The notes under the pieces are model-generated. The model did no database searches and was not told the origin of the DNA. It saw only the letters and a list, made by a program, of their open reading frames with translations. Made by a program: the position numbers and the translations under genes. 64,000 bases of DNA from Candidatus Oxydemutatoraceae bacterium (GTDB taxonomy: Bacteria > Pseudomonadota > Gammaproteobacteria > Poriferisulfidales > Oxydemutatoraceae), in the NCBI GenBank assembly GCA_965220085.1, contig CBDCOZ010000003.1, positions 448,001 through 512,000 on the forward strand. The letters run 5' to 3'. Of this stretch, positions 1 through 64,000 are shown piece by piece. The stretch's first letter is position 1. Each line of letters begins with the position of its first letter.

Positions 1-533
1 GTCTTTTTCACGGAGTCGGCAAGGTGACGGCGGCAAAGATGGAAGCGCTGAATATCAAGACGGGGGCGGACCTCAAACAGCATTCGATCGATGAACTAAT
101 CGGTTTGTTCGGCAAAGCGGGGATTTATTACTATCACGCGGCGCGCGGCAAAGACGACAGGCGGATCATCGTTGATCGTCCGCGCAAATCCATCGGTTCG
201 GAAAAAACATTTGAAAGCGACTTGCGGGACAAGGAACAGGCGGTTATGGAAATTAATCTGCAGGCGCGCAATGTGGCGCGGATGCTGGCGGAGCGGAGGA
301 TGAGCGCGCGCACTGTTACCCTCAAGGTGAAATATTCCGACTTCAGTCAGATTACCCGCAGCCACACTTTTGCCCGCCCGATGAGCGGTTTCAAAGAGAT
401 GCTGAGGTCCGTCTCCGCATTGATTGAGAAGACCGAGGTCGGGTCGCGCGCGGTTCGCTTGTTGGGCGTTTCGGTCTCAAATCTTTGCCGCAGCGACAGC
501 GCCCGCCAAAGCGCTTTTGAATTTCCCGGCTAA
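1..533 (+). CDS. dinB: DNA polymerase IV, C-terminal part (5'-truncated by window edge)
   Basis: Frame is open from the window start (LFHGVGKVTAAKM...). Contains the HhH motif GVGKVT, and RKSIGSEKTF, TVTLKVKYSDF and VRLLGVSVSNL of the Y-family little-finger domain. Confidence 0.93.
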   Translation, partial: LFHGVGKVTAAKMEALNIKTGADLKQHSIDELIGLFGKAGIYYYHAARGKDDRRIIVDRPRKSIGSEKTFESDLRDKEQAVMEINLQARNVARMLAERRMSARTVTLKVKYSDFSQITRSHTFARPMSGFKEMLRSVSALIEKTEVGSRAVRLLGVSVSNLCRSDSARQSAFEFPG

Positions 534-560
534 CGGCTCTCGGACAATTCGGCGCGCCGG

Positions 561-1739
561 CTAGAACTCTAATTGCAAAATCTCGTTGGTTTGGTCTATG
601 CGAAACTCAAAGTAGGATAAGACATCCATCCCCAAGATTCCGTCAAACGCGTGTTGCCCCGGCAACTCTGTGATGCCGACAGTCATGCCCTCAAATTCAA
701 TGCCGCCAATCTCCAGTGTGTCCAGCGTGATGGTCTCAATCGTCTTCACATCGCTGGCGGTATGGATGGTCATCTCGCCCCTCTCCGGTTCGCCGTTCTC
801 GTCCAGCCCCAACGTTTCTATAAAGCTGCTATTGAGAATAGAAATGGTCGCCCCGGTGTCTATCAAAAGCGTGGCGTCTCCGACATGATTGATTCCCGTC
901 TCAACCAGAAACTGATTGTTGTTATTTGTGATCGGGATAGCAAGCGCGCTGTCTCCCAGTTCGACCAACTGTTCCAGCAAGCGAGTCAGGTTTTGTGCCT
1001 GAGGTCCGATGATGCTATCCCCGAGGGTTTGTCTCAATGTCGCAATGGCATCGAGCAAGGAACCTTGTCGGAATTGCGCTTCGCCGATCTTATAGCGGTA
1101 TTGCATCGCCTCGGACTCATCGGCATTTTCAAGCAGCGCGTAGAACAGCCCCGCTAACTTTTCCCATTGCTTGTTTTGCCGCAGAATTTTTTCATGCTTT
1201 TCCGTTGTCTCTTTGATGAAGGTATCGATGGCATCGGTCAGGGACGCGTCGTCAGAGTATATTTTTGCATCCAAAGCGTATTGCAAAGCCCGCTCATGGC
1301 GCTGGCTCAGCGCTTCTAATTTGGCCAACGCTAAAATGGCGCGCGGGCTATACGCATCTGCTTCAAGAAGTTTGTTGATTAACTCGCGAGCTTTCTGGCG
1401 GCGTCTCTGTCTGGTCAAGCGTTGCGCCTGCTCGATCAGGCGCAGTTCCATTTTCTCCGCTGTGACCGGGTGCGAGTCGATCAGTCCCGAATAGGTTTTG
1501 ATCGCGTTATCAATTTCGCCGTGTAGCAGTTGCTTGCGGAACATTTCCGTGTCCGCGCTCGCAGCGTCGGTGTTTGCCGCCGAACCGGATGCGGACAGCA
1601 TGGATTTTGCGCGCTGTATCGCGCTCAGATCCCCCCCCTGCGCCAGTCTGCTTATGGCGGTATCCGCCTGCCAAGCGTGCGCAAACCAGCCGATTACAAA
1701 ACCGATAAGCAACCAAAAAGTAATATTCAAAATAGGCAT
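561..1739 (-). CDS. Membrane-anchored TPR-containing clan AA (retropepsin-like) aspartyl protease
   Basis: N-terminal hydrophobic segment, helical TPR-like middle, C-terminal LLIDTGATIS catalytic motif and GILGMDVL motif. Confidence 0.85.
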   Translation of the reverse strand: MPILNITFWLLIGFVIGWFAHAWQADTAISRLAQGGDLSAIQRAKSMLSASGSAANTDAASADTEMFRKQLLHGEIDNAIKTYSGLIDSHPVTAEKMELRLIEQAQRLTRQRRRQKARELINKLLEADAYSPRAILALAKLEALSQRHERALQYALDAKIYSDDASLTDAIDTFIKETTEKHEKILRQNKQWEKLAGLFYALLENADESEAMQYRYKIGEAQFRQGSLLDAIATLRQTLGDSIIGPQAQNLTRLLEQLVELGDSALAIPITNNNNQFLVETGINHVGDATLLIDTGATISILNSSFIETLGLDENGEPERGEMTIHTASDVKTIETITLDTLEIGGIEFEGMTVGITELPGQHAFDGILGMDVLSYFEFRIDQTNEILQLEF

Positions 1740-1843
1740 ATATGCAAACTAATTCTATGGATTATTAGCATTTGCTATAATAACAGACATACTTAACCGA
1801 CTGATTCTTTAACCCCTTGGGTGCAAGGAAAGCGGGAAAAATT

Positions 1844-4069
1844 ATGGCAAAAAGGTCAAAGAAAAGACGTAAGATTACCGCAGGCAGAACCGAACAGGTT
1901 GGCCAGCAAGATAAGCGGCAGGCGGAAGAGCGGCAATCCGGCGGGTTTATTCTGAACGAAGAATTATCCCCCGCCCGCGCCACGAGATATATGCCGCCGC
2001 TGGATGTGCCGAAAGCATTTGTATGGTTGCTCGGCATCTTCATAGGTCTTGCCGCCATCATATCTCCCTACGGACAAACCGCTACCGGGTACAACCCCGA
2101 CTTGCATGTCAGCGCTTATTACCAGACCGGTGTGTTGCTCGTCATGTTGATGTATTTCGTGTTTCTGATGCGCAAGAACGACAACTGCGTCATATTGATT
2201 CCTCGTTCGCCGCTGGTATTGCCGGTTGTCATCCTGTTTTTGTGGATGGCGCTTTCCATCTTCTGGGTGCCCAGCCTGTACGAAGGCCTGCTCAAGACAC
2301 TCGATTGGGGCTCGGCGGTACTGGTCTTTTTGTTAATCGTGATGCTGGTTCGCGATGCGAAAAGTTTCCGGATTCTGTTGCTATGTATGTTTCTGAGCGG
2401 GCTTATAATCAGTCTTTTGGGCCTTGCCCAATACCTGTTCTCGGTGAACTGGGTGCATCAGCATCAGGCTCCCGCCGCCACCTTCGGCAACAAAAACATG
2501 GCGGCTCAATATATGGTTTCAACGGTGCCGTTCGGGTTGTGCTTGCTGTTTAATGAGCGCAACAAATGGAAATGCTGGTTTTTTGCAATTGGTTCGGCAT
2601 TTATGCTTTCCTTCCTTTACTACACCCACACTCGCGGCTCGTGGATATCTTTCTTTGGCGAGGTTGCGGTTATCATTTTGGCTCTCGTATTCTTCAGGTT
2701 CATGCACAAGTACAAACTCTGGATTAACTGGAACAAAGTGCTGTCGGTTATTGCGATGCTCGCGGTTTTCGCAGTGATGGTTCAGTTCACACCGACTACT
2801 TTTATCGATAAGGCCACATTGGGCATAGACAGTTACTTAAACCCCAGTGGTCAGGGTGTGAAAACGGGCTCGCTTGCCGAAAGCGTAAAAACCATAACAG
2901 AAGGTTTTTATGGCAGCAGGTCACAGCGATTTGCCATGTGGGAGAATACGCTGGCGATGATAAAAGACAACCTGATACTCGGCACGGGTATCGGCGGCTG
3001 GATGATTTTCTACCCCAAGTACCAAGCGGCGGTGGCCGAGGACATCATGTTGACCGAAGGATTTTTTCACCTCAACGCGCACAACGATTATTTGGAGTTC
3101 GCCAGCGAACTGGGCATGGTCGGCGTAGCGATTATTGTGTGGCTTGTCGTGATGTTGTTAGCGAGCATATGGCGGATTTTGGTAGCCCCCCATCTGGATG
3201 AGAGCGTTCGGGTTGCGGTACTGGCTCCGATTGTATCGTTTGCGGGCATTGCCGCGACAGCGCTGGTCAGCTTTCCGCTACAGCAAGCGACGACCATCAT
3301 GTACATCATGATGTGCTTGGGGTGTATCTCCGTAAGTTATTGGCAGGCGGGCGGGCATATCAAAGGGCCTTACCGCATTCGCCTGCCCAAGCTGGGGTTG
3401 CGGGTCGCTTTTGCCATGGTCTTATTGGTGGGCGCGGCATTTGCCGGCAGCACGCATTACAACTGGTTTGTTGCGGAATCCAATTACCGCAACGCGGTCT
3501 CGTCGATGCGTACCGGGCGCAACAAAGAATTCGGAAGATATGCCAAGCTCGCGGTCGAACAGCACGGGTTACGCAAGTATGTAAGCCTGTATCTCGGCAA
3601 TTACTATATCGGGCGCAAAGAGTACCGCAAAGCAATTCAAAACTTTGAAAGAGTGCTTGAGGATTACCCGTATCGCGTAGAAGTCATGCAAAACCTCGGG
3701 GCGGCTTACTTGCAAACCAATCAGCCGGACAAAGCCAAAAAGATATTTGAGTTGTGGGCCGATATCCAGCCGCATTCCATGCAGGCGCTTGTCTCGCTTG
3801 CCATACTCTACTCCCGTCTCGGCGAGAATGACAAAGCGATCAAGGCGCTGGAAAAAGGCGTCGAAGTATATAACAGGCGCAAAGCAAGATTTGCAAAGTG
3901 GGCGCCGGCAAAATTCGAGGAAGACGCCTGGAAGAAGTTTGACAAAAATTATAAGAGAGGGCGCGCGCTTTATAAGCGACTGAAAGGCGGCGGTACCCCC
4001 CCGCCGGCTGAGACGCTTCCGTCGGAGAAGCGGGATAGCAAACCTCCCGCAGCCGTCAATGCGCCGTAA
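1844..4069 (+). CDS. O-antigen ligase / O-oligosaccharyltransferase-like (Wzy_C) polytopic membrane protein with C-terminal TPRs
   Basis: About 12 hydrophobic segments; ATFGNKN, TRGSW, R..MW..T..MI, GTGIGGW and AHNDYLE..SELG motifs; TPR-like C-terminus. ATG at 1844 chosen over TTG at 1817. Confidence 0.85.
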   Translation: MAKRSKKRRKITAGRTEQVGQQDKRQAEERQSGGFILNEELSPARATRYMPPLDVPKAFVWLLGIFIGLAAIISPYGQTATGYNPDLHVSAYYQTGVLLVMLMYFVFLMRKNDNCVILIPRSPLVLPVVILFLWMALSIFWVPSLYEGLLKTLDWGSAVLVFLLIVMLVRDAKSFRILLLCMFLSGLIISLLGLAQYLFSVNWVHQHQAPAATFGNKNMAAQYMVSTVPFGLCLLFNERNKWKCWFFAIGSAFMLSFLYYTHTRGSWISFFGEVAVIILALVFFRFMHKYKLWINWNKVLSVIAMLAVFAVMVQFTPTTFIDKATLGIDSYLNPSGQGVKTGSLAESVKTITEGFYGSRSQRFAMWENTLAMIKDNLILGTGIGGWMIFYPKYQAAVAEDIMLTEGFFHLNAHNDYLEFASELGMVGVAIIVWLVVMLLASIWRILVAPHLDESVRVAVLAPIVSFAGIAATALVSFPLQQATTIMYIMMCLGCISVSYWQAGGHIKGPYRIRLPKLGLRVAFAMVLLVGAAFAGSTHYNWFVAESNYRNAVSSMRTGRNKEFGRYAKLAVEQHGLRKYVSLYLGNYYIGRKEYRKAIQNFERVLEDYPYRVEVMQNLGAAYLQTNQPDKAKKIFELWADIQPHSMQALVSLAILYSRLGENDKAIKALEKGVEVYNRRKARFAKWAPAKFEEDAWKKFDKNYKRGRALYKRLKGGGTPPPAETLPSEKRDSKPPAAVNAP

Positions 4070-4099
4070 GTCAAGACATCCTAAGTCAAAGTGCGTTAA

Positions 4100-4951
4100 G
4101 TGATGTTATCGAGTTCCAGTATGTCCGCAGATTATGCCGTCGGGCTTAACCGGGCCTTTGCCAATCTGGTTGTAATCGTATTATTGCCCGTATGCTTCTA
4201 CCTGCTGTCCGATGTCTTTTGGAAAGTGTATTACCCCGACCCCTTGCAACCGAAATCCGCCGACAAAACCGGCGCCCGCGCTGTTTCGCGTTCGACCCAA
4301 GCGCCCGCTGCTTCATGGGATTGGTTTGTCATAAAGGAACCGGTCAAAGCGAGCAAACCGGCGACTGTGTCCAAACTCAACGCTTCTCTTGCCGGTGTGT
4401 TCGGGGTTGGCGACAAAGGCGTTGCGATGATTAAGGCGGACGGAGGTCAGGTCAAAGCCTATCGCGTGGGCGATGAAATAAAGTCCGGTATTGCGCTAAA
4501 GCGGCTCGGTTTAAACTATGTAATCCTGCTTCGCAACGGCGAGGAAGAAGAGCTCCGCATGAAGGGAGGCAACCTGTTTAATCGCGAGGAAGCGCCGCAA
4601 AGCGCCGGTGATGACAAGGCGGCCGGCGGCGTCAATACCGTAGATTCGGAACTGGCAAAAGTGATAAAAAAGGAGCCGTTTAAGCTGCTTGATCTGGTAA
4701 GGTTCAGGCAGGAGCGCGTTCCGGAGTACGGGCTCGGCTATAAGATAATTCCGCGCGGCGAACGCGGCGAACAAGCGATAAATGCCGCCGGCTTATACAA
4801 AGAGGATATGATTTTTCTGATAAATGGGCGCCCCATTGTACAATTGCCATCCGACCCCGTGGCTATGAAGAAGCTGCTTGAGTCAGAGGAGCTTAAGATT
4901 AGATTGCTCAGAGATGGGAGGGTAATGGATGTTACTATCGCGCTCAACTAG
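4100..4951 (+). CDS. gspC: Type II secretion protein C (TM + HR + PDZ-like)
   Basis: Single TM, L.GV..G....A.I...G....Y.VGD HR-domain pattern, PDZ-like end (GL...D.I..ING); lies directly upstream of the secretin. Start uncertain. Confidence 0.85.
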   Translation: MMLSSSSMSADYAVGLNRAFANLVVIVLLPVCFYLLSDVFWKVYYPDPLQPKSADKTGARAVSRSTQAPAASWDWFVIKEPVKASKPATVSKLNASLAGVFGVGDKGVAMIKADGGQVKAYRVGDEIKSGIALKRLGLNYVILLRNGEEEELRMKGGNLFNREEAPQSAGDDKAAGGVNTVDSELAKVIKKEPFKLLDLVRFRQERVPEYGLGYKIIPRGERGEQAINAAGLYKEDMIFLINGRPIVQLPSDPVAMKKLLESEELKIRLLRDGRVMDVTIALN

Positions 4952-7034
4952 CCGTTTCGCAATGGCGTTCTGCCTGCTGTTGTTGCTACAGCACACCGCA
5001 CAGGCGGCCTTGCTCAATTTCCGCGATGTGGAGATCCGCCAACTGATCGAGAGCGTCGCCGAGCTTACGGGCAAGAACTTCCTGGTTGACCCCCGCGTCA
5101 AGGGCAAATTCACACTGATTGCGACCACCCAAGTGCCCGACGATCAGGTCTACGATGTGATGCTGTCGGTTTTCAGAATGCACGGTTTGCGCGCGGTGGA
5201 AGGCCCGGGCGGTCTGACCCGCATCGTGCCGGCGAATATCGCCGGACGCTATTCGACATTGGACGAGTCGGAAGGCTTGGTAACCAAAATCATCCCGATC
5301 AAACATCTCAATGCCGGCGGGGTGTTGCCGATGGTCAGACCGCTGATGACAAGCCAGGCGCAAGTGACGATTCATAAAGAGACGAACTCGCTGATTGTGG
5401 TTGAGACCCTGTCCAATATAGAGCGGGTAGAAGAGATTTTGCGCGATTTTGACAAAGAGAGCGTCGGTTCTTATGAGATCGTGGACTTGGATTACATGAC
5501 CGCCAAGGACATGGTGAATGTAATCAACCGCGCCCGCAACAAGCAGATCAAGCACCTCGCTGATGTCGTTGCCGATACCAAATTCGACCGCCTTATTCTG
5601 ACCGGCGAGCCGCGTTTCCGCTTGCCGTTGCGCGCGCTGATAGCGGAGCTCGACGCGCCGCCCAGAGTGCGCAAAGGCAAAGCCGGGTTGGTTCGCATTA
5701 TTCACCTGAACTATGCCAATGCCGAAGAGATGAAGACGGTTCTGAAAGGACTGTTGACAAAACAGTTTCTTGAATTGGCCGACTTCGGCGCCGATACCGC
5801 GGACACAACGCCGGCGCCAAAGAAGAAAGTCGTCAAAGCCCCGAAGAAACCGGCGGACAAAAAAGATGCCAAAGAACCCGCGCCCGCTGCCGCGCCTTCG
5901 CCGATTACGAACAAGAGCTACACCATCCAGTCCGATGTCGCGACCAATTCGCTGATTGTGAGCGGCGCGACCAATATCGTGCAGGCGATTGTGGATGTGG
6001 TGCGAGAGTTGGATACGCCGCGACCGCAGGTGCTGATCGAAGCGATCATTGCCGAGATTACGCTGAACCGGGCGGCGGATTTGCAGACGCGGCTGGTAGG
6101 GCAAAAAACCCCGCGCGGGGCGGAGGAGCCGGTGACATTTTCCGGCGGCGCGGTAACCGGCATCACATCGTTGGAAGGGTTGTTTGCGGCGTTTAATTTT
6201 ATCGGCGGCCCCAGCGCGCAATATTTTGCCGGCGGACGGTTTAACGGCGGCGACTTGACCATCGGTTTGTTGATCAATGCGTTGCGAACGGATGCGACCG
6301 CGAATATCTTGTCAACACCGTCAATTTTGACCCTAAACAATGAGACGGCAAAGCTCGTGGTTGGCAGCGGCCGACCGTTTGTAGAGCGGTCGGAACTGAT
6401 TGCGGGTACCACCGAGTACCGCGATTTCTTTAAGCGGGAAGATCTGACACTGGAATTTGAAGTCACGCCGCAGATTACCAAAGGCGATGCGGTGCGTTTG
6501 AAAGTCAAACAAACCGACAAACGGGCGGATGAAGCGGCGCTTGCGGATAGCGGCGGAGGCGAGGTCAGAAACTTTTTATTGCCGACATTGAATCGTGAGA
6601 TCGAGACCGATGTCATCGTCAACGATCGCGATGTCATTATTCTCGGCGGCATGACCCGGGACGAGCGCGCCGACAGCAAGAGCGAAATACCGCTATTGGC
6701 GGATATTCCCGTTGTCGGTCATCTGTTTCGCGGTCGCGCCGGCAGCGAAAGGAAACTCAATTTGATGGTCTTTGTCCGCCCGACGATTTTCCGCACGCCC
6801 GAAGCCGCCGCCGATACCAGCGGCGACCGCTACGTTGCGTTGCGTTGGGAGCAGTTGCAGCAGTTGCAACGGGTTGACAGTTTGATCGATCAAAGTGATC
6901 ACGGTCCCAGTCTGATGCCGCCTCTGCGCGAGTTGCAAAATGACGGCAAGACCAAACGCAAAGTCAAAAAGCGCAAGAAACGCAAAAAGCGCATGCGGTC
7001 ATCGCGGGATGGCATCAGCCGCGCCGACGGTTAA
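4929..7034 (+). CDS. gspD: Type II secretion secretin D
   Basis: NFRDVEIRQLIESVAELTGKNFLVDPRVKG (N0), QVLIEAIIAE, ILSTPSILTLNN, IPLLADIPVVGHLF; Lys/Arg-rich tail. Confidence 0.95.
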   Translation: MLLSRSTSRFAMAFCLLLLLQHTAQAALLNFRDVEIRQLIESVAELTGKNFLVDPRVKGKFTLIATTQVPDDQVYDVMLSVFRMHGLRAVEGPGGLTRIVPANIAGRYSTLDESEGLVTKIIPIKHLNAGGVLPMVRPLMTSQAQVTIHKETNSLIVVETLSNIERVEEILRDFDKESVGSYEIVDLDYMTAKDMVNVINRARNKQIKHLADVVADTKFDRLILTGEPRFRLPLRALIAELDAPPRVRKGKAGLVRIIHLNYANAEEMKTVLKGLLTKQFLELADFGADTADTTPAPKKKVVKAPKKPADKKDAKEPAPAAAPSPITNKSYTIQSDVATNSLIVSGATNIVQAIVDVVRELDTPRPQVLIEAIIAEITLNRAADLQTRLVGQKTPRGAEEPVTFSGGAVTGITSLEGLFAAFNFIGGPSAQYFAGGRFNGGDLTIGLLINALRTDATANILSTPSILTLNNETAKLVVGSGRPFVERSELIAGTTEYRDFFKREDLTLEFEVTPQITKGDAVRLKVKQTDKRADEAALADSGGGEVRNFLLPTLNREIETDVIVNDRDVIILGGMTRDERADSKSEIPLLADIPVVGHLFRGRAGSERKLNLMVFVRPTIFRTPEAAADTSGDRYVALRWEQLQQLQRVDSLIDQSDHGPSLMPPLRELQNDGKTKRKVKKRKKRKKRMRSSRDGISRADG

Positions 7035-7039
7035 GGACG

Positions 7040-8779
7040 ATGTTTGAAAAATACTTTGGTCTCTCGGCCAATCCGTTTACGATTGCGCCGAATCCCAATT
7101 ACCTCTACCTGAGCGATCAACACCGCGAAGCGCTGGCGCATCTCCAGTACGGCCTGCATGAGAACGGCGGTTTTATCTTGCTCACCGGCGAAGTCGGCAC
7201 CGGCAAGACAACGATATGGCGCTGTCTGGTCGAACAACTGTCCGACGAAGTGGAGTTGGCGGTGCTGCTAAACCCGTGCCTGAGCGCGCGCGAGTTGCTG
7301 GAAGCGATATGCGACGAGTTTAAGATCGAATACGACAAAGACGCGGGCTCCAAACGCTTGACCGATGCCCTCAACCGCCACCTGTTGGATCGCCACCGCC
7401 AGGGCAAACGCTGCGTTTTGATAGCGGAAGAAGCGCAGAACCTGAGCGATGAGTTGCTCGAGCAGTTGCGCCTGCTGACCAATCTGGAGACCAATGAACA
7501 CAAGCTGCTGCAGATAGCGCTGATAGGCCAGCCCGAGCTGGCTGACAAGCTTGAGCAACCGCATCTGCGCCAACTCAGGCAACGCATCATTGCCAGATTT
7601 CATCTGCAGCCGCTCGGCGCCGATGAAGTCAAGACATATGTCGAGCACCGTCTTGCGACCGCCGGCAGCGCGGCCAATCTGTTTTCGCGCGACGCGCTAT
7701 TGCGCCTTGCCAAGTTATCGGGCGGAGTCCCGCGCCTAATCAACCTGATTTGCGAGCGCGCCTTGCTCGGTTGTTTCAGCGAAGGGCGGCGCCGGGCAGA
7801 CCTGAAAATTCTGGACACAGCGGCGCGCGAGGTTTTGGGCAAGCGCCGCGCGCCCTGCGCTTGGTTTGGCAAGAAGCGGATGAGCAAGATCGTGCGTTCG
7901 TGGGGAGTGCATGGCGATAGTTTTGTCCGGAGAGCCGCCGCACTTGCGACGATATTAGTGTTGCTGGTCGGGGGCACAATATTTCTGTTTCCAAGCATTG
8001 AACAGGCAGGCGCCAGATGGGCGGCAAGTGATGAACAGCCGCAAGTGGCTGTGAGCGACACCGCCGATGTTGCCGATAAGGAAGTTGCGAGCCGCGGCAG
8101 CGCCGAAGACTCGGATGCCAAATCGCCGCCGCCCGGCGCCGTATTGACCGGCTTGGATAAGTTAGAAGCGGACAGCCTGAAGAGCAACCCCTATGCGGTT
8201 TTGTTCGGCCTTTGGGGGGTGGAATTTGCAAATTCGGCGGAGTTGCCGTGCCAGTTTGGCCTCAGACACCGGCTTGACTGCTGGCATCGGCGCGGCGAGA
8301 TCAGCGGAGTCAAACGGGTCAATCGCCCGGCGATATTGAAGCTGCTCTCTGCGCAAGGCAAGCCTTTTTATGCGACCTTGACTAAGATTGCCGCGGACGG
8401 GGCTTTGCTGATGGATGCCGGAGGCGGCAATATTGAGCTGAGCGAACAGGAGTTGGCAATGGCGTGGACGGGCGAATACACTCTGCTTTGGCGGCGGCCT
8501 TCGGATTATCGCAACACCTTGTATCCCGGGGATAAAAGCGCCGCCGTGCGCTGGATTGCAAACAGTCTTGCAAACGTGAACGGCAAGCGCAAGCCGGTTT
8601 CGCCATCGGGGGTTTATACCGCCGCCTTGCAAAATCAAGTCCGCAGCTTTCAGGGCCGTTGCGGTTTGTTTGTTGACGGCCTCGTCGGCAAAGAGACCCT
8701 GATAAAAATCAACGCGCTCCTCGACCCGATGCCGCAACTGGCGCCGCTGAGCAAGTCCTGCCGCGGGCAACTGGGGTGA
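7040..8779 (+). CDS. gspA: ExeA/GspA AAA ATPase with C-terminal peptidoglycan-binding domain
   Basis: FGLSANPFTIAPNP, Walker A GEVGTGKT, EEAQNL, LIGQPEL, GVPRLINLIC; TM; C-terminal VRSFQ..GL.VDGLVGKET. Confidence 0.92.
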   Translation: MFEKYFGLSANPFTIAPNPNYLYLSDQHREALAHLQYGLHENGGFILLTGEVGTGKTTIWRCLVEQLSDEVELAVLLNPCLSARELLEAICDEFKIEYDKDAGSKRLTDALNRHLLDRHRQGKRCVLIAEEAQNLSDELLEQLRLLTNLETNEHKLLQIALIGQPELADKLEQPHLRQLRQRIIARFHLQPLGADEVKTYVEHRLATAGSAANLFSRDALLRLAKLSGGVPRLINLICERALLGCFSEGRRRADLKILDTAAREVLGKRRAPCAWFGKKRMSKIVRSWGVHGDSFVRRAAALATILVLLVGGTIFLFPSIEQAGARWAASDEQPQVAVSDTADVADKEVASRGSAEDSDAKSPPPGAVLTGLDKLEADSLKSNPYAVLFGLWGVEFANSAELPCQFGLRHRLDCWHRRGEISGVKRVNRPAILKLLSAQGKPFYATLTKIAADGALLMDAGGGNIELSEQELAMAWTGEYTLLWRRPSDYRNTLYPGDKSAAVRWIANSLANVNGKRKPVSPSGVYTAALQNQVRSFQGRCGLFVDGLVGKETLIKINALLDPMPQLAPLSKSCRGQLG

Positions 8780-9438
8780 TGTCTTACATTCTGTCGGCGC
8801 TGAAGAAAGTTGAGCGTGACCGTCAAACGGGCACGGCCCCGAGCTTGTTATCGGTGCAAATTGAAGAAGCGCCGGAGCTGGCGGGAAGCCGCTGGCCGCA
8901 AATTTTGATGTTGGCAATCGGCGTCATAGCGCTGCTGGCAGTCGGGATATGGCATTTGCCAAACTGGGTGGTGGGCACCGATTGGAATCAGGTTCTAAGA
9001 AGCGCCGGCATAGAGCGCCCGACGGCAACGCGCCTGTCGCCCGTCCGACCGCCGGCGCCGGCGGCGCCGGAGCCGCCCGCCCCGACATTCGGCGAGGCCA
9101 AGGATAGCAATCCGACAGAGCGGCCCGCCGCGACGGCGCGGGACGCGATGGCGGAGCCCTACCTGTCGCCGCCCCCGTCCGACCGCATACCGGCCTTTAA
9201 TGAGATAGCGCCGGAAGTGCGCGATCAAATTCCGCCTTTTTCGGTGTCCGGGTATTTATATTCGGCGCAACGCCCCCAAGCGAGCAAAGCGATTGTCAAC
9301 GGCGCGGCATTGCGCGCCGGTCAATACGTCAGCGATGATTTGATGATTAAGGAGATAAACGCCGACTACATCGTCATGGATTTTCGCGGCATGCCGTTCC
9401 GGATTGAGCACGGCGAATTTCCCAAAAACCGACCGTAG
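8776..9438 (+). CDS. gspB: ExeB/GspB
   Basis: MSYILSALKK N-terminus, TM, Pro-rich linker, C-terminal YS......A.VNG..L..G domain; overlaps gspA stop. Confidence 0.88.
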   Translation: MMSYILSALKKVERDRQTGTAPSLLSVQIEEAPELAGSRWPQILMLAIGVIALLAVGIWHLPNWVVGTDWNQVLRSAGIERPTATRLSPVRPPAPAAPEPPAPTFGEAKDSNPTERPAATARDAMAEPYLSPPPSDRIPAFNEIAPEVRDQIPPFSVSGYLYSAQRPQASKAIVNGAALRAGQYVSDDLMIKEINADYIVMDFRGMPFRIEHGEFPKNRP

Positions 9439-9447
9439 AAACCGACC

Positions 9448-10914
9448 ATGCAGATATCTTTTTCATACGCAAAACGCAACGGCGTCTTCATCGGCGAAGA
9501 CGACGAAAGCGAATTGGCGCTGTTTTGCCGCTCCGGCGTATCCGCTTTTGTATTGCAGGAAGTTCAACGCGGGTTTTCGCGCGAGTTTGACCTGCGTGTG
9601 CTCGGCGATGACGAGTTTGACCGCGCGATGCAGAAGTCGTATGCCAATCAGTCACAAAGCATGTCCATGGTCAGCGATGCCGAAGACCATGTGATGGGGA
9701 TGGACGAGGTCGCGGCGGCGTTGGAGGAGCCGGAAGACCTGCTGCAAAACGAAGACGATGCCCCCATCATCAAAATGCTCAATGCCATTTTCTTTGAAGC
9801 CATTCGCGATAAGGCGTCCGATATTCATATTGAGCCGTATGAACGCGAGGTGCATATTCGCTTCCGCCTCAACGGCACCTTGCGCACCATGCTGACGTCT
9901 TCCATTCGCTTGGCGCCGCTGATCGTGTCGCGGGTGAAGATTCTCGCGCGGCTGGATATCGCGGAAAAACGCGTGCCGCAGGACGGGCGCATAACGGTGC
10001 GCCTCGGCGGTCGCAACGTGGATTTGCGCGTTTCCACCTTGCCTTCGAGTTACGGAGAACGCGTGGTTTTGCGGGTATTGGACAAGCAAAGCGAGCAAGT
10101 CACCCTCGACCAATTAGGCATGAGCGCCGAAACCAAAAGACAGTTCAAAGGCTTGGCCAACCGCCCGCACGGAATCGTATTGGTAACCGGCCCGACCGGG
10201 TCGGGCAAGACGACGACTTTATATGCCGTGCTGGCCGAGTTGGACCATAATCGGCGCAACATCATGACCATCGAAGACCCGATCGAATATAACTTTGAAG
10301 GCATCAGCCAGACGCAAGTCAACACCAAGGCCGGCATGACTTTTGCCCGCGGCTTGCGCGCGATCCTGCGCCAGGACCCCGATGTAGTGCTCATCGGCGA
10401 GATTCGCGATAACGAAACCGCGGGCATTGCGGTGCAAGCGAGTTTGACCGGACACCTCGTTCTGTCCACGCTGCACACGAATACGGCGGTCGGCGCGGTC
10501 ACGCGTCTGGGCGATATGGGGGTCGAGCCGTTTCTCCTGACCGCGACTCTGCAAGGCGTGCTGGCACAGCGGCTGGTCAGAAGGTTATGCCCCGAATGTC
10601 GCGAACCGATGCAAATAGCAAGCGATGATCTGCGGCTGGAGGACTTGGGCTTTGATATGCCGAAAGACGCCGTTATCTGCGCGCCGAAGGGGTGCGAAAA
10701 CTGTCATCACAGCGGCTTTTCCGGTCGCTTCGGGCTGTTTGATCTGGTCAAGATGGACGACACACTGCGGCAGCAGACGCACGACGGGGCAAGCGAGTTG
10801 GAAATGGAAAAGCATGTGCGCAACAAACAGCCTGACTTGCGTCAAATCGGCATGGAGCATGTGTTGGCCGGCGACACGACGATCGACGAAGTGATAGCCG
10901 TCACACTGCGCTAA
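9448..10914 (+). CDS. gspE: Type II secretion ATPase E
   Basis: ASDIHIEP, LDIAEKRVPQDGR, GPTGSGKT, LRQDPDVVLIGEIRD, TGHLVLSTLHTN, CxxC pairs. Confidence 0.97.
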   Translation: MQISFSYAKRNGVFIGEDDESELALFCRSGVSAFVLQEVQRGFSREFDLRVLGDDEFDRAMQKSYANQSQSMSMVSDAEDHVMGMDEVAAALEEPEDLLQNEDDAPIIKMLNAIFFEAIRDKASDIHIEPYEREVHIRFRLNGTLRTMLTSSIRLAPLIVSRVKILARLDIAEKRVPQDGRITVRLGGRNVDLRVSTLPSSYGERVVLRVLDKQSEQVTLDQLGMSAETKRQFKGLANRPHGIVLVTGPTGSGKTTTLYAVLAELDHNRRNIMTIEDPIEYNFEGISQTQVNTKAGMTFARGLRAILRQDPDVVLIGEIRDNETAGIAVQASLTGHLVLSTLHTNTAVGAVTRLGDMGVEPFLLTATLQGVLAQRLVRRLCPECREPMQIASDDLRLEDLGFDMPKDAVICAPKGCENCHHSGFSGRFGLFDLVKMDDTLRQQTHDGASELEMEKHVRNKQPDLRQIGMEHVLAGDTTIDEVIAVTLR

Positions 10915-10930
10915 GGGATGGCTTTCGCCG

Positions 10931-12130
10931 ATGCAATCCTATAACTACCGCGCTTATGATGCCAAAGGCAAGATAGTAAAAGGGGTTCTGGAAGCGGACT
11001 CCGAGCGCCACTTGCGCGCGCGCTTGCGCGAACAGAAAATGACGCCGGTCCAAGTGTCTTTGGTCGGCGCCGCAAGCGCTTTGTTTCAATTCCGGCGCAA
11101 GGTAAATGGCAACGACTTGATGCTGGTGACAAGGCAACTCGCCACCTTGCTCGGTTCGGGCATGTCGCTTGAGGAAAGCCTGCGCCTGATGGCGGAGCAA
11201 GCGGAAAACGTGCAGATCAAAAGGCTGGTGTCGTCGGTGCGCAGCAAACTTTCGGAAGGGCACAGCCTGTCCGGTTCCATGCAAAAATCCCCGGCCAGCT
11301 TCCCGCCGGATTATATCGCCACGATATCGGCGGGCGAGGAAACCGGACACCTGACCGAAGTGTTGGAGCGGCTTGCCGACGAAGTGGAACAATCCGGCAA
11401 GGCGCGGCAGTCGCTGAAAGCGGCGTTGATTTATCCCGCTTTGATGCTGACCGTCGCCTTGTCGGTCGTTGTTTTGTTGCTGGTGTATGTGGTGCCGCAA
11501 GTCACGCGGGTATTCAGCCAGATGAATCAGGAACTGCCGGCATTGACTCAGGCGCTGCTGACCTTGAGCAACTGGCTGCAGATGTATGGCGGCTATCTGT
11601 TCATGGCGGTTGTCGGCTCCGTGCTGATTTTTCTTTTAATGTTGCGCAATATCGAAAATCGCAAAAAGTGGGACCGCTTCCTGCTCGGCGTGCCGCGTCT
11701 TAAATACTGGATCGTGACCAGCAACAGCGCGGGGTGGTCGAGGAGCCTGGGCATGTTGTTGAGCAGCGGGGTGCCGATGCTGGAGTCGCTGAAGATAGCC
11801 GGCGAGCGCATCGGAAACCTCGCCCTGCGCGAGAGTTTGGAAGATGTGTCTGACAGCGTGCGCGAAGGCGACGGCCTTTTTAAGGCGCTGCTGAAGACGG
11901 GCGACTTCCCGCCTTTTTTGATTCACATGATCAGCAGCGGCGAATCCAGCGGCGCGTTGGATAAAATGCTGATTAAAGTGGCGGACTACTATGATCAGCG
12001 CATACAGACGATGATTAATACCGCGCTCAAATTGTTTGAGCCGTTGCTGGTTATAATAATGGGCGGGGTCGTGCTGTTAATTGTTATGGCGGTGCTGGTG
12101 CCCGTTATCCAAATGAATCAGCTTATTTAG
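10931..12130 (+). CDS. gspF: Type II secretion inner-membrane platform protein F
   Basis: RQLATLLGSG, GEETGHL, ALIYP, GESSGALD, EP..I..MG..V motifs. Confidence 0.96.
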   Translation: MQSYNYRAYDAKGKIVKGVLEADSERHLRARLREQKMTPVQVSLVGAASALFQFRRKVNGNDLMLVTRQLATLLGSGMSLEESLRLMAEQAENVQIKRLVSSVRSKLSEGHSLSGSMQKSPASFPPDYIATISAGEETGHLTEVLERLADEVEQSGKARQSLKAALIYPALMLTVALSVVVLLLVYVVPQVTRVFSQMNQELPALTQALLTLSNWLQMYGGYLFMAVVGSVLIFLLMLRNIENRKKWDRFLLGVPRLKYWIVTSNSAGWSRSLGMLLSSGVPMLESLKIAGERIGNLALRESLEDVSDSVREGDGLFKALLKTGDFPPFLIHMISSGESSGALDKMLIKVADYYDQRIQTMINTALKLFEPLLVIIMGGVVLLIVMAVLVPVIQMNQLI

Positions 12131-12142
12131 CGGGAGACAAAG

Positions 12143-12544
12143 ATGATGAAAAGAAAACGTTCCAAGACGCAGGGCTTTACCCTGATCGAAATTATGGTTG
12201 TTGTTGTGATACTCGGCATCCTCGCCGCCCTCGTCGTGCCGAATATCATGGATCGTCCCGACATGGCGCGTCAGGTCACCGCCAAGCAGACAATCCGCGC
12301 GCTGGAAGCGTCGATCGACATGTATCGTCTCGACCACATGAACTATCCGACCACGCTGGAAGACCTCGTCAGCAGCGGCAACATGAAAGAGATTCCCCCC
12401 GACCCGTGGGGAAATTCCTTCCAATACGAACGCAGCGGCGGTCGCAGCGGCAAGGATTTTGATTTGTACAGTTATGGACGCGATGGGGTCGCGGGCGGGG
12501 CCGGCCTTGATTCCGACATCGGTAACTGGGAATCCAAGAACTGA
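12143..12544 (+). CDS. gspG: Major pseudopilin G
   Basis: QGFTLIEIMVVVVILGILAALVVP prepilin site, YRLD..YPT, DPWG, SYGRDG, DIGNW. Confidence 0.96.
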   Translation: MMKRKRSKTQGFTLIEIMVVVVILGILAALVVPNIMDRPDMARQVTAKQTIRALEASIDMYRLDHMNYPTTLEDLVSSGNMKEIPPDPWGNSFQYERSGGRSGKDFDLYSYGRDGVAGGAGLDSDIGNWESKN

Positions 12545-12554
12545 GCACAGCGGG

Positions 12555-13178
12555 ATGCGCAAGCGCGTCAGTGGCTTCACGCTGATCGAGCTGGTCGTTG
12601 TCGCCCTGATTATCGGCATCGTTATTTCCGCCGCGGTGCTTTCTGTTTCCGTCGGCGAGCGTTCGCGGGCAAAGGAATTCGGCCAGAAGTTCATCAGCGT
12701 GATGAATGCCCTGTCTAACGAGGCCATCCTCAACGGTCGCGCTTACGGCTTGCACTGGGACCAAGCGGGGCGCAAACATACGGTGGTGTGTCTGCACGAA
12801 GACAAGGGAAACTGGGTGGCGCTCGGCGGTTGCCCCGGCGATGACAAATTTCTCACCCGCTTGCTTGGCGGCGGCAACACCGCAAAACAATTGCCCGCCC
12901 GCTGGGGGATGACCTTCTCAACCGATGCGAATAGCGCGCCGATTGCCGGCTTCGGCGATGTGCCCGCCGTTGACGAAGATTCTGTCATCATTATCGAGTC
13001 GGCGGATGACGAAGAGGAAAAAAAGATAACCCCGTGGGTCAGTTTTGAGCCGACCGGATTGTGGCAGCCCGACGGAGTCATGCGGATATTGGTCAATCAA
13101 CAACACCAGATGGCATTCCGCTGGACGGCAACCGGCCGGGTCAATATTGTTCGCGCCCAACCGGAAGGCGGCCCGTGA
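12555..13178 (+). CDS. gspH: Minor pseudopilin H
   Basis: MRKRVSGFTLIELVVV prepilin site; true start is ATG 12555; position in operon. Confidence 0.88.
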   Translation: MRKRVSGFTLIELVVVALIIGIVISAAVLSVSVGERSRAKEFGQKFISVMNALSNEAILNGRAYGLHWDQAGRKHTVVCLHEDKGNWVALGGCPGDDKFLTRLLGGGNTAKQLPARWGMTFSTDANSAPIAGFGDVPAVDEDSVIIIESADDEEEKKITPWVSFEPTGLWQPDGVMRILVNQQHQMAFRWTATGRVNIVRAQPEGGP

Positions 13179-13585
13179 AGCATTTTCGTTCGGCCGGCTT
13201 TACCCTGATCGAAGTGCTCATCGCCGTCGTCGTCCTGTCTATTTCGCTGGGCGCGGCGCTTGAGGCCCTGTCCGGATTTGCCAACACCCAGGCGCGCTTA
13301 CAGGAACGCTACTGCGCGCATCTTGTCGCGTGGGAAGACGCATTATTCTTTTATGCCGACGACGACGAGGTGGTGCAAGCCGGTTTTTCCGAGCAGTGCG
13401 GAGTCGATTGGAAAGTGGATACCGAGGAGTTTGAAATTCATGCCGCCGAAGACTGCGAAGAAGACGAATATTGCCTGCCGATCAGAATCGTTGCGCAAAC
13501 GCTGAAAGTGTACTCGCCGGCCAACGACGATATTGATGCGCGCCCGTCCGCCCGCTTGCAAGTGGTTAAGTTACGGTTGGATTAA
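13175..13585 (+). CDS. gspI: Minor pseudopilin I
   Basis: GTG start overlapping the gspH stop; AGFTLIEVLIA prepilin site. Confidence 0.87.
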   Translation: MKHFRSAGFTLIEVLIAVVVLSISLGAALEALSGFANTQARLQERYCAHLVAWEDALFFYADDDEVVQAGFSEQCGVDWKVDTEEFEIHAAEDCEEDEYCLPIRIVAQTLKVYSPANDDIDARPSARLQVVKLRLD

Positions 13586-14269
13586 ATGCGGCGGCAAGGT
13601 TTCACATTGATTGAAGTGATCATCGCGATGATGATTTTTGCGATTATTACGACCCTGACATTTCAAGGCCTGCAAACCTCCATGGATGTGCAACAGAAGG
13701 TCGAAGAGAAGGCGGCGGTATTTAAGGACATGCAGTTACTGGTGACCTTGATGCACGAGGACTTTTCCAATTTGATTCGCCGCTCGGTGCGTCCCTCGCT
13801 GGGCGACGATTATCTGCCCTCTTTTGCCATCGGCGACATAACGGAGCAAGGCCGGGAGTCGTCTTACGACTGTGTGGTGCAGTTTACGCGCGCCGGTTTG
13901 CCGCAAGGCGTCGGCGCGTTGCGCTCCGGAATGGTTCGCGTGGCATATTGCTTTGATGACGACAGCAACTTATACCGCCTGCTGTGGCCGGTGTTGGATC
14001 GGGCGCAAGACAGCCTGCCAAACGAGAGCCTGTTGATCGAAGAGGTCGCCGAGTTTGCGGTGGAGCTGAGCGAAGAAGATTTGGAGGAATGGGAAGAATA
14101 CGAGTGCGGCGATACCGCCCGCTGGACCGATACCTGTCGTGATTGGCTTCCCGGCGGCAGCGTAAAGATGACGCTGGGGCTTGATACCGAAAGCGGTTTG
14201 GTCAGTTTTAGTCGCAGTTTCCCGGTTGGCAGCGGGGTAGGGATACAGCTTTGGAAACTAAAGGCGTAA
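13586..14269 (+). CDS. gspJ: Minor pseudopilin J
   Basis: QGFTLIEVIIA; FTRAG, RVAY, L.R..WPVLDRA motifs. Confidence 0.92.
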   Translation: MRRQGFTLIEVIIAMMIFAIITTLTFQGLQTSMDVQQKVEEKAAVFKDMQLLVTLMHEDFSNLIRRSVRPSLGDDYLPSFAIGDITEQGRESSYDCVVQFTRAGLPQGVGALRSGMVRVAYCFDDDSNLYRLLWPVLDRAQDSLPNESLLIEEVAEFAVELSEEDLEEWEEYECGDTARWTDTCRDWLPGGSVKMTLGLDTESGLVSFSRSFPVGSGVGIQLWKLKA

Positions 14270-14271
14270 AC

Positions 14272-15591
14272 ATGAGGCGCGCATCGGGCATAGCGCTTTT
14301 GAGCGTGCTGATAGTTACCGCATCGGTGTCGGCGACCGCCTCGTGGTTGTTGTACAGCCAGCACATAAACATCAGTCGCACGTCTCAGGTGCTGGAGAGG
14401 GAGCAATCTTTCCTGTTTGCGTTAACGTTGGAAAAATTTGCGGGGGATCTGCTAAAACGAGAGGTTTACCCGCACGGCACGCCCAACCGGTTTTACGCGG
14501 CTAACAAAGGCGAGGGGCAGTGGTGGTCGCGCACCGCGCATCTGGGTCTGTTGCTTGGCGGGGTCAGCGGCGAAGTGTTCGAAGGGGTCAGCGGCATCAA
14601 CATGCAAATTTATGACCTGCAGGGGCTTTTTAACATTAACAAGTTGCTCGAAAGACCCGTTGACATAAGCGGTTGGAAAGGCGATATCGAGAAGTACCCG
14701 ATGATGGATTCCAGAAATTGGTCACAGGCGGTGATTCGAAATATCTTAAACAATGAAATCAGCCTGGCGGACCTCGATGATGATTCCGACATAACCCATG
14801 CCATGCTGTTTGACTCTTTGCGCGACTGGGTGGACCCCGATGATTCCGTGTATAACGACGGCGCCGAAGACGCCGCCTATAGCCTGTCACAAGTGCCCTA
14901 CCGCGCCGGCAACGCGGGCGGCTTGGCCATGATGCAAGAGCTGTTTTTTATCAACGGATTTAGAGAACTGTCGCGCGCGCAGGTTGAACGCCTGAACAAT
15001 TTGCTGGTCCCTCTGCCGATCTCGCGCGGTTCGAGACGGCTCAATCTATTGACTGCGCCGCCCAGATTATTGGAGTATCTGATAGAGCCGATAGTCGGCA
15101 AAGAAAAAGCGGCGGAAAAAGCGAGGGACTTGAGAGAGGCCATCTGCGAACCGCCGATCAATAACGCGGAAGCATTGCAAGCGAAGTTAAAAGATGTGTT
15201 AGTCGCGGATATTGAAGATGCAAATGAAGATACGGATGCCAATGCCGATAAAGATGCGGACGAAGTCAAAAAGGAAAACGAAGAAGAGAAGAAGAGAATC
15301 ATCGATTGGGCGGAACACGTCGGCGGCAAAATCTTCACCCTCGCCAGCGAGTTTTTTCTTGCGCACATATCGTTTCGCCATTTAAGCAGAGATTTTGAGA
15401 TGAATACCCTGTTCTACATCGACTTTCATTACCCCCAAGACGATGACCGCTATCCGGTGCAGGTGTTGTATCGTTATGCCGGCCCCAACCCCTATGAAGG
15501 CTTGCGCATGCACGAAGGCGCGAGCAACTGCCCGCCCCGCGAAGAAGAGGAATCGGACGACGACGAAAGCGAATCATTTGCACAACCGTAA
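14272..15591 (+). CDS. gspK: Minor pseudopilin K
   Basis: MRRASGIALLSVL, DLQGLFNIN, DWVDPDD, GAED..Y, LN L.TAP motifs; acidic insertions. Confidence 0.9.
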   Translation: MRRASGIALLSVLIVTASVSATASWLLYSQHINISRTSQVLEREQSFLFALTLEKFAGDLLKREVYPHGTPNRFYAANKGEGQWWSRTAHLGLLLGGVSGEVFEGVSGINMQIYDLQGLFNINKLLERPVDISGWKGDIEKYPMMDSRNWSQAVIRNILNNEISLADLDDDSDITHAMLFDSLRDWVDPDDSVYNDGAEDAAYSLSQVPYRAGNAGGLAMMQELFFINGFRELSRAQVERLNNLLVPLPISRGSRRLNLLTAPPRLLEYLIEPIVGKEKAAEKARDLREAICEPPINNAEALQAKLKDVLVADIEDANEDTDANADKDADEVKKENEEEKKRIIDWAEHVGGKIFTLASEFFLAHISFRHLSRDFEMNTLFYIDFHYPQDDDRYPVQVLYRYAGPNPYEGLRMHEGASNCPPREEEESDDDESESFAQP

Positions 15592-15594
15592 AAA

Positions 15595-16752
15595 ATGACG
15601 GCGGCAGTGCGAAGCCTTATAATAAAACCATCATCACCGGAAACATTTGATATGCGGAAAATTACTCTTGACTCAACCATTGTCGAATTGACATCATCGG
15701 AGGAACGCGCTTCCCCCGCCAACATCGTCTGGGTTCCGTCCGAGCAACTGTCTTTCGCCGATTGCCAAATGCCGCCCACGCGCAAAATGTTGCATCAAAT
15801 GGTTTCATTCGCGCTGGAAGATCAGGTGCTGGAACCGATTGAAAAATTGCACTTTGCATTAGGCAATCCGAGCGCCGACACGATACCCGCCATCGTGGTA
15901 TCGCGCCGGCGAATGGATGACTGGGGCGAGTTGCTCGCAAGCGAAGGCATCGGCAAGCATGTATTGCTGCCCGACATATACGCCCTGCCCTTTGAAGCAG
16001 GCCGGGTCGGCATCTGGCACGAAGGCGACCGTTGCCTGCTTCGTAACGGAGCGCACTCTGGCTTTGCCGGCAGCCTTGAATGGATTTCGGTAATCGCGGG
16101 CATGGAAAGCTACGCTAACCGCCTGGATATTTATAGCGATAATGTCGAAGCGCTGCCGGAGGAATGGCGCCCGCTCGCGCGTCCCTTATTGGCGCCGTTG
16201 GATGAGATGATGTTGCGTTGCAACGGGCGCGACGCCATCAACCTGCTCCAAAGCGATTATCGAACCTCCGCCCCGATAGCCGCATGGGCGCGCCCGTGGC
16301 GCGCGGCGGCGGCGATAATGCTGGCCGCGCTGACCGCTCACATCGGCAACATGACAGTTGCCGAGCGCCTGCTGGATGCGCAGACGAACGAGTTGCAAAA
16401 GGCCACCGTCGGCTTGTTCAAGACAATCGATGCATCCGGCAACCCGAGCAATCTGCGCGCCCGGGTATCGCAACAAGTACGGAACCTGCGCGAGCATCAG
16501 AACAAAAGCGAAAACAACGCGTGGGATATTATGGTTGAGCTGGATCGGGCGCTTTCCGGGTGCGACAGTTGCCGCGTGGAGTCGCTTGAGTTGGATGTCA
16601 ACACGGCAAAAATCAAGCTCCGCAGCGAAGGCGACTTTGAGCAAATCAAAGACACCTTGCTCAACATTCGGTCGCTTGAAGCGAGTCACAAAGTGTTGCG
16701 CGAAGGCGAGGGCTACAACCTCTCGCGGTTTGAATTCAAGGCGGTGTCATGA
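15595..16752 (+). CDS. gspL: Type II secretion protein L
   Basis: FALEDQV.EPIEKLHFA, PD..ALP, INLLQ..Y, W+TM pattern. Confidence 0.9.
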   Translation: MTAAVRSLIIKPSSPETFDMRKITLDSTIVELTSSEERASPANIVWVPSEQLSFADCQMPPTRKMLHQMVSFALEDQVLEPIEKLHFALGNPSADTIPAIVVSRRRMDDWGELLASEGIGKHVLLPDIYALPFEAGRVGIWHEGDRCLLRNGAHSGFAGSLEWISVIAGMESYANRLDIYSDNVEALPEEWRPLARPLLAPLDEMMLRCNGRDAINLLQSDYRTSAPIAAWARPWRAAAAIMLAALTAHIGNMTVAERLLDAQTNELQKATVGLFKTIDASGNPSNLRARVSQQVRNLREHQNKSENNAWDIMVELDRALSGCDSCRVESLELDVNTAKIKLRSEGDFEQIKDTLLNIRSLEASHKVLREGEGYNLSRFEFKAVS

Positions 16753-17246
16753 AGTCTCCTTTTGCCAATTTGGCGCGACTGTGGCAAGCGCGCGAACCGC
16801 GCGAGCAAGTCATGCTTATTGCCACGGTTGTTCTGCTAACCGCCTTCGTATTTGAAACATTCGCGTACCAACCGCTGCGGGCGAACTACGACAGCAGCGT
16901 TACCCGCCACGCCGCCGCAACCGATGATTACCGCTGGTTGCAAAGCAAGGCGCGCACTGTGAAGGACTTGCGGGCAAACAGCTCTGCGACCGTGACGATG
17001 ACAGCGGAGCAAAAGCGCGATGCGATTGAACAAAGCCTGCTGGAGTCGGGAATGGAGTTTGATATGGAAGTATTTGACGAGGAAGAAGGCAAAGGCATTT
17101 TGGCAGTCCGCATTAAAATCGCCGCCGGCAGGTCTCTGATGCGCTGGGTCGGCAAGCGCATCGAAGACGGTTATTGGTTGCGGGAGTTGTCGCTCAAAGC
17201 GAACCCCCGAGGGGATGTCTCCGCAACCGTTCATTTTGAGTTATAA
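16749..17246 (+). CDS. gspM: Type II secretion protein M
   Basis: W..R.PRE..L followed by TM and P; position after gspL. Confidence 0.85.
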   Translation: MKSPFANLARLWQAREPREQVMLIATVVLLTAFVFETFAYQPLRANYDSSVTRHAAATDDYRWLQSKARTVKDLRANSSATVTMTAEQKRDAIEQSLLESGMEFDMEVFDEEEGKGILAVRIKIAAGRSLMRWVGKRIEDGYWLRELSLKANPRGDVSATVHFEL

Positions 17247-17255
17247 GGCGGCGGG

Positions 17256-18032
17256 GTGTCCGTGTTCAAGCGTCTGCTATTTTTATTGCTTCTTGTGGTT
17301 CTCCTGCTCGGCGCCTTCGCCGCCTCGGTGCCCCTGCGCTTTATGGTCGATAACGCTGTCGTCGCCTTGCCGAAGGGCATATCGGATTTGCGCGGCGCCA
17401 TCGCAAAGGGCTCTGTGCGGCTGGATGTTGCGACACTGCCCGCCGCCCGCCCGATCGCGGCATCGCTGCCATCGATTGACATCGCATGGCAGTGGTGCCC
17501 CGGCATTCCCGATCTGGCGGCGCTATGTGTGCAAGCGCGCAGCAGCGCCGCGGATGTCGGTCTTGCCGGCGCGCTCGCATGGTCGCCGTTTGGCGCCACA
17601 ATTTCCGCCGCCTCGCTGACAGGAAACATAGATAACTTCCCGGTCAAAACGAGTCGGGCTTCGCTGCCCGTGAGCATGCAAATGAAAATGTCTCTGGACA
17701 ATGCCCGCTTTGCGTCCGGCGCGCTATTCCCGCAAGATGTGCGGGGGCGGATAGCGCTGCAGAAGCTAACCATCGCCGGCTATGACCTGGGAGACTTCAA
17801 CGCGGCTCTGGCATCCGATGAACAAGGGCGCATCGGCATCCGCCTGCAAGGCAAAGGAGAATTGATACGGACAGTCGTCGGTACCGCCGGAGTGACGGCG
17901 AAAGGCTGGGACTACGACATCACAGTGAAAACCGAAGACACCATCGTGCGCAGCTTCCTTGAACGCCGTGGCAAACCGTCGGCCGCCGGCTTTCAACTGA
18001 CCGCCAAAGGCAACTGGCAACGCCAACCATAG
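17256..18032 (+). CDS. gspN: Type II secretion protein N
   Basis: N-terminal TM, G.I..G and W.W pattern, LGDF; last gene of the gsp cluster. Confidence 0.7.
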   Translation: MSVFKRLLFLLLLVVLLLGAFAASVPLRFMVDNAVVALPKGISDLRGAIAKGSVRLDVATLPAARPIAASLPSIDIAWQWCPGIPDLAALCVQARSSAADVGLAGALAWSPFGATISAASLTGNIDNFPVKTSRASLPVSMQMKMSLDNARFASGALFPQDVRGRIALQKLTIAGYDLGDFNAALASDEQGRIGIRLQGKGELIRTVVGTAGVTAKGWDYDITVKTEDTIVRSFLERRGKPSAAGFQLTAKGNWQRQP

Positions 18033-18255
18033 CCCTCCCTTCGGGGGCTAAGCGGCCGCCTTGGCGGCAACTATTGCGCAGAGGCCGCAGACCCTTAAAT
18101 ACCGCCGGTCAGATAAACCGCGCCTTTCGTCACAATCGGTCAAACCGGCAGCGTTTTTAAGCGTATGTTTGGTTTTTTTAATGAGGGCGGACTTTGTTAT
18201 ACTATAGTTTATACAGTTAGTCCTCGCGAGTATTAACCGAAAAGAGGATTAAAAA

Positions 18256-18549
18256 ATGGAAGCACAAATGAATACCGAACAATACAACGCAATCATGGAC
18301 CAGCTTCGGATGCTTGGCACGAAATTTGATCACCTTGACACAAGGCTCGGCAACCTTGAGCAAAAGGTTGAGCACATTGACACAAGGCTCGGCAACCTTG
18401 AGCAAAAGGTCGGCGGGCTTGAAAAAGAGATGCGCGCATCTCACCAAAGCGCCATCCGCTGGGTGATGGGCTTGTTCGTAGCGGCATTGCTTGTAAACGG
18501 CCCGGTCATCGGCGCGATTGTCAGCGTCGTCATACTGAAGATGGTTTAA
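18256..18549 (+). CDS. Small coiled-coil protein with C-terminal membrane anchor, copy 1
   Basis: AAGAGG RBS; heptad repeats (DTRLGNLEQKV); IRWVMGLFVAALL TM. Confidence 0.8.
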   Translation: MEAQMNTEQYNAIMDQLRMLGTKFDHLDTRLGNLEQKVEHIDTRLGNLEQKVGGLEKEMRASHQSAIRWVMGLFVAALLVNGPVIGAIVSVVILKMV

Positions 18550-18947
18550 TGAGCACGACCCTCGCACAACTCATGGAGCAAGCCGCAACCGCAGCAGACA
18601 CGGTAGAAGTAGCGGACGCAAAGAACATGGTCGGCGATGCCAACACCCAGTTTGTCGATGTGCGCGACCTGCGCGAGTTACAGGAACACGGCAAGATCCC
18701 CGGAGCGATTCACGCATCGCGCGGCATGCTGGAATTTCTAATCGACCCGCAAAGCCCGTATCACAACAAAGCGTTCGTGCCTGCCGGCGCAACAGAAGGG
18801 AAGCGCTATGTGGTCTATTGCAAGTCGGGCGGTCGCTCTGTTCTTGCCGCTGCCAGAATGAAAGAGATGGGATATCACAATGTATGTCACATGGCGGGCG
18901 GCTTTAAGTTGTGGCAAGATTCAGAGGGCGAGATCGAGCAAACATGA
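18549..18947 (+). CDS. Rhodanese-like domain protein, copy 1
   Basis: FVDVRD..E..G.IPGA, RGMLEF, active-site loop YCKSGGRS, GGF..W. Confidence 0.9.
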   Translation: MSTTLAQLMEQAATAADTVEVADAKNMVGDANTQFVDVRDLRELQEHGKIPGAIHASRGMLEFLIDPQSPYHNKAFVPAGATEGKRYVVYCKSGGRSVLAAARMKEMGYHNVCHMAGGFKLWQDSEGEIEQT

Positions 18948-19328
18948 TGGCTAGTCAAGCATTCGGAAATATCGCCGGACAATGCCCGCTTTGCAACCGG
19001 TGCGCCATTCCCGCAAGACATGCGGGGCGGATGGCGCCGCAACGGCTAACCCTCGCCGGCTTTCAACTGACTGCCAAAGGCAACTGGCAACGCCAACCAT
19101 AGCCCTCCCTCCGGGGGCTAAGCGGCCGCCGCCTTGGCGGCAACTATTGCGCAGAGGTCGCAGACCCTTAAATACCGCCGGTCAGATAGACCGCGCCTTT
19201 CGTCACAATCGGTCAAACCGGCAGTGTTTTTAAGCGTATGTTTGGTTTTTTTCAATGAGGGCAAACTTTGTTATACTTGGTGTATACAGTTAGTCCTCAC
19301 GAGTATTAACCGAAAAGAGGATTAAAAA

Positions 19329-19601
19329 ATGAAAACGCAAATGAATACCGAACAATACAACGCAATCATGGACCAGCTTCGGATGCTTGGCACGAAATTT
19401 GATCACCTTGACACAAGGGTCGGCAACCTTGAGCAAAGGTTCGGCAACCTTGAGCAAAAGGTCGGCGGGCTTGAAAGAGAGATGCACGCATCTCATCAAA
19501 GCGCCATCCGCTGGGTGATGGGCTTGTTCGTAGCGGCATTGCTTGTAAACGGCCCGGTCATCGGCGCGATTGTCAGCGTCGTCATACTGAAGATGGTTTA
19601 A
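19329..19601 (+). CDS. Small coiled-coil membrane-anchored protein, copy 2
   Basis: Near-identical to 18256-18549, one heptad shorter. Confidence 0.8.
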   Translation: MKTQMNTEQYNAIMDQLRMLGTKFDHLDTRVGNLEQRFGNLEQKVGGLEREMHASHQSAIRWVMGLFVAALLVNGPVIGAIVSVVILKMV

Positions 19602-19787
19602 TGAATACCGCGCAATACAACGCAATCATGGGCCCGCTTTGCAACCGGTGCGCCATTCCCGCAAGATATGCGGGGCGGCGGGCACAGCAAAGGCTAACCC
19701 TCGCTGGCTATAACCCGGCGAGTTTTTGTTATACTGTGGTTCACAGTCCTCACGAGGATTAACCTAAGGGAGGACGAAAACAAGGAA

Positions 19788-20033
19788 ATGCAAATGGATA
19801 CCGCGCAATACAACGCAATCATGGGCCCGCTTCGGATGCTTGGCACAAGGCTCGGCAACCTCGGCACAAGGGCCGGCAACCTCGGCACCCGTGTCGGCGG
19901 GCTTGAAAAAGAGATGTGCGCATCTCATCAAAACACCATCCGCTGGGTGATGGGTTTGCTCGTAGCGGCATTGCTTGTAAACGGCCCGGTCATCGGCGCG
20001 ATTGTCAGCGTCATCATATTGAAGACAGTTTAA
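19788..20033 (+). CDS. Small coiled-coil membrane-anchored protein, copy 3 (diverged)
   Basis: Same N-terminus and TM; shorter LGTR/AGNL repeats; AAGGA RBS. Confidence 0.7.
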   Translation: MQMDTAQYNAIMGPLRMLGTRLGNLGTRAGNLGTRVGGLEKEMCASHQNTIRWVMGLLVAALLVNGPVIGAIVSVIILKTV

Positions 20034-20437
20034 TGAGCACGACCCTCGCACAACTCATGGAGCAAGCCGTCGCCGCCGTAGACACGGTAGAAGCAGCGAC
20101 CGCAAAGAACATGGTCGGCGATGCCAACACCCAGTTTGTCGATGTGCGCGACCTGCGCGAGTTACAAGAACACGGCAAGGTGCCGGGAGCGATTCACGCC
20201 TCGCGCGGCATGCTGGAATTTCTAATCGACCCGCAAAGCCCGTATCACGACAAAGCATTCGTGCCGGCAGGCGCGACGGAAGGCAAGCGCTATGTGATTT
20301 ACTGCAAGTCCGGCGGGCGCTCTGCTCTTGCCGCCGCCACAATGAAAGAGATGGGCTATCACAATATATGCCACATGGCGGGCGGCTTTCAGTCGTGGCA
20401 AGATTTAGAAGGCGAGATCGAGCAAGTAGATGACTAA
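20033..20437 (+). CDS. Rhodanese-like domain protein, copy 2
   Basis: Paralogue of 18549-18947, YCKSGGRS loop; ATG overlaps the upstream stop. Confidence 0.9.
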   Translation: MSTTLAQLMEQAVAAVDTVEAATAKNMVGDANTQFVDVRDLRELQEHGKVPGAIHASRGMLEFLIDPQSPYHDKAFVPAGATEGKRYVIYCKSGGRSALAAATMKEMGYHNICHMAGGFQSWQDLEGEIEQVDD

Positions 20438-21000
20438 TCAAGCATCTAAAAATGGAAAGCGCTGCGCGGTCTGTTGCAAGTCGAGCGGGCGCTCTGTTCT
20501 TGCCGTTGCAAGAATGCAAGAGATGGGCTATCACAATGTATGTCCCATGGCGGGCGGCTTTAAGTTGTGGCAAGATTCGGCAGGCGAGAGCGAGCGAACG
20601 GGTGACTAATCAAACATCTAAGAATCGAGTGAACGTCATGACTAATCAAGCATCTAAAAATCGAGCGAACGGCATGACTAATCAAGCATATGAAAAAGGG
20701 AAGCGCTACGCGGTCTGTTGCAAGAAGTTCTGCGGCGCGTTTAATCGCTCCCTGCATCTAAAAATGGAAAGCGCTGCGCGGTCTGTTGCAAGTCGAGCGG
20801 GCGCTCTGTTCTTGCCGTTGCAAAAATGCAAGAGATGGGCTATCACAATGTATGTCCCATGGCGGGCGGCTTTCAGTTGTGGCAAGATTCGGCAGGCGAG
20901 ATCGAGCAAACAGATGGCTAATCACGCATATGAAAGCGGGCGTAAAGCCTTGTTTTACGGGGGTTTTTCAAATAATCTGACAACTCGCATAAAACAGGGG

Positions 21001-21029
21001 TTGCAATGCGGATACTTTGTGTCTATAAT
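21001..21029 (+). promoter_or_regulatory. Putative sigma70 promoter of the catcher/scaffold operon
   Basis: TTGCAA (21001-6), 17 bp spacer, TATAAT (21024-9); AT-rich leader follows. Confidence 0.6.
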
Positions 21030-21174
21030 CTGCTGTCAAAGGGTAACCTTGACTAAAAAATAATTATCTATAAAATAATTTTTAAGAATTGATTTTGAAT
21101 TAGCGGCCTGCTGTTTTGTGTAACGATACAGAAATAGCAAGCCGACATAACTTTAACCGAAAAGAGGTTTGAAC

Positions 21175-22137
21175 ATGAAAATACAACTCAAGCAACTCGT
21201 ATTCTATTTTGCAACGACGATGGCTTTTGTCGTCTTGTTGTCGGCTCACGCGAATGCGCAAAGGTCAATGAACACTGGTTTGTCAGATTTTATTCCCGCC
21301 GATGATCCGTATTGTCATGATGGTGAGGATGATAATTTCGTATCGAGAACAACGGTGACCGGTTCGGATACGCCGGGTGATCGGGGTGATGAAAACATAT
21401 CACCCTGTGAGGACATCACATTGTCTGTGGGGAACGACGATGACGATGCCACCACCGACGATGCTCCCTTCCCCGCTAGTGTTGTGGATTGGGTGCTGGT
21501 TGACTTGCGACAAGCGGGCACTGCCGAAGGCGCCGCAGTCGGTGGTGTCGTCGCGCGCAAGCCGGCGTTATTGCTGAGTAATGGGCGCGTAGTGGATGCC
21601 GCAGGGTTTATTGCCTCGACAGGCGCCGACCCTGAGAATACCGCTTGCGCCGGTATCGCTGAAGACGAAACGAATTGCCCGGCGGTTCAATTTGGTTCTG
21701 ATGCGTTTGGGACAGGAAGTCCCGAAGATGGTAACTACTTTATTGTGATTCATCACCGCAATCATGCGTCAGTGATGACGGCCGCGGCAGTCACAGTCAC
21801 TGGTAGCGCAGGTGCCTTTGATTTTGCAGATGCGACGGCGCCAGACGCAATATTTGGTAGCACTAGTAAGATGGTTTCAGGTAATCCACCGGTACTGGCG
21901 GCCCTGGCTGGTGATTCCGCCGCCATTGCTTTTGGAGGGACCATTGCTTTTAGAAACAAGGATAATGGGGTGTTGCCGTCCGATTTTTTGGGTATGTTTC
22001 CTCGATCAGCCCAGGGGGGATATAATTTCGCCGATATAAATATGGATCAAACTGCCGCGCCGTCTGATTGGCTTCCATACCTGTCACCTTCAAATAATCT
22101 AAGTCTAGGTACTGGGATTACAGTACAACCAAATTAA
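21175..22137 (+). CDS. Secreted protein: 'VVDWVLVELR/HRNH' domain lacking its first strand, plus degenerate dockerin-like C-terminus (putative catcher/adaptor)
   Basis: Sec signal ending AHANA|Q; mature start RSMNTGLSDFIPADDPY; VVDWVLVDLR, ARKPALLLSNGRVVD, YFIVIHHRNHASVMT, AFDF, AGD..D..V.PSD and GYNFADINMD..SD motifs. The CDS is solid; the function is inferred. Confidence 0.75.
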   Translation: MKIQLKQLVFYFATTMAFVVLLSAHANAQRSMNTGLSDFIPADDPYCHDGEDDNFVSRTTVTGSDTPGDRGDENISPCEDITLSVGNDDDDATTDDAPFPASVVDWVLVDLRQAGTAEGAAVGGVVARKPALLLSNGRVVDAAGFIASTGADPENTACAGIAEDETNCPAVQFGSDAFGTGSPEDGNYFIVIHHRNHASVMTAAAVTVTGSAGAFDFADATAPDAIFGSTSKMVSGNPPVLAALAGDSAAIAFGGTIAFRNKDNGVLPSDFLGMFPRSAQGGYNFADINMDQTAAPSDWLPYLSPSNNLSLGTGITVQPN

Positions 22138-22204
22138 GGAAAATACTATGAAATCAATCATGAATTTTTTACCAGACAAATCAAAATTAGTAGGAGTAAA
22201 TACT

Positions 22205-25200
22205 ATGAAATCAATTATGAAAAGAACATTTATCGGCTTATTTAGCTTAAGCATAATAGGCTTCGGAAATGTCCTATATGCACAGGATGCTGATCCTGCT
22301 TATGAGGAAGGTTTTTATGTGGGAGGCAATCCTACTGATGCCACATGTTCCGGTTGCGAGGAAGCAGAGATTCGTTTCAGCAACGCGACCGTTTCGGGAG
22401 AATCCTTTTCCTTTGATGTGGATATGAAGCCGGAGGCGACGGTCGGACTTGCTTCTTTCGGAGTGAGGGTCCAGTTGAACACTGATGCGATTAACAGAGC
22501 CGAGTGCGCGGTATCAAATGCCAGGCCTCCCGCAGCCGGAAGTGATATAACTGCTGTAGCAGATACCATCGCCGATGACAGATTTAACGTTATTTTGTCC
22601 AGACTCCCACAAGTGCTTGGTTTTGGCCCCAGCACGTCATTGTCAGACTTTATAGTGGTGAACGCTAATGTTTGGAACAGGATGTTTACAATGACCTGTC
22701 CTATAACGGATAATACGATGCCTGCTGAGATAGCATTCCACTCGGGTCTATGGAAGGAAGCTGCAAGAATTAATCTTACGCCTACTCTTGGGGCAGGAGA
22801 AACTAGATCTATAACAATTGCGTTGCGAGCAACGAACGCTTTGCTTGATGCACCGCTGTTTGAAGTGCCCTTCATGGTGGGTTACACGCTGGACGAGTGG
22901 GTGGGAGAGCCATCCGCAACCAGCCCGACTGTCACGGTCTATGACACGTTGAAGTACACGGTCAATTTCTCCGGTTCAATAGTGAGCGGACCGGATGAGA
23001 TCATGTATGACTTGGAAGCTGTGCGCAGAGATGGTTCCGTCATCGCTGCCGGCACCACCAGAGGCGGCGGTGCGGCGGCGGCCAGCACGGCTACTGCCAC
23101 TGCCACTACCGAGACTGCTGTTGCTCAGGGTTCCCCATCTGTCGTTGTTCTTCTGGATAGCATTATGGGGACGGGCACTACCGCCAGCGCTACTATTCTT
23201 ACGGATGCGGGCACTGCGACTGGTGTTATTATTCGGGAGAGCATTCCGGTCACTAGCGGCACTGCTGCCGGCGATTCCGGCCCGATTACGGGTGTCGTCC
23301 TTCCGGATGACGTTACCGAGGCGCTTACCGTTACAGAGGTAGAGGCCAACGGGACCTATACGGTGGAATTGAACAAAGGCGTCATCATTAATTTTGACAG
23401 CGAAGAAAACGCCGATAATCCAATTGACTACTATCGCATAGCGATGTACACGGGTTCGTCGGTGGTTCTGAATGCGACCGCGATAAGTGATGATATGTAT
23501 GCTTATACGCTACCGGATGAGGATCGAATACCGGTCCAAGACGAATGGGCGGCGACATTTAGCGATGTCACGGCGATTCCCATTAGCCGACTAGGCGACG
23601 ACAGGTTCCATGTCATCGTGAACTTCGGCGCTCCGGTGTCCGCTATTGATACCGCTGCCGGCGAAATCGCCATGAGTGTGATGTCTAATGGCGGCACGAT
23701 CACGGGCGCTTCGGTGGTGCCGGGTTCTCTCAGGCTGGGTTTCCCAACCGGTGTGAATCTGAACACCAATCCGACCGAGCTGATGGCAGTGGAGGCCGAG
23801 GCGAATGTGGTGAGCTTTATGGTTGACCCGACGGGTACTTTGGATCAAGGCGAATCAGCGCTTGGCAACGAAGTATTCACGGCGACCTTGCCATCCGGCT
23901 TGATTACCGTCGAAGGCACCAGCGAGTTTGATCCGCTGGAGTTTGAGGCCATTGAGAATGGCGCTCCGGAGATCAGAGCTTTCATGGTGTCTACTCAGAG
24001 CAAGGTCTACACAATAGGGGCCAACGATGCTCGTACGCTCGGAGATATCATCTATACGGCGACATTCACCGAGCCGGTTGGCGCCATTGCGGGTCAATTG
24101 AGAGCCGCTCTGACGACAACCGCCAAGCTTCACCCGCTGTCGGAAGACAGAATCATTGCGGGCATAGCGGGTTTGACCGCCGGCGCTTCTGTTACCGACG
24201 GGACGATTGCCTTCGGCGAAGCATTAAACCAGAGGCCGACGGTGTCTGTTTCGGGTAACGAAGCGACTCTGACCTTCTCGAATGTTGAGATCAGCAGCGA
24301 TGTGAACAGTCTTGTCGCTGTGATCGAAGCGGGTAGCCCTGTATTTGGTCTGGTTGAGGATTGCGAAAGCCTCACCGGCTGGTACACGGCTCCGGACGGC
24401 AGTCCGCGGCGCAATGCCAGAACGGATGCTTGTGTGGCACAAGAAGCCGCCGATGCGCCGACTGGCGATGTGGTGAGCGCTGAGCCTGCGCCAGTAGAAG
24501 GCGCCGGAACCGGCGCGCCGACTGATCCACACAGAGTTTCGCGTGTTGCCGGCCTTTATGTCGGAACACTGGCGGAGCGTATGGAGCATTTCCGCTGGAC
24601 AGTTAGCGCCGGCGTTGCGACAGTGGAGCCTCAGAATGCCAATGGCGATCCGTTCCCGCTTCGCGACCAAATGCGCAGTGTGCCGTTTCAGGTTCAATGG
24701 AGAATAGCCGATGCCAGAGGGTTCTCGCTCAGAGGCATGGAGGCTACGGCGTTGCAATACTATCAATTCCTTGAGGAAGTCGAGTTCAGAGACCGGCTGA
24801 CGGTCGTGCCTGACGGTGAGACCGCGGCTACGGTGATAGTTGAAAGAACTACCCGTACCGATGCTGTGGCTGTTCCGGTGGCTCTGGTAGACCCTGTCTC
24901 TGACGATGCGTCATTTGCAGCAGGGTTTGCCCCAGGCGCTAATCAAGGACCCGTTGAGATTCCTTTTGCTGATGCGACCCAGTTGATATATAGGATCAGC
25001 ACTTCCAGCACTGTTTGGAGAATGGGTGAGCCTTTGACAAGCTTGGCAACCGCCGTCTATGCCGCTGGCATTGTCGACCAAGCCAGAGCCGCTCGGCTGA
25101 ATGCCGGACAAACTCCGCCGGCAGTGGTGACGGGTGTCAGCCAGGGCTTCTTACAAGTGCAAGCCGGTAACACGGTGACGGTGACCTATGAAAATGGCAT

Positions 25201-26257
25201 GTCAGGCCCGGGTGCCCCCTGTGATTTGCTGGCGCTACCCGGCGCTACCGATGCATGTTCAAGCCTCCACGAGATGACGATAAGCACCTCGACAGAAGTC
25301 ACGGTGATGGCTATGCTGACGGGACGAAACGTTGAGTTGACAATAGATGCCAGCGCGCATGCTATTGGCGATATTGTTTCCCTTGGGCTTGACCTGAGAC
25401 ATGCCGGAAGCACCGAGTTCGTTCTGCCCCTCAACCTCGTAGTGGTGAATGACGCGGACGCGGAGATATTGGGAGGCGCCGACGCTAATGGCAACGGTAT
25501 CCCGGATGCGCAAGACATGGCGAGCGCTTACATTCTGCCTCTGAGCTCCATGGCCCTCTATGCTGCGCCGACCGACCGGTACAGCCTGTCGGCGAGAGTC
25601 GGTTATCGGACGCTTAGTCGCTTGGCAAGCCGCGTGGAAGGCGCTGACATGTTGGAAGCGCGTAACTTCCGCATGGGTGATCTCCCCGGTGTGTTTGGTT
25701 CCAATGATGCGGACATAATAGCTCTGCACTTTGCGAACTACAATGTCATGAGCGATGTCGTGGATGGCAATTATGTCGCCGGAAGAGTCGGCTTGGTGTT
25801 CTCACTGAACGGAGTGAGCGCTCTTACGGATGTCCCGGTGCGCTTTGAGAAGTACAGCGGGCGGACATTTGAACCCGTAGAAGGCAGCGATGCCGAATAC
25901 GGCACATTCAATAGTCAGGGTACCGTTGTCGGTACTGATGACTGTCCGGAGGATAACGGCTATGCCTCTTCGCCGTATCGTGACGCTGAGGGCAACCTCA
26001 TGACCGGTCGCGGTGATTGCATGGTTGTCTACATCACTGACGGCGGACAGTACGATGAAGATGGGCAGCGCAACGGGGTCGTAGTTGACCCGGGTCGTGC
26101 TGCTATCGGCGCCGCGCCTGAGGCTCCTCAGCCTACTGTCACCACCGGCGGTGGCGGCGGTGGCGGTGGCGCTATCGCTTTGAACGAAGTAATAGGCTTA
26201 CTTGCTCTGTTGGGACTGGTGGCCTACGGCATACGTCGGCAGCGTAGATACGAATAA
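22205..26257 (+). CDS. Large secreted surface protein: possible cohesin-like N-domain, Ig-like repeats, choice-of-anchor U-like domain, GlyGly-CTERM
   Basis: Signal peptide (VLYA|Q); beta-rich acidic body; ITDGGQYDEDGQRNGVVVDPG; C-terminus GGGGGGGG-AIALNEVIGLLALLGLVAYG-IRRQRR (Gly-rich, TM, basic). Alternative in-frame start at 22148. Confidence 0.85.
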   Translation: MKSIMKRTFIGLFSLSIIGFGNVLYAQDADPAYEEGFYVGGNPTDATCSGCEEAEIRFSNATVSGESFSFDVDMKPEATVGLASFGVRVQLNTDAINRAECAVSNARPPAAGSDITAVADTIADDRFNVILSRLPQVLGFGPSTSLSDFIVVNANVWNRMFTMTCPITDNTMPAEIAFHSGLWKEAARINLTPTLGAGETRSITIALRATNALLDAPLFEVPFMVGYTLDEWVGEPSATSPTVTVYDTLKYTVNFSGSIVSGPDEIMYDLEAVRRDGSVIAAGTTRGGGAAAASTATATATTETAVAQGSPSVVVLLDSIMGTGTTASATILTDAGTATGVIIRESIPVTSGTAAGDSGPITGVVLPDDVTEALTVTEVEANGTYTVELNKGVIINFDSEENADNPIDYYRIAMYTGSSVVLNATAISDDMYAYTLPDEDRIPVQDEWAATFSDVTAIPISRLGDDRFHVIVNFGAPVSAIDTAAGEIAMSVMSNGGTITGASVVPGSLRLGFPTGVNLNTNPTELMAVEAEANVVSFMVDPTGTLDQGESALGNEVFTATLPSGLITVEGTSEFDPLEFEAIENGAPEIRAFMVSTQSKVYTIGANDARTLGDIIYTATFTEPVGAIAGQLRAALTTTAKLHPLSEDRIIAGIAGLTAGASVTDGTIAFGEALNQRPTVSVSGNEATLTFSNVEISSDVNSLVAVIEAGSPVFGLVEDCESLTGWYTAPDGSPRRNARTDACVAQEAADAPTGDVVSAEPAPVEGAGTGAPTDPHRVSRVAGLYVGTLAERMEHFRWTVSAGVATVEPQNANGDPFPLRDQMRSVPFQVQWRIADARGFSLRGMEATALQYYQFLEEVEFRDRLTVVPDGETAATVIVERTTRTDAVAVPVALVDPVSDDASFAAGFAPGANQGPVEIPFADATQLIYRISTSSTVWRMGEPLTSLATAVYAAGIVDQARAARLNAGQTPPAVVTGVSQGFLQVQAGNTVTVTYENGMSGPGAPCDLLALPGATDACSSLHEMTISTSTEVTVMAMLTGRNVELTIDASAHAIGDIVSLGLDLRHAGSTEFVLPLNLVVVNDADAEILGGADANGNGIPDAQDMASAYILPLSSMALYAAPTDRYSLSARVGYRTLSRLASRVEGADMLEARNFRMGDLPGVFGSNDADIIALHFANYNVMSDVVDGNYVAGRVGLVFSLNGVSALTDVPVRFEKYSGRTFEPVEGSDAEYGTFNSQGTVVGTDDCPEDNGYASSPYRDAEGNLMTGRGDCMVVYITDGGQYDEDGQRNGVVVDPGRAAIGAAPEAPQPTVTTGGGGGGGGAIALNEVIGLLALLGLVAYGIRRQRRYE

Positions 26258-26291
26258 TAATAAACTGTCATTAGCTTTTAGCTATACCTAT

Positions 26292-26326
26292 AAAGGCACA
26301 CTCCGAATGGGGTGTGCCTTTTTTTT
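26292..26326 (+). terminator. Rho-independent terminator
   Basis: AAAGGCACACTCC-GAAT-GGGGTGTGCCTTT hairpin followed by a T-tract. Confidence 0.85.
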
Positions 26327-26371
26327 ATGGGAATTATGTGCCCGAACAGATAAATGAGATTGCCGCTTCTT

Positions 26372-26700
26372 GAGCAGCAGCAGGTCCTTAATTGTCGCTT
26401 GGCCGGCTTCTTATTCTCATATATTGCCCCTGTCGGCAGCTTGCTTAGCAGCGCATCTTTTGCCGCTTCGGCGAACGCCTTGAGGGATATTTTCTTGTGC
26501 CCCCTAAAGACGGCTTGTTTTCGCTTAGATTGCCGCTTTTTGAGCGAGTAGCGGGTTCTTAATTGTCGCTTGTCGGCCTCTTATTCTCATGCATTGACCC
26601 TGTCGGCGGCTTCTCTGGCAGCACATCTTTTGCCGCTTCGGCGAATGCCTCAAGAGATATTCTCTTATGGTCACCCTTATAAAGACGGTTTATTTTCGCT
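26372..26700. repeat. Degenerate direct duplication, about 170 bp x2
   Basis: ttaattgtcgcttg..ttattctcat..catcttttgccgcttcggcgaa..aagacgg..ttttcgctt occurs at ~26388-26526 and ~26559-26701. Confidence 0.7.
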
Positions 26701-26929
26701 TGGTGAGTCTCTTGTATGACAGCCGCTTGCCACCGTGCTTTTGGCTGACGCTTTCATGCGATCCGTTATGAATCCGGTCGATAACCCGCAAATCTTTATA
26801 TTCCAATGTTTTCGGGATTGCCTGTGTATTCGGTATATAATTCCTTTTTTATAGGGGGCGCGGCATTTGATGCCGTTACCAACCCTATGTATTCGGTATA
26901 TAATTCCTTTTTTATAGAGTGATTCAATT

Positions 26930-27607
26930 TTGCAAATGAGACATTACACCACAGCCGACACCTGCCATATCGTTTACGATGTTTTTCCAGTGATATTGGC
27001 ATTGGCATCGCTGGTTCTTGTGTGCACATCGCACAGCGATAAATTTCTGTATGACAGAGAGTTGCTCATGGAAGGGGAGTTATGGCGATTGATTACCGGT
27101 CATCTCAGCCACCTTACAGCCGGGCACGGGGTCCTCAATCTATGCGGCTTGGCGATTCTTATGATAGCGGGATATGGCATGGTCGGGCTGGGGATAGGTG
27201 TGCAACTGATTTGCTTGCTGTGCTTCGCTTTGCTGATATCGACGGCCTTTTATTTCTCCCTCCCCGACCTGCAATATTATGGCGGCCTGTCGGGCGCCTT
27301 GCACGGGCTTTATGCCCTCATTGCGGTCGTATATGGGTGTCCCCCCATAGGCGCTGTTGCCAATACCGGAAAATCGCTGTCTATGCCCCAAAAAGCGGCT
27401 TTTTTTACCCCGACTGCTATCGGCGGCATAATGTTGCTCGCGATGGCGGCTAAAGTCGTCTACGAGGTCTTTTTTGACCAGAATCGCTCAATAGATGGCA
27501 TACCTGTCCTCGTCGAATCGCACACAATTGGCGCACTGGCGGGCATCGGCGTATCGTTTGTGCTGATTCTTTTAATCCTTGAAGGCAAAGTAAAGCTGCT
27601 ACGCTAG
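26930..27607 (+). CDS. rrtA: Rhombosortase (GlyGly-CTERM-processing rhomboid protease)
   Basis: GELWRLITGHLSH..H..LN, catalytic Y.GLSGALHG, and SHTIGALAG His motif; adjacent to a GlyGly-CTERM gene. Start uncertain. Confidence 0.88.
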   Translation: MQMRHYTTADTCHIVYDVFPVILALASLVLVCTSHSDKFLYDRELLMEGELWRLITGHLSHLTAGHGVLNLCGLAILMIAGYGMVGLGIGVQLICLLCFALLISTAFYFSLPDLQYYGGLSGALHGLYALIAVVYGCPPIGAVANTGKSLSMPQKAAFFTPTAIGGIMLLAMAAKVVYEVFFDQNRSIDGIPVLVESHTIGALAGIGVSFVLILLILEGKVKLLR

Positions 27608-27727
27608 TACCAACCATTGCCTCTCCTGCGCATTGCGCCGGATGCCGTGCGACGGTTTCTTTAAGGCTGGCACCGAGATTTCGGCAACCGCGCAAAAACC
27701 ATCCCGCAAACTCTCTTTCATGGCGCA

Positions 27728-27900
27728 CCCCATAAACAACCCGCAAATAGTTTGTGGAGCACAAACAACTGATCAAGGACACACAAACAGTTTATGGAGC
27801 ACAAACAGTTTAAGGAACCACAAACAACAAATCAAGGACACAAACAACAGAGTTGTTTGTGCTCTTATCACCGTGCTCTCATTACCGTGCCTCATTAAAT
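27728..27900. repeat. Dispersed CACAAACAA/TTGTTTGTG composite repeat element
   Basis: Several CACAAAC boxes about 20 bp apart, then an inverted TTGTTTGTG; homologous to ~52186-52392, ~53586-53792 and ~56843-56932. Confidence 0.75.
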
Positions 27901-27903
27901 ATT

Positions 27904-28182
27904 ATAAGTAACCCGCAAACAATTGAGTATCATAAGTAACCCGCAAACAATTGAGTATCATAAATAACCCGCAAACAATTGAGTATCATAAATAACCCGC
28001 AAACAATTGAGTATCATAAGTAACCCGCAAACAATTGAGTATCATAAATAACCCGCAAACAATTGAGTATCATAAATAACCCGCAAACAATTGAGTATCA
28101 TAAATAACCCGCAAACAATTGAGTATCATAAATAACCCGCAAACAATTGAGTATCATAAATAACCCGCAAACAATTGAGTAT
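27904..28182. repeat. Tandem repeat, 28 bp x10 (TAARTAACCCGCAAACAATTGAGTATCA)
   Basis: ACCC anchors at 27911, 27939 ... 28163 with exact 28-bp period and no spacers. Confidence 0.95.
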
Positions 28183-28239
28183 TGTTTGCGCACCATGGCC
28201 GCGCACCATGGCCGCGCACCATGCTCGCATAGCCGGTTT

Positions 28240-28675
28240 GATAGACAGTTTGGATTCGCTATCGGCGTCCCTCGTGGCAACAGTATCAACGCCGAGTTCT
28301 TTGTGAAGTTGATGATGCAAGTCTTTCCCGGCAAGATAGAACAAGCGCTCACCGACAACGGCTCCGAGTTCTGCGGCGCGTTTGATCGCTGCCTGCAAGA
28401 GCAAGGTATCGCCACTGCCACACATACTCGGATGCCCGAAGATGAAGGCATTCCATGAGCGCTTTCACCGCGCGATTCGGGAAGAACCTGCGGAGTTTGA
28501 AGAGGGCTTGTTGCTGACCGACATCCGGGCATTTCATGATTGTCGGATAAAATATCTGCTATGGTTTAATACCCAACGACCACATTACGGATTGAGGCTC
28601 CAAACACCTATGGCACAAATTACACAATATTTGCCCAAAGTTTCCAATATGTACTGGCATCCTACGCCGAATTGA
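28240..28675 (+). mobile_element. Frameshifted IS transposase remnant (DDE integrase core, IS481/IS3-like)
   Basis: LTDNGSEF in one frame; PKMKAFHERFHRAIREE..FNTQRPH.GL..TP in the next frame; 5' part missing. Confidence 0.8.
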
Positions 28676-28730
28676 GCGTTGCGCAACATTGTGCTATGAT
28701 GACCGCATTGATTCGTTGGGAGTATTTGAT

Positions 28731-29525
28731 ATGACTGCTATGACTGCCATGACCGCGCCACAACGCCTGCTTCGCTGGCTTGTTGTCGCCTGCATTGCGG
28801 GTGCGCTGGCGCTGGCGTTGCCGGTAGTTTGGGATCTCATAGCGCCGGCCGATGCCGCCACGCCGAGCGCACAGCAAGCCTCCGGAGCGGGCGCAGCACA
28901 AGCGGCCGCACAGGCCGGCCTGAGCCTCTGGCAGGCGCTGTCCATAATGGGAGCCGGTTTTGCCTTGATTATGAGCGCCCTCGTGGGCACATGGATATGG
29001 CTAGATGCCAAATTCGGACGCATGGAAGCCAAGTTTGACGACAGGTTCAAGGAAGCGGATGCCAAGGCGGATGCCAGAACCAGAGAATCGGAGGCCAAGG
29101 TGGATGCCAGATTTGAGCGCATGGAAGCCAAGTTTGACGACAGGTTCAAGGAAGCGGAGGCCAAGGCGGATGCCAGATTTGAGCGCATGGAAGCCAAGTT
29201 TGACGACAAGTTCAAGGAAGTGGATGCCAGATTTGAGCGCATGGAAGCCAAGTTTGACGACAAGTTCAAGGAAGTGGATGCCAGATTTGAGCGCATGGAA
29301 GCCAAGTTTGACGACAAGTTCAAGGAAGTGGATGCCAGATTTGAGCGCATGGAAGCCAAGTTTAGCGACAGGTTCAAGGAAGTGGATGCCAGATTTGAGC
29401 GCATGGAAGTCAAGTTTGAGCGCATGGATGACAAGTTGAATGCCATTATCATGCATCTGGCAGGCATCAAGCGGGGCGACGATACGTTGCGCATTCAGGA
29501 TCAACGCCCCGAGGAAGCGTTGTAA
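28731..29525 (+). CDS. Membrane-anchored coiled-coil protein with 18-aa (54-bp) repeats
   Basis: GGAG RBS; two N-terminal hydrophobic segments; FERMEAKFDDKFKEVDAR repeated about 6-7 times. Confidence 0.8.
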   Translation: MTAMTAMTAPQRLLRWLVVACIAGALALALPVVWDLIAPADAATPSAQQASGAGAAQAAAQAGLSLWQALSIMGAGFALIMSALVGTWIWLDAKFGRMEAKFDDRFKEADAKADARTRESEAKVDARFERMEAKFDDRFKEAEAKADARFERMEAKFDDKFKEVDARFERMEAKFDDKFKEVDARFERMEAKFDDKFKEVDARFERMEAKFSDRFKEVDARFERMEVKFERMDDKLNAIIMHLAGIKRGDDTLRIQDQRPEEAL

Positions 29526-29601
29526 TGAGACGAAAGGCGGAGTGGCAAAGACACTTGCAAACTGCCAACCAATTTATACGGCCGCCGTCAGAAGGAATGC
29601 C

Positions 29602-30013
29602 ATGAGCCGACAATTTTTAATCTCTCTCCCCTATGCGCATTCATTTTTGCGGCGGGGTTTGCGCGGCGCCGGCGCTCGCTTGCGCCTTCGTCGCGAACAG
29701 CGCACAAGCGCAAAAATGTGATCCAGACAAGCCGCTAATAGACCCGGAAGGCGGTTGCTGGGACATATGTCCGGCAGAATACCCGCTGTTAAACGGAAAC
29801 GCTTGCGTCGCCGCATGTCCGACAGACAAGCCGCTGACAAACGAAGGCTCTTGCGTTGCCGGTTGTCCGCAAGGACGAGAGGCTGTTAGCGGAACTTGCT
29901 ATGCCGTCTGCGAAGAAGGGCAAACGCGCCTCACGAAAGTAATTGGCGTTGGCGCTCCCGATGATACCGGTTGCGATGCCGAAGACGCGGCGGAGATTCT
30001 GCAGGATTGTGAG
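29602..30013 (+). pseudogene. Truncated orphan of the Cys-rich class A family with extra Cys-rich N-terminal repeats
   Basis: AAGGA RBS + MSRQFLI at 29602, out of frame with the ORF from 29633 (CAA..LACAF.ANSAQAQ...GQTRLTKVIG..DDTGC..DA..IL.DCE). Homology to class A stops at DCE, where the 360-bp repeats start. Confidence 0.6.
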
Positions 30014-30019
30014 TTCCTG

Positions 30020-30980
30020 TGTTGGAGTATCCCCTTTGCGAGGGCAACTGTGCGCGGAATGATCGGGTTGCGATGCCGAATAACTCGGCCTTGCGGGGAA
30101 ACGACTGGCAGGCAGCCTAGCGGTAGCCATCCCGAAACTTCCTTCCTCGCGTTGGAGTATCCCCTTTGCGAGGGCAACTGTGCGCGGAATGATCGGGTTG
30201 CGATGCCGAAGGACTCCTTTTGCGGGGGGCTGACTGGCAGGGATGAACCCGGAGCCTCTGGCAGGCATTGGGAGAGTCATGGCCTGTGCAAGTCATTGTT
30301 TCCCTCACCGGCGCGTCGTAGCCGATGTGTTGCTATTGCCTGTCGTGTTGATGCCAGGAATCCGGAGTGTTTCTGGCATTGTTCATGGAGTATCTCCTTG
30401 CGGGCAACTGTGCGCGGAATAATCAGGTTGCGATGCCGAATAACTCGGCCTTGCGGGGAAACGACTGGCAGGCAGCCTAGCGGTAGCCATCCCGAAACTT
30501 CCTTCCTCGCGTTGGAGTATCCCCTTTGCGAGGGCAACTGTGCGCGGAATGATCGGGTTGCGATGCCGAAGGACTCCTTTTGCGGGGGGCTGACTGGCAG
30601 GGATGAACCCGGAGCCTCTGGCAGGCATTGGGAGAGTCATGGCCTGAGCAAGTCATTGTTTCCCTCACCGGCGCGTCGTAGCCGATGTGTTGCTATTGCC
30701 TGTCGTGTTGATGCCAGGAATCCGGAGTGTTTCTGGCATTGTTCATGGAGTATCTCCTTGCGGGGCAACTGTGCGCGGAATAATCAGGTTGCGATGCCGA
30801 ATAACTCGGCCTTGCGGGGAAACGACTGGCAGGCAGCCTAGCGGTAGCCATCCCAAGACTTTCTTCCCTGCGTTGGAGTATCCCCTTTGCGAGGGCAACT
30901 GTGCGCGGAATAATCAGGTTGCGATGCCGAAGGACTCAACTCCTTGCGGGGGAGGGCTGACTGGCAGGGATGAACCCGGT
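30020..30980. repeat. Tandem repeat, ~360 bp x ~2.6, with internal sub-repeats
   Basis: Lines 30061/30421/30781 align (period 360-361); sub-repeat GGAGTATC..GGGCAACTGTGCGCGGAAT..GTTGCGATGCCGAA occurs twice per unit. Confidence 0.9.
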
Positions 30981-31101
30981 GCGTCTGCGGGTCGCGCAAG
31001 GCACATCGAGCAACTCGGTTTTGCTTTTGGCGTTTCCCTCACCGGCGCGTCTGCGGGTCGCGCAAGGGGAGGGTTGTGCGAAGGGGAATATAGCAGGCAA
31101 T

Positions 31102-31130
31102 AAAAAAAAGCCCGGCCATAGGCCGGGCTT
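31102..31130 (-). terminator. Rho-independent terminator of the histone H1-like gene
   Basis: GCCCGGCC-ATA-GGCCGGGC hairpin with an A8 tract on the + strand (U-tract on minus). Confidence 0.85.
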
Positions 31131-31155
31131 AATAGGCAAGCACGGTGTGCCGTGC

Positions 31156-31563
31156 TTACCCTCTTCTAGCGGTTTTCCGCTTAACGGTGCGCTTCTTAGG
31201 AGCCGCTTTCCGCTTAACGGTGCGCTTCTTAGGAGCCGCTTTCCGCTTAACGGTGCGCTTCTTAGGAGCTGCTTTCCGCTTGACGGTGCGCTTCTTAGGG
31301 GCCGCTTTCCGCTTAACGGTGCGCTTCTTAGGAGCTGCTTTCCGCTTAACGGTGCGCTTCTTAGGAGCTGCTTTCCGCTTGACGGTGCGCTTCTTAGGAG
31401 CCGCTTTCCGCTTGACGGTGCGCTTCTTAGGAGCCGCTTTCCGCTTGACAGTACGCTTCTTAGGAGCTGCTTTCCGCTTAGCGGAAGCGCTCTTTAAAGC
31501 GATTCTACGTTTCGTTGGCCGTTTTTTGGTCAACTTCTTTTTAGTACGCCTTTTTATGGCCAT
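31156..31563 (-). CDS. Histone H1-like Lys/Arg/Ala-rich DNA-binding protein
   Basis: GAGGAG RBS; nine KRKAAPKKRTV (33-bp) repeats; own terminator. Confidence 0.85.
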   Translation of the reverse strand: MAIKRRTKKKLTKKRPTKRRIALKSASAKRKAAPKKRTVKRKAAPKKRTVKRKAAPKKRTVKRKAAPKKRTVKRKAAPKKRTVKRKAAPKKRTVKRKAAPKKRTVKRKAAPKKRTVKRKAAPKKRTVKRKTARRG

Positions 31564-31690
31564 CACTATCTCCTCTTGGTTTGGGAAAAAAGTCTGTGAC
31601 ATCCTCCCGTCGCATCGCCTTTCGCTTGCGGCTCGGGCTCTGCGCCTCCCGCGCGGGGAGAGACGGGGTTGGGATATGATTCTTTAAATA

Positions 31691-31880
31691 GGACACCTCC
31701 GTGGAAACCGTTACACCCCCTATTCTTAAATCTCGCGATTTAAGATGCAAAGTCTTAGCGCCCGTCACAAGGCTTCTCATTGCTTGATGAGCATGCACAA
31801 CGGAGAGCGCTTCAACTTTTCGTTGTTTTAGAGTAAGACTAAGAATATTGAGGTTATTGACGTGAGTCACAGAGGTATCC
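31691..31880 (-). ncRNA. ssrS: 6S RNA
   Basis: Downstream of zapA. Closing stem GGAUACCUCUGUG/CACGGAGGUGUCC; GCAUGCUC..GAGAAGCCUU and the 3' hairpin CUUAAAUC..GAUUUAAG resemble gammaproteobacterial 6S; about 190 nt. Confidence 0.8.
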
Positions 31881-32186
31881 TGGTTTTTCAAATTGTTCTT
31901 GCAGGTGTTGTTGGTCAAGCCTGCTTTTAATTCGTTCAGAGAGGGTTTTGGCGTCTTTTTGACAGCGTCTGCGCGATTCAAGCAGTTGGTCGGCCATATT
32001 CAATGCCACCATGGCGATCAGTCGCTCCCGGCTCAGATGATCCCGGGACTCGGGCACTTGTTGCGTGACCCACTCGTTGATGTAGTCCGCCGCTTCGCGC
32101 AAATGTTCTTCCTCTTCCCTCGCGCACTCAAAGCGGTAGGCGCTGTTGAGCAGTGTGATTTCCGTTGTGTGCGTTTTATCTTCCAT
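31854..32186 (-). CDS. zapA: Cell division protein ZapA
   Basis: ITLL..Y...C..EE..L..AA.Y, ERL.AMVALN.A motifs; synteny with the upstream small coiled-coil gene and 6S RNA. Confidence 0.85.
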   Translation of the reverse strand: MEDKTHTTEITLLNSAYRFECAREEEEHLREAADYINEWVTQQVPESRDHLSRERLIAMVALNMADQLLESRRRCQKDAKTLSERIKSRLDQQHLQEQFEKPGYLCDSRQ

Positions 32187-32419
32187 TACTGATTCTCTTC
32201 CAGTGACTTCAGTCTTGTGATGAGGGATTCTATGCAAGTCTTGACGTGATGATTATCCTCAATGAGGGATGCATTTTTGGAGGCAAGGCTCTGTTGCTCT
32301 TGTCGGAGCAATTGGTTTTCTTTCGTCATTCGTTCATAACTCTCGAGTAAGTTCGTCACCTGCTTTTCAAGTTCTGAAATCAGATTGACACCTTGTTTTT
32401 CATGTATCTGATTATGCAT
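32186..32419 (-). CDS. Small coiled-coil protein (TIGR02449/ZapB-like) upstream of zapA
   Basis: LEKQV..LL..Y......EN..LR...IESLITRLKSLE; start uncertain. Confidence 0.75.
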   Translation of the reverse strand: MHNQIHEKQGVNLISELEKQVTNLLESYERMTKENQLLRQEQQSLASKNASLIEDNHHVKTCIESLITRLKSLEENQ

Positions 32420-32638
32420 ATATAGAATATTATCGATATTTTCTATTGCGTCAAGTTGTTTGCAATCGGCAAAATCGGGCGATATCGGACAGAGCAAAAC
32501 CGCCGGATTAGACGGGATTGCTTTCTGTTGTCTGTTATGCGTGTAAATATATGAAATAATGAGTAAAATAGTGACTATACAAAGATTGCCTTTCGGCTAG
32601 CATTACGAATTGGCATATGTTGTATTAAGGTATAAACG

Positions 32639-33973
32639 ATGTCAGATACAAAGAGCAAAGAGAAATATTTTGACCGCATTCGGGCGGAATGTGTCGGTCG
32701 CCGCAAGCGGCTGATTCGCGGTATCGGTCGGCATGGGATTCTCATTTTACGCGCTGCGCCGCAACAAAAGTTCTCCAATGATGTTCATTACCGATACAGA
32801 CAGAACAGCAGTTTCCATTACCTGACAAACATCGGCGAAGACGACGTCATCATGGTGTTGGCTCCCGGTTGCGCACACGGGGACTACTTATTGTTCTGCA
32901 AAGAGAATAGCGAGCATAACCTCGTGTGGGAAGGAAGCCGTATCGGCTTGCGCAAAGCGGTCGGGGTTTTTGGCGCCGACAAAGCGTTCGCGTCGGAAGA
33001 ATTCTTCGCTTGCTTGCCCGGCTTGCTGAACGGGCGCGAACACCTCTATTGCGATACGAGCGACGAGGAATTTTTTGCCGATCTCGTCGCGGCCTGCTCG
33101 CAGGCGAGCCGGCGAAAAGGCGGCATCCTGCCGCGTCATTTCAGCGATAGCGACATATTGCTACACGAGATGCGCCTGCTCAAGTCGGCGGCGGAAAAGC
33201 GCCTCTGCCAACTGGCGGCGGATATCTCAATGGCCGCGCAGTTGCGGGCGTGGCGCCGTTGCCGCCCCGGCGCATACGAGTACGAAGTGGCCGCCGAGTT
33301 GCTACACGAATACAACCGCCACGATGCCCCCGCGGCGTATCCCCCGATCGTTGCGGGCGGAGCGAATGCCTGCGTGTTGCACTATATAAAGAATAGCGAC
33401 AAGCTGAAGAAGGGCGGCTTGTTGCTGATCGATGCGGGAGCGGAGTATCAAATGTATGCGAGCGATATTACGCGAACGATTCCGGTGAGCGGGACATTCA
33501 CCCGCGCGCAGAAAGAGGCTTACGATGTCGTTCTGGCCGCGCAACGCAGCGCGATATCCAAGGCGCGGGTCGGCAACACATGGGATACGGTACACAGCGC
33601 TTGCGTACGGGAGCTGACCAGAGGGCTGGTGGACATGGGCTTATTGCGCGGTTCGGTGCCGGCCTTGATCAAAAAGCGCGCGTATGGCGAATATTTCATG
33701 CACGGCACCGGGCATTGGCTTGGGATGGATGTTCACGATGCGGGGTTGTATTTTCAAAACGGCGCGCCCCGCCGCTTTGAAGCCGGAATGTTTTTGACGA
33801 TAGAGCCGGGTTTGTATATGCGCGCGGGCAAGCACATCCCGTCTTGCTGGCGCAATACCGGGATACGCATAGAAGACGATGTTTTCATCTCCGCAACGGG
33901 CGCGCAAGTGTTGACAGCCGCTTTGCCGAAAGAAACGGATGAAGTCGAGCGGGCGATGGCCGCGCCCGAGTAG
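32639..33973 (+). CDS. pepP: Xaa-Pro aminopeptidase
   Basis: YRQNSSFHYLT, LHY, LLIDAGAE, SDITRT, HGTGHWLGMDVHD, TIEPGLY, GIRIEDD. Confidence 0.96.
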   Translation: MSDTKSKEKYFDRIRAECVGRRKRLIRGIGRHGILILRAAPQQKFSNDVHYRYRQNSSFHYLTNIGEDDVIMVLAPGCAHGDYLLFCKENSEHNLVWEGSRIGLRKAVGVFGADKAFASEEFFACLPGLLNGREHLYCDTSDEEFFADLVAACSQASRRKGGILPRHFSDSDILLHEMRLLKSAAEKRLCQLAADISMAAQLRAWRRCRPGAYEYEVAAELLHEYNRHDAPAAYPPIVAGGANACVLHYIKNSDKLKKGGLLLIDAGAEYQMYASDITRTIPVSGTFTRAQKEAYDVVLAAQRSAISKARVGNTWDTVHSACVRELTRGLVDMGLLRGSVPALIKKRAYGEYFMHGTGHWLGMDVHDAGLYFQNGAPRRFEAGMFLTIEPGLYMRAGKHIPSCWRNTGIRIEDDVFISATGAQVLTAALPKETDEVERAMAAPE

Positions 33974-33975
33974 CA

Positions 33976-35202
33976 GTGCCCCGCCGGTATCAGTTTGATA
34001 TTGCCATAGTCGGCGGCGGCCTCGCCGGCATATCGATGGCGCACGCCTTGCGCGAATACCGCGGGCGGGTGGCGCTGATCGATCGGCAAAATCTCGCGCG
34101 GGCGGCCGAATTCTCGCCGCCGTTGCGGGCCATCGCATTGTCGGACGGCAGCCGCCGCATCTTTTCGGCATTGGGGGTATGGGATGAAATCGCCCCGCGC
34201 GCAAGCGCTGTGCGCTGTATCCGGGTGTCGGAGCGAGCCGCTTTCGGCGCGACAAAAATCAACGCGCATAGCGAGCGGCTCGATGCGCTTGCCTATGTGG
34301 TAACGAATGCCGAGCTGTTGCGCGCCCTGTATCGCGCCCATGAAGTTGTCGGCAAAGCGACCTTGCTCTCGGGTCACACATTGACGGATGCGCAACGGCG
34401 GGACGATGGCCTTGACATATCTTTGCGTTGCGAAGGGCAGGCAAAGACCTTGTCCGCCCGCCTCTTGATTCTTGCCGACGGCGGCGGCGCGCTGTCGGCC
34501 GAATTGGGGTTTGCCCGCCGGCGGACAGATTATCGTCAAACCGCGCACGTCATAACGGCGGAGACCGGGCGCGCTTACGATGGCGTCGCGCACGAACGCT
34601 TCGGCGCGCGCGGTCTGTTTGCGGTGTTGCCGCTTGACGGCGCGCATCGGCGGGTCATCGTCTGGGCGGCGCGCAATGACGAATCGGAGGCGATAGCGCG
34701 GTCGCCGGACGACGAACTGGCGCATATATTGCGCGCGCAACTGGGGGCGCATGTCGGCGATGTCAGCGTGGTCGGCAAGCGCTTTTCGTATCCTCTGGAG
34801 TTGTGCTATGTGTCGCGCCCCGCGCGCGACTCGGTCGTGCTCATCGGCGATGCCGCCCACAGGTTGCACCCGGTTGCCGGGCAAAGTTTCAACCTCAGTC
34901 TGCGCGACATCGCATTTCTTGCCGAGCACATTGCAAATAGCGAGCGCGTCAATGCGCCGGATATGCTCGCTGCGTATTGCCGCGCGCGCGACAAGGACAC
35001 GCAACGGGTCGTGCGCTTTACCGACGGCCTGGCGCGGGCGGTCATGTGTCCGGCACGAAGCGCTGCGATATTGCGCGGCGCCGGTTTGGCTGTGTTGAAC
35101 GCATTGCCTCCGCTACGGCGCTTTGTCGTGCGCCGCAGTTTGGGCCTGTCACCCCCGTATTCGCGGCTTGCGTGCGGCATGCCGTTGCGAGACGATGGCT
35201 GA
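33976..35202 (+). CDS. ubiH: 2-octaprenyl-6-methoxyphenol hydroxylase
   Basis: IVGGGLAG, R.IALS.GS, ADG, AHERF, GDAAH.LHPVAGQ.FNL.LRD; follows pepP. Confidence 0.88.
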   Translation: MPRRYQFDIAIVGGGLAGISMAHALREYRGRVALIDRQNLARAAEFSPPLRAIALSDGSRRIFSALGVWDEIAPRASAVRCIRVSERAAFGATKINAHSERLDALAYVVTNAELLRALYRAHEVVGKATLLSGHTLTDAQRRDDGLDISLRCEGQAKTLSARLLILADGGGALSAELGFARRRTDYRQTAHVITAETGRAYDGVAHERFGARGLFAVLPLDGAHRRVIVWAARNDESEAIARSPDDELAHILRAQLGAHVGDVSVVGKRFSYPLELCYVSRPARDSVVLIGDAAHRLHPVAGQSFNLSLRDIAFLAEHIANSERVNAPDMLAAYCRARDKDTQRVVRFTDGLARAVMCPARSAAILRGAGLAVLNALPPLRRFVVRRSLGLSPPYSRLACGMPLRDDG

Positions 35203-36355
35203 TTCAAGCGGCGGCATTGCGGTTGTCGGCGGCGGCGTCATCGGACTTGCCTGTGCGATTCGCCTGGCGATGGAGGAGGCGCCGGTTCTGCTCGTTGTCG
35301 GAAGCGGCGGCAAGCCCGAGCCTGTCGGCACGGATGATTGGGATGCGCGGACATATGCCCTCAACCGTTTGTCGTGTCGCTTTCTGGATGCGATTGGCGC
35401 GCTGGCATTGGTCGCGCGTTATGGGGTGTTTGAAGCGATGGATGTGTGGGATGAGAGGGGCGGGCGTATGCGCTTTGATGCGACCGATATCGGCGAGCCC
35501 CGCCTTGGCATCGTGCTTGAGCACGCCGCATTATTGTCCGCGTTGTGGGTGCGCATACAAGCGTTTCCGAATATAGAATGTGTTGCAAAAAACATCGACG
35601 CGATAGCGTTTCCCGCGCAAGAGCGGGCGGCCTGCCGTTTGGCATTTGCCGACGGCGATGCGCGTGATGCCGGTTTTGTAATCGGCGCCGACGGAGCGCG
35701 TTCGCAGGCGCGACAGCAAGCGGGCATAGAGTGGCAACAACGGGACTATCGCCACACCGCGCAGGCGGCGGCGGTCAAGACGGAAGCGAGCCATCGCAGA
35801 ACGTGCTTGCAGCAGTTTTCCCGCGCCGGGGTCGCCGCCCTGTTGCCGTTAGCGGATAAAGTCTGTGCCGCAATCTGGTCGCATGCAAAACCGGCATCGG
35901 CGGATGCGTTTGAGCAATTCTTCTCGCAGCAGATGGGCCTGGGTCGGGTTGAGATTATTTCGCAACTCGCATCCTTCCCGCTTTATGGCGGCATGGCCAA
36001 AACCTCTATCGCCCCGCGTTGCGCGCTGGTCGGCGATGCGGCGCGCCACATTCACCCGCTGGCAGGGCAGGGGGCGAATTTGGGCTTTGGCGATTTGGCC
36101 GCCCTGTTTGATGCGTTGCGACAAAGCCCGACGAAGCGATTCACTTGGGCGGTGTTGCGCCGCTATCAACGTATGACCGCGGCAAACAACCGCATCATGA
36201 AAGGCGGTCTCGAAGGTTTGCTGGCGCTGACCGATTGCGATGACAGGCTCATCGGCGCCTTACGCCGCACAGCCTACAACCGTGTCGATCAAAGCGTCGG
36301 ATTAAAGAAAAAGTTTATGCGCTATGCGGGCGGAGCGCGTTATCCGGGCTACTGA
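35195..36355 (+). CDS. ubiI: UbiI/UbiF-family FAD-dependent hydroxylase
   Basis: VVGGGVIG, GADGARS, GDAARHIHPLAGQGANLG; ATG at 35195; pepP-ubiH-ubiI synteny. Confidence 0.8.
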   Translation: MADSSGGIAVVGGGVIGLACAIRLAMEEAPVLLVVGSGGKPEPVGTDDWDARTYALNRLSCRFLDAIGALALVARYGVFEAMDVWDERGGRMRFDATDIGEPRLGIVLEHAALLSALWVRIQAFPNIECVAKNIDAIAFPAQERAACRLAFADGDARDAGFVIGADGARSQARQQAGIEWQQRDYRHTAQAAAVKTEASHRRTCLQQFSRAGVAALLPLADKVCAAIWSHAKPASADAFEQFFSQQMGLGRVEIISQLASFPLYGGMAKTSIAPRCALVGDAARHIHPLAGQGANLGFGDLAALFDALRQSPTKRFTWAVLRRYQRMTAANNRIMKGGLEGLLALTDCDDRLIGALRRTAYNRVDQSVGLKKKFMRYAGGARYPGY

Positions 36356-36365
36356 AGCACCGCAC

Positions 36366-38055
36366 AACATTCGCCCGCCGGCGGGGCAGGGGCGAATTTG
36401 GGCTTTGGCGATTTGGCTGCCCTGTTTGATGCGTTGCGACAAAGCCCGACGAAGCAATTCACTTGGGCGGTGTTGCGCCGCTATCAACGTATGACCGTGG
36501 CAAACAACCGCATCATGAAAGGCGGTCTCGACGGTTTGCTGGCGCTAACCGATTGCGATGACAGGCTCATCGGCGCCTTACGCCGCACAGCCCATCCAAG
36601 AAGTCACAAACAACCTAAGAAGTCACAAACAACTGAGTGTTGTTTGTGCTCCCTAAACCGTTTGTGCTCCACAAACCGTGTCGATCAAAGCGTCGGATTA
36701 AAGAAAAAGTTTATGCGCTATGCGGGCGGAGCCCGTTATCCGGGCTACTGAAGCGCCGCACAACATTCGCCCGCCGGCGGGGCAGGGGCGAATTTGGGCT
36801 TTGGCGATTTGGCTGCCCTGTTTGATGCGTTGCGACAAAGCCCGACGAAGCAATTCACTTGGGCGGTGTTGCGCCGCTATCAACGTATGACCGTGGCAAA
36901 CGACCGCATCATGAAAGGCGGCATCGACGGTTTGCTGGCGCTAACCGATTGCGATGACAGGCTCATCGGCGCCTTACGCCGCACAGCCCATCCAAGAAGT
37001 CACAAACAACCTAAGAAGTCACAAACAACCTAAGAAGTCACAAACAACTGAGTGTTGTTTGTGCTCCCTAAACCGTTTGTGCTCCATTGCCGTGCTCCCT
37101 AAACCGTTTGTGCTCCACAAACCGTGTCGATCAAAGCGTCGGATTAAAGAAAAGGTTTATGCGCTATGCGGGCGGAGCGCGTTATCCGGGCTACTGAAGC
37201 GCCGCACAACATTCGCCCGCCGGCGGGGCAGGGGCGAATTTGGGCTTTGGCGATTTGGCTGCCCTGTTTGATGCGTTGCGACAAAGCCCGACGAAGCAAT
37301 TCACTTGGGCGGTGTTGCGCCGCTATCAACGTATGACCGCGGCAAACGACCGCATCATGAAAGGCGGTCTCGAAGGCTTGCTGGCGCTAACCGATTGCGA
37401 TGACAGGCTCATCGGCGCCTTACGCCGCACAGCCCATCCAAGAAGTCACAAACAACCTAAGAAGTCACAAACAACCTAAGAAGTCACAAACAACTGAGTG
37501 TTGTTTGTGCTCCCTAAACCGTTTGTGCTCCACAAACCGTGTCGATCAAAGCGCCGGTTTAAAGAAAAAGTTTATGCGCTATGCGGGCGGAGCGCGTTAT
37601 CCGGGCTACTGAAGCGCCGCACAACATTCGCCCGCCGGCGGGGCAGGGGCGAATTTGGGCTTTGGCGATTTGGCTGCCCTGTTTGATGCGTTGCGACAAA
37701 GCCCGACGAAGCAATTCACTTGGGCGGTGTTGCGCCGCTATCAACGTATGACCGTGGCAAACAACCGCATCATGAAAGGCGGTCTCGACGGTTTGCTGGC
37801 GCTAACCGATTGCGATGACAGGCTCATCGGCGCCTTACGCCGCACAGCCCATCCAAGAAGTCACAAACAACCTAAGAAGTCACAAACAACCTAAGAAGTC
37901 ACAAACAACCTAAGAAGTCACAAACAACTGAGTGTTGTTTGTGCTCCCTAAACCGTTTGTGCTCCACAAACCGTGTCGATCAAAGCGTCGGATTAAAGAA
38001 AAGGTTTATGCGCTATGCGGGCGGAGCCCGTTATCCGGGCTACTGAAGCGCCGCA
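36366..38055 (+). repeat. Four tandem copies (~395-445 bp) of the ubiI 3' end, each with a CACAAACAA-type insertion
   Basis: Each unit repeats GGCGAATTTGGGCTTTGGCG...GGCTACTGAAGC; the 19-bp AAGAAGTCACAAACAACCT sub-repeat occurs 2, 3, 3 and 4 times. Confidence 0.92.
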
Positions 38056-38534
38056 AAGGCGGCTTCATAGTCGGGCTCATCGGTGATTTCCGCTACCAAC
38101 TGGTTATATATAACCGTATTTTTCTGGTCCAAAACCACTACCGCCCGCGCCGCCACTCCGGCCAAGGGGCCGCTGATGATCTCCACCCCGTAGTCCTTGG
38201 CAAAGGACGAGCGCAGAGTGGATAGCATGGTGGCATTGGTTGTCTTCTCGTTGGAACAGAAACGACCTATCGCAAAAGGCAAGTCGGCGGACACGATGAG
38301 TATGTCGGTGTCTTCGTGTTCTGTCGCCATCTCATCAAACTTCTTTGCCGAAGTCGCGCAGACCGGCGTATCAAGGCTCGGAACGATGGAAATCAATTTT
38401 TTCTTATTAAAATCTTTCAGGCTCTTCTCTTCCAGCTCTTGGTTAAGAAGTCTGAAGTCAGGCGCATCGCTGCCGACTGCGGGCAAATTCCCGTTGGTGT
38501 TTATTTCGTCACCGTGTATCGTGATGGAAGTCAT
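38040..38534 (-). CDS. tpx: Thiol peroxidase
   Basis: VPSLDTPVC, VSADLPFA..RFC, ARAVVVLD, EITDEPDY. Confidence 0.96.
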   Translation of the reverse strand: MTSITIHGDEINTNGNLPAVGSDAPDFRLLNQELEEKSLKDFNKKKLISIVPSLDTPVCATSAKKFDEMATEHEDTDILIVSADLPFAIGRFCSNEKTTNATMLSTLRSSFAKDYGVEIISGPLAGVAARAVVVLDQKNTVIYNQLVAEITDEPDYEAAFAALQ

Positions 38535-38646
38535 AATCTCCCTCCGTTATTTTTGAAAGGGGTAATTATACTATTAGTGCGAAACCTTGCATATCATGCC
38601 TATATAATGGTATGGCATATATATATGCGAGATTGATTTTCCCGCA

Positions 38647-39348
38647 ATGGATTTTTCGGAAGTATTAAAAACGGCATTTGTGATGATACTGGAGCTTGAT
38701 TCCGACCTTGCGGAAATCATCCTCTTGTCTCTTCGGGTCAGCCTGAGCGCTATCGTCATAGCGGCGCTCATCGCCTTGCCGCTCGGCGCATTGCTTGCGG
38801 TCAAAAGTTTTCCGACGCGCGGATTTTGGATTAGCCTGCTCAACGCCTTCATGGGTTTGCCGCCGGTCGTCGTCGGCCTCTTCGTGTATCTGATGTTATC
38901 GCGCTCGGGTCCGCTCGGCCCTTTGAGTTTGCTCTATAGCCCGACGGCGATGATCATTGCGCAGGCGCTTTTAATCTTTCCGATCATCGCCGCCCTGACG
39001 CATCAAACGATCAGAGACTTGTGGGCTGCCTGCGAGGAACAACTGCGCTCGCTCGGCAGCAACACACTGCGCTCCGCCAAAACCCTGCTATGGGAAGGGC
39101 GCTACAGCCTGCTGACAGCGGTATTGGCGGGCTTCGGGCGCGGCAACGCGGAAGTCGGAGCGGTATTTATTGTCGGCGGCAATATCAACCACTCCACGCG
39201 CGTGATGACAACGACTATTGCGATGGAAAGCAGCAAAGGCAACTTGTCTCTGGCCTTGGCCCTCGGCGTCATTTTGATTTTGCTCTCGGTGGCGATCACA
39301 TCGTCAATCTATTGGATTAACCGCGCGTCAAAAGACTCCGCCGCATAA
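38647..39348 (+). CDS. tupB: Tungstate ABC transporter permease
   Basis: MGLPPVVVGL, LSRSGPLG, GFGR..AEVGA..IVGGNI..TRVMTT.IA. Confidence 0.9.
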   Translation: MDFSEVLKTAFVMILELDSDLAEIILLSLRVSLSAIVIAALIALPLGALLAVKSFPTRGFWISLLNAFMGLPPVVVGLFVYLMLSRSGPLGPLSLLYSPTAMIIAQALLIFPIIAALTHQTIRDLWAACEEQLRSLGSNTLRSAKTLLWEGRYSLLTAVLAGFGRGNAEVGAVFIVGGNINHSTRVMTTTIAMESSKGNLSLALALGVILILLSVAITSSIYWINRASKDSAA

Positions 39349-39362
39349 CTTGGGAACGGACA

Positions 39363-40064
39363 ATGCGACTTGATGTAAAAAACGTCAGTTACTCGGTGCC
39401 CGGGCATCGCCTGATCGACAATATCAGTTTCGCCAGCAAGGCCGATGCGCGCACCGCCTTGCTCGGCGCGAACGGCGCCGGCAAAACCCTGTTGCTGCGT
39501 TTGTGCCACGGCTTGCTGAAACCGACCGCCGGCGAGATCCGTTGGCAAGGACAAGACCTGACATCGGTTATCAACCAAATCGTGATGGTCTTTCAAACGC
39601 CTGTTTTGTTGTCGCGCAGCGTCAGGAAGAACATCGAATACGCGATCAGCCTGCGCGCGATAAAAGGCGAAGAGCGCAGGCGGCGCGCGCAACAAGCGTT
39701 GCAACTGGTCGGCCTTGCGGACTATGCCGACCAACAAGCGGCGGTCATGTCGGGCGGCCAGCGGCGCCGCATTGCGATCGCGCGCGCGTGGGCGCTCAAA
39801 CCGTCGGTCATCTTATTGGACGAACCGACCTCCAATCTCGATATGGAATCCGCCGCGCAAGTCGAAGATCTCATTCTGGCGCTCGCCGGCGAAGGCGTGA
39901 AAATCATTTTCACATCGCACAGTCCGGCTCAGGCCAAACGCCTCTGCGACGAAGTCATCTTTCTTGACAAGGGAAAGCTCGTGTGTCATCACGACGCGCA
40001 AGCGTTTTTCTCCGCGCCCGAAGATGCGAGGGTGTCGCGGTTTATCAATTCGCAAGTTCTCTGA
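39363..40064 (+). CDS. tupC: Tungstate ABC transporter ATPase
   Basis: GANGAGKT, MSGGQ, LLDEPT, H-loop; lies between tupB and tupA. Confidence 0.87.
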   Translation: MRLDVKNVSYSVPGHRLIDNISFASKADARTALLGANGAGKTLLLRLCHGLLKPTAGEIRWQGQDLTSVINQIVMVFQTPVLLSRSVRKNIEYAISLRAIKGEERRRRAQQALQLVGLADYADQQAAVMSGGQRRRIAIARAWALKPSVILLDEPTSNLDMESAAQVEDLILALAGEGVKIIFTSHSPAQAKRLCDEVIFLDKGKLVCHHDAQAFFSAPEDARVSRFINSQVL

Positions 40065-40065
40065 G

Positions 40066-40956
40066 ATGGCGGCGACCGCGGCAACGGCAATCGGTGCGAT
40101 GAGAAGAAGCGGCGCGGGTCGGAAATTTTGCGCCGGGCTGATGACGCTAACGCTCGCCGCGCTGTCGGCGCATGCAAACGGCGGCGGTCAAATCGTACTT
40201 GCCTCAACGACCTCCTTGGACAATTCCGGGTTATACGAGTACCTGCTGCCGCACTTTGAGAAAGAAACGGGCATTGCGGTTTCTGTCATCGCCGTCGGCA
40301 CGGGGCGCGCGCTGAATATCGGGCGCATGGGCGATGCCGATGTTCTCATCGTGCACGACCGCGAGTCGGAATTGGAATTTATCCGCGCGGGATACGGCGT
40401 TGATTGCAAGACATTTATGCATAACGAATATGTCATCGTCGGCCCCAAGGACAACCCGGCCGGCATTCATCCCGAGATGACGATAAAGCAAGCGCTGAAC
40501 ATCATCAAACAAAGCGGCGTGTCTTTTATATCCCGCGGCGACGACAGCGGCACGCACAAGAAGGAATTATTCCTGTGGGACATCAGCGGCATCACGCCAT
40601 CGGCGCGCGATGTTTGGTACATCGAGAGCGGCCGGGGCATGGGCGGCGTTTTGAACATGGCAAACGAAAAGCTGGCGTACACATTGAGCGACTATTCCAC
40701 ATGGGTCAGCTTCAATAACAAGTCAAACCTGATTCTGCTTCTCAAACAAAAACCGCCGATGTACAACCCGTACAGCATCATACTGGTGAGCCCCGAGCGG
40801 TATCCCGAAGCCAACTACCGGGACGCCAAGCGGTTTTCCGATTGGCTAACCGGCGCGAGAGGTCTCGCCCTGATTGCGCGCTTCAAGGTGCGCAACACAC
40901 AACTATTCGAACCATTGCAGGGCGATGCGCAGACGCCCTGCAAGGCCGAGCGATAG
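40066..40956 (+). CDS. tupA: Tungstate ABC transporter substrate-binding protein
   Basis: Signal peptide; LASTTSLDNSGL, AVGTG.AL, SRGDDSGTH, G.GMG motifs. Confidence 0.9.
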   Translation: MAATAATAIGAMRRSGAGRKFCAGLMTLTLAALSAHANGGGQIVLASTTSLDNSGLYEYLLPHFEKETGIAVSVIAVGTGRALNIGRMGDADVLIVHDRESELEFIRAGYGVDCKTFMHNEYVIVGPKDNPAGIHPEMTIKQALNIIKQSGVSFISRGDDSGTHKKELFLWDISGITPSARDVWYIESGRGMGGVLNMANEKLAYTLSDYSTWVSFNNKSNLILLLKQKPPMYNPYSIILVSPERYPEANYRDAKRFSDWLTGARGLALIARFKVRNTQLFEPLQGDAQTPCKAER

Positions 40957-40964
40957 GCGCGCCT

Positions 40965-41212
40965 TGCACCGAGTCGCTCGCACGAACGATCGCTCCGCAA
41001 GCAAACCCGGCGATGTCGTGAAACGATGCGCTTCTGGCAACCGAGTCGCTCGCACGAACGATCGCTCCGCAAGCAAGCCCGGCGATGTCGTGAAAACGAT
41101 GCGCTCCTGGCAACCGAGTCGCTCGCACGAACGATCGCTTCGCAAGCAAACCCGGCGATGGCGTGAAAACGATGCGCTCCTGGCAACCGAGTGCTCGCAC
41201 GAACAATCGCTC
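40965..41212. repeat. Tandem repeat, ~72 bp x ~3.5
   Basis: CCGAGTCGCTCGCACGAACGATCGCT..CCCGGCGATG..GAAA(A)CGATGCGC recurs at ~40969, 41041, 41114 and 41187. Confidence 0.88.
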
Positions 41213-41456
41213 TCTCCGGCGGCAGAGTCGGCATAGTGTGACCATGCCGGAGGGGAGAAGGCAACCGCCCGTCCCATGCGGGGGAAGCGGCGCTTGCACT
41301 GGCAAGGCAAGGCAGCCGATATGTCGGCAACCCGCTCCATGCGGGGAAAGCAACACTTGCACAAGCAAGGCAAGGGCCGCAAACCATTGTTATAAGCAGT
41401 AATTTTTTATTGTTACCATTGATTTGTTTTATTGAAAACCCATACCCATTTAATAG

Positions 41457-41465
41457 TGGTATAAT
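41457..41465 (+). promoter_or_regulatory. Extended -10 promoter (TGnTATAAT), duplicate of the ftsH promoter
   Basis: TTTAATAGTGGTATAATCCGAACACTTGAATAG occurs both here and at 43504-43536. Confidence 0.65.
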
Positions 41466-41506
41466 CCGAACACTTGAATAGTCAAACTGCTATAAGGAGG
41501 AAAGAA

Positions 41507-42739
41507 ATGGACAATCCGAATCACAATATGGCAAAGCAATCCAAGAAACGATACATCGTATCATATGTGGAAGAGCAGATAAGTTCCGATGCAGCGGTCG
41601 AAGTGCTGGATATCTCAACCTCAGATTTGCAAGATGCGGTAGAGGTTTTAAGCACGGACGTGCCGGAAGATGAAGCAGATTTTCTTCATTTTGAATCGTT
41701 AGGCGCGACAGCTTTGCCGCTATCGGCAAGAGAAGTTTCCAAACTGGAAGAAGATGATCGCGTTTTACAGGTTGTTGAAGATACTGAGGTCTTTGCCCTG
41801 AATGGAGGTCAGGGGCAATCAGAGCCAGAATCGCTGTTGCCCCAGCCGGTTCCTTGGAACATTGAGTTGGTTAAGGCTAACTTGGTTTGGAATCGCGTGA
41901 CCGGTCGTGGGGTTAAGGTGGCCATTGTGGATACTGGCATTGATGATAACCACCCCGATCTCACGGTATCGGGCGGGGTCTCTTTTGTGCCAGGGGTTGG
42001 GAGTTGGGATGACGATAATGGTCACGGCACCCATGTGGCAGGTATTGTTGGGGCCCGAAATAATCCGGTGGGGGTCATTGGCGTAGCACCAGAGAGTGAC
42101 CTATATGCGGTTAAGGTTCTAGGCAGAAAGGGCACTGGTCACCATAGTCAGGTATTGGCTGGTCTATGTTGGGCAACTCAAAATGGAATGGATGTCGTGA
42201 ATCTGAGCCTGGGTCGTGACGTTAAAAAGCCAGATGAGCCCTGCACCGCTATCTATCAACGACTGGCGAGGATACTTAATAATGCGGGGTGTATCGTTGT
42301 AGCTGCGGCCGGTAACAGTGGGGAAGAAATCAATAAATGGGTCGGTCATCCGGCTCGTTGCCCTGGCTATATGGCGGTTGCGGCCATAGATAGAAATAAG
42401 AATCTGGCACCCTTCTCCTCGCGCGGGCCGGCCGATTTGTGTGACGACTGTGGGGTGGAAATCTCCGCGCCCGGAGTCAGCATTAATTCAACCTATCAGG
42501 GCGGCGGCTATCGCAAACTGTCGGGCACCAGTATGGCCTGCCCTCACGTGTCCGGAGCGGCGGCTTTGCTCAAAGAGCTCCATCCAACTTGGACGCCGGA
42601 TCGGATTCGAGAGCGTCTCAAGGCGACTGCTAGCGATTTGGGCGCACCTGGCAATGATCCCGGAACCGGTGCCGGACTCATAGATTGTCAATGCGCCGTG
42701 TTTGGCCAAAGGGCAAGTGGTGGTAAGGTTAGGAGGTGA
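41507..42739 (+). CDS. S8 subtilisin-family serine protease with propeptide, no signal peptide
   Basis: Catalytic triad motifs VAIVDTGID, HGTHVAG and GTSMACPHVSG; AAAGN oxyanion motif; AAGGAGG RBS. Confidence 0.95.
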   Translation: MDNPNHNMAKQSKKRYIVSYVEEQISSDAAVEVLDISTSDLQDAVEVLSTDVPEDEADFLHFESLGATALPLSAREVSKLEEDDRVLQVVEDTEVFALNGGQGQSEPESLLPQPVPWNIELVKANLVWNRVTGRGVKVAIVDTGIDDNHPDLTVSGGVSFVPGVGSWDDDNGHGTHVAGIVGARNNPVGVIGVAPESDLYAVKVLGRKGTGHHSQVLAGLCWATQNGMDVVNLSLGRDVKKPDEPCTAIYQRLARILNNAGCIVVAAAGNSGEEINKWVGHPARCPGYMAVAAIDRNKNLAPFSSRGPADLCDDCGVEISAPGVSINSTYQGGGYRKLSGTSMACPHVSGAAALLKELHPTWTPDRIRERLKATASDLGAPGNDPGTGAGLIDCQCAVFGQRASGGKVRR

Positions 42740-42987
42740 GTATGGTTCGTATCGACGAAAAATTTCAGAAGCAATGTCAAGACAACCTTGACCGGCTCCA
42801 TGACGTGGTCATCACCGTGTCAGAGATGCAAAACATGGAACCGTCGGAGCTTGGCCTAACCGATACCGAAGAGATTGGCGGATCAGGCATATTTAAAGGT
42901 TCCTTGACGGGCAGAAAGATTCTGGAATTAAGCCGGCAAGATAAGATTGAGGAGATTATGCCTGATATGGAGGTTACGGCCTTTTAA
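42736..42987 (+). CDS. Small protein resembling an I9-type subtilisin propeptide/inhibitor
   Basis: Overlaps the protease stop; GIFKGSLT...I.EL.....IEEI.PD.EV parallels the protease's own prodomain end (L..DDRV..V.ED.EV). Confidence 0.55.
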   Translation: MSMVRIDEKFQKQCQDNLDRLHDVVITVSEMQNMEPSELGLTDTEEIGGSGIFKGSLTGRKILELSRQDKIEEIMPDMEVTAF

Positions 42988-43511
42988 GCCGCTTTTTGTT
43001 TTACGTCGTTTGTTTTTATGATTTAAGACAAATGGCATTGTGTAAATTGTTTTCTGTGAATGCGAGAAAGTTCACAGAAAACAGCGGGGCGCGGTCAAAA
43101 TAGCGCTACTTCCTTTCCTGCCCGCGAAACTTTGTATTCCTATCGCCCGAACAGAGTGATGGCGCTCCTTGCACCGAGTTCCTTGCACGAACGATCGCTC
43201 CCCTCCGGCGGCAGAGTCGGCATAGCGTGGCCATGCCGGAGGGGCAGGCGCCCGCCCCCATGCGGGGGAAGTAGCGCTTGCACAGGCAGTGTCAAGTCGG
43301 CCGATGCCGGTAGCCTGCCCCATACGGACGGTGTGCCGGCACCGTTGCTTGGGAGAATATCACGGGAGCAGGCGACCGCTCGCCCCATGCGGGAAAGCGG
43401 CGTTTTTGCAGGCAAAGGCAGTTCAAGCACTTGTTATAAGTAGCGATTTTCACCGTTGTTGTTTTTATCGTTGCTATTGATTAATTCTATTGGGAGCCCA
43501 TCGTTTAATAG

Positions 43512-43520
43512 TGGTATAAT
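43512..43520 (+). promoter_or_regulatory. Extended -10 promoter of ftsH
   Basis: TGGTATAAT about 40 bp upstream of the AAGGAGG RBS and ATG. Confidence 0.65.
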
Positions 43521-43559
43521 CCGAACACTTGAATAGCGAAACCGCTGTAAGGAGGAAAG

Positions 43560-45494
43560 ATGATGAACAATATGACCAAAAACCTTGTTTTATGGATTGT
43601 GATAGCCGGCGTACTGATGGTCGTGTTCAATAATTTCGTGGCGGAAAAAGAACGGGCATCATTTCTTTCTTACTCTGAATTTATTTCCGATGTCAGAAAC
43701 GGCCAAGTGCGCAGCGTTGAAATAGCGGCCGATAATCGCACCATTGCCGGTCACTACATTGATGGCGGTCGTTTCACCACATTTAGTCCGGGCGACGGAG
43801 AATTAGTCAACGACCTTCTCAATCACAATGTTGAAATCGTAACCAAACCCACCGACAAGCCCTCCATACTCGTAGACATGCTCATCAGTTGGCTGCCGAT
43901 GATCATACTCATCGGCGTCTGGATTTTCTTCATGCGACAAATGCAAGGCAGCATGGGCGGGCGCGGAACGATGTCTTTCGGCAAGAGCCGGGCGCGCATG
44001 ATGGGCGACGGACAAATCAAAGTGACCTTCAAAGATGTTGCGGGCGTTGAAGAGGCCAAAGAAGAGGTCTCCGAGTTGGTCGAATTTTTGCGCAACCCGG
44101 CCAAGTTCCAGAATCTGGGCGGGCGCATTCCGAAAGGGGTTTTGATGGTCGGCCTTCCGGGCACCGGCAAGACCCTGCTCGCAAAGGCGATCGCAGGCGA
44201 AGCCAAAGTGCCCTTCTTCTCTATCTCCGGTTCCGACTTCGTTGAAATGTTCGTCGGTGTCGGCGCCTCTCGTGTTCGCGATATGTTCACGCAAGCCCGC
44301 AAGCACGCGCCGTGCATCATCTTCATAGACGAGATTGACGCAGTCGGTCGCAACCGCGGCGCCGGTCTTGGCGGCGGTCACGACGAGCGCGAACAGACGC
44401 TCAACCAATTGCTGGTTGAGATGGACGGCTTTGAAGGCCACGAAGGAATTATCGTCATCGCGGCGACCAACCGCCCCGATGTGTTGGATCCGGCTTTGTT
44501 GCGTCCCGGACGTTTCGACCGTCAGGTTCAAGTGCCGTTGCCCGATGTGCGCGGTCGCGAGCAAATTCTCAAGGTGCACATGCGCAAAGTGCCGTGTTCC
44601 GATAATGTGCGCGCCGATGTCTTGGCCCGCGCCACCCCCGGCTTTTCCGGCGCGGACTTGGCAAACTTGGTCAACGAAGGCGCTCTGTTTGCCGCGCGGG
44701 AAAACAAGAAAGCCGTTGAGATGGCGGACATGGAGCGCGCCAAAGACAAAATCATGATGGGCGCCGAGCGCAGATCCATGGTCATGAGCGAGGATGAGAA
44801 AAAGCTAACGGCTTACCACGAAGCGGGGCATGCGATTGTCGGGCGTCTGGTGCCCGAGCACGACCCGGTATATAAAGTGACGATTATTCCGCGCGGGCGC
44901 GCCTTGGGCGTGACGATGTTTCTGCCCGAAGAAGATCGCTATAGCAATACCCGCGAAAAACTTGAAAGCCAGATTTCAACCCTGTTTGGCGGCAGAGTCG
45001 CCGAGCACATCATCTTTGGCGAACGCTCGGTAACGACCGGCGCCGCTAACGATATTGAGCGCGCCACCGAGATAGCGCGGGACATGGTCACGCGTTGGGG
45101 GCTTTCCGATGAGTTGGGGCCTTTGACTTACTCCGAAGAAAAGACCCACCCGTTTTTGGGCCAGACCGCGGCGCAACAGAGCGCGACATTTTCCGATGAC
45201 ACGGCGCATAAGATAGACGAAGAGATTCGGCGAATCATACAAACAAACTACGAGCGTACCGAGCGTTTGTTGAAAGAGAACATCAACAAATTGCACGTCA
45301 TGGCGAAAGCGTTGATTAAGTATGAAACGATCGATAGCGATCAAATAGACGACATCATGTCGGGCAAAGAGCCCAGAGACCCCGACGGTTGGAATGACGG
45401 CGAGGGCGGCGGCAACGCAACCCCGGCGGCAGCGACATCGGACGATGATGATGTTGACGGAACGGTCGGCAGGCCCGCGAGCACGCCGGCATAA
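43560..45494 (+). CDS. ftsH: ATP-dependent zinc metalloprotease FtsH
   Basis: Two TMs, [19 protein letters not shown], second region of homology, HEAGH. Confidence 0.98.
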
Positions 45495-45546
45495 CCCGGG
45501 AATCGATAAGGCAACCATACCCGATAACCATATCTTTTGATATTGA

Positions 45547-46905
45547 ATGAATCTTTTCGGCACCGACGGCATACGAGGGCATGTTGGAGAGTCTCCGATG
45601 ACGCCCGATACGGTCTTGAAGATTGGCTGGGCATTCGGCAAATCTTTGGGGGACGAAGCGGCCGGCAAGCTGGTGCTGATTGGCAAGGACACCCGCGGCT
45701 CCGGCTACATCTTTGAATCCGTACTAGAAGCCGGCTTGGTTTCCGCCGGAGTGAATATCGGTTTGCTCGGCCCGTTGCCGACTCCGGCCATCGCGAATTT
45801 GGTTGACAAGCACGATGACGTAGCCGGAGGCCTGGTCATCAGCGCATCGCATAACCCGCACCACGACAACGGCATCAAGTTTTTTTCCGCCTCGGGCGAA
45901 AAAATCTCGCGCGCTCAGGAAAAAGAGATTGAAAGGCGGATTGAAGAGCCTTTGCGCATGGTCGATGCGGCCGATTGCGGCAAAGCCCGCCGGATTGACG
46001 ATGCCGCCGACCAATACATTGAGTTCTGCGTCAAATCCTTTGCCAACGCGGGCGAGCCTTTGTTGCAAGGCATGCGCTTGGTTGTCGATTGCGCAAACGG
46101 CGCCGGCTATCACGTAGCGCCGGCGATATATCGCGCGCTGGGCGCGGAAGTGGCGGAGATTGGCGTTGAGCCGAACGGCATCAATATCAATTGCGGTGTC
46201 GGCGTCATGGCGCCGCAGCAATTGCGACAACGGGTCATAGACGGAAAGTTTGATTGCGGCATCGCTCTGGACGGCGATGGCGACCGGTTGTTGATGGCGG
46301 ATTCGCGCGGGCGGCTGATGGACGGCGATGACTTGTTGTTTCTAATCGCCGACTATCGCCACCGCAACAAATCTCTGAACGGCGGCGTGGTCGGCACGCA
46401 TATGACCAATATCGGGCTGGAGAGAGCCTTTGAGTCGCGCGGCATTCCGTTTGTGCGCGCCGATGTCGGCGACTACTACGTGCTGGAGACGATCAAGAAA
46501 AAGCAATGGCAACTCGGAGGGGAGCCGTCCGGGCATCTGGTCTGTCTGGACAAATCAAACAGCTGCGATGCCATCATCAACTCTCTGGTAGCGCTGGACA
46601 TAGTCCGCAAAAGCAAAAAGACATTCGCGCAACTACTGGAGCCTGTCGTCAGGCATCATCAGGTGCTGATCAACGTACCGATCCAAAAGGGCGCCAATTC
46701 CGGCGCCCCGCTGCCGGAAAACAAGGAATTTCGCAAAGTGATATCAACGGCGCAACAAGAGCTCGGAGAAGCCGGGCGCATACTGGTCAGGCTATCGGGC
46801 ACCGAACCGCTGTTGCGGATTATGGTCGAATCCGAATCGGAAGCCACCGGCCGCGCATTGGCGAACAAGGTCGCCGACCACGCCCGCAAGCATCCCGCCG
46901 CCTAA
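45547..46905 (+). CDS. glmM: Phosphoglucosamine mutase
   Basis: FGTDGIRG, ISASHNP, DGDGDR, GGEPSGH, RLSGTEP. Confidence 0.96.
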   Translation: MNLFGTDGIRGHVGESPMTPDTVLKIGWAFGKSLGDEAAGKLVLIGKDTRGSGYIFESVLEAGLVSAGVNIGLLGPLPTPAIANLVDKHDDVAGGLVISASHNPHHDNGIKFFSASGEKISRAQEKEIERRIEEPLRMVDAADCGKARRIDDAADQYIEFCVKSFANAGEPLLQGMRLVVDCANGAGYHVAPAIYRALGAEVAEIGVEPNGININCGVGVMAPQQLRQRVIDGKFDCGIALDGDGDRLLMADSRGRLMDGDDLLFLIADYRHRNKSLNGGVVGTHMTNIGLERAFESRGIPFVRADVGDYYVLETIKKKQWQLGGEPSGHLVCLDKSNSCDAIINSLVALDIVRKSKKTFAQLLEPVVRHHQVLINVPIQKGANSGAPLPENKEFRKVISTAQQELGEAGRILVRLSGTEPLLRIMVESESEATGRALANKVADHARKHPAA

Positions 46906-46911
46906 ACGGAG

Positions 46912-47682
46912 ATGGTCGCCGCCGCAAACAAACCGCTGGTCGTCGCCAACTGGAAGATGAACGGATCAACGCGGTTTAATTCCGACTGGGTCGCGCGGTT
47001 TGTCGCGTTGCCGCGGATAGCGGATGTTGACATCGTCGTTTGCCCGCCCCACCTCTATGTGACGCAGGTGGGAACGCTGCTACAAGATACCGGCGTCGGC
47101 CTCGGCGCGCAGAACGCAAACGAGAACCCCGACGGCGCGGTGACCGGCGAAGTGTCGGCAGACATGCTGAGCGACTGCCAGTGTCGCTATGTGATCGTCG
47201 GTCACTCCGAACGGCGCAATTTCTTTCTGGAAGACGGCAAGCTGATAGGCAACAAAATGAAAAGAGCGACAGACGCCGGCATCATCCCGATACTATGTGT
47301 GGGAGAAACCCGCGCACAACGCGAAGCCGACAAAACAAAAGGCGTCATCCGGCGACAACTTGAAACCGCGCTCGGCGTGACAGGCGATAATATCGGCGAA
47401 TTTGCCGTGGCCTATGAACCGATTTGGGCGATTGGCGGCAACCGCAGCGCGACACCCGAGCAAGCCGGCGAAGTATGCGATTTTATCCGCGAGCGACTAT
47501 CTGATACGATAGGCGCGCGTGGCGCGCGGGCGCGCATACTATACGGAGGAAGCGTGAACCGCGATAATGCCCAAAAGCTGTTTGCCCGGCAAAATATAGA
47601 CGGCGGCTTAATCGGCGGCGCGTCACTCGACAGCGGAGCTTTTCATTTTATTTGCGAAGCGGCCGCTACAAGACTACAATAA
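46912..47682 (+). CDS. tpiA: Triosephosphate isomerase
   Basis: ANWKMNG, GHSERR, AYEPIWAIG, LYGGSV, LIGGASL. Confidence 0.97.
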   Translation: MVAAANKPLVVANWKMNGSTRFNSDWVARFVALPRIADVDIVVCPPHLYVTQVGTLLQDTGVGLGAQNANENPDGAVTGEVSADMLSDCQCRYVIVGHSERRNFFLEDGKLIGNKMKRATDAGIIPILCVGETRAQREADKTKGVIRRQLETALGVTGDNIGEFAVAYEPIWAIGGNRSATPEQAGEVCDFIRERLSDTIGARGARARILYGGSVNRDNAQKLFARQNIDGGLIGGASLDSGAFHFICEAAATRLQ

Positions 47683-47697
47683 CGCAAGGAACTTGAT

Positions 47698-48108
47698 ATG
47701 TATTATTCGCTTTCACTCGGGATAGAGGTTGTCTTATCAATCGTCATTATCCTTCTCATCTTGCTCTGCCGCGGCAAAGGCGCGGATGTCGGCGCGGCTT
47801 TTTCGGGCGGCGCATCCGCATCGGTGTTTGGCTCGCGAGGGTCGGTGCCGTTCACCACAAAATTAATCGGCATACTCTGTGCGCTGTTTCTTATAAACAG
47901 TTTGGTGTTGACTTATTTCGCCAACCGCAGTGTCGGCGGGAGCAGCGTGATTGACCGGGTAGAGGCGCAAAGCCCCGCCCAAGCGGTCATACCCGACGGC
48001 GCTACGGCCAAGGATATATTGGCTCCGCCGCAACAGGAATCACAGCCGGGCAGCGACATTCCCAGATTGCCGACAGAATCGGAGCCGCCCGCCGAGGAAA
48101 GCCCGTAA
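47698..48108 (+). CDS. secG: Preprotein translocase subunit SecG
   Basis: Two TMs separated by GKGADVGAAFSGGASASVFGSRG; tpiA-secG-tRNA-Leu synteny. Confidence 0.93.
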   Translation: MYYSLSLGIEVVLSIVIILLILLCRGKGADVGAAFSGGASASVFGSRGSVPFTTKLIGILCALFLINSLVLTYFANRSVGGSSVIDRVEAQSPAQAVIPDGATAKDILAPPQQESQPGSDIPRLPTESEPPAEESP

Positions 48109-48183
48109 CGGATACGCCGCCAAGCGCCTCCGTTGCGGCGCTTGGCAACGGTAAGCGAATACCCGCATAATGATCGTGTTATT

Positions 48184-48268
48184 GCCGATGTGGTGGAACT
48201 GGTAGACACGCTGTCTTGAGGGGGCAGTGGCGTAAGCCGTGCCGGTTCGAGTCCGGCCATCGGCACCA
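48184..48268 (+). tRNA. tRNA-Leu (GAG)
   Basis: GCCGATG/CATCGGC acceptor stem, D-loop GGTAGAC, anticodon loop TTGAGGG, long variable arm, GTTCGAGT, 3' CCA. Confidence 0.96.
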
Positions 48269-48278
48269 TCTTCAACAG

Positions 48279-48484
48279 TAATACTCCCCCTTGCGGGAGA
48301 GTCCCGGGCACACATAGTTATATTTGTATGACTATTTATAAATACTCCCCTTGCGGGAGAGTCTCGGGCACACATAGTTATATTTGTATGACTATTTATA
48401 AATACTCCCCCTTGCGGGAGAGTCTCGGGCACACATAGTTATATTTATAGAACTATTTATAAATACTCCCCTTGCGGGAGAGTC
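48279..48484. repeat. Tandem repeat, 60-61 bp x ~3.4, directly after tRNA-Leu
   Basis: AATACTCCCC(C)TTGCGGGAGAGTC(T/C)CGGGCACACATAGTTATATTT.TA..ACTATTTATA repeated with near-identical units. Confidence 0.9.
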
Positions 48485-48565
48485 GGCGGAGTTACGCTAC
48501 GCCGGAGGGGAGCGCTGTCTGTGAAGCGCCCCTCTCTGCCGGCGCGAACAAGATACGGCACAGTC

Positions 48566-49447
48566 CTAAGCAAAGAGTTGAATCAATATGGCTGTCGCTG
48601 TAACAATCACAGCCGCTAACGCAAGTGCGGTTGCTACAAACCACTTTATCGTGTCTGCGTGCTGTTTGGCTACTACCGCTTCCAACTCAGATTTCAGCTG
48701 ATCCAAGTCTTTTTTGGTCGCCATATTGTCCAATGCTTTTTTCATTTCTGACTTGAACTCGGTCAATTCTTTTTGCAACCGATTTATGTCTTTTTGCAAC
48801 TGCGCTATGTCTTTTTGGGTTTCTGACTTGAACTTGGCTAAGTCTTCTTTTATTGCCAATTCAAACTGGGTTAACTTTTCTCTCAACCGAGCCAATTCTT
48901 TTTCCAACCGATCTATGTTTTCTTTGGTTTCCGATTTGAACTCGCCTAACTCTTTCTTCGTCGCCAGATTGGTCAATTCTTTTCTCAACCGAGCCAATTC
49001 TTTTTCCAACCGATTTATATTTTCTTTGATCGCTACCTCAAACTTGGCCAACTCTTCTTTCGTCGCCAGATTGTCTAACGCTTCTCTCAACTTGGTCAGC
49101 TCTTCTTTCATGACCGATTCAAGATTGGCCAACTCTTCTTTCGTCGCTAACCCGGCCAGCGCTTCTTTCATAGCCGACTCAAACTTGTCTAACTCTTCTT
49201 TCCACTGAGCCCTGTTTTCTTTGAGCGCTAACTCAAACTTGTCAAATTCTTTTTGAGTCACTGCTTCAAACTTGGCAAACTCTTCTCTGGTTAGCAGAGT
49301 GCGCAGATGTCTGCGCACCAGCACAAGTTGCTCGTTGGCAATCGCGTCTGCTTTCTGTTTGTCAAAGCCTGCGTCGGTCAAGTTATCGACGGGGTCATAA
49401 GCAACCCCCGCCGTATCTTCTACTTTTAAGTTTTTAGGTTTTTTCAT
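48566..49447 (-). CDS. DUF1640/CCDC90-like coiled-coil protein with C-terminal TM, copy 1
   Basis: Head L.DAGFDKQKADAI, LATKEEL-type repeats, ADTIKWFVATALALAAV TM; GGAGG RBS. Confidence 0.8.
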   Translation of the reverse strand: MKKPKNLKVEDTAGVAYDPVDNLTDAGFDKQKADAIANEQLVLVRRHLRTLLTREEFAKFEAVTQKEFDKFELALKENRAQWKEELDKFESAMKEALAGLATKEELANLESVMKEELTKLREALDNLATKEELAKFEVAIKENINRLEKELARLRKELTNLATKKELGEFKSETKENIDRLEKELARLREKLTQFELAIKEDLAKFKSETQKDIAQLQKDINRLQKELTEFKSEMKKALDNMATKKDLDQLKSELEAVVAKQHADTIKWFVATALALAAVIVTATAILIQLFA

Positions 49448-49644
49448 AACTATCCTCCATATTGGATAATAACACTAACTCAAAGACTATAGTCAACAGC
49501 CTTGTGCCCGATAGTAGCGTTACTTGCGGAGCGTCGTCATGGCGCTCCCCCGGCGGGAGAGTCGGCGGAGTTACGCTACGCCGGAGGGGAGCGCTGTCTG
49601 TGAAGCGCCCCTCTCTGCCGGCGCGAACAAGATACGGCACAGTC

Positions 49645-50538
49645 CTAAGCAAAGAGTTGAATCAATATGGCTGTCGCTGTAACAATCACAGCCGCTAACG
49701 CAAGTGCGGTTGCTACAAACCACTTTATCGTGTCTGCGTGCTGTTTGGCTACTATTGCTTTGAACTTGGCTTCCAACTCAGATTTCAGCTGATCCAAGTC
49801 TTTTTTGGTCGCCATATTGTCCAATGCTTTTTTCATTTCTGACTTGAACTCGGTCAATTCTTTTTGCAACCGATTTATGTCTTTTTGCAACTGCGCTATG
49901 TCTTTTTGGGTTTCTGACTTGAACTTGGCTAAGTCTTCTTTTATTGCCAATTCAAACTGGGTTAACTTTTCTCTCAACCGAGCCAATTCTTTTTCCAACC
50001 GATCTATGTTTTCTTTGGTTTCCGATTTGAACTCGCCTAACTCTTTCTTCGTCGCCAGATTGGTCAATTCTTTTCTCAACCGAGCCAATTCTTTTTCCAA
50101 CCGATTTATGTTTTCTTTGATCGCTACCTCAAACTTGGCCAACTCTTCTTTCGTCGCCAGATTGTCTAACGCTTCTCTCAACTTGGTCAGCTCTTCTTTC
50201 ATGACCGATTCAAGATTGGCCAACTCTTCTTTCGTCGCTAACCCGGCCAGCGCTTCTTTCATAGCCGACTCAAACTTGTCTAACTCTTCTTTCCACTGAG
50301 TCCTGTTTTCTTTGAGCGCTAACTCAAACTTGTCAAATTCTTTTTGAGTCACTGCTTCAAACTTGGCAAACTCTTCTCTGGTTAGCAGAGTGCGCAGATG
50401 TCTGCGCACCAGCGCAAGTTGCTCGTTGGCAATCGCGTCTGCTTTCTGTTTGTCAAAGCCTGCGTCGGTCAAGTTATCGACGGGGTCATAAGCAACCCCC
50501 GCCGTATCTTCTACTTTTAAGTCTTTAGTTTTTTTCAT
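49645..50538 (-). CDS. DUF1640/CCDC90-like coiled-coil protein with C-terminal TM, copy 2
   Basis: Near-identical tandem duplicate (unit ~48476-49500 vs ~49555-50600), with a 4-aa insertion near the C-terminus. Confidence 0.8.
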   Translation of the reverse strand: MKKTKDLKVEDTAGVAYDPVDNLTDAGFDKQKADAIANEQLALVRRHLRTLLTREEFAKFEAVTQKEFDKFELALKENRTQWKEELDKFESAMKEALAGLATKEELANLESVMKEELTKLREALDNLATKEELAKFEVAIKENINRLEKELARLRKELTNLATKKELGEFKSETKENIDRLEKELARLREKLTQFELAIKEDLAKFKSETQKDIAQLQKDINRLQKELTEFKSEMKKALDNMATKKDLDQLKSELEAKFKAIVAKQHADTIKWFVATALALAAVIVTATAILIQLFA

Positions 50539-50890
50539 AATTATTTACACCTCCATATTGGATAATAACACTAACTCAAAGACTATAGTCAATAGCCTTC
50601 ATGCCGGATAGTAGCGCTACTTTAGGAGATGCAGTCATCGGATAGGACAGGCGGCATAGATTGTCTGACGAACGGTCTAATCGCCCGATTCACGGTGTGA
50701 TTTTTCTGTGCAAAATTGCTCGCATTACCGTAGTGCCGTCATGGCTCTCCCCGGCGAGAAAGTCGGCAGAGCAGAGTCCGCCGTACGGACGGCATGCGCT
50801 GCTTATCCTTTCCAACTCTCCCACAAGGGGAGAGTATTGCCTGCCACAAGGAAGCGTGTTAGCGCAAGTCTTGCGATGAGATTGCTCGCG

Positions 50891-52132
50891 CTACCGCAGA
50901 GGCCCCTCAAGAAAGACGCGCAACCGCAAGAACAAGTTCGTCTGGCGAACGCATTCCGTCGCGCCATTCGTATTCGCCCTCGCCGGACTCATGCCCGCCC
51001 CGCAGTTGAAAACATACGGCTTCCTCTGCGGAATCATGTCAAATGTCGTCCTGACTAGTTCGTTAAGTTTATCGTTATTCGACGCATCGGTCAGCGAAAA
51101 GGGAATCCCGTTGTCCCGAAACACCTCTATCAAAAGATGTTCGCCGCCAATCGCGACGTTCAAACTGCCGCTGTGACTGATGGCCCCGTCAATGTAGCCA
51201 TCCTCGCGGCGGTATCGCCCCAAAACCGCATTCGCATAAGCCGCCGCCGCAGGGCCAAGGGTGGCGGGGTGCAGATCCTCTATGTCCCGAAAGCCGGCAA
51301 CAAGACCTTGCACCAGCGGCGACAGAGCCGCCGGAAACGCATATTCCGCTCCGAACACCTCATCGCACAACGGCGCGCCCCCGCTAAAAAAGCAACCGTC
51401 ATGACTCATCCCATCCGTTCCGCCCGAAGTCAGCGGGATTTCGCATTTGATCGGGGAAGTAGTGGTGGAAGCAGTCCACCCTTGGCTCAGGCATGCGCTA
51501 ACCGCCTCCCGCTGGGCGCGGTTCAAATCCGGCGCGGCAACGCAGTCCGGCCATGCGCCGATGTGCGAGTCCAAATCGCAGGAGCATTCATACTCGCCGT
51601 CTATGTTTTTGTCGGGCGGATAGCCGCCGGGGGCGGCCCCATCGCGGTCGCAGTTTGCCACAAAACGATCTTTGACAAGGACTCCGCCGACGACTCTGAC
51701 ACTGGGATGTTCCGCCGCTTTCGGGAAAACCGGCGGGTCGCCAAACATGGTCACGCAAGACGGCTCATAGGCGGTGTCGTCTCTGCGGCGGATCCAGCAA
51801 TATGTTGCGCCTACTATGCCGACGCTGTTGTATACTCTGGAGGGAATTTCGCAGACTATCCACGGGATTGAGGGCGTTGTTGTGGGAGCGTTGCTTCCTT
51901 CCTACCCCGCGCGCTCACAATCCTCCATAATCGCCACCGAGTCATCGGGAATGCAACCGGACTCATCGGGAGCGAGACCGCCAAATGATTTCGTCACGTA
52001 CGTCTGTCCTGCGGGGCATGGTTCGGTTTGCGCCGACGCGTTGTTCGCGGCAAATGCGCAAGCGAGGATTATCGCCGCGCAAATCCCGCAAATTTTAAGG
52101 GCGGCGGCAGTATTAATAATTTGTCGTTTCAT
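50891..52132 (-). pseudogene. Class A Cys-rich secreted protein with LRLRVFLEGPLR C-terminus, interrupted by one in-frame TAG
   Basis: GGAGA RBS + MKRQIIN; TAG at 51902-51904 replaces the Trp of the conserved AGW; the frame continues to the tag. Confidence 0.8.
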
Positions 52133-52185
52133 AGCATTTCTCCATATGGTTTGTATCTCGCGAATATAGTTGCGCAATAAGTCGC

Positions 52186-52392
52186 GCCATAAACAATCCG
52201 CAACAACTCAAAAAGCCACAAACAATTGATCGAGGACACACAAACAGTTGATGGAGCACAAACAATATAAGAAACCACAAACAACTGAGTGTTGTTTGTG
52301 CTCGTATATCGTTTGTGCCTCATTAAATTGTTGTTTGTGCTCTCATTACCGTGCCTCATTAAGTGTTGTTTGTGCCTCATTAAACGTTGTTT
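52186..52392. repeat. CACAAACAA/TTGTTTGTG composite element upstream of a class A gene
   Basis: Direct CACAAAC boxes, central palindrome CACAAACAAC-TGAGT-GTTGTTTGTG, then inverted boxes. Confidence 0.8.
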
Positions 52393-52578
52393 GCGCGCAT
52401 ATTCGGGGGACACACGAATCCGAGCATGATCGGACATCCCGCAAGAACACCGCCCGCGCAAGGCATCCCCCGAACCTCGTGCCGGCGCCAAGCGCGCGCT
52501 CCTCGCCGCAGAGGCGCGGAGTCCGGGGCACAGGCGACGTACGATGCGGCGAGGGATGACGACCGGCACCCATGACCA

Positions 52579-53532
52579 TCATCGCAGCGGCCCCTCAAGG
52601 AAAACGCGCAAGCGCAAGAACAAGTTCGTCTGGCGAACGCATTCCGTCGCGTCATTCGTATTCGCCCTCGCCGGAATCATGCCCGCTCCGCAGTTGAAAA
52701 CATACCGAACCGACTCCTCCTCTTCCGGAAAGGCGTAGTCTTCTCCGAACACCTCCTCGCACAGCGGCGCGCCCCCGCTAAAAAAGCAACCGTCATGATT
52801 CATATTCGTCTCGCCCGAAGTCAGCGGGATTTCGCATTTGATCGGGGAGGTGGTGGTGGAAATAGTCCACCCTTGGCTCAGGCATGCGCTAACCGCCTCC
52901 CGCTGGGCGCGGTTCAAATCCGGCGCGGCAACGCAGTTCGGCCAGTCGCCGAAGTGCGAACCCGGATCGCAGGAGCATTCGGTTTCGCCGTTGAGGTTGT
53001 GGGCCGGCGGATAGCCGCCGGGGACTTCCCCGTCGCGGTCGCAGTTTGCGACAAAGGAACCCGGACTGGCGCTGAACCCGTCGGTTTCAAGGTTGGGGTG
53101 GTCCTCCGCCCTCGGAAAAACCGGCGGGTCGCCAAACATGGTCGCGCAAGACGGCTCCGGGACGGAGGCGTCGCGGATAATCCAGCAGTAGGGGGACGCA
53201 GAACTGCCTGTTGCGCTATAGACATCGACGGGAGTGCCGCAGATCAGCGACGGTACCGAGGGGGCTGATGCGAAAGCGCTGAGTGTTGCCCACCCCGCCT
53301 TTTCACAATCACTCACAATCTTCGCCAGATTATCGGCAACGCAACCGGTATCTCCTCCCCCCGGTTTCGTCAATCGCGTTTGCCCGTCGGAGCATGGGGT
53401 TTGCGCCTGCGCCTGACCGCAGACGGCGCACATGGCGAGCAAAACCGGCAACCAAAGGCTCCGCCGCGTCATCGCCGCGCAAATCCCGCAAATGTTAAGG
53501 GCGGCGGCGGTATTAATAATTTGTCGTTTCAT
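52579..53532 (-). CDS. Class A Cys-rich secreted protein (no helical insert), LRLRVFLEGPLR C-terminus
   Basis: MKRQIIN start, signal ending AQAQ, two related Cys modules, terminal tag. Confidence 0.85.
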   Translation of the reverse strand: MKRQIINTAAALNICGICAAMTRRSLWLPVLLAMCAVCGQAQAQTPCSDGQTRLTKPGGGDTGCVADNLAKIVSDCEKAGWATLSAFASAPSVPSLICGTPVDVYSATGSSASPYCWIIRDASVPEPSCATMFGDPPVFPRAEDHPNLETDGFSASPGSFVANCDRDGEVPGGYPPAHNLNGETECSCDPGSHFGDWPNCVAAPDLNRAQREAVSACLSQGWTISTTTSPIKCEIPLTSGETNMNHDGCFFSGGAPLCEEVFGEDYAFPEEEESVRYVFNCGAGMIPARANTNDATECVRQTNLFLRLRVFLEGPLR

Positions 53533-53585
53533 AGTATTTCTCCATATGGTTTGTATCTCGCGAATGCGGTTGCGCAATGAGTCGC

Positions 53586-53792
53586 GCCATAAACAATCCG
53601 CAACAACTCAAAAAGCCACAAACAATTGATCGAGGACACACAAACAGTTGATGGAGCACAAACAATATAAGAAACCACAAACAACTGAGTGTTGTTTGTG
53701 CTCGTATATCGTTTGTGCCTCATTAAGTGTTGTTTGTGCTCTCATTACCGTGCCTCATTAAGTGTTGTTTGTGCCTCATTAAACGTTGTTTG
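53586..53792. repeat. CACAAACAA/TTGTTTGTG composite element
   Basis: Near-identical to 52186-52392. Confidence 0.8.
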
Positions 53793-53979
53793 CGCACATA
53801 TTCGGGGGACACACGAATCCGAGCACAATCGGACATCCCGCAAGAACACCGACCGCGCAAGACATTCCCCGAACCTTGTGCCGACGCCTGTCGCGCGCTC
53901 CCCTCGCCGGCGAGGCGCCGAATCCGGGGCACAGGCGACAGACGATGCGGCGAGGGATGACGACCGGTATCCGTGACTA

Positions 53980-55284
53980 TCATCGCAACGGCCCCTCCAG
54001 AAAGACGCGCAACCGCAACAGCAGGGCCGGATCCGAATCTGGTTCCTGCTGTGCGAGAACGCATTCCGTCGCGCCATTCGTATTCGCCCCCGCCGGAGAC
54101 ATGCCCTCGCCGCAGTTAAAAACATACGGATCAATCTGCGGAATCATGTCAAACGCCGCGGTAACCAACCCGGGCAATGCCGCAAGACGCGCCGCATGAT
54201 CTATCCCGCTTGCGGAAAAATCAAAAGGAATCCCATGGTCTGTGGAGAACACTTTCTCCAGCACCGAAACGGCAATGGTTCTGTTATTATCGTCGGAGTT
54301 GGCCTCTATGTTGGCAAGCGGGCCGGCAAGATAGTTCGTGTCGCGGATGTATCGCGCCAGAACCGCATCCCGATAAACTCCCGCCGCGGTTTTGATATGC
54401 GCGGAATTCCCGGAGAGGTCGGCAATGGCCTTAAAGCCGTTGAAAAGCATCTCCGCCAATCCCGAAAGCATTCTGGCGGGAAAGGCGTATTCTTCTCCGA
54501 ACACCTCCTCGCACAGCGGCGTGTCCGTGCCCGTGCTCGCGATAACAAAGCAGCCGTCATAATCCGTATCTGTCTCGACCGAAGTCAGCGGGATTTCGCA
54601 TTTGACGGCGGCGGTGGCAGTGGAAATATTCCACCCTTGGCTCGGGCATGCGCGAACCGCCTCCCGCTGGGCGCGGGTCAAATCCGGCGCGGCAACGCAG
54701 TCCGGCCATGCGCCGATGTGCGAGTCCAAATCGCAGGAACATTCGTATTCGCCGTTGAGGTTGTGGTCCGGCGGATAGCCGCCGGGGACGGTCCCATCGA
54801 GGTCGCAGTTTGCGGCAAAGATAATTGGGCCGGCGGTGACCCCGTCGGTTTCAACATTGGGGTGGTCCGATGCTTTTGGAAACCTCGGCGGGACGCCAAA
54901 CATGTCCGCGCAAGAAGGATCGCTGGCGGCAGTGCCGCGGAGAATCCAGCAAAATGTTGCGGTGGCTCTGTTGTGTAGGTTGGAGGGAATGCCGCAGACC
55001 ACCCACGGGCTTGAGGGCGCTGTTGTGGGAGCATCGAGTCCTAACCAGCCCGCTTTCTCACAATCCTCCATAATCGCCAGCGCGTCATCGGGAACGCAAC
55101 CGGGTTCATCGGGAACGGGATCCCCCCATACTTTCGTCAATAGCGTTTGCCCTTCGGGGCATGTGGTTTGCGCCTGCGCTGATGCGCTGTTCGCGGCGAA
55201 CGCGCAAGTCAATACGAGCATCATCGCCGCGCAAATCCCGCGCGTTTTAAGGGCGGCGGCAGTATTAATAATTTGTCGTTTCAT
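53980..55284 (-). CDS. Class A Cys-rich secreted protein, LRLRVFLEGPLR C-terminus
   Basis: MKRQIIN start at 55284; signal ASAQ; distinct linker (QQEPDSDPAL) before the same tag. Confidence 0.85.
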   Translation of the reverse strand: MKRQIINTAAALKTRGICAAMMLVLTCAFAANSASAQAQTTCPEGQTLLTKVWGDPVPDEPGCVPDDALAIMEDCEKAGWLGLDAPTTAPSSPWVVCGIPSNLHNRATATFCWILRGTAASDPSCADMFGVPPRFPKASDHPNVETDGVTAGPIIFAANCDLDGTVPGGYPPDHNLNGEYECSCDLDSHIGAWPDCVAAPDLTRAQREAVRACPSQGWNISTATAAVKCEIPLTSVETDTDYDGCFVIASTGTDTPLCEEVFGEEYAFPARMLSGLAEMLFNGFKAIADLSGNSAHIKTAAGVYRDAVLARYIRDTNYLAGPLANIEANSDDNNRTIAVSVLEKVFSTDHGIPFDFSASGIDHAARLAALPGLVTAAFDMIPQIDPYVFNCGEGMSPAGANTNGATECVLAQQEPDSDPALLLRLRVFLEGPLR

Positions 55285-55539
55285 AGCATTTCTCCATATG
55301 GTTTGTATCTCGTGAATATAGTTGCGCAATAAGTCGCGCCATAAACAATCCGCAAACAGTTCTAGGGGACACATGAATCCGGGCATAATCGGACATCCCG
55401 CAGGAAGACCGCCCGCGCAAGGCATCCCCCGAACCTCGTGCCGGCGCCAAGCGCGCGCTCCCCTTGCCGCAGAGGCGCGGAGTCCGGGGCACAGGCGACG
55501 TACGATGCGGCGAGGGATGGCGACCGGCACCCATGACCA

Positions 55540-56790
55540 TCATCGCAACGGCCCCTCCAGAAAGACGCGCAAGCGCAAGAACAAGTTCGTCTGGCGAACG
55601 CATTCCGTCGCGCCATTCGTATTCGCCCTCGCCGGAATCATGCCCGCCCCGCAGTTGAAAACATACGGCTCCCGAACCGGAATCTCCTCAAACGCCGCCC
55701 TGATAGCCTCCATAAGTTTCGCATCGGTGTTCGCCTCGCCCGGCGAAAAGGGAATCCCGTTGTCCTGAAACACTTCCGCCAAAAGAAATTTGCCGCCAAT
55801 CGCGGTGCGCAAACTGCCGCGGTGACTGATGGCCCCGTCAATGTAGTTTGATTCGCCGCGGTATCGCCCCAAAACCGCATCCGCATAAGCCGCCGCCGCA
55901 GCGCCATAAGTGTCGGTTTGCAGATCCCCTACGTTCCGAAAGCCGTCAACAAGACCTTGCGCCAGCGGCGACAGAGCCGCCGGAAAGGCGTATTCCGCTC
56001 CGAACACCTCATCGCACAACGGCGTACCCCCGCTAAAAAAGCAACCGTCATGACTCATCCCATCCGTTCCGCCCGAAGTCAGCGGGATTTCGCATTTGAT
56101 CGGGGAAGTAGTGGTGGAAACAGTCCACCCTTGGCTCAGGCATGCGCTAACCGCCTCCCGCTGGGCGCGGTTCAAATCCGGCGCGGCAACGCAGTCCGGC
56201 CATGCGCCGATGTGCGAGTCCAAATCGCAGGAGCATTCATACTCGCCGTCTATGTTTTTGTCGGGCGGATAGCCGCCGGGGACCGCGCCGTTGCGGTCGC
56301 AGTTTGCGACAAAGACATTCGGACTGGTGCTGACCCCGTCGGTCTGAACATTGGGATGGTCCGCCGTCCTCGGAAACACCGGCGGGTCGCCAAACATGTT
56401 CACGCAAGACGGCTCCCGGATGGAAGCGCCGCGGAGAATCCAGCAAGATGTCGCGCCTGTAAAGCCTGTTTCGTTAAAGAGTTGGGAGGGAAGGCCGCAG
56501 ACCACCCACTTCAATGAGGGCGTTGTTGTGCCGGCGTTGAGTCCTAACCATCCCGCCTCCTCACAATCCTCCATAATCGCCACCGCGTCATCGGGAACGC
56601 AACCGGTATCGGAAACGCCGCCGCCAAATGATTTCGAGAGTCGCGTTTCCCCTTCGTTGGGGCATGGTTCGGTTTGCGCCGACGCGTTGTTCGCGGCGAA
56701 AGCGCAAGCGCACATCATCGTCGCGCAGATCCCATAAATTTTAAGGGGGGCGGCGGTATTAATAATTTGTCGTTTCATAGTTCGTTTCAT
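55540..56790 (-). CDS. Class A Cys-rich secreted protein, LRLRVFLEGPLR C-terminus
   Basis: MKRTMKRQIIN start with GGAGA RBS; conserved Cys scaffold; tag. Confidence 0.85.
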   Translation of the reverse strand: MKRTMKRQIINTAAPLKIYGICATMMCACAFAANNASAQTEPCPNEGETRLSKSFGGGVSDTGCVPDDAVAIMEDCEEAGWLGLNAGTTTPSLKWVVCGLPSQLFNETGFTGATSCWILRGASIREPSCVNMFGDPPVFPRTADHPNVQTDGVSTSPNVFVANCDRNGAVPGGYPPDKNIDGEYECSCDLDSHIGAWPDCVAAPDLNRAQREAVSACLSQGWTVSTTTSPIKCEIPLTSGGTDGMSHDGCFFSGGTPLCDEVFGAEYAFPAALSPLAQGLVDGFRNVGDLQTDTYGAAAAAYADAVLGRYRGESNYIDGAISHRGSLRTAIGGKFLLAEVFQDNGIPFSPGEANTDAKLMEAIRAAFEEIPVREPYVFNCGAGMIPARANTNGATECVRQTNLFLRLRVFLEGPLR

Positions 56791-56842
56791 AGTATTTCTC
56801 CGATGGTTTGTATCTCGCGAATGCGGTTGCGCAATGAGTCGC

Positions 56843-56932
56843 GCCATAAACGATTCGCAAACAATTGATGGAGCACAAACAACCGAGTGTTGTTTGTGCT
56901 CTTATTACCGCGCCTCATTAAAATGTTGTTTG
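56843..56932. repeat. Short CACAAACAA/TTGTTTGTG element
   Basis: GCACAAACAACCGAGTGTTGTTTGTGC core plus one flanking box on each side. Confidence 0.7.
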
Positions 56933-57115
56933 CGCGGATTCCAAGGGGCAAACGAATCCGAGCGTCATCGGATCTCCCGCGCGAAGACTGACCGCGCAAG
57001 CCATCCCCTAATCCTCGCGCCGGCGCCAAGCGCGCGCGCCCCTCGCGAGAGAGGCGCGGAGTCCGAGCCGCGGGCGACGAACGATGCGAAGGATGGCGAG
57101 CGGTATCCATTGCCG

Positions 57116-58381
57116 TCATCGCAGCGGGCCCTCCAGAAAGACGCGCAGCCGCAAGAACAAGTTCGTCTGGCGAACGCATTCCGTCGCGCCATTCGTATTC
57201 GCGCTCGCCGGAGCCATGCCCGGCCCGCAGTTGAAAACATACGGCTCAATCTGCGGAATCATGTCAAACGTCGCCCGGATGAGCGCGATAAGACTCTCAT
57301 TGTCGTCCGTCGCGTCGGCCAGCGAAAAGGGAATCCCGTTGGCCCGGAATACTTCTATCAAAACGAATCCGCCGTTGACGAACTCGGCTTTCAATTGTCT
57401 TCGGTGATCGCCGATGGCTCCGTTAATATAGCCATCCTCGCGGCGGTAGCGCCCCAAAACCGCGTCCGCATAAGCCGCCGCCGCCGCGGCAATGGCGCCG
57501 GCGCGCAGAGTATCTATGAGCCGAAAGCCGTCGACAAGACCTTGCACCTGCGGCGGCAGAGAATCCGGAAAGGCATATTCCGCTCCGAACGCATCGGCGC
57601 ACAACGGCGCGCCCCCGCTAAAAAAGCAACCGGGATACTTCGTCCCGTCGCCCGAAATCAGCGGAATCTCGCATTGGATAGGGGAGGTGGTGGTGGAAAT
57701 AGTCCACCCCTGATTCGTGCATGCGCGAACCGCCTCCCGCTGGGCGCGGGTCAGAGTCGGCGCGGCAACGCAGTCCGGCCATTCGCCGATGTGCGAGTTC
57801 AAATCGCAGGAACATTCGGTTGCGCCGCCTATGTTGTGGGTCGGCGGATAGCCGCCGGGGACGGCCCCATCACGATTGCAGTTTGCCACAAAGGCCCCCG
57901 GACTAGGGGTGCTCCCGTCGGTGTTGAGATTGGGGTGGTCCGCCGCTTTCGGAAAAACCGGCGGGTTGCCATACATGTTCGCGCAATTCAGCAGACGGAA
58001 AGAGTCGCCGCGGATAATCCAGCAGAAGGGAGATGCCTCACTGCCTGTTTCGGTATAGAGTTGGGAGGGAATGCCGCAGGTCACAAACTGTGCATTGGGT
58101 TCTGTTGTGGTAGTGTCGAGTCCCGCCCACCCTGCTTTCTCGCAATCCCTCATAATCGCCACCGCGTCATTAGGAACGCAACCGGTATCATCGGGAACGC
58201 CAAAGCCAATTTCTTTCGTCAATCGCGTTTGCCCTGCGGGGCATTCGGCTTGCGTTTGCGCCGATGCGCTGTTCGCGGCGAATGCGCAAGCGAGCATCAT
58301 CGCCGCGCAGATTGCATAGAGGCGCGGAGCCCGAGCCACGGGCGACGGGCGATGCGAAGGATGACGACCGATACCCATCAT
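57116..58381 (-). CDS. Class A Cys-rich secreted protein, LRLRVFLEGPLR C-terminus
   Basis: ATG overlaps the upstream stop; signal CAAMMLACAFAANSASAQ; conserved scaffold; tag. Confidence 0.83.
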   Translation of the reverse strand: MMGIGRHPSHRPSPVARAPRLYAICAAMMLACAFAANSASAQTQAECPAGQTRLTKEIGFGVPDDTGCVPNDAVAIMRDCEKAGWAGLDTTTTEPNAQFVTCGIPSQLYTETGSEASPFCWIIRGDSFRLLNCANMYGNPPVFPKAADHPNLNTDGSTPSPGAFVANCNRDGAVPGGYPPTHNIGGATECSCDLNSHIGEWPDCVAAPTLTRAQREAVRACTNQGWTISTTTSPIQCEIPLISGDGTKYPGCFFSGGAPLCADAFGAEYAFPDSLPPQVQGLVDGFRLIDTLRAGAIAAAAAAYADAVLGRYRREDGYINGAIGDHRRQLKAEFVNGGFVLIEVFRANGIPFSLADATDDNESLIALIRATFDMIPQIEPYVFNCGPGMAPASANTNGATECVRQTNLFLRLRVFLEGPLR

Positions 58382-60030
58382 CGCAGCGGTCCCTCCAGAA
58401 AGACGCGCAACCGCAACCGCAGGCTGTCTCCCAAGTCTATGCGCATCGTGGCGGCGGCGCTGCTCTCTATGCCATCGCTGACGGTGAATCGAAACGAGGC
58501 ATAGTTTTGCGCAGGCTCGGTGCCATCGGCATCTTGATAGTAGGTGAGCGTGGGGATGTCGGACACATCCACTACGTTGTTTTGGCCCGAGCCGGATGTC
58601 ACCAGCGCGTCGCCGTCTATCAACAGTGTGCCTTTGTTCGGCGCGCCGGTAATCGTGATGCTTGCCAGAGCGCCGCCGTCCGCATCGGCAAAGCGGAAGT
58701 CGCTCGCCTTAAACGCATAGGGAGCCGCTGCGGTGGTTGAAGTAGACACGAGCACCGTGCTGGGCAAAGCCCTCGGCGCGGCATTGATGCGCACCGAGGC
58801 GCCGCAGAGCGGGCCCTCGCGTCTCGGGGTGGCGTGGTGGTCCATAAAGGCGGCGCAGGCGCGTATGTGCCTGCCCGCCCGGGCCTGGGCCTGGGTCAGG
58901 ACGAAGGCGGCGGCGGTGGCGCCCGCTATGTTGGCAAAGCCGCCGGAGGCGCTGGCGGATTGTTGCCACTGCCAGGTCAATGTGCTCTCGTCTATGCCGT
59001 TGGGCTCCGCTATGCCATGGATGCGGGCCCGCAATTCGCTGCCCTCGGCGTAGACGGAGGCCAAGACAACATTGGGTACGCTTACCTGGGGCCCGCCGGC
59101 GGCGGCGGCCTGTTCCGCTTGCGCCAGACGGATGCGGGCGAAGCCGCTTCTGGCGCTGGTCTTGTCGGCGGCGGGGTCGCCGCCCGGGCCGTCGCCATCG
59201 TCCGTCACCAGGAATCCGAACCTGCCATAGACGACCTCCAAATCGTCGACGGGGGACGGTTGCTGTCCCGATGCCGGCCAGTAAGCGAGGGCGCCGGCCT
59301 CCAGTTGCGCCGCTGTGACGGTCGTGGGGACGGTGGCGGAGGTCAGGGCGTTGCCACTCAGGGTCAGGGTGCCCGCGCTCATGCCCAGACTGTCTATGGG
59401 CAGGTTTCTCACCATGATGGCGGCCAGACTGTCGTCATCGTCATCGTCGAATGTAAAGTCTTGCGGGCGGAACTTATAGGGGGCGCTTTCGTTGGCGCCG
59501 ACGGACACTGAGATTCTGGAGTCCACCACCACCGGCGCATCGTTGGTGTTGGCGACCGGCTCGGTGGTGAGGCAGAGATTTTCCCGGTTGCCGTCGTCAT
59601 CGTCGAACATGGCGCAGACGCGGATGCGACTGCCCACATGCTCCTGGCGGGGAGTCCAGGTGGCATCGGTGTTGTCTTCTATGATGGCGAAGTTCCCGTC
59701 GCCCTGGTTGTCGTGACTCCATTGCCAACTTATGGTCGATCCGAGATTGTCGACGCCATCGGGGTCTTCTATGTCCAGAGCGCGCAATGTCACGGTGCTG
59801 TCCTCAGGCGGCGCGCCGGTCAGTTCGGTCCCGAGAGAGACGAGCCTCAGCACGCCGGTGGCGTTCTGCGCCTGCGCCTGGGCGCACAGCGCAAGCAGCG
59901 CGAACAAGGCCGGCAGGATGAGCGGGCGGAGGCTGCGCGCCATCGTTGCCCGTCGGCGCAGGGCGAGCGCTCGGAAGCCGCGCCTGCCGAATGCGGCGCG
60001 GCGGCGGGAAATTAAACTTGTCGTTTTCAT
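58378..60030 (-). CDS. Class B secreted Ig/cadherin-like repeat protein, LRLRVFLEGPLR C-terminus
   Basis: GGAGA RBS; Arg-rich n-region plus signal AQAQ; WQW..VG..IR.C modules alternate with NDAP..F.F.D.D.D.L..GTL modules; tag. Confidence 0.85.
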   Translation of the reverse strand: MKTTSLISRRRAAFGRRGFRALALRRRATMARSLRPLILPALFALLALCAQAQAQNATGVLRLVSLGTELTGAPPEDSTVTLRALDIEDPDGVDNLGSTISWQWSHDNQGDGNFAIIEDNTDATWTPRQEHVGSRIRVCAMFDDDDGNRENLCLTTEPVANTNDAPVVVDSRISVSVGANESAPYKFRPQDFTFDDDDDDSLAAIMVRNLPIDSLGMSAGTLTLSGNALTSATVPTTVTAAQLEAGALAYWPASGQQPSPVDDLEVVYGRFGFLVTDDGDGPGGDPAADKTSARSGFARIRLAQAEQAAAAGGPQVSVPNVVLASVYAEGSELRARIHGIAEPNGIDESTLTWQWQQSASASGGFANIAGATAAAFVLTQAQARAGRHIRACAAFMDHHATPRREGPLCGASVRINAAPRALPSTVLVSTSTTAAAPYAFKASDFRFADADGGALASITITGAPNKGTLLIDGDALVTSGSGQNNVVDVSDIPTLTYYQDADGTEPAQNYASFRFTVSDGIESSAAATMRIDLGDSLRLRLRVFLEGPLR

Positions 60031-60041
60031 GGCATTTTCTC

Positions 60042-60416
60042 CTATGACAGTCTGTGCGCGGTCGGCGGCCATTCCGCCATAAGCGCGAATCGTTTTGCAA
60101 GCGCCTTGGGCGCTTGTCTTGCGGGCGGCGGCGCAAGTCGCGCCGGCTTGAGTCCTGACCATCCCTTGTCCTCGCAATCCCTCAGAATCTTTAGCGCGTC
60201 ATCGGCTACGCAACCGGTATCGGAAACGCCAAAGCCAAAGACTTTCGTCAATCGCGTTTGCCCTGCGGGGCATTCGGCTTGCGTTTGCGCCGACGCGCTG
60301 TTCGCGGCGAATGCGCAAGCGAGCATCATCGCCGCGCAGATTGCACAGAGGCGCGGAGCCCGAGCCACGGGCGACGGACGATGCGAAGGATGGCGAGCGG
60401 TATCCATTGCTGTCAT
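60042..60416 (-). pseudogene. Truncated 5' fragment of a class A gene
   Basis: Signal peptide + CPAGQTRLTK..GC..DCEDKGW, then unrelated sequence; no tag. Confidence 0.7.
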
Positions 60417-62101
60417 CGCAACGGCCCCTCCAGAAAGACGCGCAAGCGCAACCGCAGGCTGTCCCCCAAGTCTATGCGCATCGTGGCGGCGGCGCTGCTC
60501 TCTATGCCATCGCTGACGGTGAATCGAAACGAGGCATAGTTTTGCGCAGGCTCGGTGCCATCGGCATCCTGATAATAGGTGATCGCGGAGATGTCGGACA
60601 CATCCACTGCGTTGTTTTGGCCCGAGCCGGATGTCACCAGCGCGTCGCCGTCTATCAACAGTGTGCCTTTGTTCGGCGCGTTGATGATAGTGACGCTTGC
60701 CAGGGCGCTGCCGTCCGCGCCGCTGCCGATGTCCGCATCGGCAAAGCGGAAGTCGCTCGCCTGAAACACATAGGGCGCCGCTGCGGTGGTCGAAGTGGAT
60801 ACGAGCACCGCGCTGTCCATGGCCCTCGGCGCGCTATTGATGCGCACCGAAGGGCTGCAGATGGGCCCCTCCGGATTCGAGAGGGCATCCATAAAGGCGG
60901 CGCAGAGGCGGATGTACATGCCCGTCTGGGCCTGGGTCAGGGTGAAGTTGTCATCGGTCGCGCCCGCTATGTCGGCAAAGGGGCCCTCGGCGCTGGCGGA
61001 CAGTTGCCATCGCCAGGCCAGGGTGCTGGTGTCTACGCCGTTGTCGTCGTTCAGTGTGTTCTGGCTGGCGAGCAGCCGGGTGCCCTGGCGGGGTTGCCGG
61101 ACGGTGACAAACTGGGTGCCGTGCTGGTTCACTATGGCCTCCCTTATTTGGGGCATGCCGATGGCGGGGGCCTGCACTGAGGATACCAGACGGATTTGCA
61201 TGCCTCTCGACCGGGCGCCGATTTTGTCGGCGTTGACATCGCCGGCCGGGCCGTCGCCATCGTCCGTAACATTGAAGAAGAAGGATGCATAGTGGGCAGT
61301 GGAGTCCGCGGGGTCGGTGGGTTGCTGGCCCGTCGGCGGGTGCCAGGTAAGGGCGCGGGCCCGCAGTTGGGCCGCTGTTACGGTCGTGGGGACGGTGCTG
61401 CTGGTCAGGGTCACGCCATTCAGGATCATGGTTCCGACAGTGCGCTGGTTGGCGCCGGGGGTCAGGGGCAGGCTGCGCACGACCGCGCTTTCCAGCATGT
61501 CGTTATCATCGTCGTCAAACGTGAAGTCCTGCGGGCGGAATGCGTAGGGGGCGCTGGCATCGGCGGCGACGCTGACCGCGACAAAGTTGCGCTTGGGCGC
61601 CGGCGCATCGTTGGTGTTGGCGACCGGCTCGGTGGTGAGGCAGAGATTTTCCCGGTTGCCGTCGTCATCGTCGAACATGGCGCAGACGCGGATGCGACTG
61701 CCCACATGCTCCTGGCGGGGAGCCCAGGAGGCCTCAGTTCTGTCTATGATGTTGTCAAATACCCCGTCGCCCTGGTTGTCGTGACTCCATTGCCAACTTA
61801 TGGTCAAGCCGATATTGTCGATGCCATCGGGATCCTCTATGTCAAAACTGCGCAATGCTATGGTTCTGTCCTCAGGCGGCGCGCCGGTCAGTTCGGCGTT
61901 GCCAGGGGGGAACGTCAGCGCGCCGGTGGCGTTCTGCGCCTGCGCTTGTGCGCACAGCGCAAACAGCGCGAGCAAGGCCGGCAGGATGAGCGAGCGGAGG
62001 CTGCGCACCATCGTTGCCCGTCGGCGCAGGGCGAGCGCTCGGAAGCCGCGCCTGCCGAATGCGGCGCGGCGGCGCAAGGGAATCAAAGTTTGTCGTTTCA
62101 T
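60413..62101 (-). CDS. Class B secreted Ig/cadherin-like repeat protein, LRLRVFLEGPLR C-terminus
   Basis: Paralogue of 58378-60030; start MKRQTLIP. Confidence 0.85.
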   Translation of the reverse strand: MKRQTLIPLRRRAAFGRRGFRALALRRRATMVRSLRSLILPALLALFALCAQAQAQNATGALTFPPGNAELTGAPPEDRTIALRSFDIEDPDGIDNIGLTISWQWSHDNQGDGVFDNIIDRTEASWAPRQEHVGSRIRVCAMFDDDDGNRENLCLTTEPVANTNDAPAPKRNFVAVSVAADASAPYAFRPQDFTFDDDDNDMLESAVVRSLPLTPGANQRTVGTMILNGVTLTSSTVPTTVTAAQLRARALTWHPPTGQQPTDPADSTAHYASFFFNVTDDGDGPAGDVNADKIGARSRGMQIRLVSSVQAPAIGMPQIREAIVNQHGTQFVTVRQPRQGTRLLASQNTLNDDNGVDTSTLAWRWQLSASAEGPFADIAGATDDNFTLTQAQTGMYIRLCAAFMDALSNPEGPICSPSVRINSAPRAMDSAVLVSTSTTAAAPYVFQASDFRFADADIGSGADGSALASVTIINAPNKGTLLIDGDALVTSGSGQNNAVDVSDISAITYYQDADGTEPAQNYASFRFTVSDGIESSAAATMRIDLGDSLRLRLRVFLEGPLR

Positions 62102-62112
62102 GGCATTTTCTT

Positions 62113-62475
62113 CTATGACAGTCTGTGCGCGGTCGGCGGCCGTTCCGCCATCAGCGCGAATCGTTTTGCAAGCGCCTTGGGCGCTTGTCTTGCGGGCGGC
62201 GGCGCAAGTCGCGCCGGCTTGAGTCCTGACCATCCCTTGTCCTCGCAATTCCTCAGAATCTTTAGCGCGTCATCGGCTACGCAACCGGTATCGGAAACGC
62301 CAAAGCCAATGACTTTCGTCAATCGCGTTTCTCCTTCGGGGCATTCGGTTTGCGCCGACGCATGGTTCGCGGCAAATGCGCAAGCGAGCATCATTGCCGC
62401 GCAGATTGCACAGAGGCGCGGAGTCCGAACCACGGGCGACGGGCGATGCGAGGGATGACGTGTGTTTCCTATCAT
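62113..62475 (-). pseudogene. Truncated 5' fragment of a class A gene
   Basis: Same breakpoint as 60042-60416. Confidence 0.7.
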
Positions 62476-64000
62476 CGCAGCGGCCCCTCCAGGAAGACGC
62501 GCAACCGCAACCGCAGGCTGTCTCCCAAGTCTATGCGCATCGTGGCGGCGGCGCTGCTCTCTATGCCATCGCTGACGGTGAATCGGAATTGGGCATAGTT
62601 TTGCGCAGGCTCGGTGCCATCGGCATCCTGATAGTAGGTGAGCGTGGGGATGTCGGACACATCCACTACGTTGTTTTGGCCCGAGCCGGATGTCACCAGC
62701 GCGTCGCCGTCTATCAACAGTGTGCCTTTGTTCGGCGCGTTGATGATCGTGACGCTTGCCAGAGCGCTGCCGGTCGCGCCGCTGCCGCCGTCCGCATCGG
62801 CAAAGCGGAAGTCGCTCGCCTTAAATGCATAGGGCGCCGCTGCGGTGGCTGAGGTAGACACGAGCACCGTGCTGGGCAAAGCCCTCGGCGCGGCATTGAT
62901 GCGCACCGAAGGGCCGCAGAGCGGGCCCTCCCGCGCCGGGCTTGTGGGGTGTTGGTCCATAAAACTGACGCAGGCGCGGATGTGCCTGCCCGCCCGGGCC
63001 TGGGCCTGGGTCAGGGTGAAGGCGGCCTCATCACCGCCCTCGGCGGTCGCGCCCGCTATGTTGACAAAGCCGCGGTCGGCGCTGGCGGATTGTTGCCATT
63101 GCCAGATCAATGTGCTCTCGTCTATGCCGTTGCGCTCGACTATGCCGTGGACGCGGGCCAGCAGTTCGCTGCCCTCGGGGTAGGCGGCGGCCGCGGCAAC
63201 ATTGGCCACTATTATCTGGGGCCCGCCGGTGGCGGCAGCCTGTTGCGTCTGCACCAGGCGGATGCGGATGGAGCCGTTGGCGGCGCTGGTCTTGTCGGCG
63301 TTGACATCGCCGCCCGGGCCGTCGCCATCGTCCGTCACATGGAAGCTGAACCTGACATATGTAGCCTCCAGCTCGTTGATGTCGGTGGGTTGCTGGCCCG
63401 ATGCCGGCCAGTATGTCAGGGCGCCGGCCTGCAGCTGCGCCCTTGTTATGGCCTCTGCGGGGGCGGCGGTCAGGGCGGTGCCATCCAGGGCCATGGTGCC
63501 CGCGCTCATGCCCGAGCCGGGCAGCACTCCTATCAATGTGACGCTTTCCAGGCCGTCGCCATCGTCATCGGCGAACGCAAAGTCCTGCGGGCGGAACCTA
63601 TAGGGAGCGCTTTCGCTGGCGCCGACGGACACCGAGATTCTAGGAGTCAGACCCACCGGCGCATCGTTTACGTTTATGACCGGCAAGGTGTCGGCGCATG
63701 CATTTTCCCTGGAGCCGCGGTCATCGGTGAAACTGAGGCAGCCGCGGATGCGACTGCCCACATGCTCCTGGGCGGGAGACCATGCGGCATCATGATTGTC
63801 TATGATGTTGGCGAAGTTCCCGTCGCCCTTGTTGTCGTGGCTCCATGCATAGCTCGCGGTCAGGCCAGATCTGGAGGAGCCATCTGGGTCTTCCAGACGC
63901 GAGTCAGCCAGGAGCAGGCTCCTGCCCTCCTCTGGCGCGCCTGTCAGGGGGATGAAACCTGGCACTGTCAGTCTGATGGTGGCCGGGTCATTGACATTGG
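62472..64000 (-). CDS. Class B Ig/cadherin-like repeat protein, LRLRVFLEGPLR C-terminus (5' end beyond window)
   Basis: Frame open to the window edge; same modules and tag as the other class B genes. Confidence 0.85.
   Translation of the reverse strand, partial: NVNDPATIRLTVPGFIPLTGAPEEGRSLLLADSRLEDPDGSSRSGLTASYAWSHDNKGDGNFANIIDNHDAAWSPAQEHVGSRIRGCLSFTDDRGSRENACADTLPVINVNDAPVGLTPRISVSVGASESAPYRFRPQDFAFADDDGDGLESVTLIGVLPGSGMSAGTMALDGTALTAAPAEAITRAQLQAGALTYWPASGQQPTDINELEATYVRFSFHVTDDGDGPGGDVNADKTSAANGSIRIRLVQTQQAAATGGPQIIVANVAAAAAYPEGSELLARVHGIVERNGIDESTLIWQWQQSASADRGFVNIAGATAEGGDEAAFTLTQAQARAGRHIRACVSFMDQHPTSPAREGPLCGPSVRINAAPRALPSTVLVSTSATAAAPYAFKASDFRFADADGGSGATGSALASVTIINAPNKGTLLIDGDALVTSGSGQNNVVDVSDIPTLTYYQDADGTEPAQNYAQFRFTVSDGIESSAAATMRIDLGDSLRLRLRVFLEGPLR

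Follow-up and report, generated by a model that had tools for sequence, protein, structure and literature searches.

Following up small C-terminal sorting domains has proved fruitful for the discovery of new envelope machinery, among it sortases, exosortases, rhombosortases and myxosortases. The Type IX CTD of Bacteroidota is a folded beta-sandwich of 70-100 residues, and in cellulosomes the dockerin that pairs with cohesin is a module of about 70 residues that folds and binds Ca. The LPXTG/sortase, PEP-CTERM/exosortase and MYXO-CTERM/myxosortase systems each place a small C-terminal domain on many unrelated exported proteins, and the C-terminal sorting systems listed in the same source all share a membrane helix (10.1101/2023.06.07.544157). 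GlyGly-CTERM, with its rhombosortase (TIGR03902), is a short C-terminal signal on Sec-exported gammaproteobacterial surface proteins, and surface localisation of VesB is reported to need GlyGly-CTERM, rhombosortase and type II secretion (PMC6219818). The N-terminal extensions of Pap pilins are described as disordered stretches of 11-33 residues with alternating hydrophobics and one strictly conserved Gly as register (PMC1868955).

The tag described here has the form [LIV]-R-L-R-L-R-[LIV]-F-L-E-G-P-L-R-COOH and is selected at the protein level. It was noticed in a stretch of 64,000 nucleotides (the window) from a 2.5-Mb genome, G000, where eight minus-strand ORFs within 50891-64000 all end in LRLRVFLEGPLR followed by a stop (Table 1). 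Five of these are class A (Cys-rich) and three class B (Ig/cadherin-like), and an earlier note on this DNA had claimed that the two classes show no evident homology beyond the final peptide. The ORF list and BLASTP bear this out: with the tail removed, class A (57155-58381) and class B (58417-60177) gave no significant match (best E = 1.8). The differing linkers that the note had reported were all recovered, with QTNLF preceding the tag in four genes, DSDPALL in one and IDLGDS in three. So was the synonymous variation, as the E-G-P codons occur in the sets GAGGGGCCG, GAGGGGCCT, GAGGGCCCG and GAGGGACCG, seven stops are TGA and one is TAG, and all codon changes among the eight tails are synonymous (pS = 0.31, pN = 0). 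The further claim that the amino acids never change is true of the window but not of the genome, where position -8 is L in 136 copies, I in 35 and V in 26.

Table 1. Features of the window. For each of the eight tagged ORFs (A1 to A5, B1 to B3) the lower coordinate is the stop position.
Feature	Position	Strand	Remarks
Type II secretion operon, complete (GspC, D, A, B, E, F, pseudopilins, J, K, L, M)	4100..17246	+	
1369-aa protein, GlyGly-CTERM-like end	22148-26257	+	
Rhombosortase, TIGR03902, 96 bits, cut-off 84	26930-27607	+	within 22148..27607
A1, class A, without N-terminal ~135 residues	50891..51754	-	
Tag of A1 (12 codons LRLRVFLEGPLR + TAG stop)	50891..50929	-	ORF list, codon alignment
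A2, class A, 317 aa, internal deletion relative to A5	52579..53532	-	
Tag + TGA stop of A2	52579..52617	-	ORF list, codon alignment
A3, class A, 434 aa counted from MKRQ	53980..55284	-	
Tag + TGA stop of A3, linker DSDPALL	53980..54018	-	ORF list, codon alignment
A4, class A, 416 aa	55540..56790	-	
Tag + TGA stop of A4	55540..55578	-	ORF list, codon alignment
A5, class A, 421 aa	57116..58381	-	
Tag + TGA stop of A5	57116..57154	-	ORF list, codon alignment
B1, class B, Big_9 / cadherin-like, signal peptide ending AQAQAQ	58378..60030	-	
Tag + TGA stop of B1, stop overlapping A5 ATG (ATGA)	58378..58416	-	ORF list
Class-A N-terminal fragment (signal peptide + ~80 aa) behind B2	60042..60416	-	
B2, class B	60413..62101	-	
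Tag + TGA stop of B2	60413..60451	-	ORF list, codon alignment
Second class-A N-terminal fragment, behind B3	62113-62475		
B3, class B, extends past window end	62472..64000	-	
Tag + TGA stop of B3	62472..62510	-	ORF list, codon alignment

The pattern search proposed in the earlier note found the tag throughout G000. Among 33,995 stop-to-stop ORFs, 197 end in [LIV]FLEGPLR and five more copies are internal; the tagged ORFs make up about 19.6% of the genome length and include giants of 4,009-15,193 aa. A chance origin is excluded, since the back-translated pattern matched 218 times in G000 and the reversed control not once. Genome-wide the strictly invariant core is R-x-F-L-E-G-P-L-R, ending in R in all 197 copies; Leu and Arg alternate strictly over 8-10 residues, with four Arg in the tag, and information content drops to about 0.2 bit directly upstream of position -14. 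The motif does not vary freely: across the 197 copies one peptide is written in 168 different 36-nt DNA sequences. The suggested dN/dS comparison, run as pS and pN over these copies, gave 0.505 against 0.030 (pN 0.011 without codon -8), with synonymous sites about half saturated and codon positions 1 and 2 invariant. We are highly confident that this is a functional tag acting at the protein level.

Part of its uniformity in G000 may nevertheless reflect recent spread. TAG is the stop of 61% of tagged and 21% of untagged ORFs, and the six nucleotides after the stop of tagged genes have the consensus CGCGAG, which suggests that the tail travelled together with its stop codon and the next few bases as a single block of DNA. 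Shared modules link 157 of 185 tagged proteins into one single-linkage cluster, which indicates that many copies arose by duplication; family counting by this method is uninformative, with nearly all proteins merging because the modules are mosaic.

In 11 of the 18 sister genomes from the same family, giant proteins terminate in variants of the tag. These genomes span 44-63% G+C and use quite different codons, and the tag forms the very C-terminus there. The variants (…RVFLEGPLQ, …FLEGALQ, …FLQGALQ, …FLGGM[VI]R and also FLEGPL[RQ]) are genus-specific and end in Q, R or N, with one version kept within each genome, as expected if the tag co-evolves with a partner protein. All of them share F(-7), L(-6), G(-4) and, at -2, a hydrophobic residue without exception, and the family-wide form is hydrophobic-R-hydrophobic-[RK]-hydrophobic-F-L-x-G-x-hydrophobic-[RQN]-COOH. 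Seven of the 19 family genomes gave no match, by patterns that can miss variants; the copy in G007 was found only by reading a homolog.

Outside the family, the tag was absent from 34 genomes of sister families and from 399 genomes sampled across the rest of the class, so that among the genomes sampled it is restricted to Oxydemutatoraceae. It is also present on 13 foreign proteins from metagenomes. A tail-only profile searched against 1.84 billion protein representatives gave 67 matches at E <= 1e-3, of which 66 lay at the very end of the protein and 8 were foreign. In public DNA, a back-translated scan of genome_contigs with a narrow pattern allowing only V at -8 and a terminal R returned four stretches, all out-of-frame chance matches, and a scan of metagenome_contigs gave one chance match. 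With all three contigs of G000 carrying the tag among unrelated flanks, together with the sister genomes and the foreign proteins, its reach clearly extends beyond the array. We propose that its ancestral use was on one to three giant adhesins per genome and that G000 moved it onto about 200 genes.

The tagged proteins appear to be exported. The giants bear recognisable signal peptides of the Sec type, and a crude signal-peptide rule was satisfied by 142 of 160 tagged ORFs and 412 of 1295 untagged ones. Pfam matched 29 of the 105 tagged proteins scanned (He_PIG, Big_9, cadherin, PPC, subtilase and Calx-beta). Such predictions describe an extracytoplasmic cargo of adhesin-like or eukaryote-like character: Ig, cadherin, FN3, Calx-beta and PPC modules, proteases and giant fibres. 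One stray SLOG hit was also recorded. The linkers before the tag are Pro-rich or acidic. In the model of A5 (mean pLDDT 71) the tag residues 408-421 fall below pLDDT 50 and have no secondary structure, and a search of the PDB with this model gave no fold match (best E = 0.65). Three tag copies are N-terminal, and in the model of an N-tagged protease (mean pLDDT 57) residues 1-104 are also below 50. Neither model docks the tag in cis, and the tag is predicted to be unstructured on its own.

The type II secretion operon in the window is the likely outer-membrane route for Sec-exported cargo. Downstream of it, the GlyGly-CTERM-like protein and the rhombosortase are a parallel, already known sorting system. 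In a comparison across the family the rhombosortase of G000 has the lowest score, 93.7 bits (the others score 115.8-149.3 bits); the enzyme is found above cut-off in 18 of 19 family genomes, including G000 and four tag-less g2 genomes. Being present with and without the tag, it is not linked to it by anything. The two signals replace each other on one protein family. VesB-like protease homologs end in a Gly-run, a hydrophobic helix and a basic cluster in G001, G005, G012 and G017, and in the tag in G007, G011, G004 and G009; in G000 itself, two paralogs that are 73% identical carry a GlyGly-CTERM-like end and an N-terminal tag module, respectively. The earlier inference of a sorting or docking signal is supported by this exchange, and we infer that the tag is probably a sorting or retention signal.

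It does not match a described one. NCBIfam yielded no CTERM or CTD model (eight full proteins, E <= 1; three 45-residue tails, E <= 10), and the Pfam and NCBIfam model scan and literature string searches found no model or published paper matching the tag. The earlier note had set the motif apart from LPXTG, PEP-CTERM, GlyGly-CTERM and the beta-signal by its want of a transmembrane helix and terminal aromatic, a distinction that holds in each case. The LPXTG motif is absent and G000 has no sortase PF04203 (control positive in 3 of 14 genomes); there is no PEP motif or helix, and no exosortase PF09721 in G000 at 99% completeness (control positive in 1 of 14 genomes). Like LPXTG, PEP-CTERM and MYXO-CTERM, the tag is a small C-terminal domain on otherwise unrelated exported proteins, but the sorting systems listed in 10.1101/2023.06.07.544157 share a membrane helix and the tag has none, which should point to a different mechanism. 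GlyGly-CTERM differs in its Gly/Ser-rich motif, hydrophobic helix, terminal basic cluster and length (about 25-35 residues, against 12-14), whereas the logo of the 197 tails shows just one Gly and lacks any hydrophobic stretch, and the tag works near the N-terminus too. True GlyGly-CTERM-like ends do occur elsewhere in G000. The outer-membrane beta-signal is likewise an amphipathic terminal beta-strand with alternating hydrophobics, but the tag has no terminal F, W or Y, its cargo is soluble multi-domain fibres rather than barrels, and each genome has only one Omp85 protein. Signal peptides on the giants and most other carriers argue against type I secretion, and the two-partner secretion model PF03865 matched 0 of 19 family genomes, but its control also matched 0 of 14.

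The Type IX CTD is also Sec-dependent, confined to one lineage and placed on scores of unrelated surface proteins, giant adhesins included, but the tag is a linear peptide of a gammaproteobacterial family and hit no CTD model. Dockerins, too, are small modules that end many different secreted proteins per genome, and non-covalent docking is what we propose here; no cohesin-like acceptor was found, however, and giant proteins also carry the tag. Chaperone-usher donor strands offer a likeness of pattern only, in being disordered and 11-33 residues long, with alternating hydrophobics and one conserved Gly (PMC1868955), and in both cases which end of the protein carries the peptide is immaterial. 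Unlike a donor strand, the tag has a strongly basic other face and ends very diverse, often giant proteins, and neither a chaperone or usher nor an acceptor resembling a pilin came to light here.

Our preferred reading, held at slightly under an even chance, is a family-specific sorting or anchoring tag in the form of a disordered, amphipathic, donor-strand-like peptide; the donor-strand element is drawn only from the sequence pattern. Cargo with a Sec signal peptide would pass through Sec and then, probably, type II secretion, after which the tag would retain the protein at the cell surface or steer it there. Disordered and on a flexible linker, the tag would dock as one amphipathic beta-strand into a putative co-evolving protein receptor, with Leu/Ile/Val and the single registering Gly on one face and Arg-Arg-Arg-Phe on the other, and would act much as a donor strand completing its neighbour's fold. 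Non-covalent strand docking as the mechanism is a tentative proposal, a little further from even. A doubtful further proposal is a new, proteome-scale kind of 'peptide plug' surface display, in which a helix-less, donor-strand-like peptide of 12-14 residues seats hundreds of exported proteins of up to 15,193 residues in a putative acceptor, at the surface or on giant fibres. If true, a symbiont with a 2.5-Mb genome spends a fifth of its DNA on an exchangeable adhesive coat. The roughly 200 tagged genes, about 20% of the genome, mark out which proteins are probably displayed or secreted in an uncultured lineage, one with sponge symbionts among its members. The natural variants (FLEGPLR, FLEGPLQ, FLEGALQ, FLGGMVR), the swap with GlyGly-CTERM and the short length of the tag make the question directly testable.

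It is improbable, but worth weighing, that the tag is instead an enzyme substrate, a helix-less rhombosortase-type signal. An envelope protease, whether or not of the rhomboid type, would cleave F-L-x-G-x-hydrophobic-[RQ] after the Gly and attach the new C-terminus to lipid or glycan. This cut puts the invariant F, L, G and hydrophobic residue at P4, P3, P1 and P2', which fits reports that rhomboids favour a small P1, that GlpG-type enzymes favour a bulky hydrophobic P4 and that GlpG can also cut VesB outside the membrane (PMC11389362). The low score of the window's rhombosortase and the replacement of GlyGly-CTERM on homologous proteases agree with it. However, P1' would be Pro in most copies, the tag has no membrane helix to dock a rhomboid substrate, and cleaving the N-terminal copies would part tag from cargo. 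The rhombosortase of the tag-less g2 genomes is also against it, as is the fact that G000 retains ordinary GlyGly-CTERM-like substrates, one adjoining the rhombosortase.

The searches for a partner, which identified no receptor or enzyme, count in favour of a second alternative: that the tag anchors its protein to membrane or lipopolysaccharide in a generic way. Pfam found only unrelated housekeeping genes and transposases beside tagged genes (G000 C1, G011, G012, G015, G017 and G002). By presence and absence across the 19 family genomes, neither secretin (19/19), GspC (19/19), rhombosortase (18/19), Omp85 (one in each) nor the VesB-like protease (11/19) tracks the tag, and a Wzy_C+TPR gene lies upstream of gspC at 14 of 19 loci, tag-less g2 included. 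A cationic amphipathic beta-strand that lies in the outer leaflet, its Arg residues contacting phosphates and its Leu residues the lipid, would need no protein partner, would suit the strict Leu/Arg alternation with its four Arg, and could work at either protein end. Yet lipid binding would not require F-L-E-G-P-L to be invariant in 197 copies, terminal Gln or Asn can replace Arg, and genus-specific versions that are constant per genome are left unexplained. We think such an anchor distinctly improbable.

The tag is very unlikely to be a type II secretion recognition signal, for example a C-terminal ligand of the GspC PDZ-like domain, that governs export rather than retention. The complete operon in the window invites the idea, as do the VesB-like proteases among the tagged proteins, and the C-terminal part of GspC (PDZ region, residues 178-283) resembles a PDZ domain weakly and includes a G-L-G-type loop (PDZ match sub-threshold, E = 0.025). 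PDZ ligands usually end in a hydrophobic residue, and the tag does not. In Vibrio cholerae the EpsC PDZ domain is reported to be required for VesB secretion, but the PDZ-dependent information is placed in an Ig fold and not in a terminal peptide (PMC12369372). GspC with its PDZ region also occurs in all 19 family genomes, tag-less ones included, and three tag copies are N-terminal.

There is similarly little chance that the tag is aimed at the host, binding a sponge matrix component or receptor or promoting uptake. The cargo is rich in eukaryote-like adhesion modules, and two of the foreign carriers are labelled as from a 'Candidatus Oxydemutatoraceae' MAG, a genus with a species reported among dominant sponge symbionts (PMC11685487). 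A fixed place at the extreme end of giant fibres better fits anchoring of the fibre base, though, and its exchange with GlyGly-CTERM, which in bacteria serves to retain proteins at the surface, argues for the bacterial envelope.

A last alternative denies the tag any protein function and makes it either a repeat at the DNA level, serving recombination or termination, or an inert leftover of recent duplication. Its probability is negligible, for all that many carriers are paralogs, that the DNA after the stop is conserved in the window and that a TAG bias and the post-stop CGCGAG consensus are seen genome-wide: it is already contradicted by synonymous sites that are about half saturated while the amino acids do not change, unrelated flanks, a reading frame and terminal position that are always kept, and sister-genome copies that encode the same peptide in very different DNA.

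Within the array, DNA 3' of the stop is conserved between genes because they are tandem duplicates; the earlier reading is corrected here, as this DNA is conserved as well as the tag. A class-A N-terminal fragment lies behind the class B genes each time. The signal-peptide piece missing from A1 is a separate ORF at 51902-52177, and the gene is therefore probably broken. TGA read-through (A4 and A3 are in frame) was considered and rejected, as TAG and TAA account for most stops genome-wide; neither the spacing nor the coding frame suits an integron or CRISPR-like repeat, and this reading was rejected too. Internal 'KVFLEGPY'-type motifs may occur in Bacteroidota proteins and play no part in the argument.

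Eight minus-strand ORFs of the window share the C-terminal sequence LRLRVFLEGPLR, directly before the stop codon. Five are Cys-rich (class A) and three are Ig/cadherin-like (class B, with weak Big_9 or cadherin-like matches), and the earlier note correctly described them as having little but this tail in common. Without the tail, class A and class B have no significant similarity (BLASTP best E = 1.8), the linkers preceding the motif differ between copies, and the codon differences among the eight tails are synonymous only (synonymous differences, pS = 0.31; non-synonymous, pN = 0; stops 7 TGA and 1 TAG). The array is itself a tandem duplication, so the window alone could not exclude that the shared tail is a by-product of copying. 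The DNA 3′ of the stop codon is also conserved, fragments of a class A gene lie 3′ of class B genes (table), the stop of the class B gene B1 overlaps the start of the class A gene A5, and the N-terminal part of A1, lost from the gene, survives as a separate ORF.

The source genome removes this explanation. Among its 33,995 stop-to-stop ORFs of at least 40 aa, [LIV]FLEGPLR is C-terminal in 197 and internal in 5, and the carriers are spread over all three contigs with unrelated flanks, which excludes a by-product of duplication. The pattern search proposed in the earlier note thus takes the motif, here called the tag, far beyond the array. At the DNA level the tag pattern has 218 matches and a reversed control has none. 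Counted from the C-terminus of the 197 copies, position -14 is L (123), I (48) or V (14), -13 is R in 151, -12 L in 191, -11 R in 196, and -8 L (136), I (35) or V (26); L -10, R -9, F -7, L -6, E -5, G -4, L -2 and R -1 are found in all 197, and P -3 in 196. Just upstream of -14 the information content drops to about 0.2 bit.

The tag is under selection at the protein level and is kept at the terminal position. The 197 copies comprise 168 distinct 36-nt DNA versions, whose codons vary at Leu first positions and at all third positions, first and second positions being otherwise invariant. The codon statistics that the earlier note called for give pS = 0.505 and pN = 0.030 over all tail pairs (0.011 without codon -8), the pN being artificially raised in part by Leu codon paths of several steps. 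The uniformity of the tails in this genome is in part due to shared descent. The stop codon is TAG in 120 of the 197 tagged genes (61%) vs 271 of 1294 untagged long ORFs (21%), and the six bases after it have the consensus CGCGAG (54/197 exact), indicating that tag, stop and a few further bases moved through the genome together, as a single DNA unit. Selection is still required, as non-synonymous sites are near-invariant while neutral sites are half saturated. We consider it very likely that the sequence is a functional protein tag.

The proteins that carry the tag are exported and adhesin-like. A crude signal-peptide rule applied to the first 120 residues was positive for 142 of 160 tagged ORFs (≥300 aa) vs 412 of 1295 untagged ones, which, given how unspecific this rule is, indicates no more than enrichment. 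Pfam matches (E <= 1e-5) occur in 29 of 105 gene-called tagged proteins and in none of the other 76, and comprise He_PIG, Big_9, cadherin types, PPC, subtilase with Calx-beta and one stray SLOG. The class A family, aligned over 17 paralogs, is without a match in Pfam or NCBIfam, and a Foldseek comparison of its model (mean pLDDT 71) with the PDB gave no matching fold (best E = 0.65). Summed stop to stop, the carriers amount to 163,116 codons or 19.6% of genome length, a figure that overestimates true coding length. The giants among them reach 15,193, 14,215, 13,255, 9,777, 6,024, 4,989, 4,110 and 4,009 residues.

Tagged proteins are mosaics, and much of the tag's expansion came from duplication and module shuffling. 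The last 150 residues of 185 tagged proteins form eight single-linkage clusters (157, 21, 2 and five singletons), and at least 8 unrelated C-terminal contexts lie upstream of the tag. Behind a clear Sec signal peptide, the mature giants open with an acidic, Ca-binding-like module resembling a dockerin or EF-hand, D-x-D-x-D-D-G-L-I-E-I ... L-E-Q-L-N-A-x-R, present under a strict pattern in at least 60 copies in 10 ORFs, about 460-480 residues apart. The mature parts of B1, B2 and 35 other tagged genes begin with N-A-T-G-x-P-x-V-T ... P-T/N-E-D-S; this motif follows an ...AQAQAQ signal-peptide end in 37/197 tagged vs 4/4080 untagged ORFs (≥150 aa). About 1.7 kb past the window end, three mini-ORFs of 50-51 codons stand in tandem in units of about 156 bp, each consisting only of the last ~15 class B residues, the tag and a stop; 43-codon stubs resembling them occur at two other places (table).

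The tag is limited to one family, in which a version occurs in 12 of 19 genomes and 5 of 6 genera (the source genome G000 and its sisters G002-G005, G007, G009, G011-G013, G015 and G017). R-x-F-L-E-G-P-L-[RQ]-stop was found, among the 18 sister genomes, in G011 and G012 (2 copies each), G015 (1), and G017 and G002 (3 each), and in none of 34 genomes of the order's three sister families. These carriers have G+C contents of 44-63% and different codons throughout; their tails read ...VRVRVRVFLEGPLQ, ...IRIRTRVFLEGPLQ and similar, and all 8 tagged ORFs retrieved from them exceed 3,100 residues. Inspection of the ends of giant proteins gave a variant, LRL[RK][VA]FLGGM[VI]R-stop, in another genus. 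A looser pattern matched 2 copies in G013, 1 in G003, 33 in G009 and 9 in G004. The sister genus of G009 and G004 has an expansion of its own: its giants (~3,100-3,600 residues, in tandem arrays) each have a VesB-like protease domain at the N-terminus and end in the variant FLGGM[VI]R. The loosest pattern gave 8 copies in G003 (IRIRVFLEGALQ and relatives), 1 in G005 (RVRVFLQGALQ) and no match in G001, G006, G008, G010, G014, G016 and G018, and the G007 tail, ...IRLRIKLFLEGPLQ, was recognised only via a homolog. Variants are genus-specific and constant within each genome.

Outside the family, the tag was absent from all 399 genomes of an even sample of the class. A tail-only profile run against 1.84 billion protein representatives returned 67 hits (E <= 1e-3), 66 at the extreme C-terminus, with 59 from the source genome and 8 foreign; a word-indexed search added 5 foreign proteins, for a total of 13. 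These bear FN3, cadherin-like or Calx-beta domains, and their C-termini read ...RVFLEGPL[QR], with an additional E in one. Two foreign carriers are labelled by NCBI as 'Candidatus Oxydemutatoraceae' MAG, a family of Gammaproteobacteria with one species reported to be a dominant sponge symbiont (PMC11685487). Public contig collections, scanned twice with tag patterns, gave chance matches only, the pattern of the first scan being too narrow.

No described sorting signal matches the tag, as the earlier note had anticipated. NCBIfam CTERM/CTD models matched none of the eight window proteins (E <= 1) or three isolated tails (E <= 10), the motif strings had no match in the literature searched, and the logo of 197 copies has no hydrophobic helix, Gly/Ser run or terminal aromatic residue. 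The source genome has no match to sortase or exosortase, and one Omp85 protein. We rate the tag among the small terminal sorting tags, a type already known; that it works by a new kind of mechanism has a fair probability.

A trypsin-like protease family resembling VesB, present in 11 of the 19 family genomes, links the tag to surface retention. Short forms (G001, G005, G012, G017) have a GlyGly-CTERM-like end, while the tag terminates the long forms (G007, G011) and the G004 and G009 giants; "GlyGly-CTERM-like" is our judgement by eye, the curated GlyGly-CTERM model having matched none of such ends. The source genome encodes two paralogs, 73% identical. One has an ordinary signal peptide and a GlyGly-CTERM-like end. 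The other terminates exactly where that signal would start, and right after its signal peptide carries NPMTVPQDVLT[IV]AQA, a short linker, LRLRLRVFLEGPLR and GGS, a module also found on two PPC-repeat proteins. This N-terminal copy shows that a free C-terminus is not a strict requirement of the tag. [quoted passage not shown] Signal exchange on homologous cargo is a classic signature of alternative anchors, and here the tag takes the place of a known surface-retention signal. The tag is probably a sorting or retention signal.

How the tag would act is a more tentative matter, docking as a strand being the favoured possibility. The 14 residues could form a single amphipathic strand, with -14, -12, -10, -8, -6, the Gly at -4 and -2 on a hydrophobic face and R, R, R, F, x, x and [RQN] opposite. 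The tag is predicted to be disordered (pLDDT <50 at positions 408-421 of class A, and over residues 1-104 in the protease with the N-terminal tag), and the linkers preceding it are Pro-rich or acidic. Pilin donor strands are described as disordered, 11-33 residues long, with alternating hydrophobics and one strictly conserved register-setting Gly (PMC1868955). The tag appears to share the alternating hydrophobics, conserved Gly and disorder of this anatomy, and the likeness favours non-covalent strand docking. After export by Sec and probably the T2SS, the tag would dock as a strand into a co-evolving acceptor, for which the acidic module of the giants is a conceivable candidate given the basic tag. 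Its ancestral role may have been to anchor the bases of giant fibres to the cell, with the source genome extending it to ~190 smaller proteins.

The main rival to docking is enzymatic processing, with a cut after Gly. Every variant keeps F -7, L -6, G -4 and a hydrophobic residue at -2, which would be P4, P3, P1 and P2′ of such a cut, and rhomboids are reported to prefer small residues at P1 and bulky ones at P4 (PMC11389362). The rhombosortase in the window (96 bits, cut-off 84) is also the most divergent of the family, with the lowest score of 18 (93.7 bits vs 115.8-149.3). However, the tag has no helix, and rhombosortase presence does not follow that of the tag. Each envelope system checked for presence or absence occurs with or without the tag, and the neighbours of tagged genes are housekeeping genes with no partner gene among them. 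A search for ShlB matched nowhere in the family genomes, but carries no information, as its control matched nowhere either.

Features of the window and of related loci (positions without a contig are those of the window)
Feature	Position	Strand	Remarks
TPR and retropepsin-like aspartic protease	561-1739	-	
Wzy_C (O-antigen-ligase-like) and TPR membrane protein	1817-4069		directly upstream of gspC
Type II secretion operon, complete	4100-17246	+	GspC, GspD, GspA-like AAA+PG-binding protein, GspB, E, F, pseudopilins, J, K, L, M
Operon with following 258-aa ORF	4100-18032	+	
1369-aa protein, then rhombosortase	22148-27607 (rhombosortase 26930-27607)	+	
Two near-identical coiled-coil proteins (293 and 297 aa)	48566-49447 and 49645-50538	-	between secG and tagged array
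Tagged array	50891-64000	-	stops 50891, 52579, 53980, 55540, 57116, 58378, 60413, 62472
Class A gene A5	57116-58381	-	
Motif opening mature B1	near 59860-59940		
Class A signal peptide and ~80 residues, fragment	60042-60416 and 62113-62475		3′ of class B genes
Tandem mini-ORFs	G000 C3:513720-514187		
43-codon stubs	G000 C3:102421-102552 and C3:522006-522137		
Giants with acidic module, examples	G000 C3:1344695-1384462, 1400132-1429465, 1442649-1488230		
Tandem giant arrays	G009 C1:276262-431791 and 2440214-2573345		

GspC of the type II secretion operon has a weak PDZ-like end. The aspartic protease and Wzy_C genes both stand directly before gspC in the window; the Wzy_C and TPR gene has this place in 14 of the 19 loci of the family and does not follow the tag. 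The 1369-aa protein encoded before the rhombosortase has a GlyGly-CTERM-like end, which combines a run of Gly with a hydrophobic helix and a basic cluster, and scores 30.3 bits for choice-of-anchor-U, slightly below the cut-off of 32. Both coiled-coil proteins have weak matches of the CCDC90-like type and a hydrophobic helix at the C-terminus. After the secretion operon, a 258-aa ORF without a family match occupies the place where GspN often lies.
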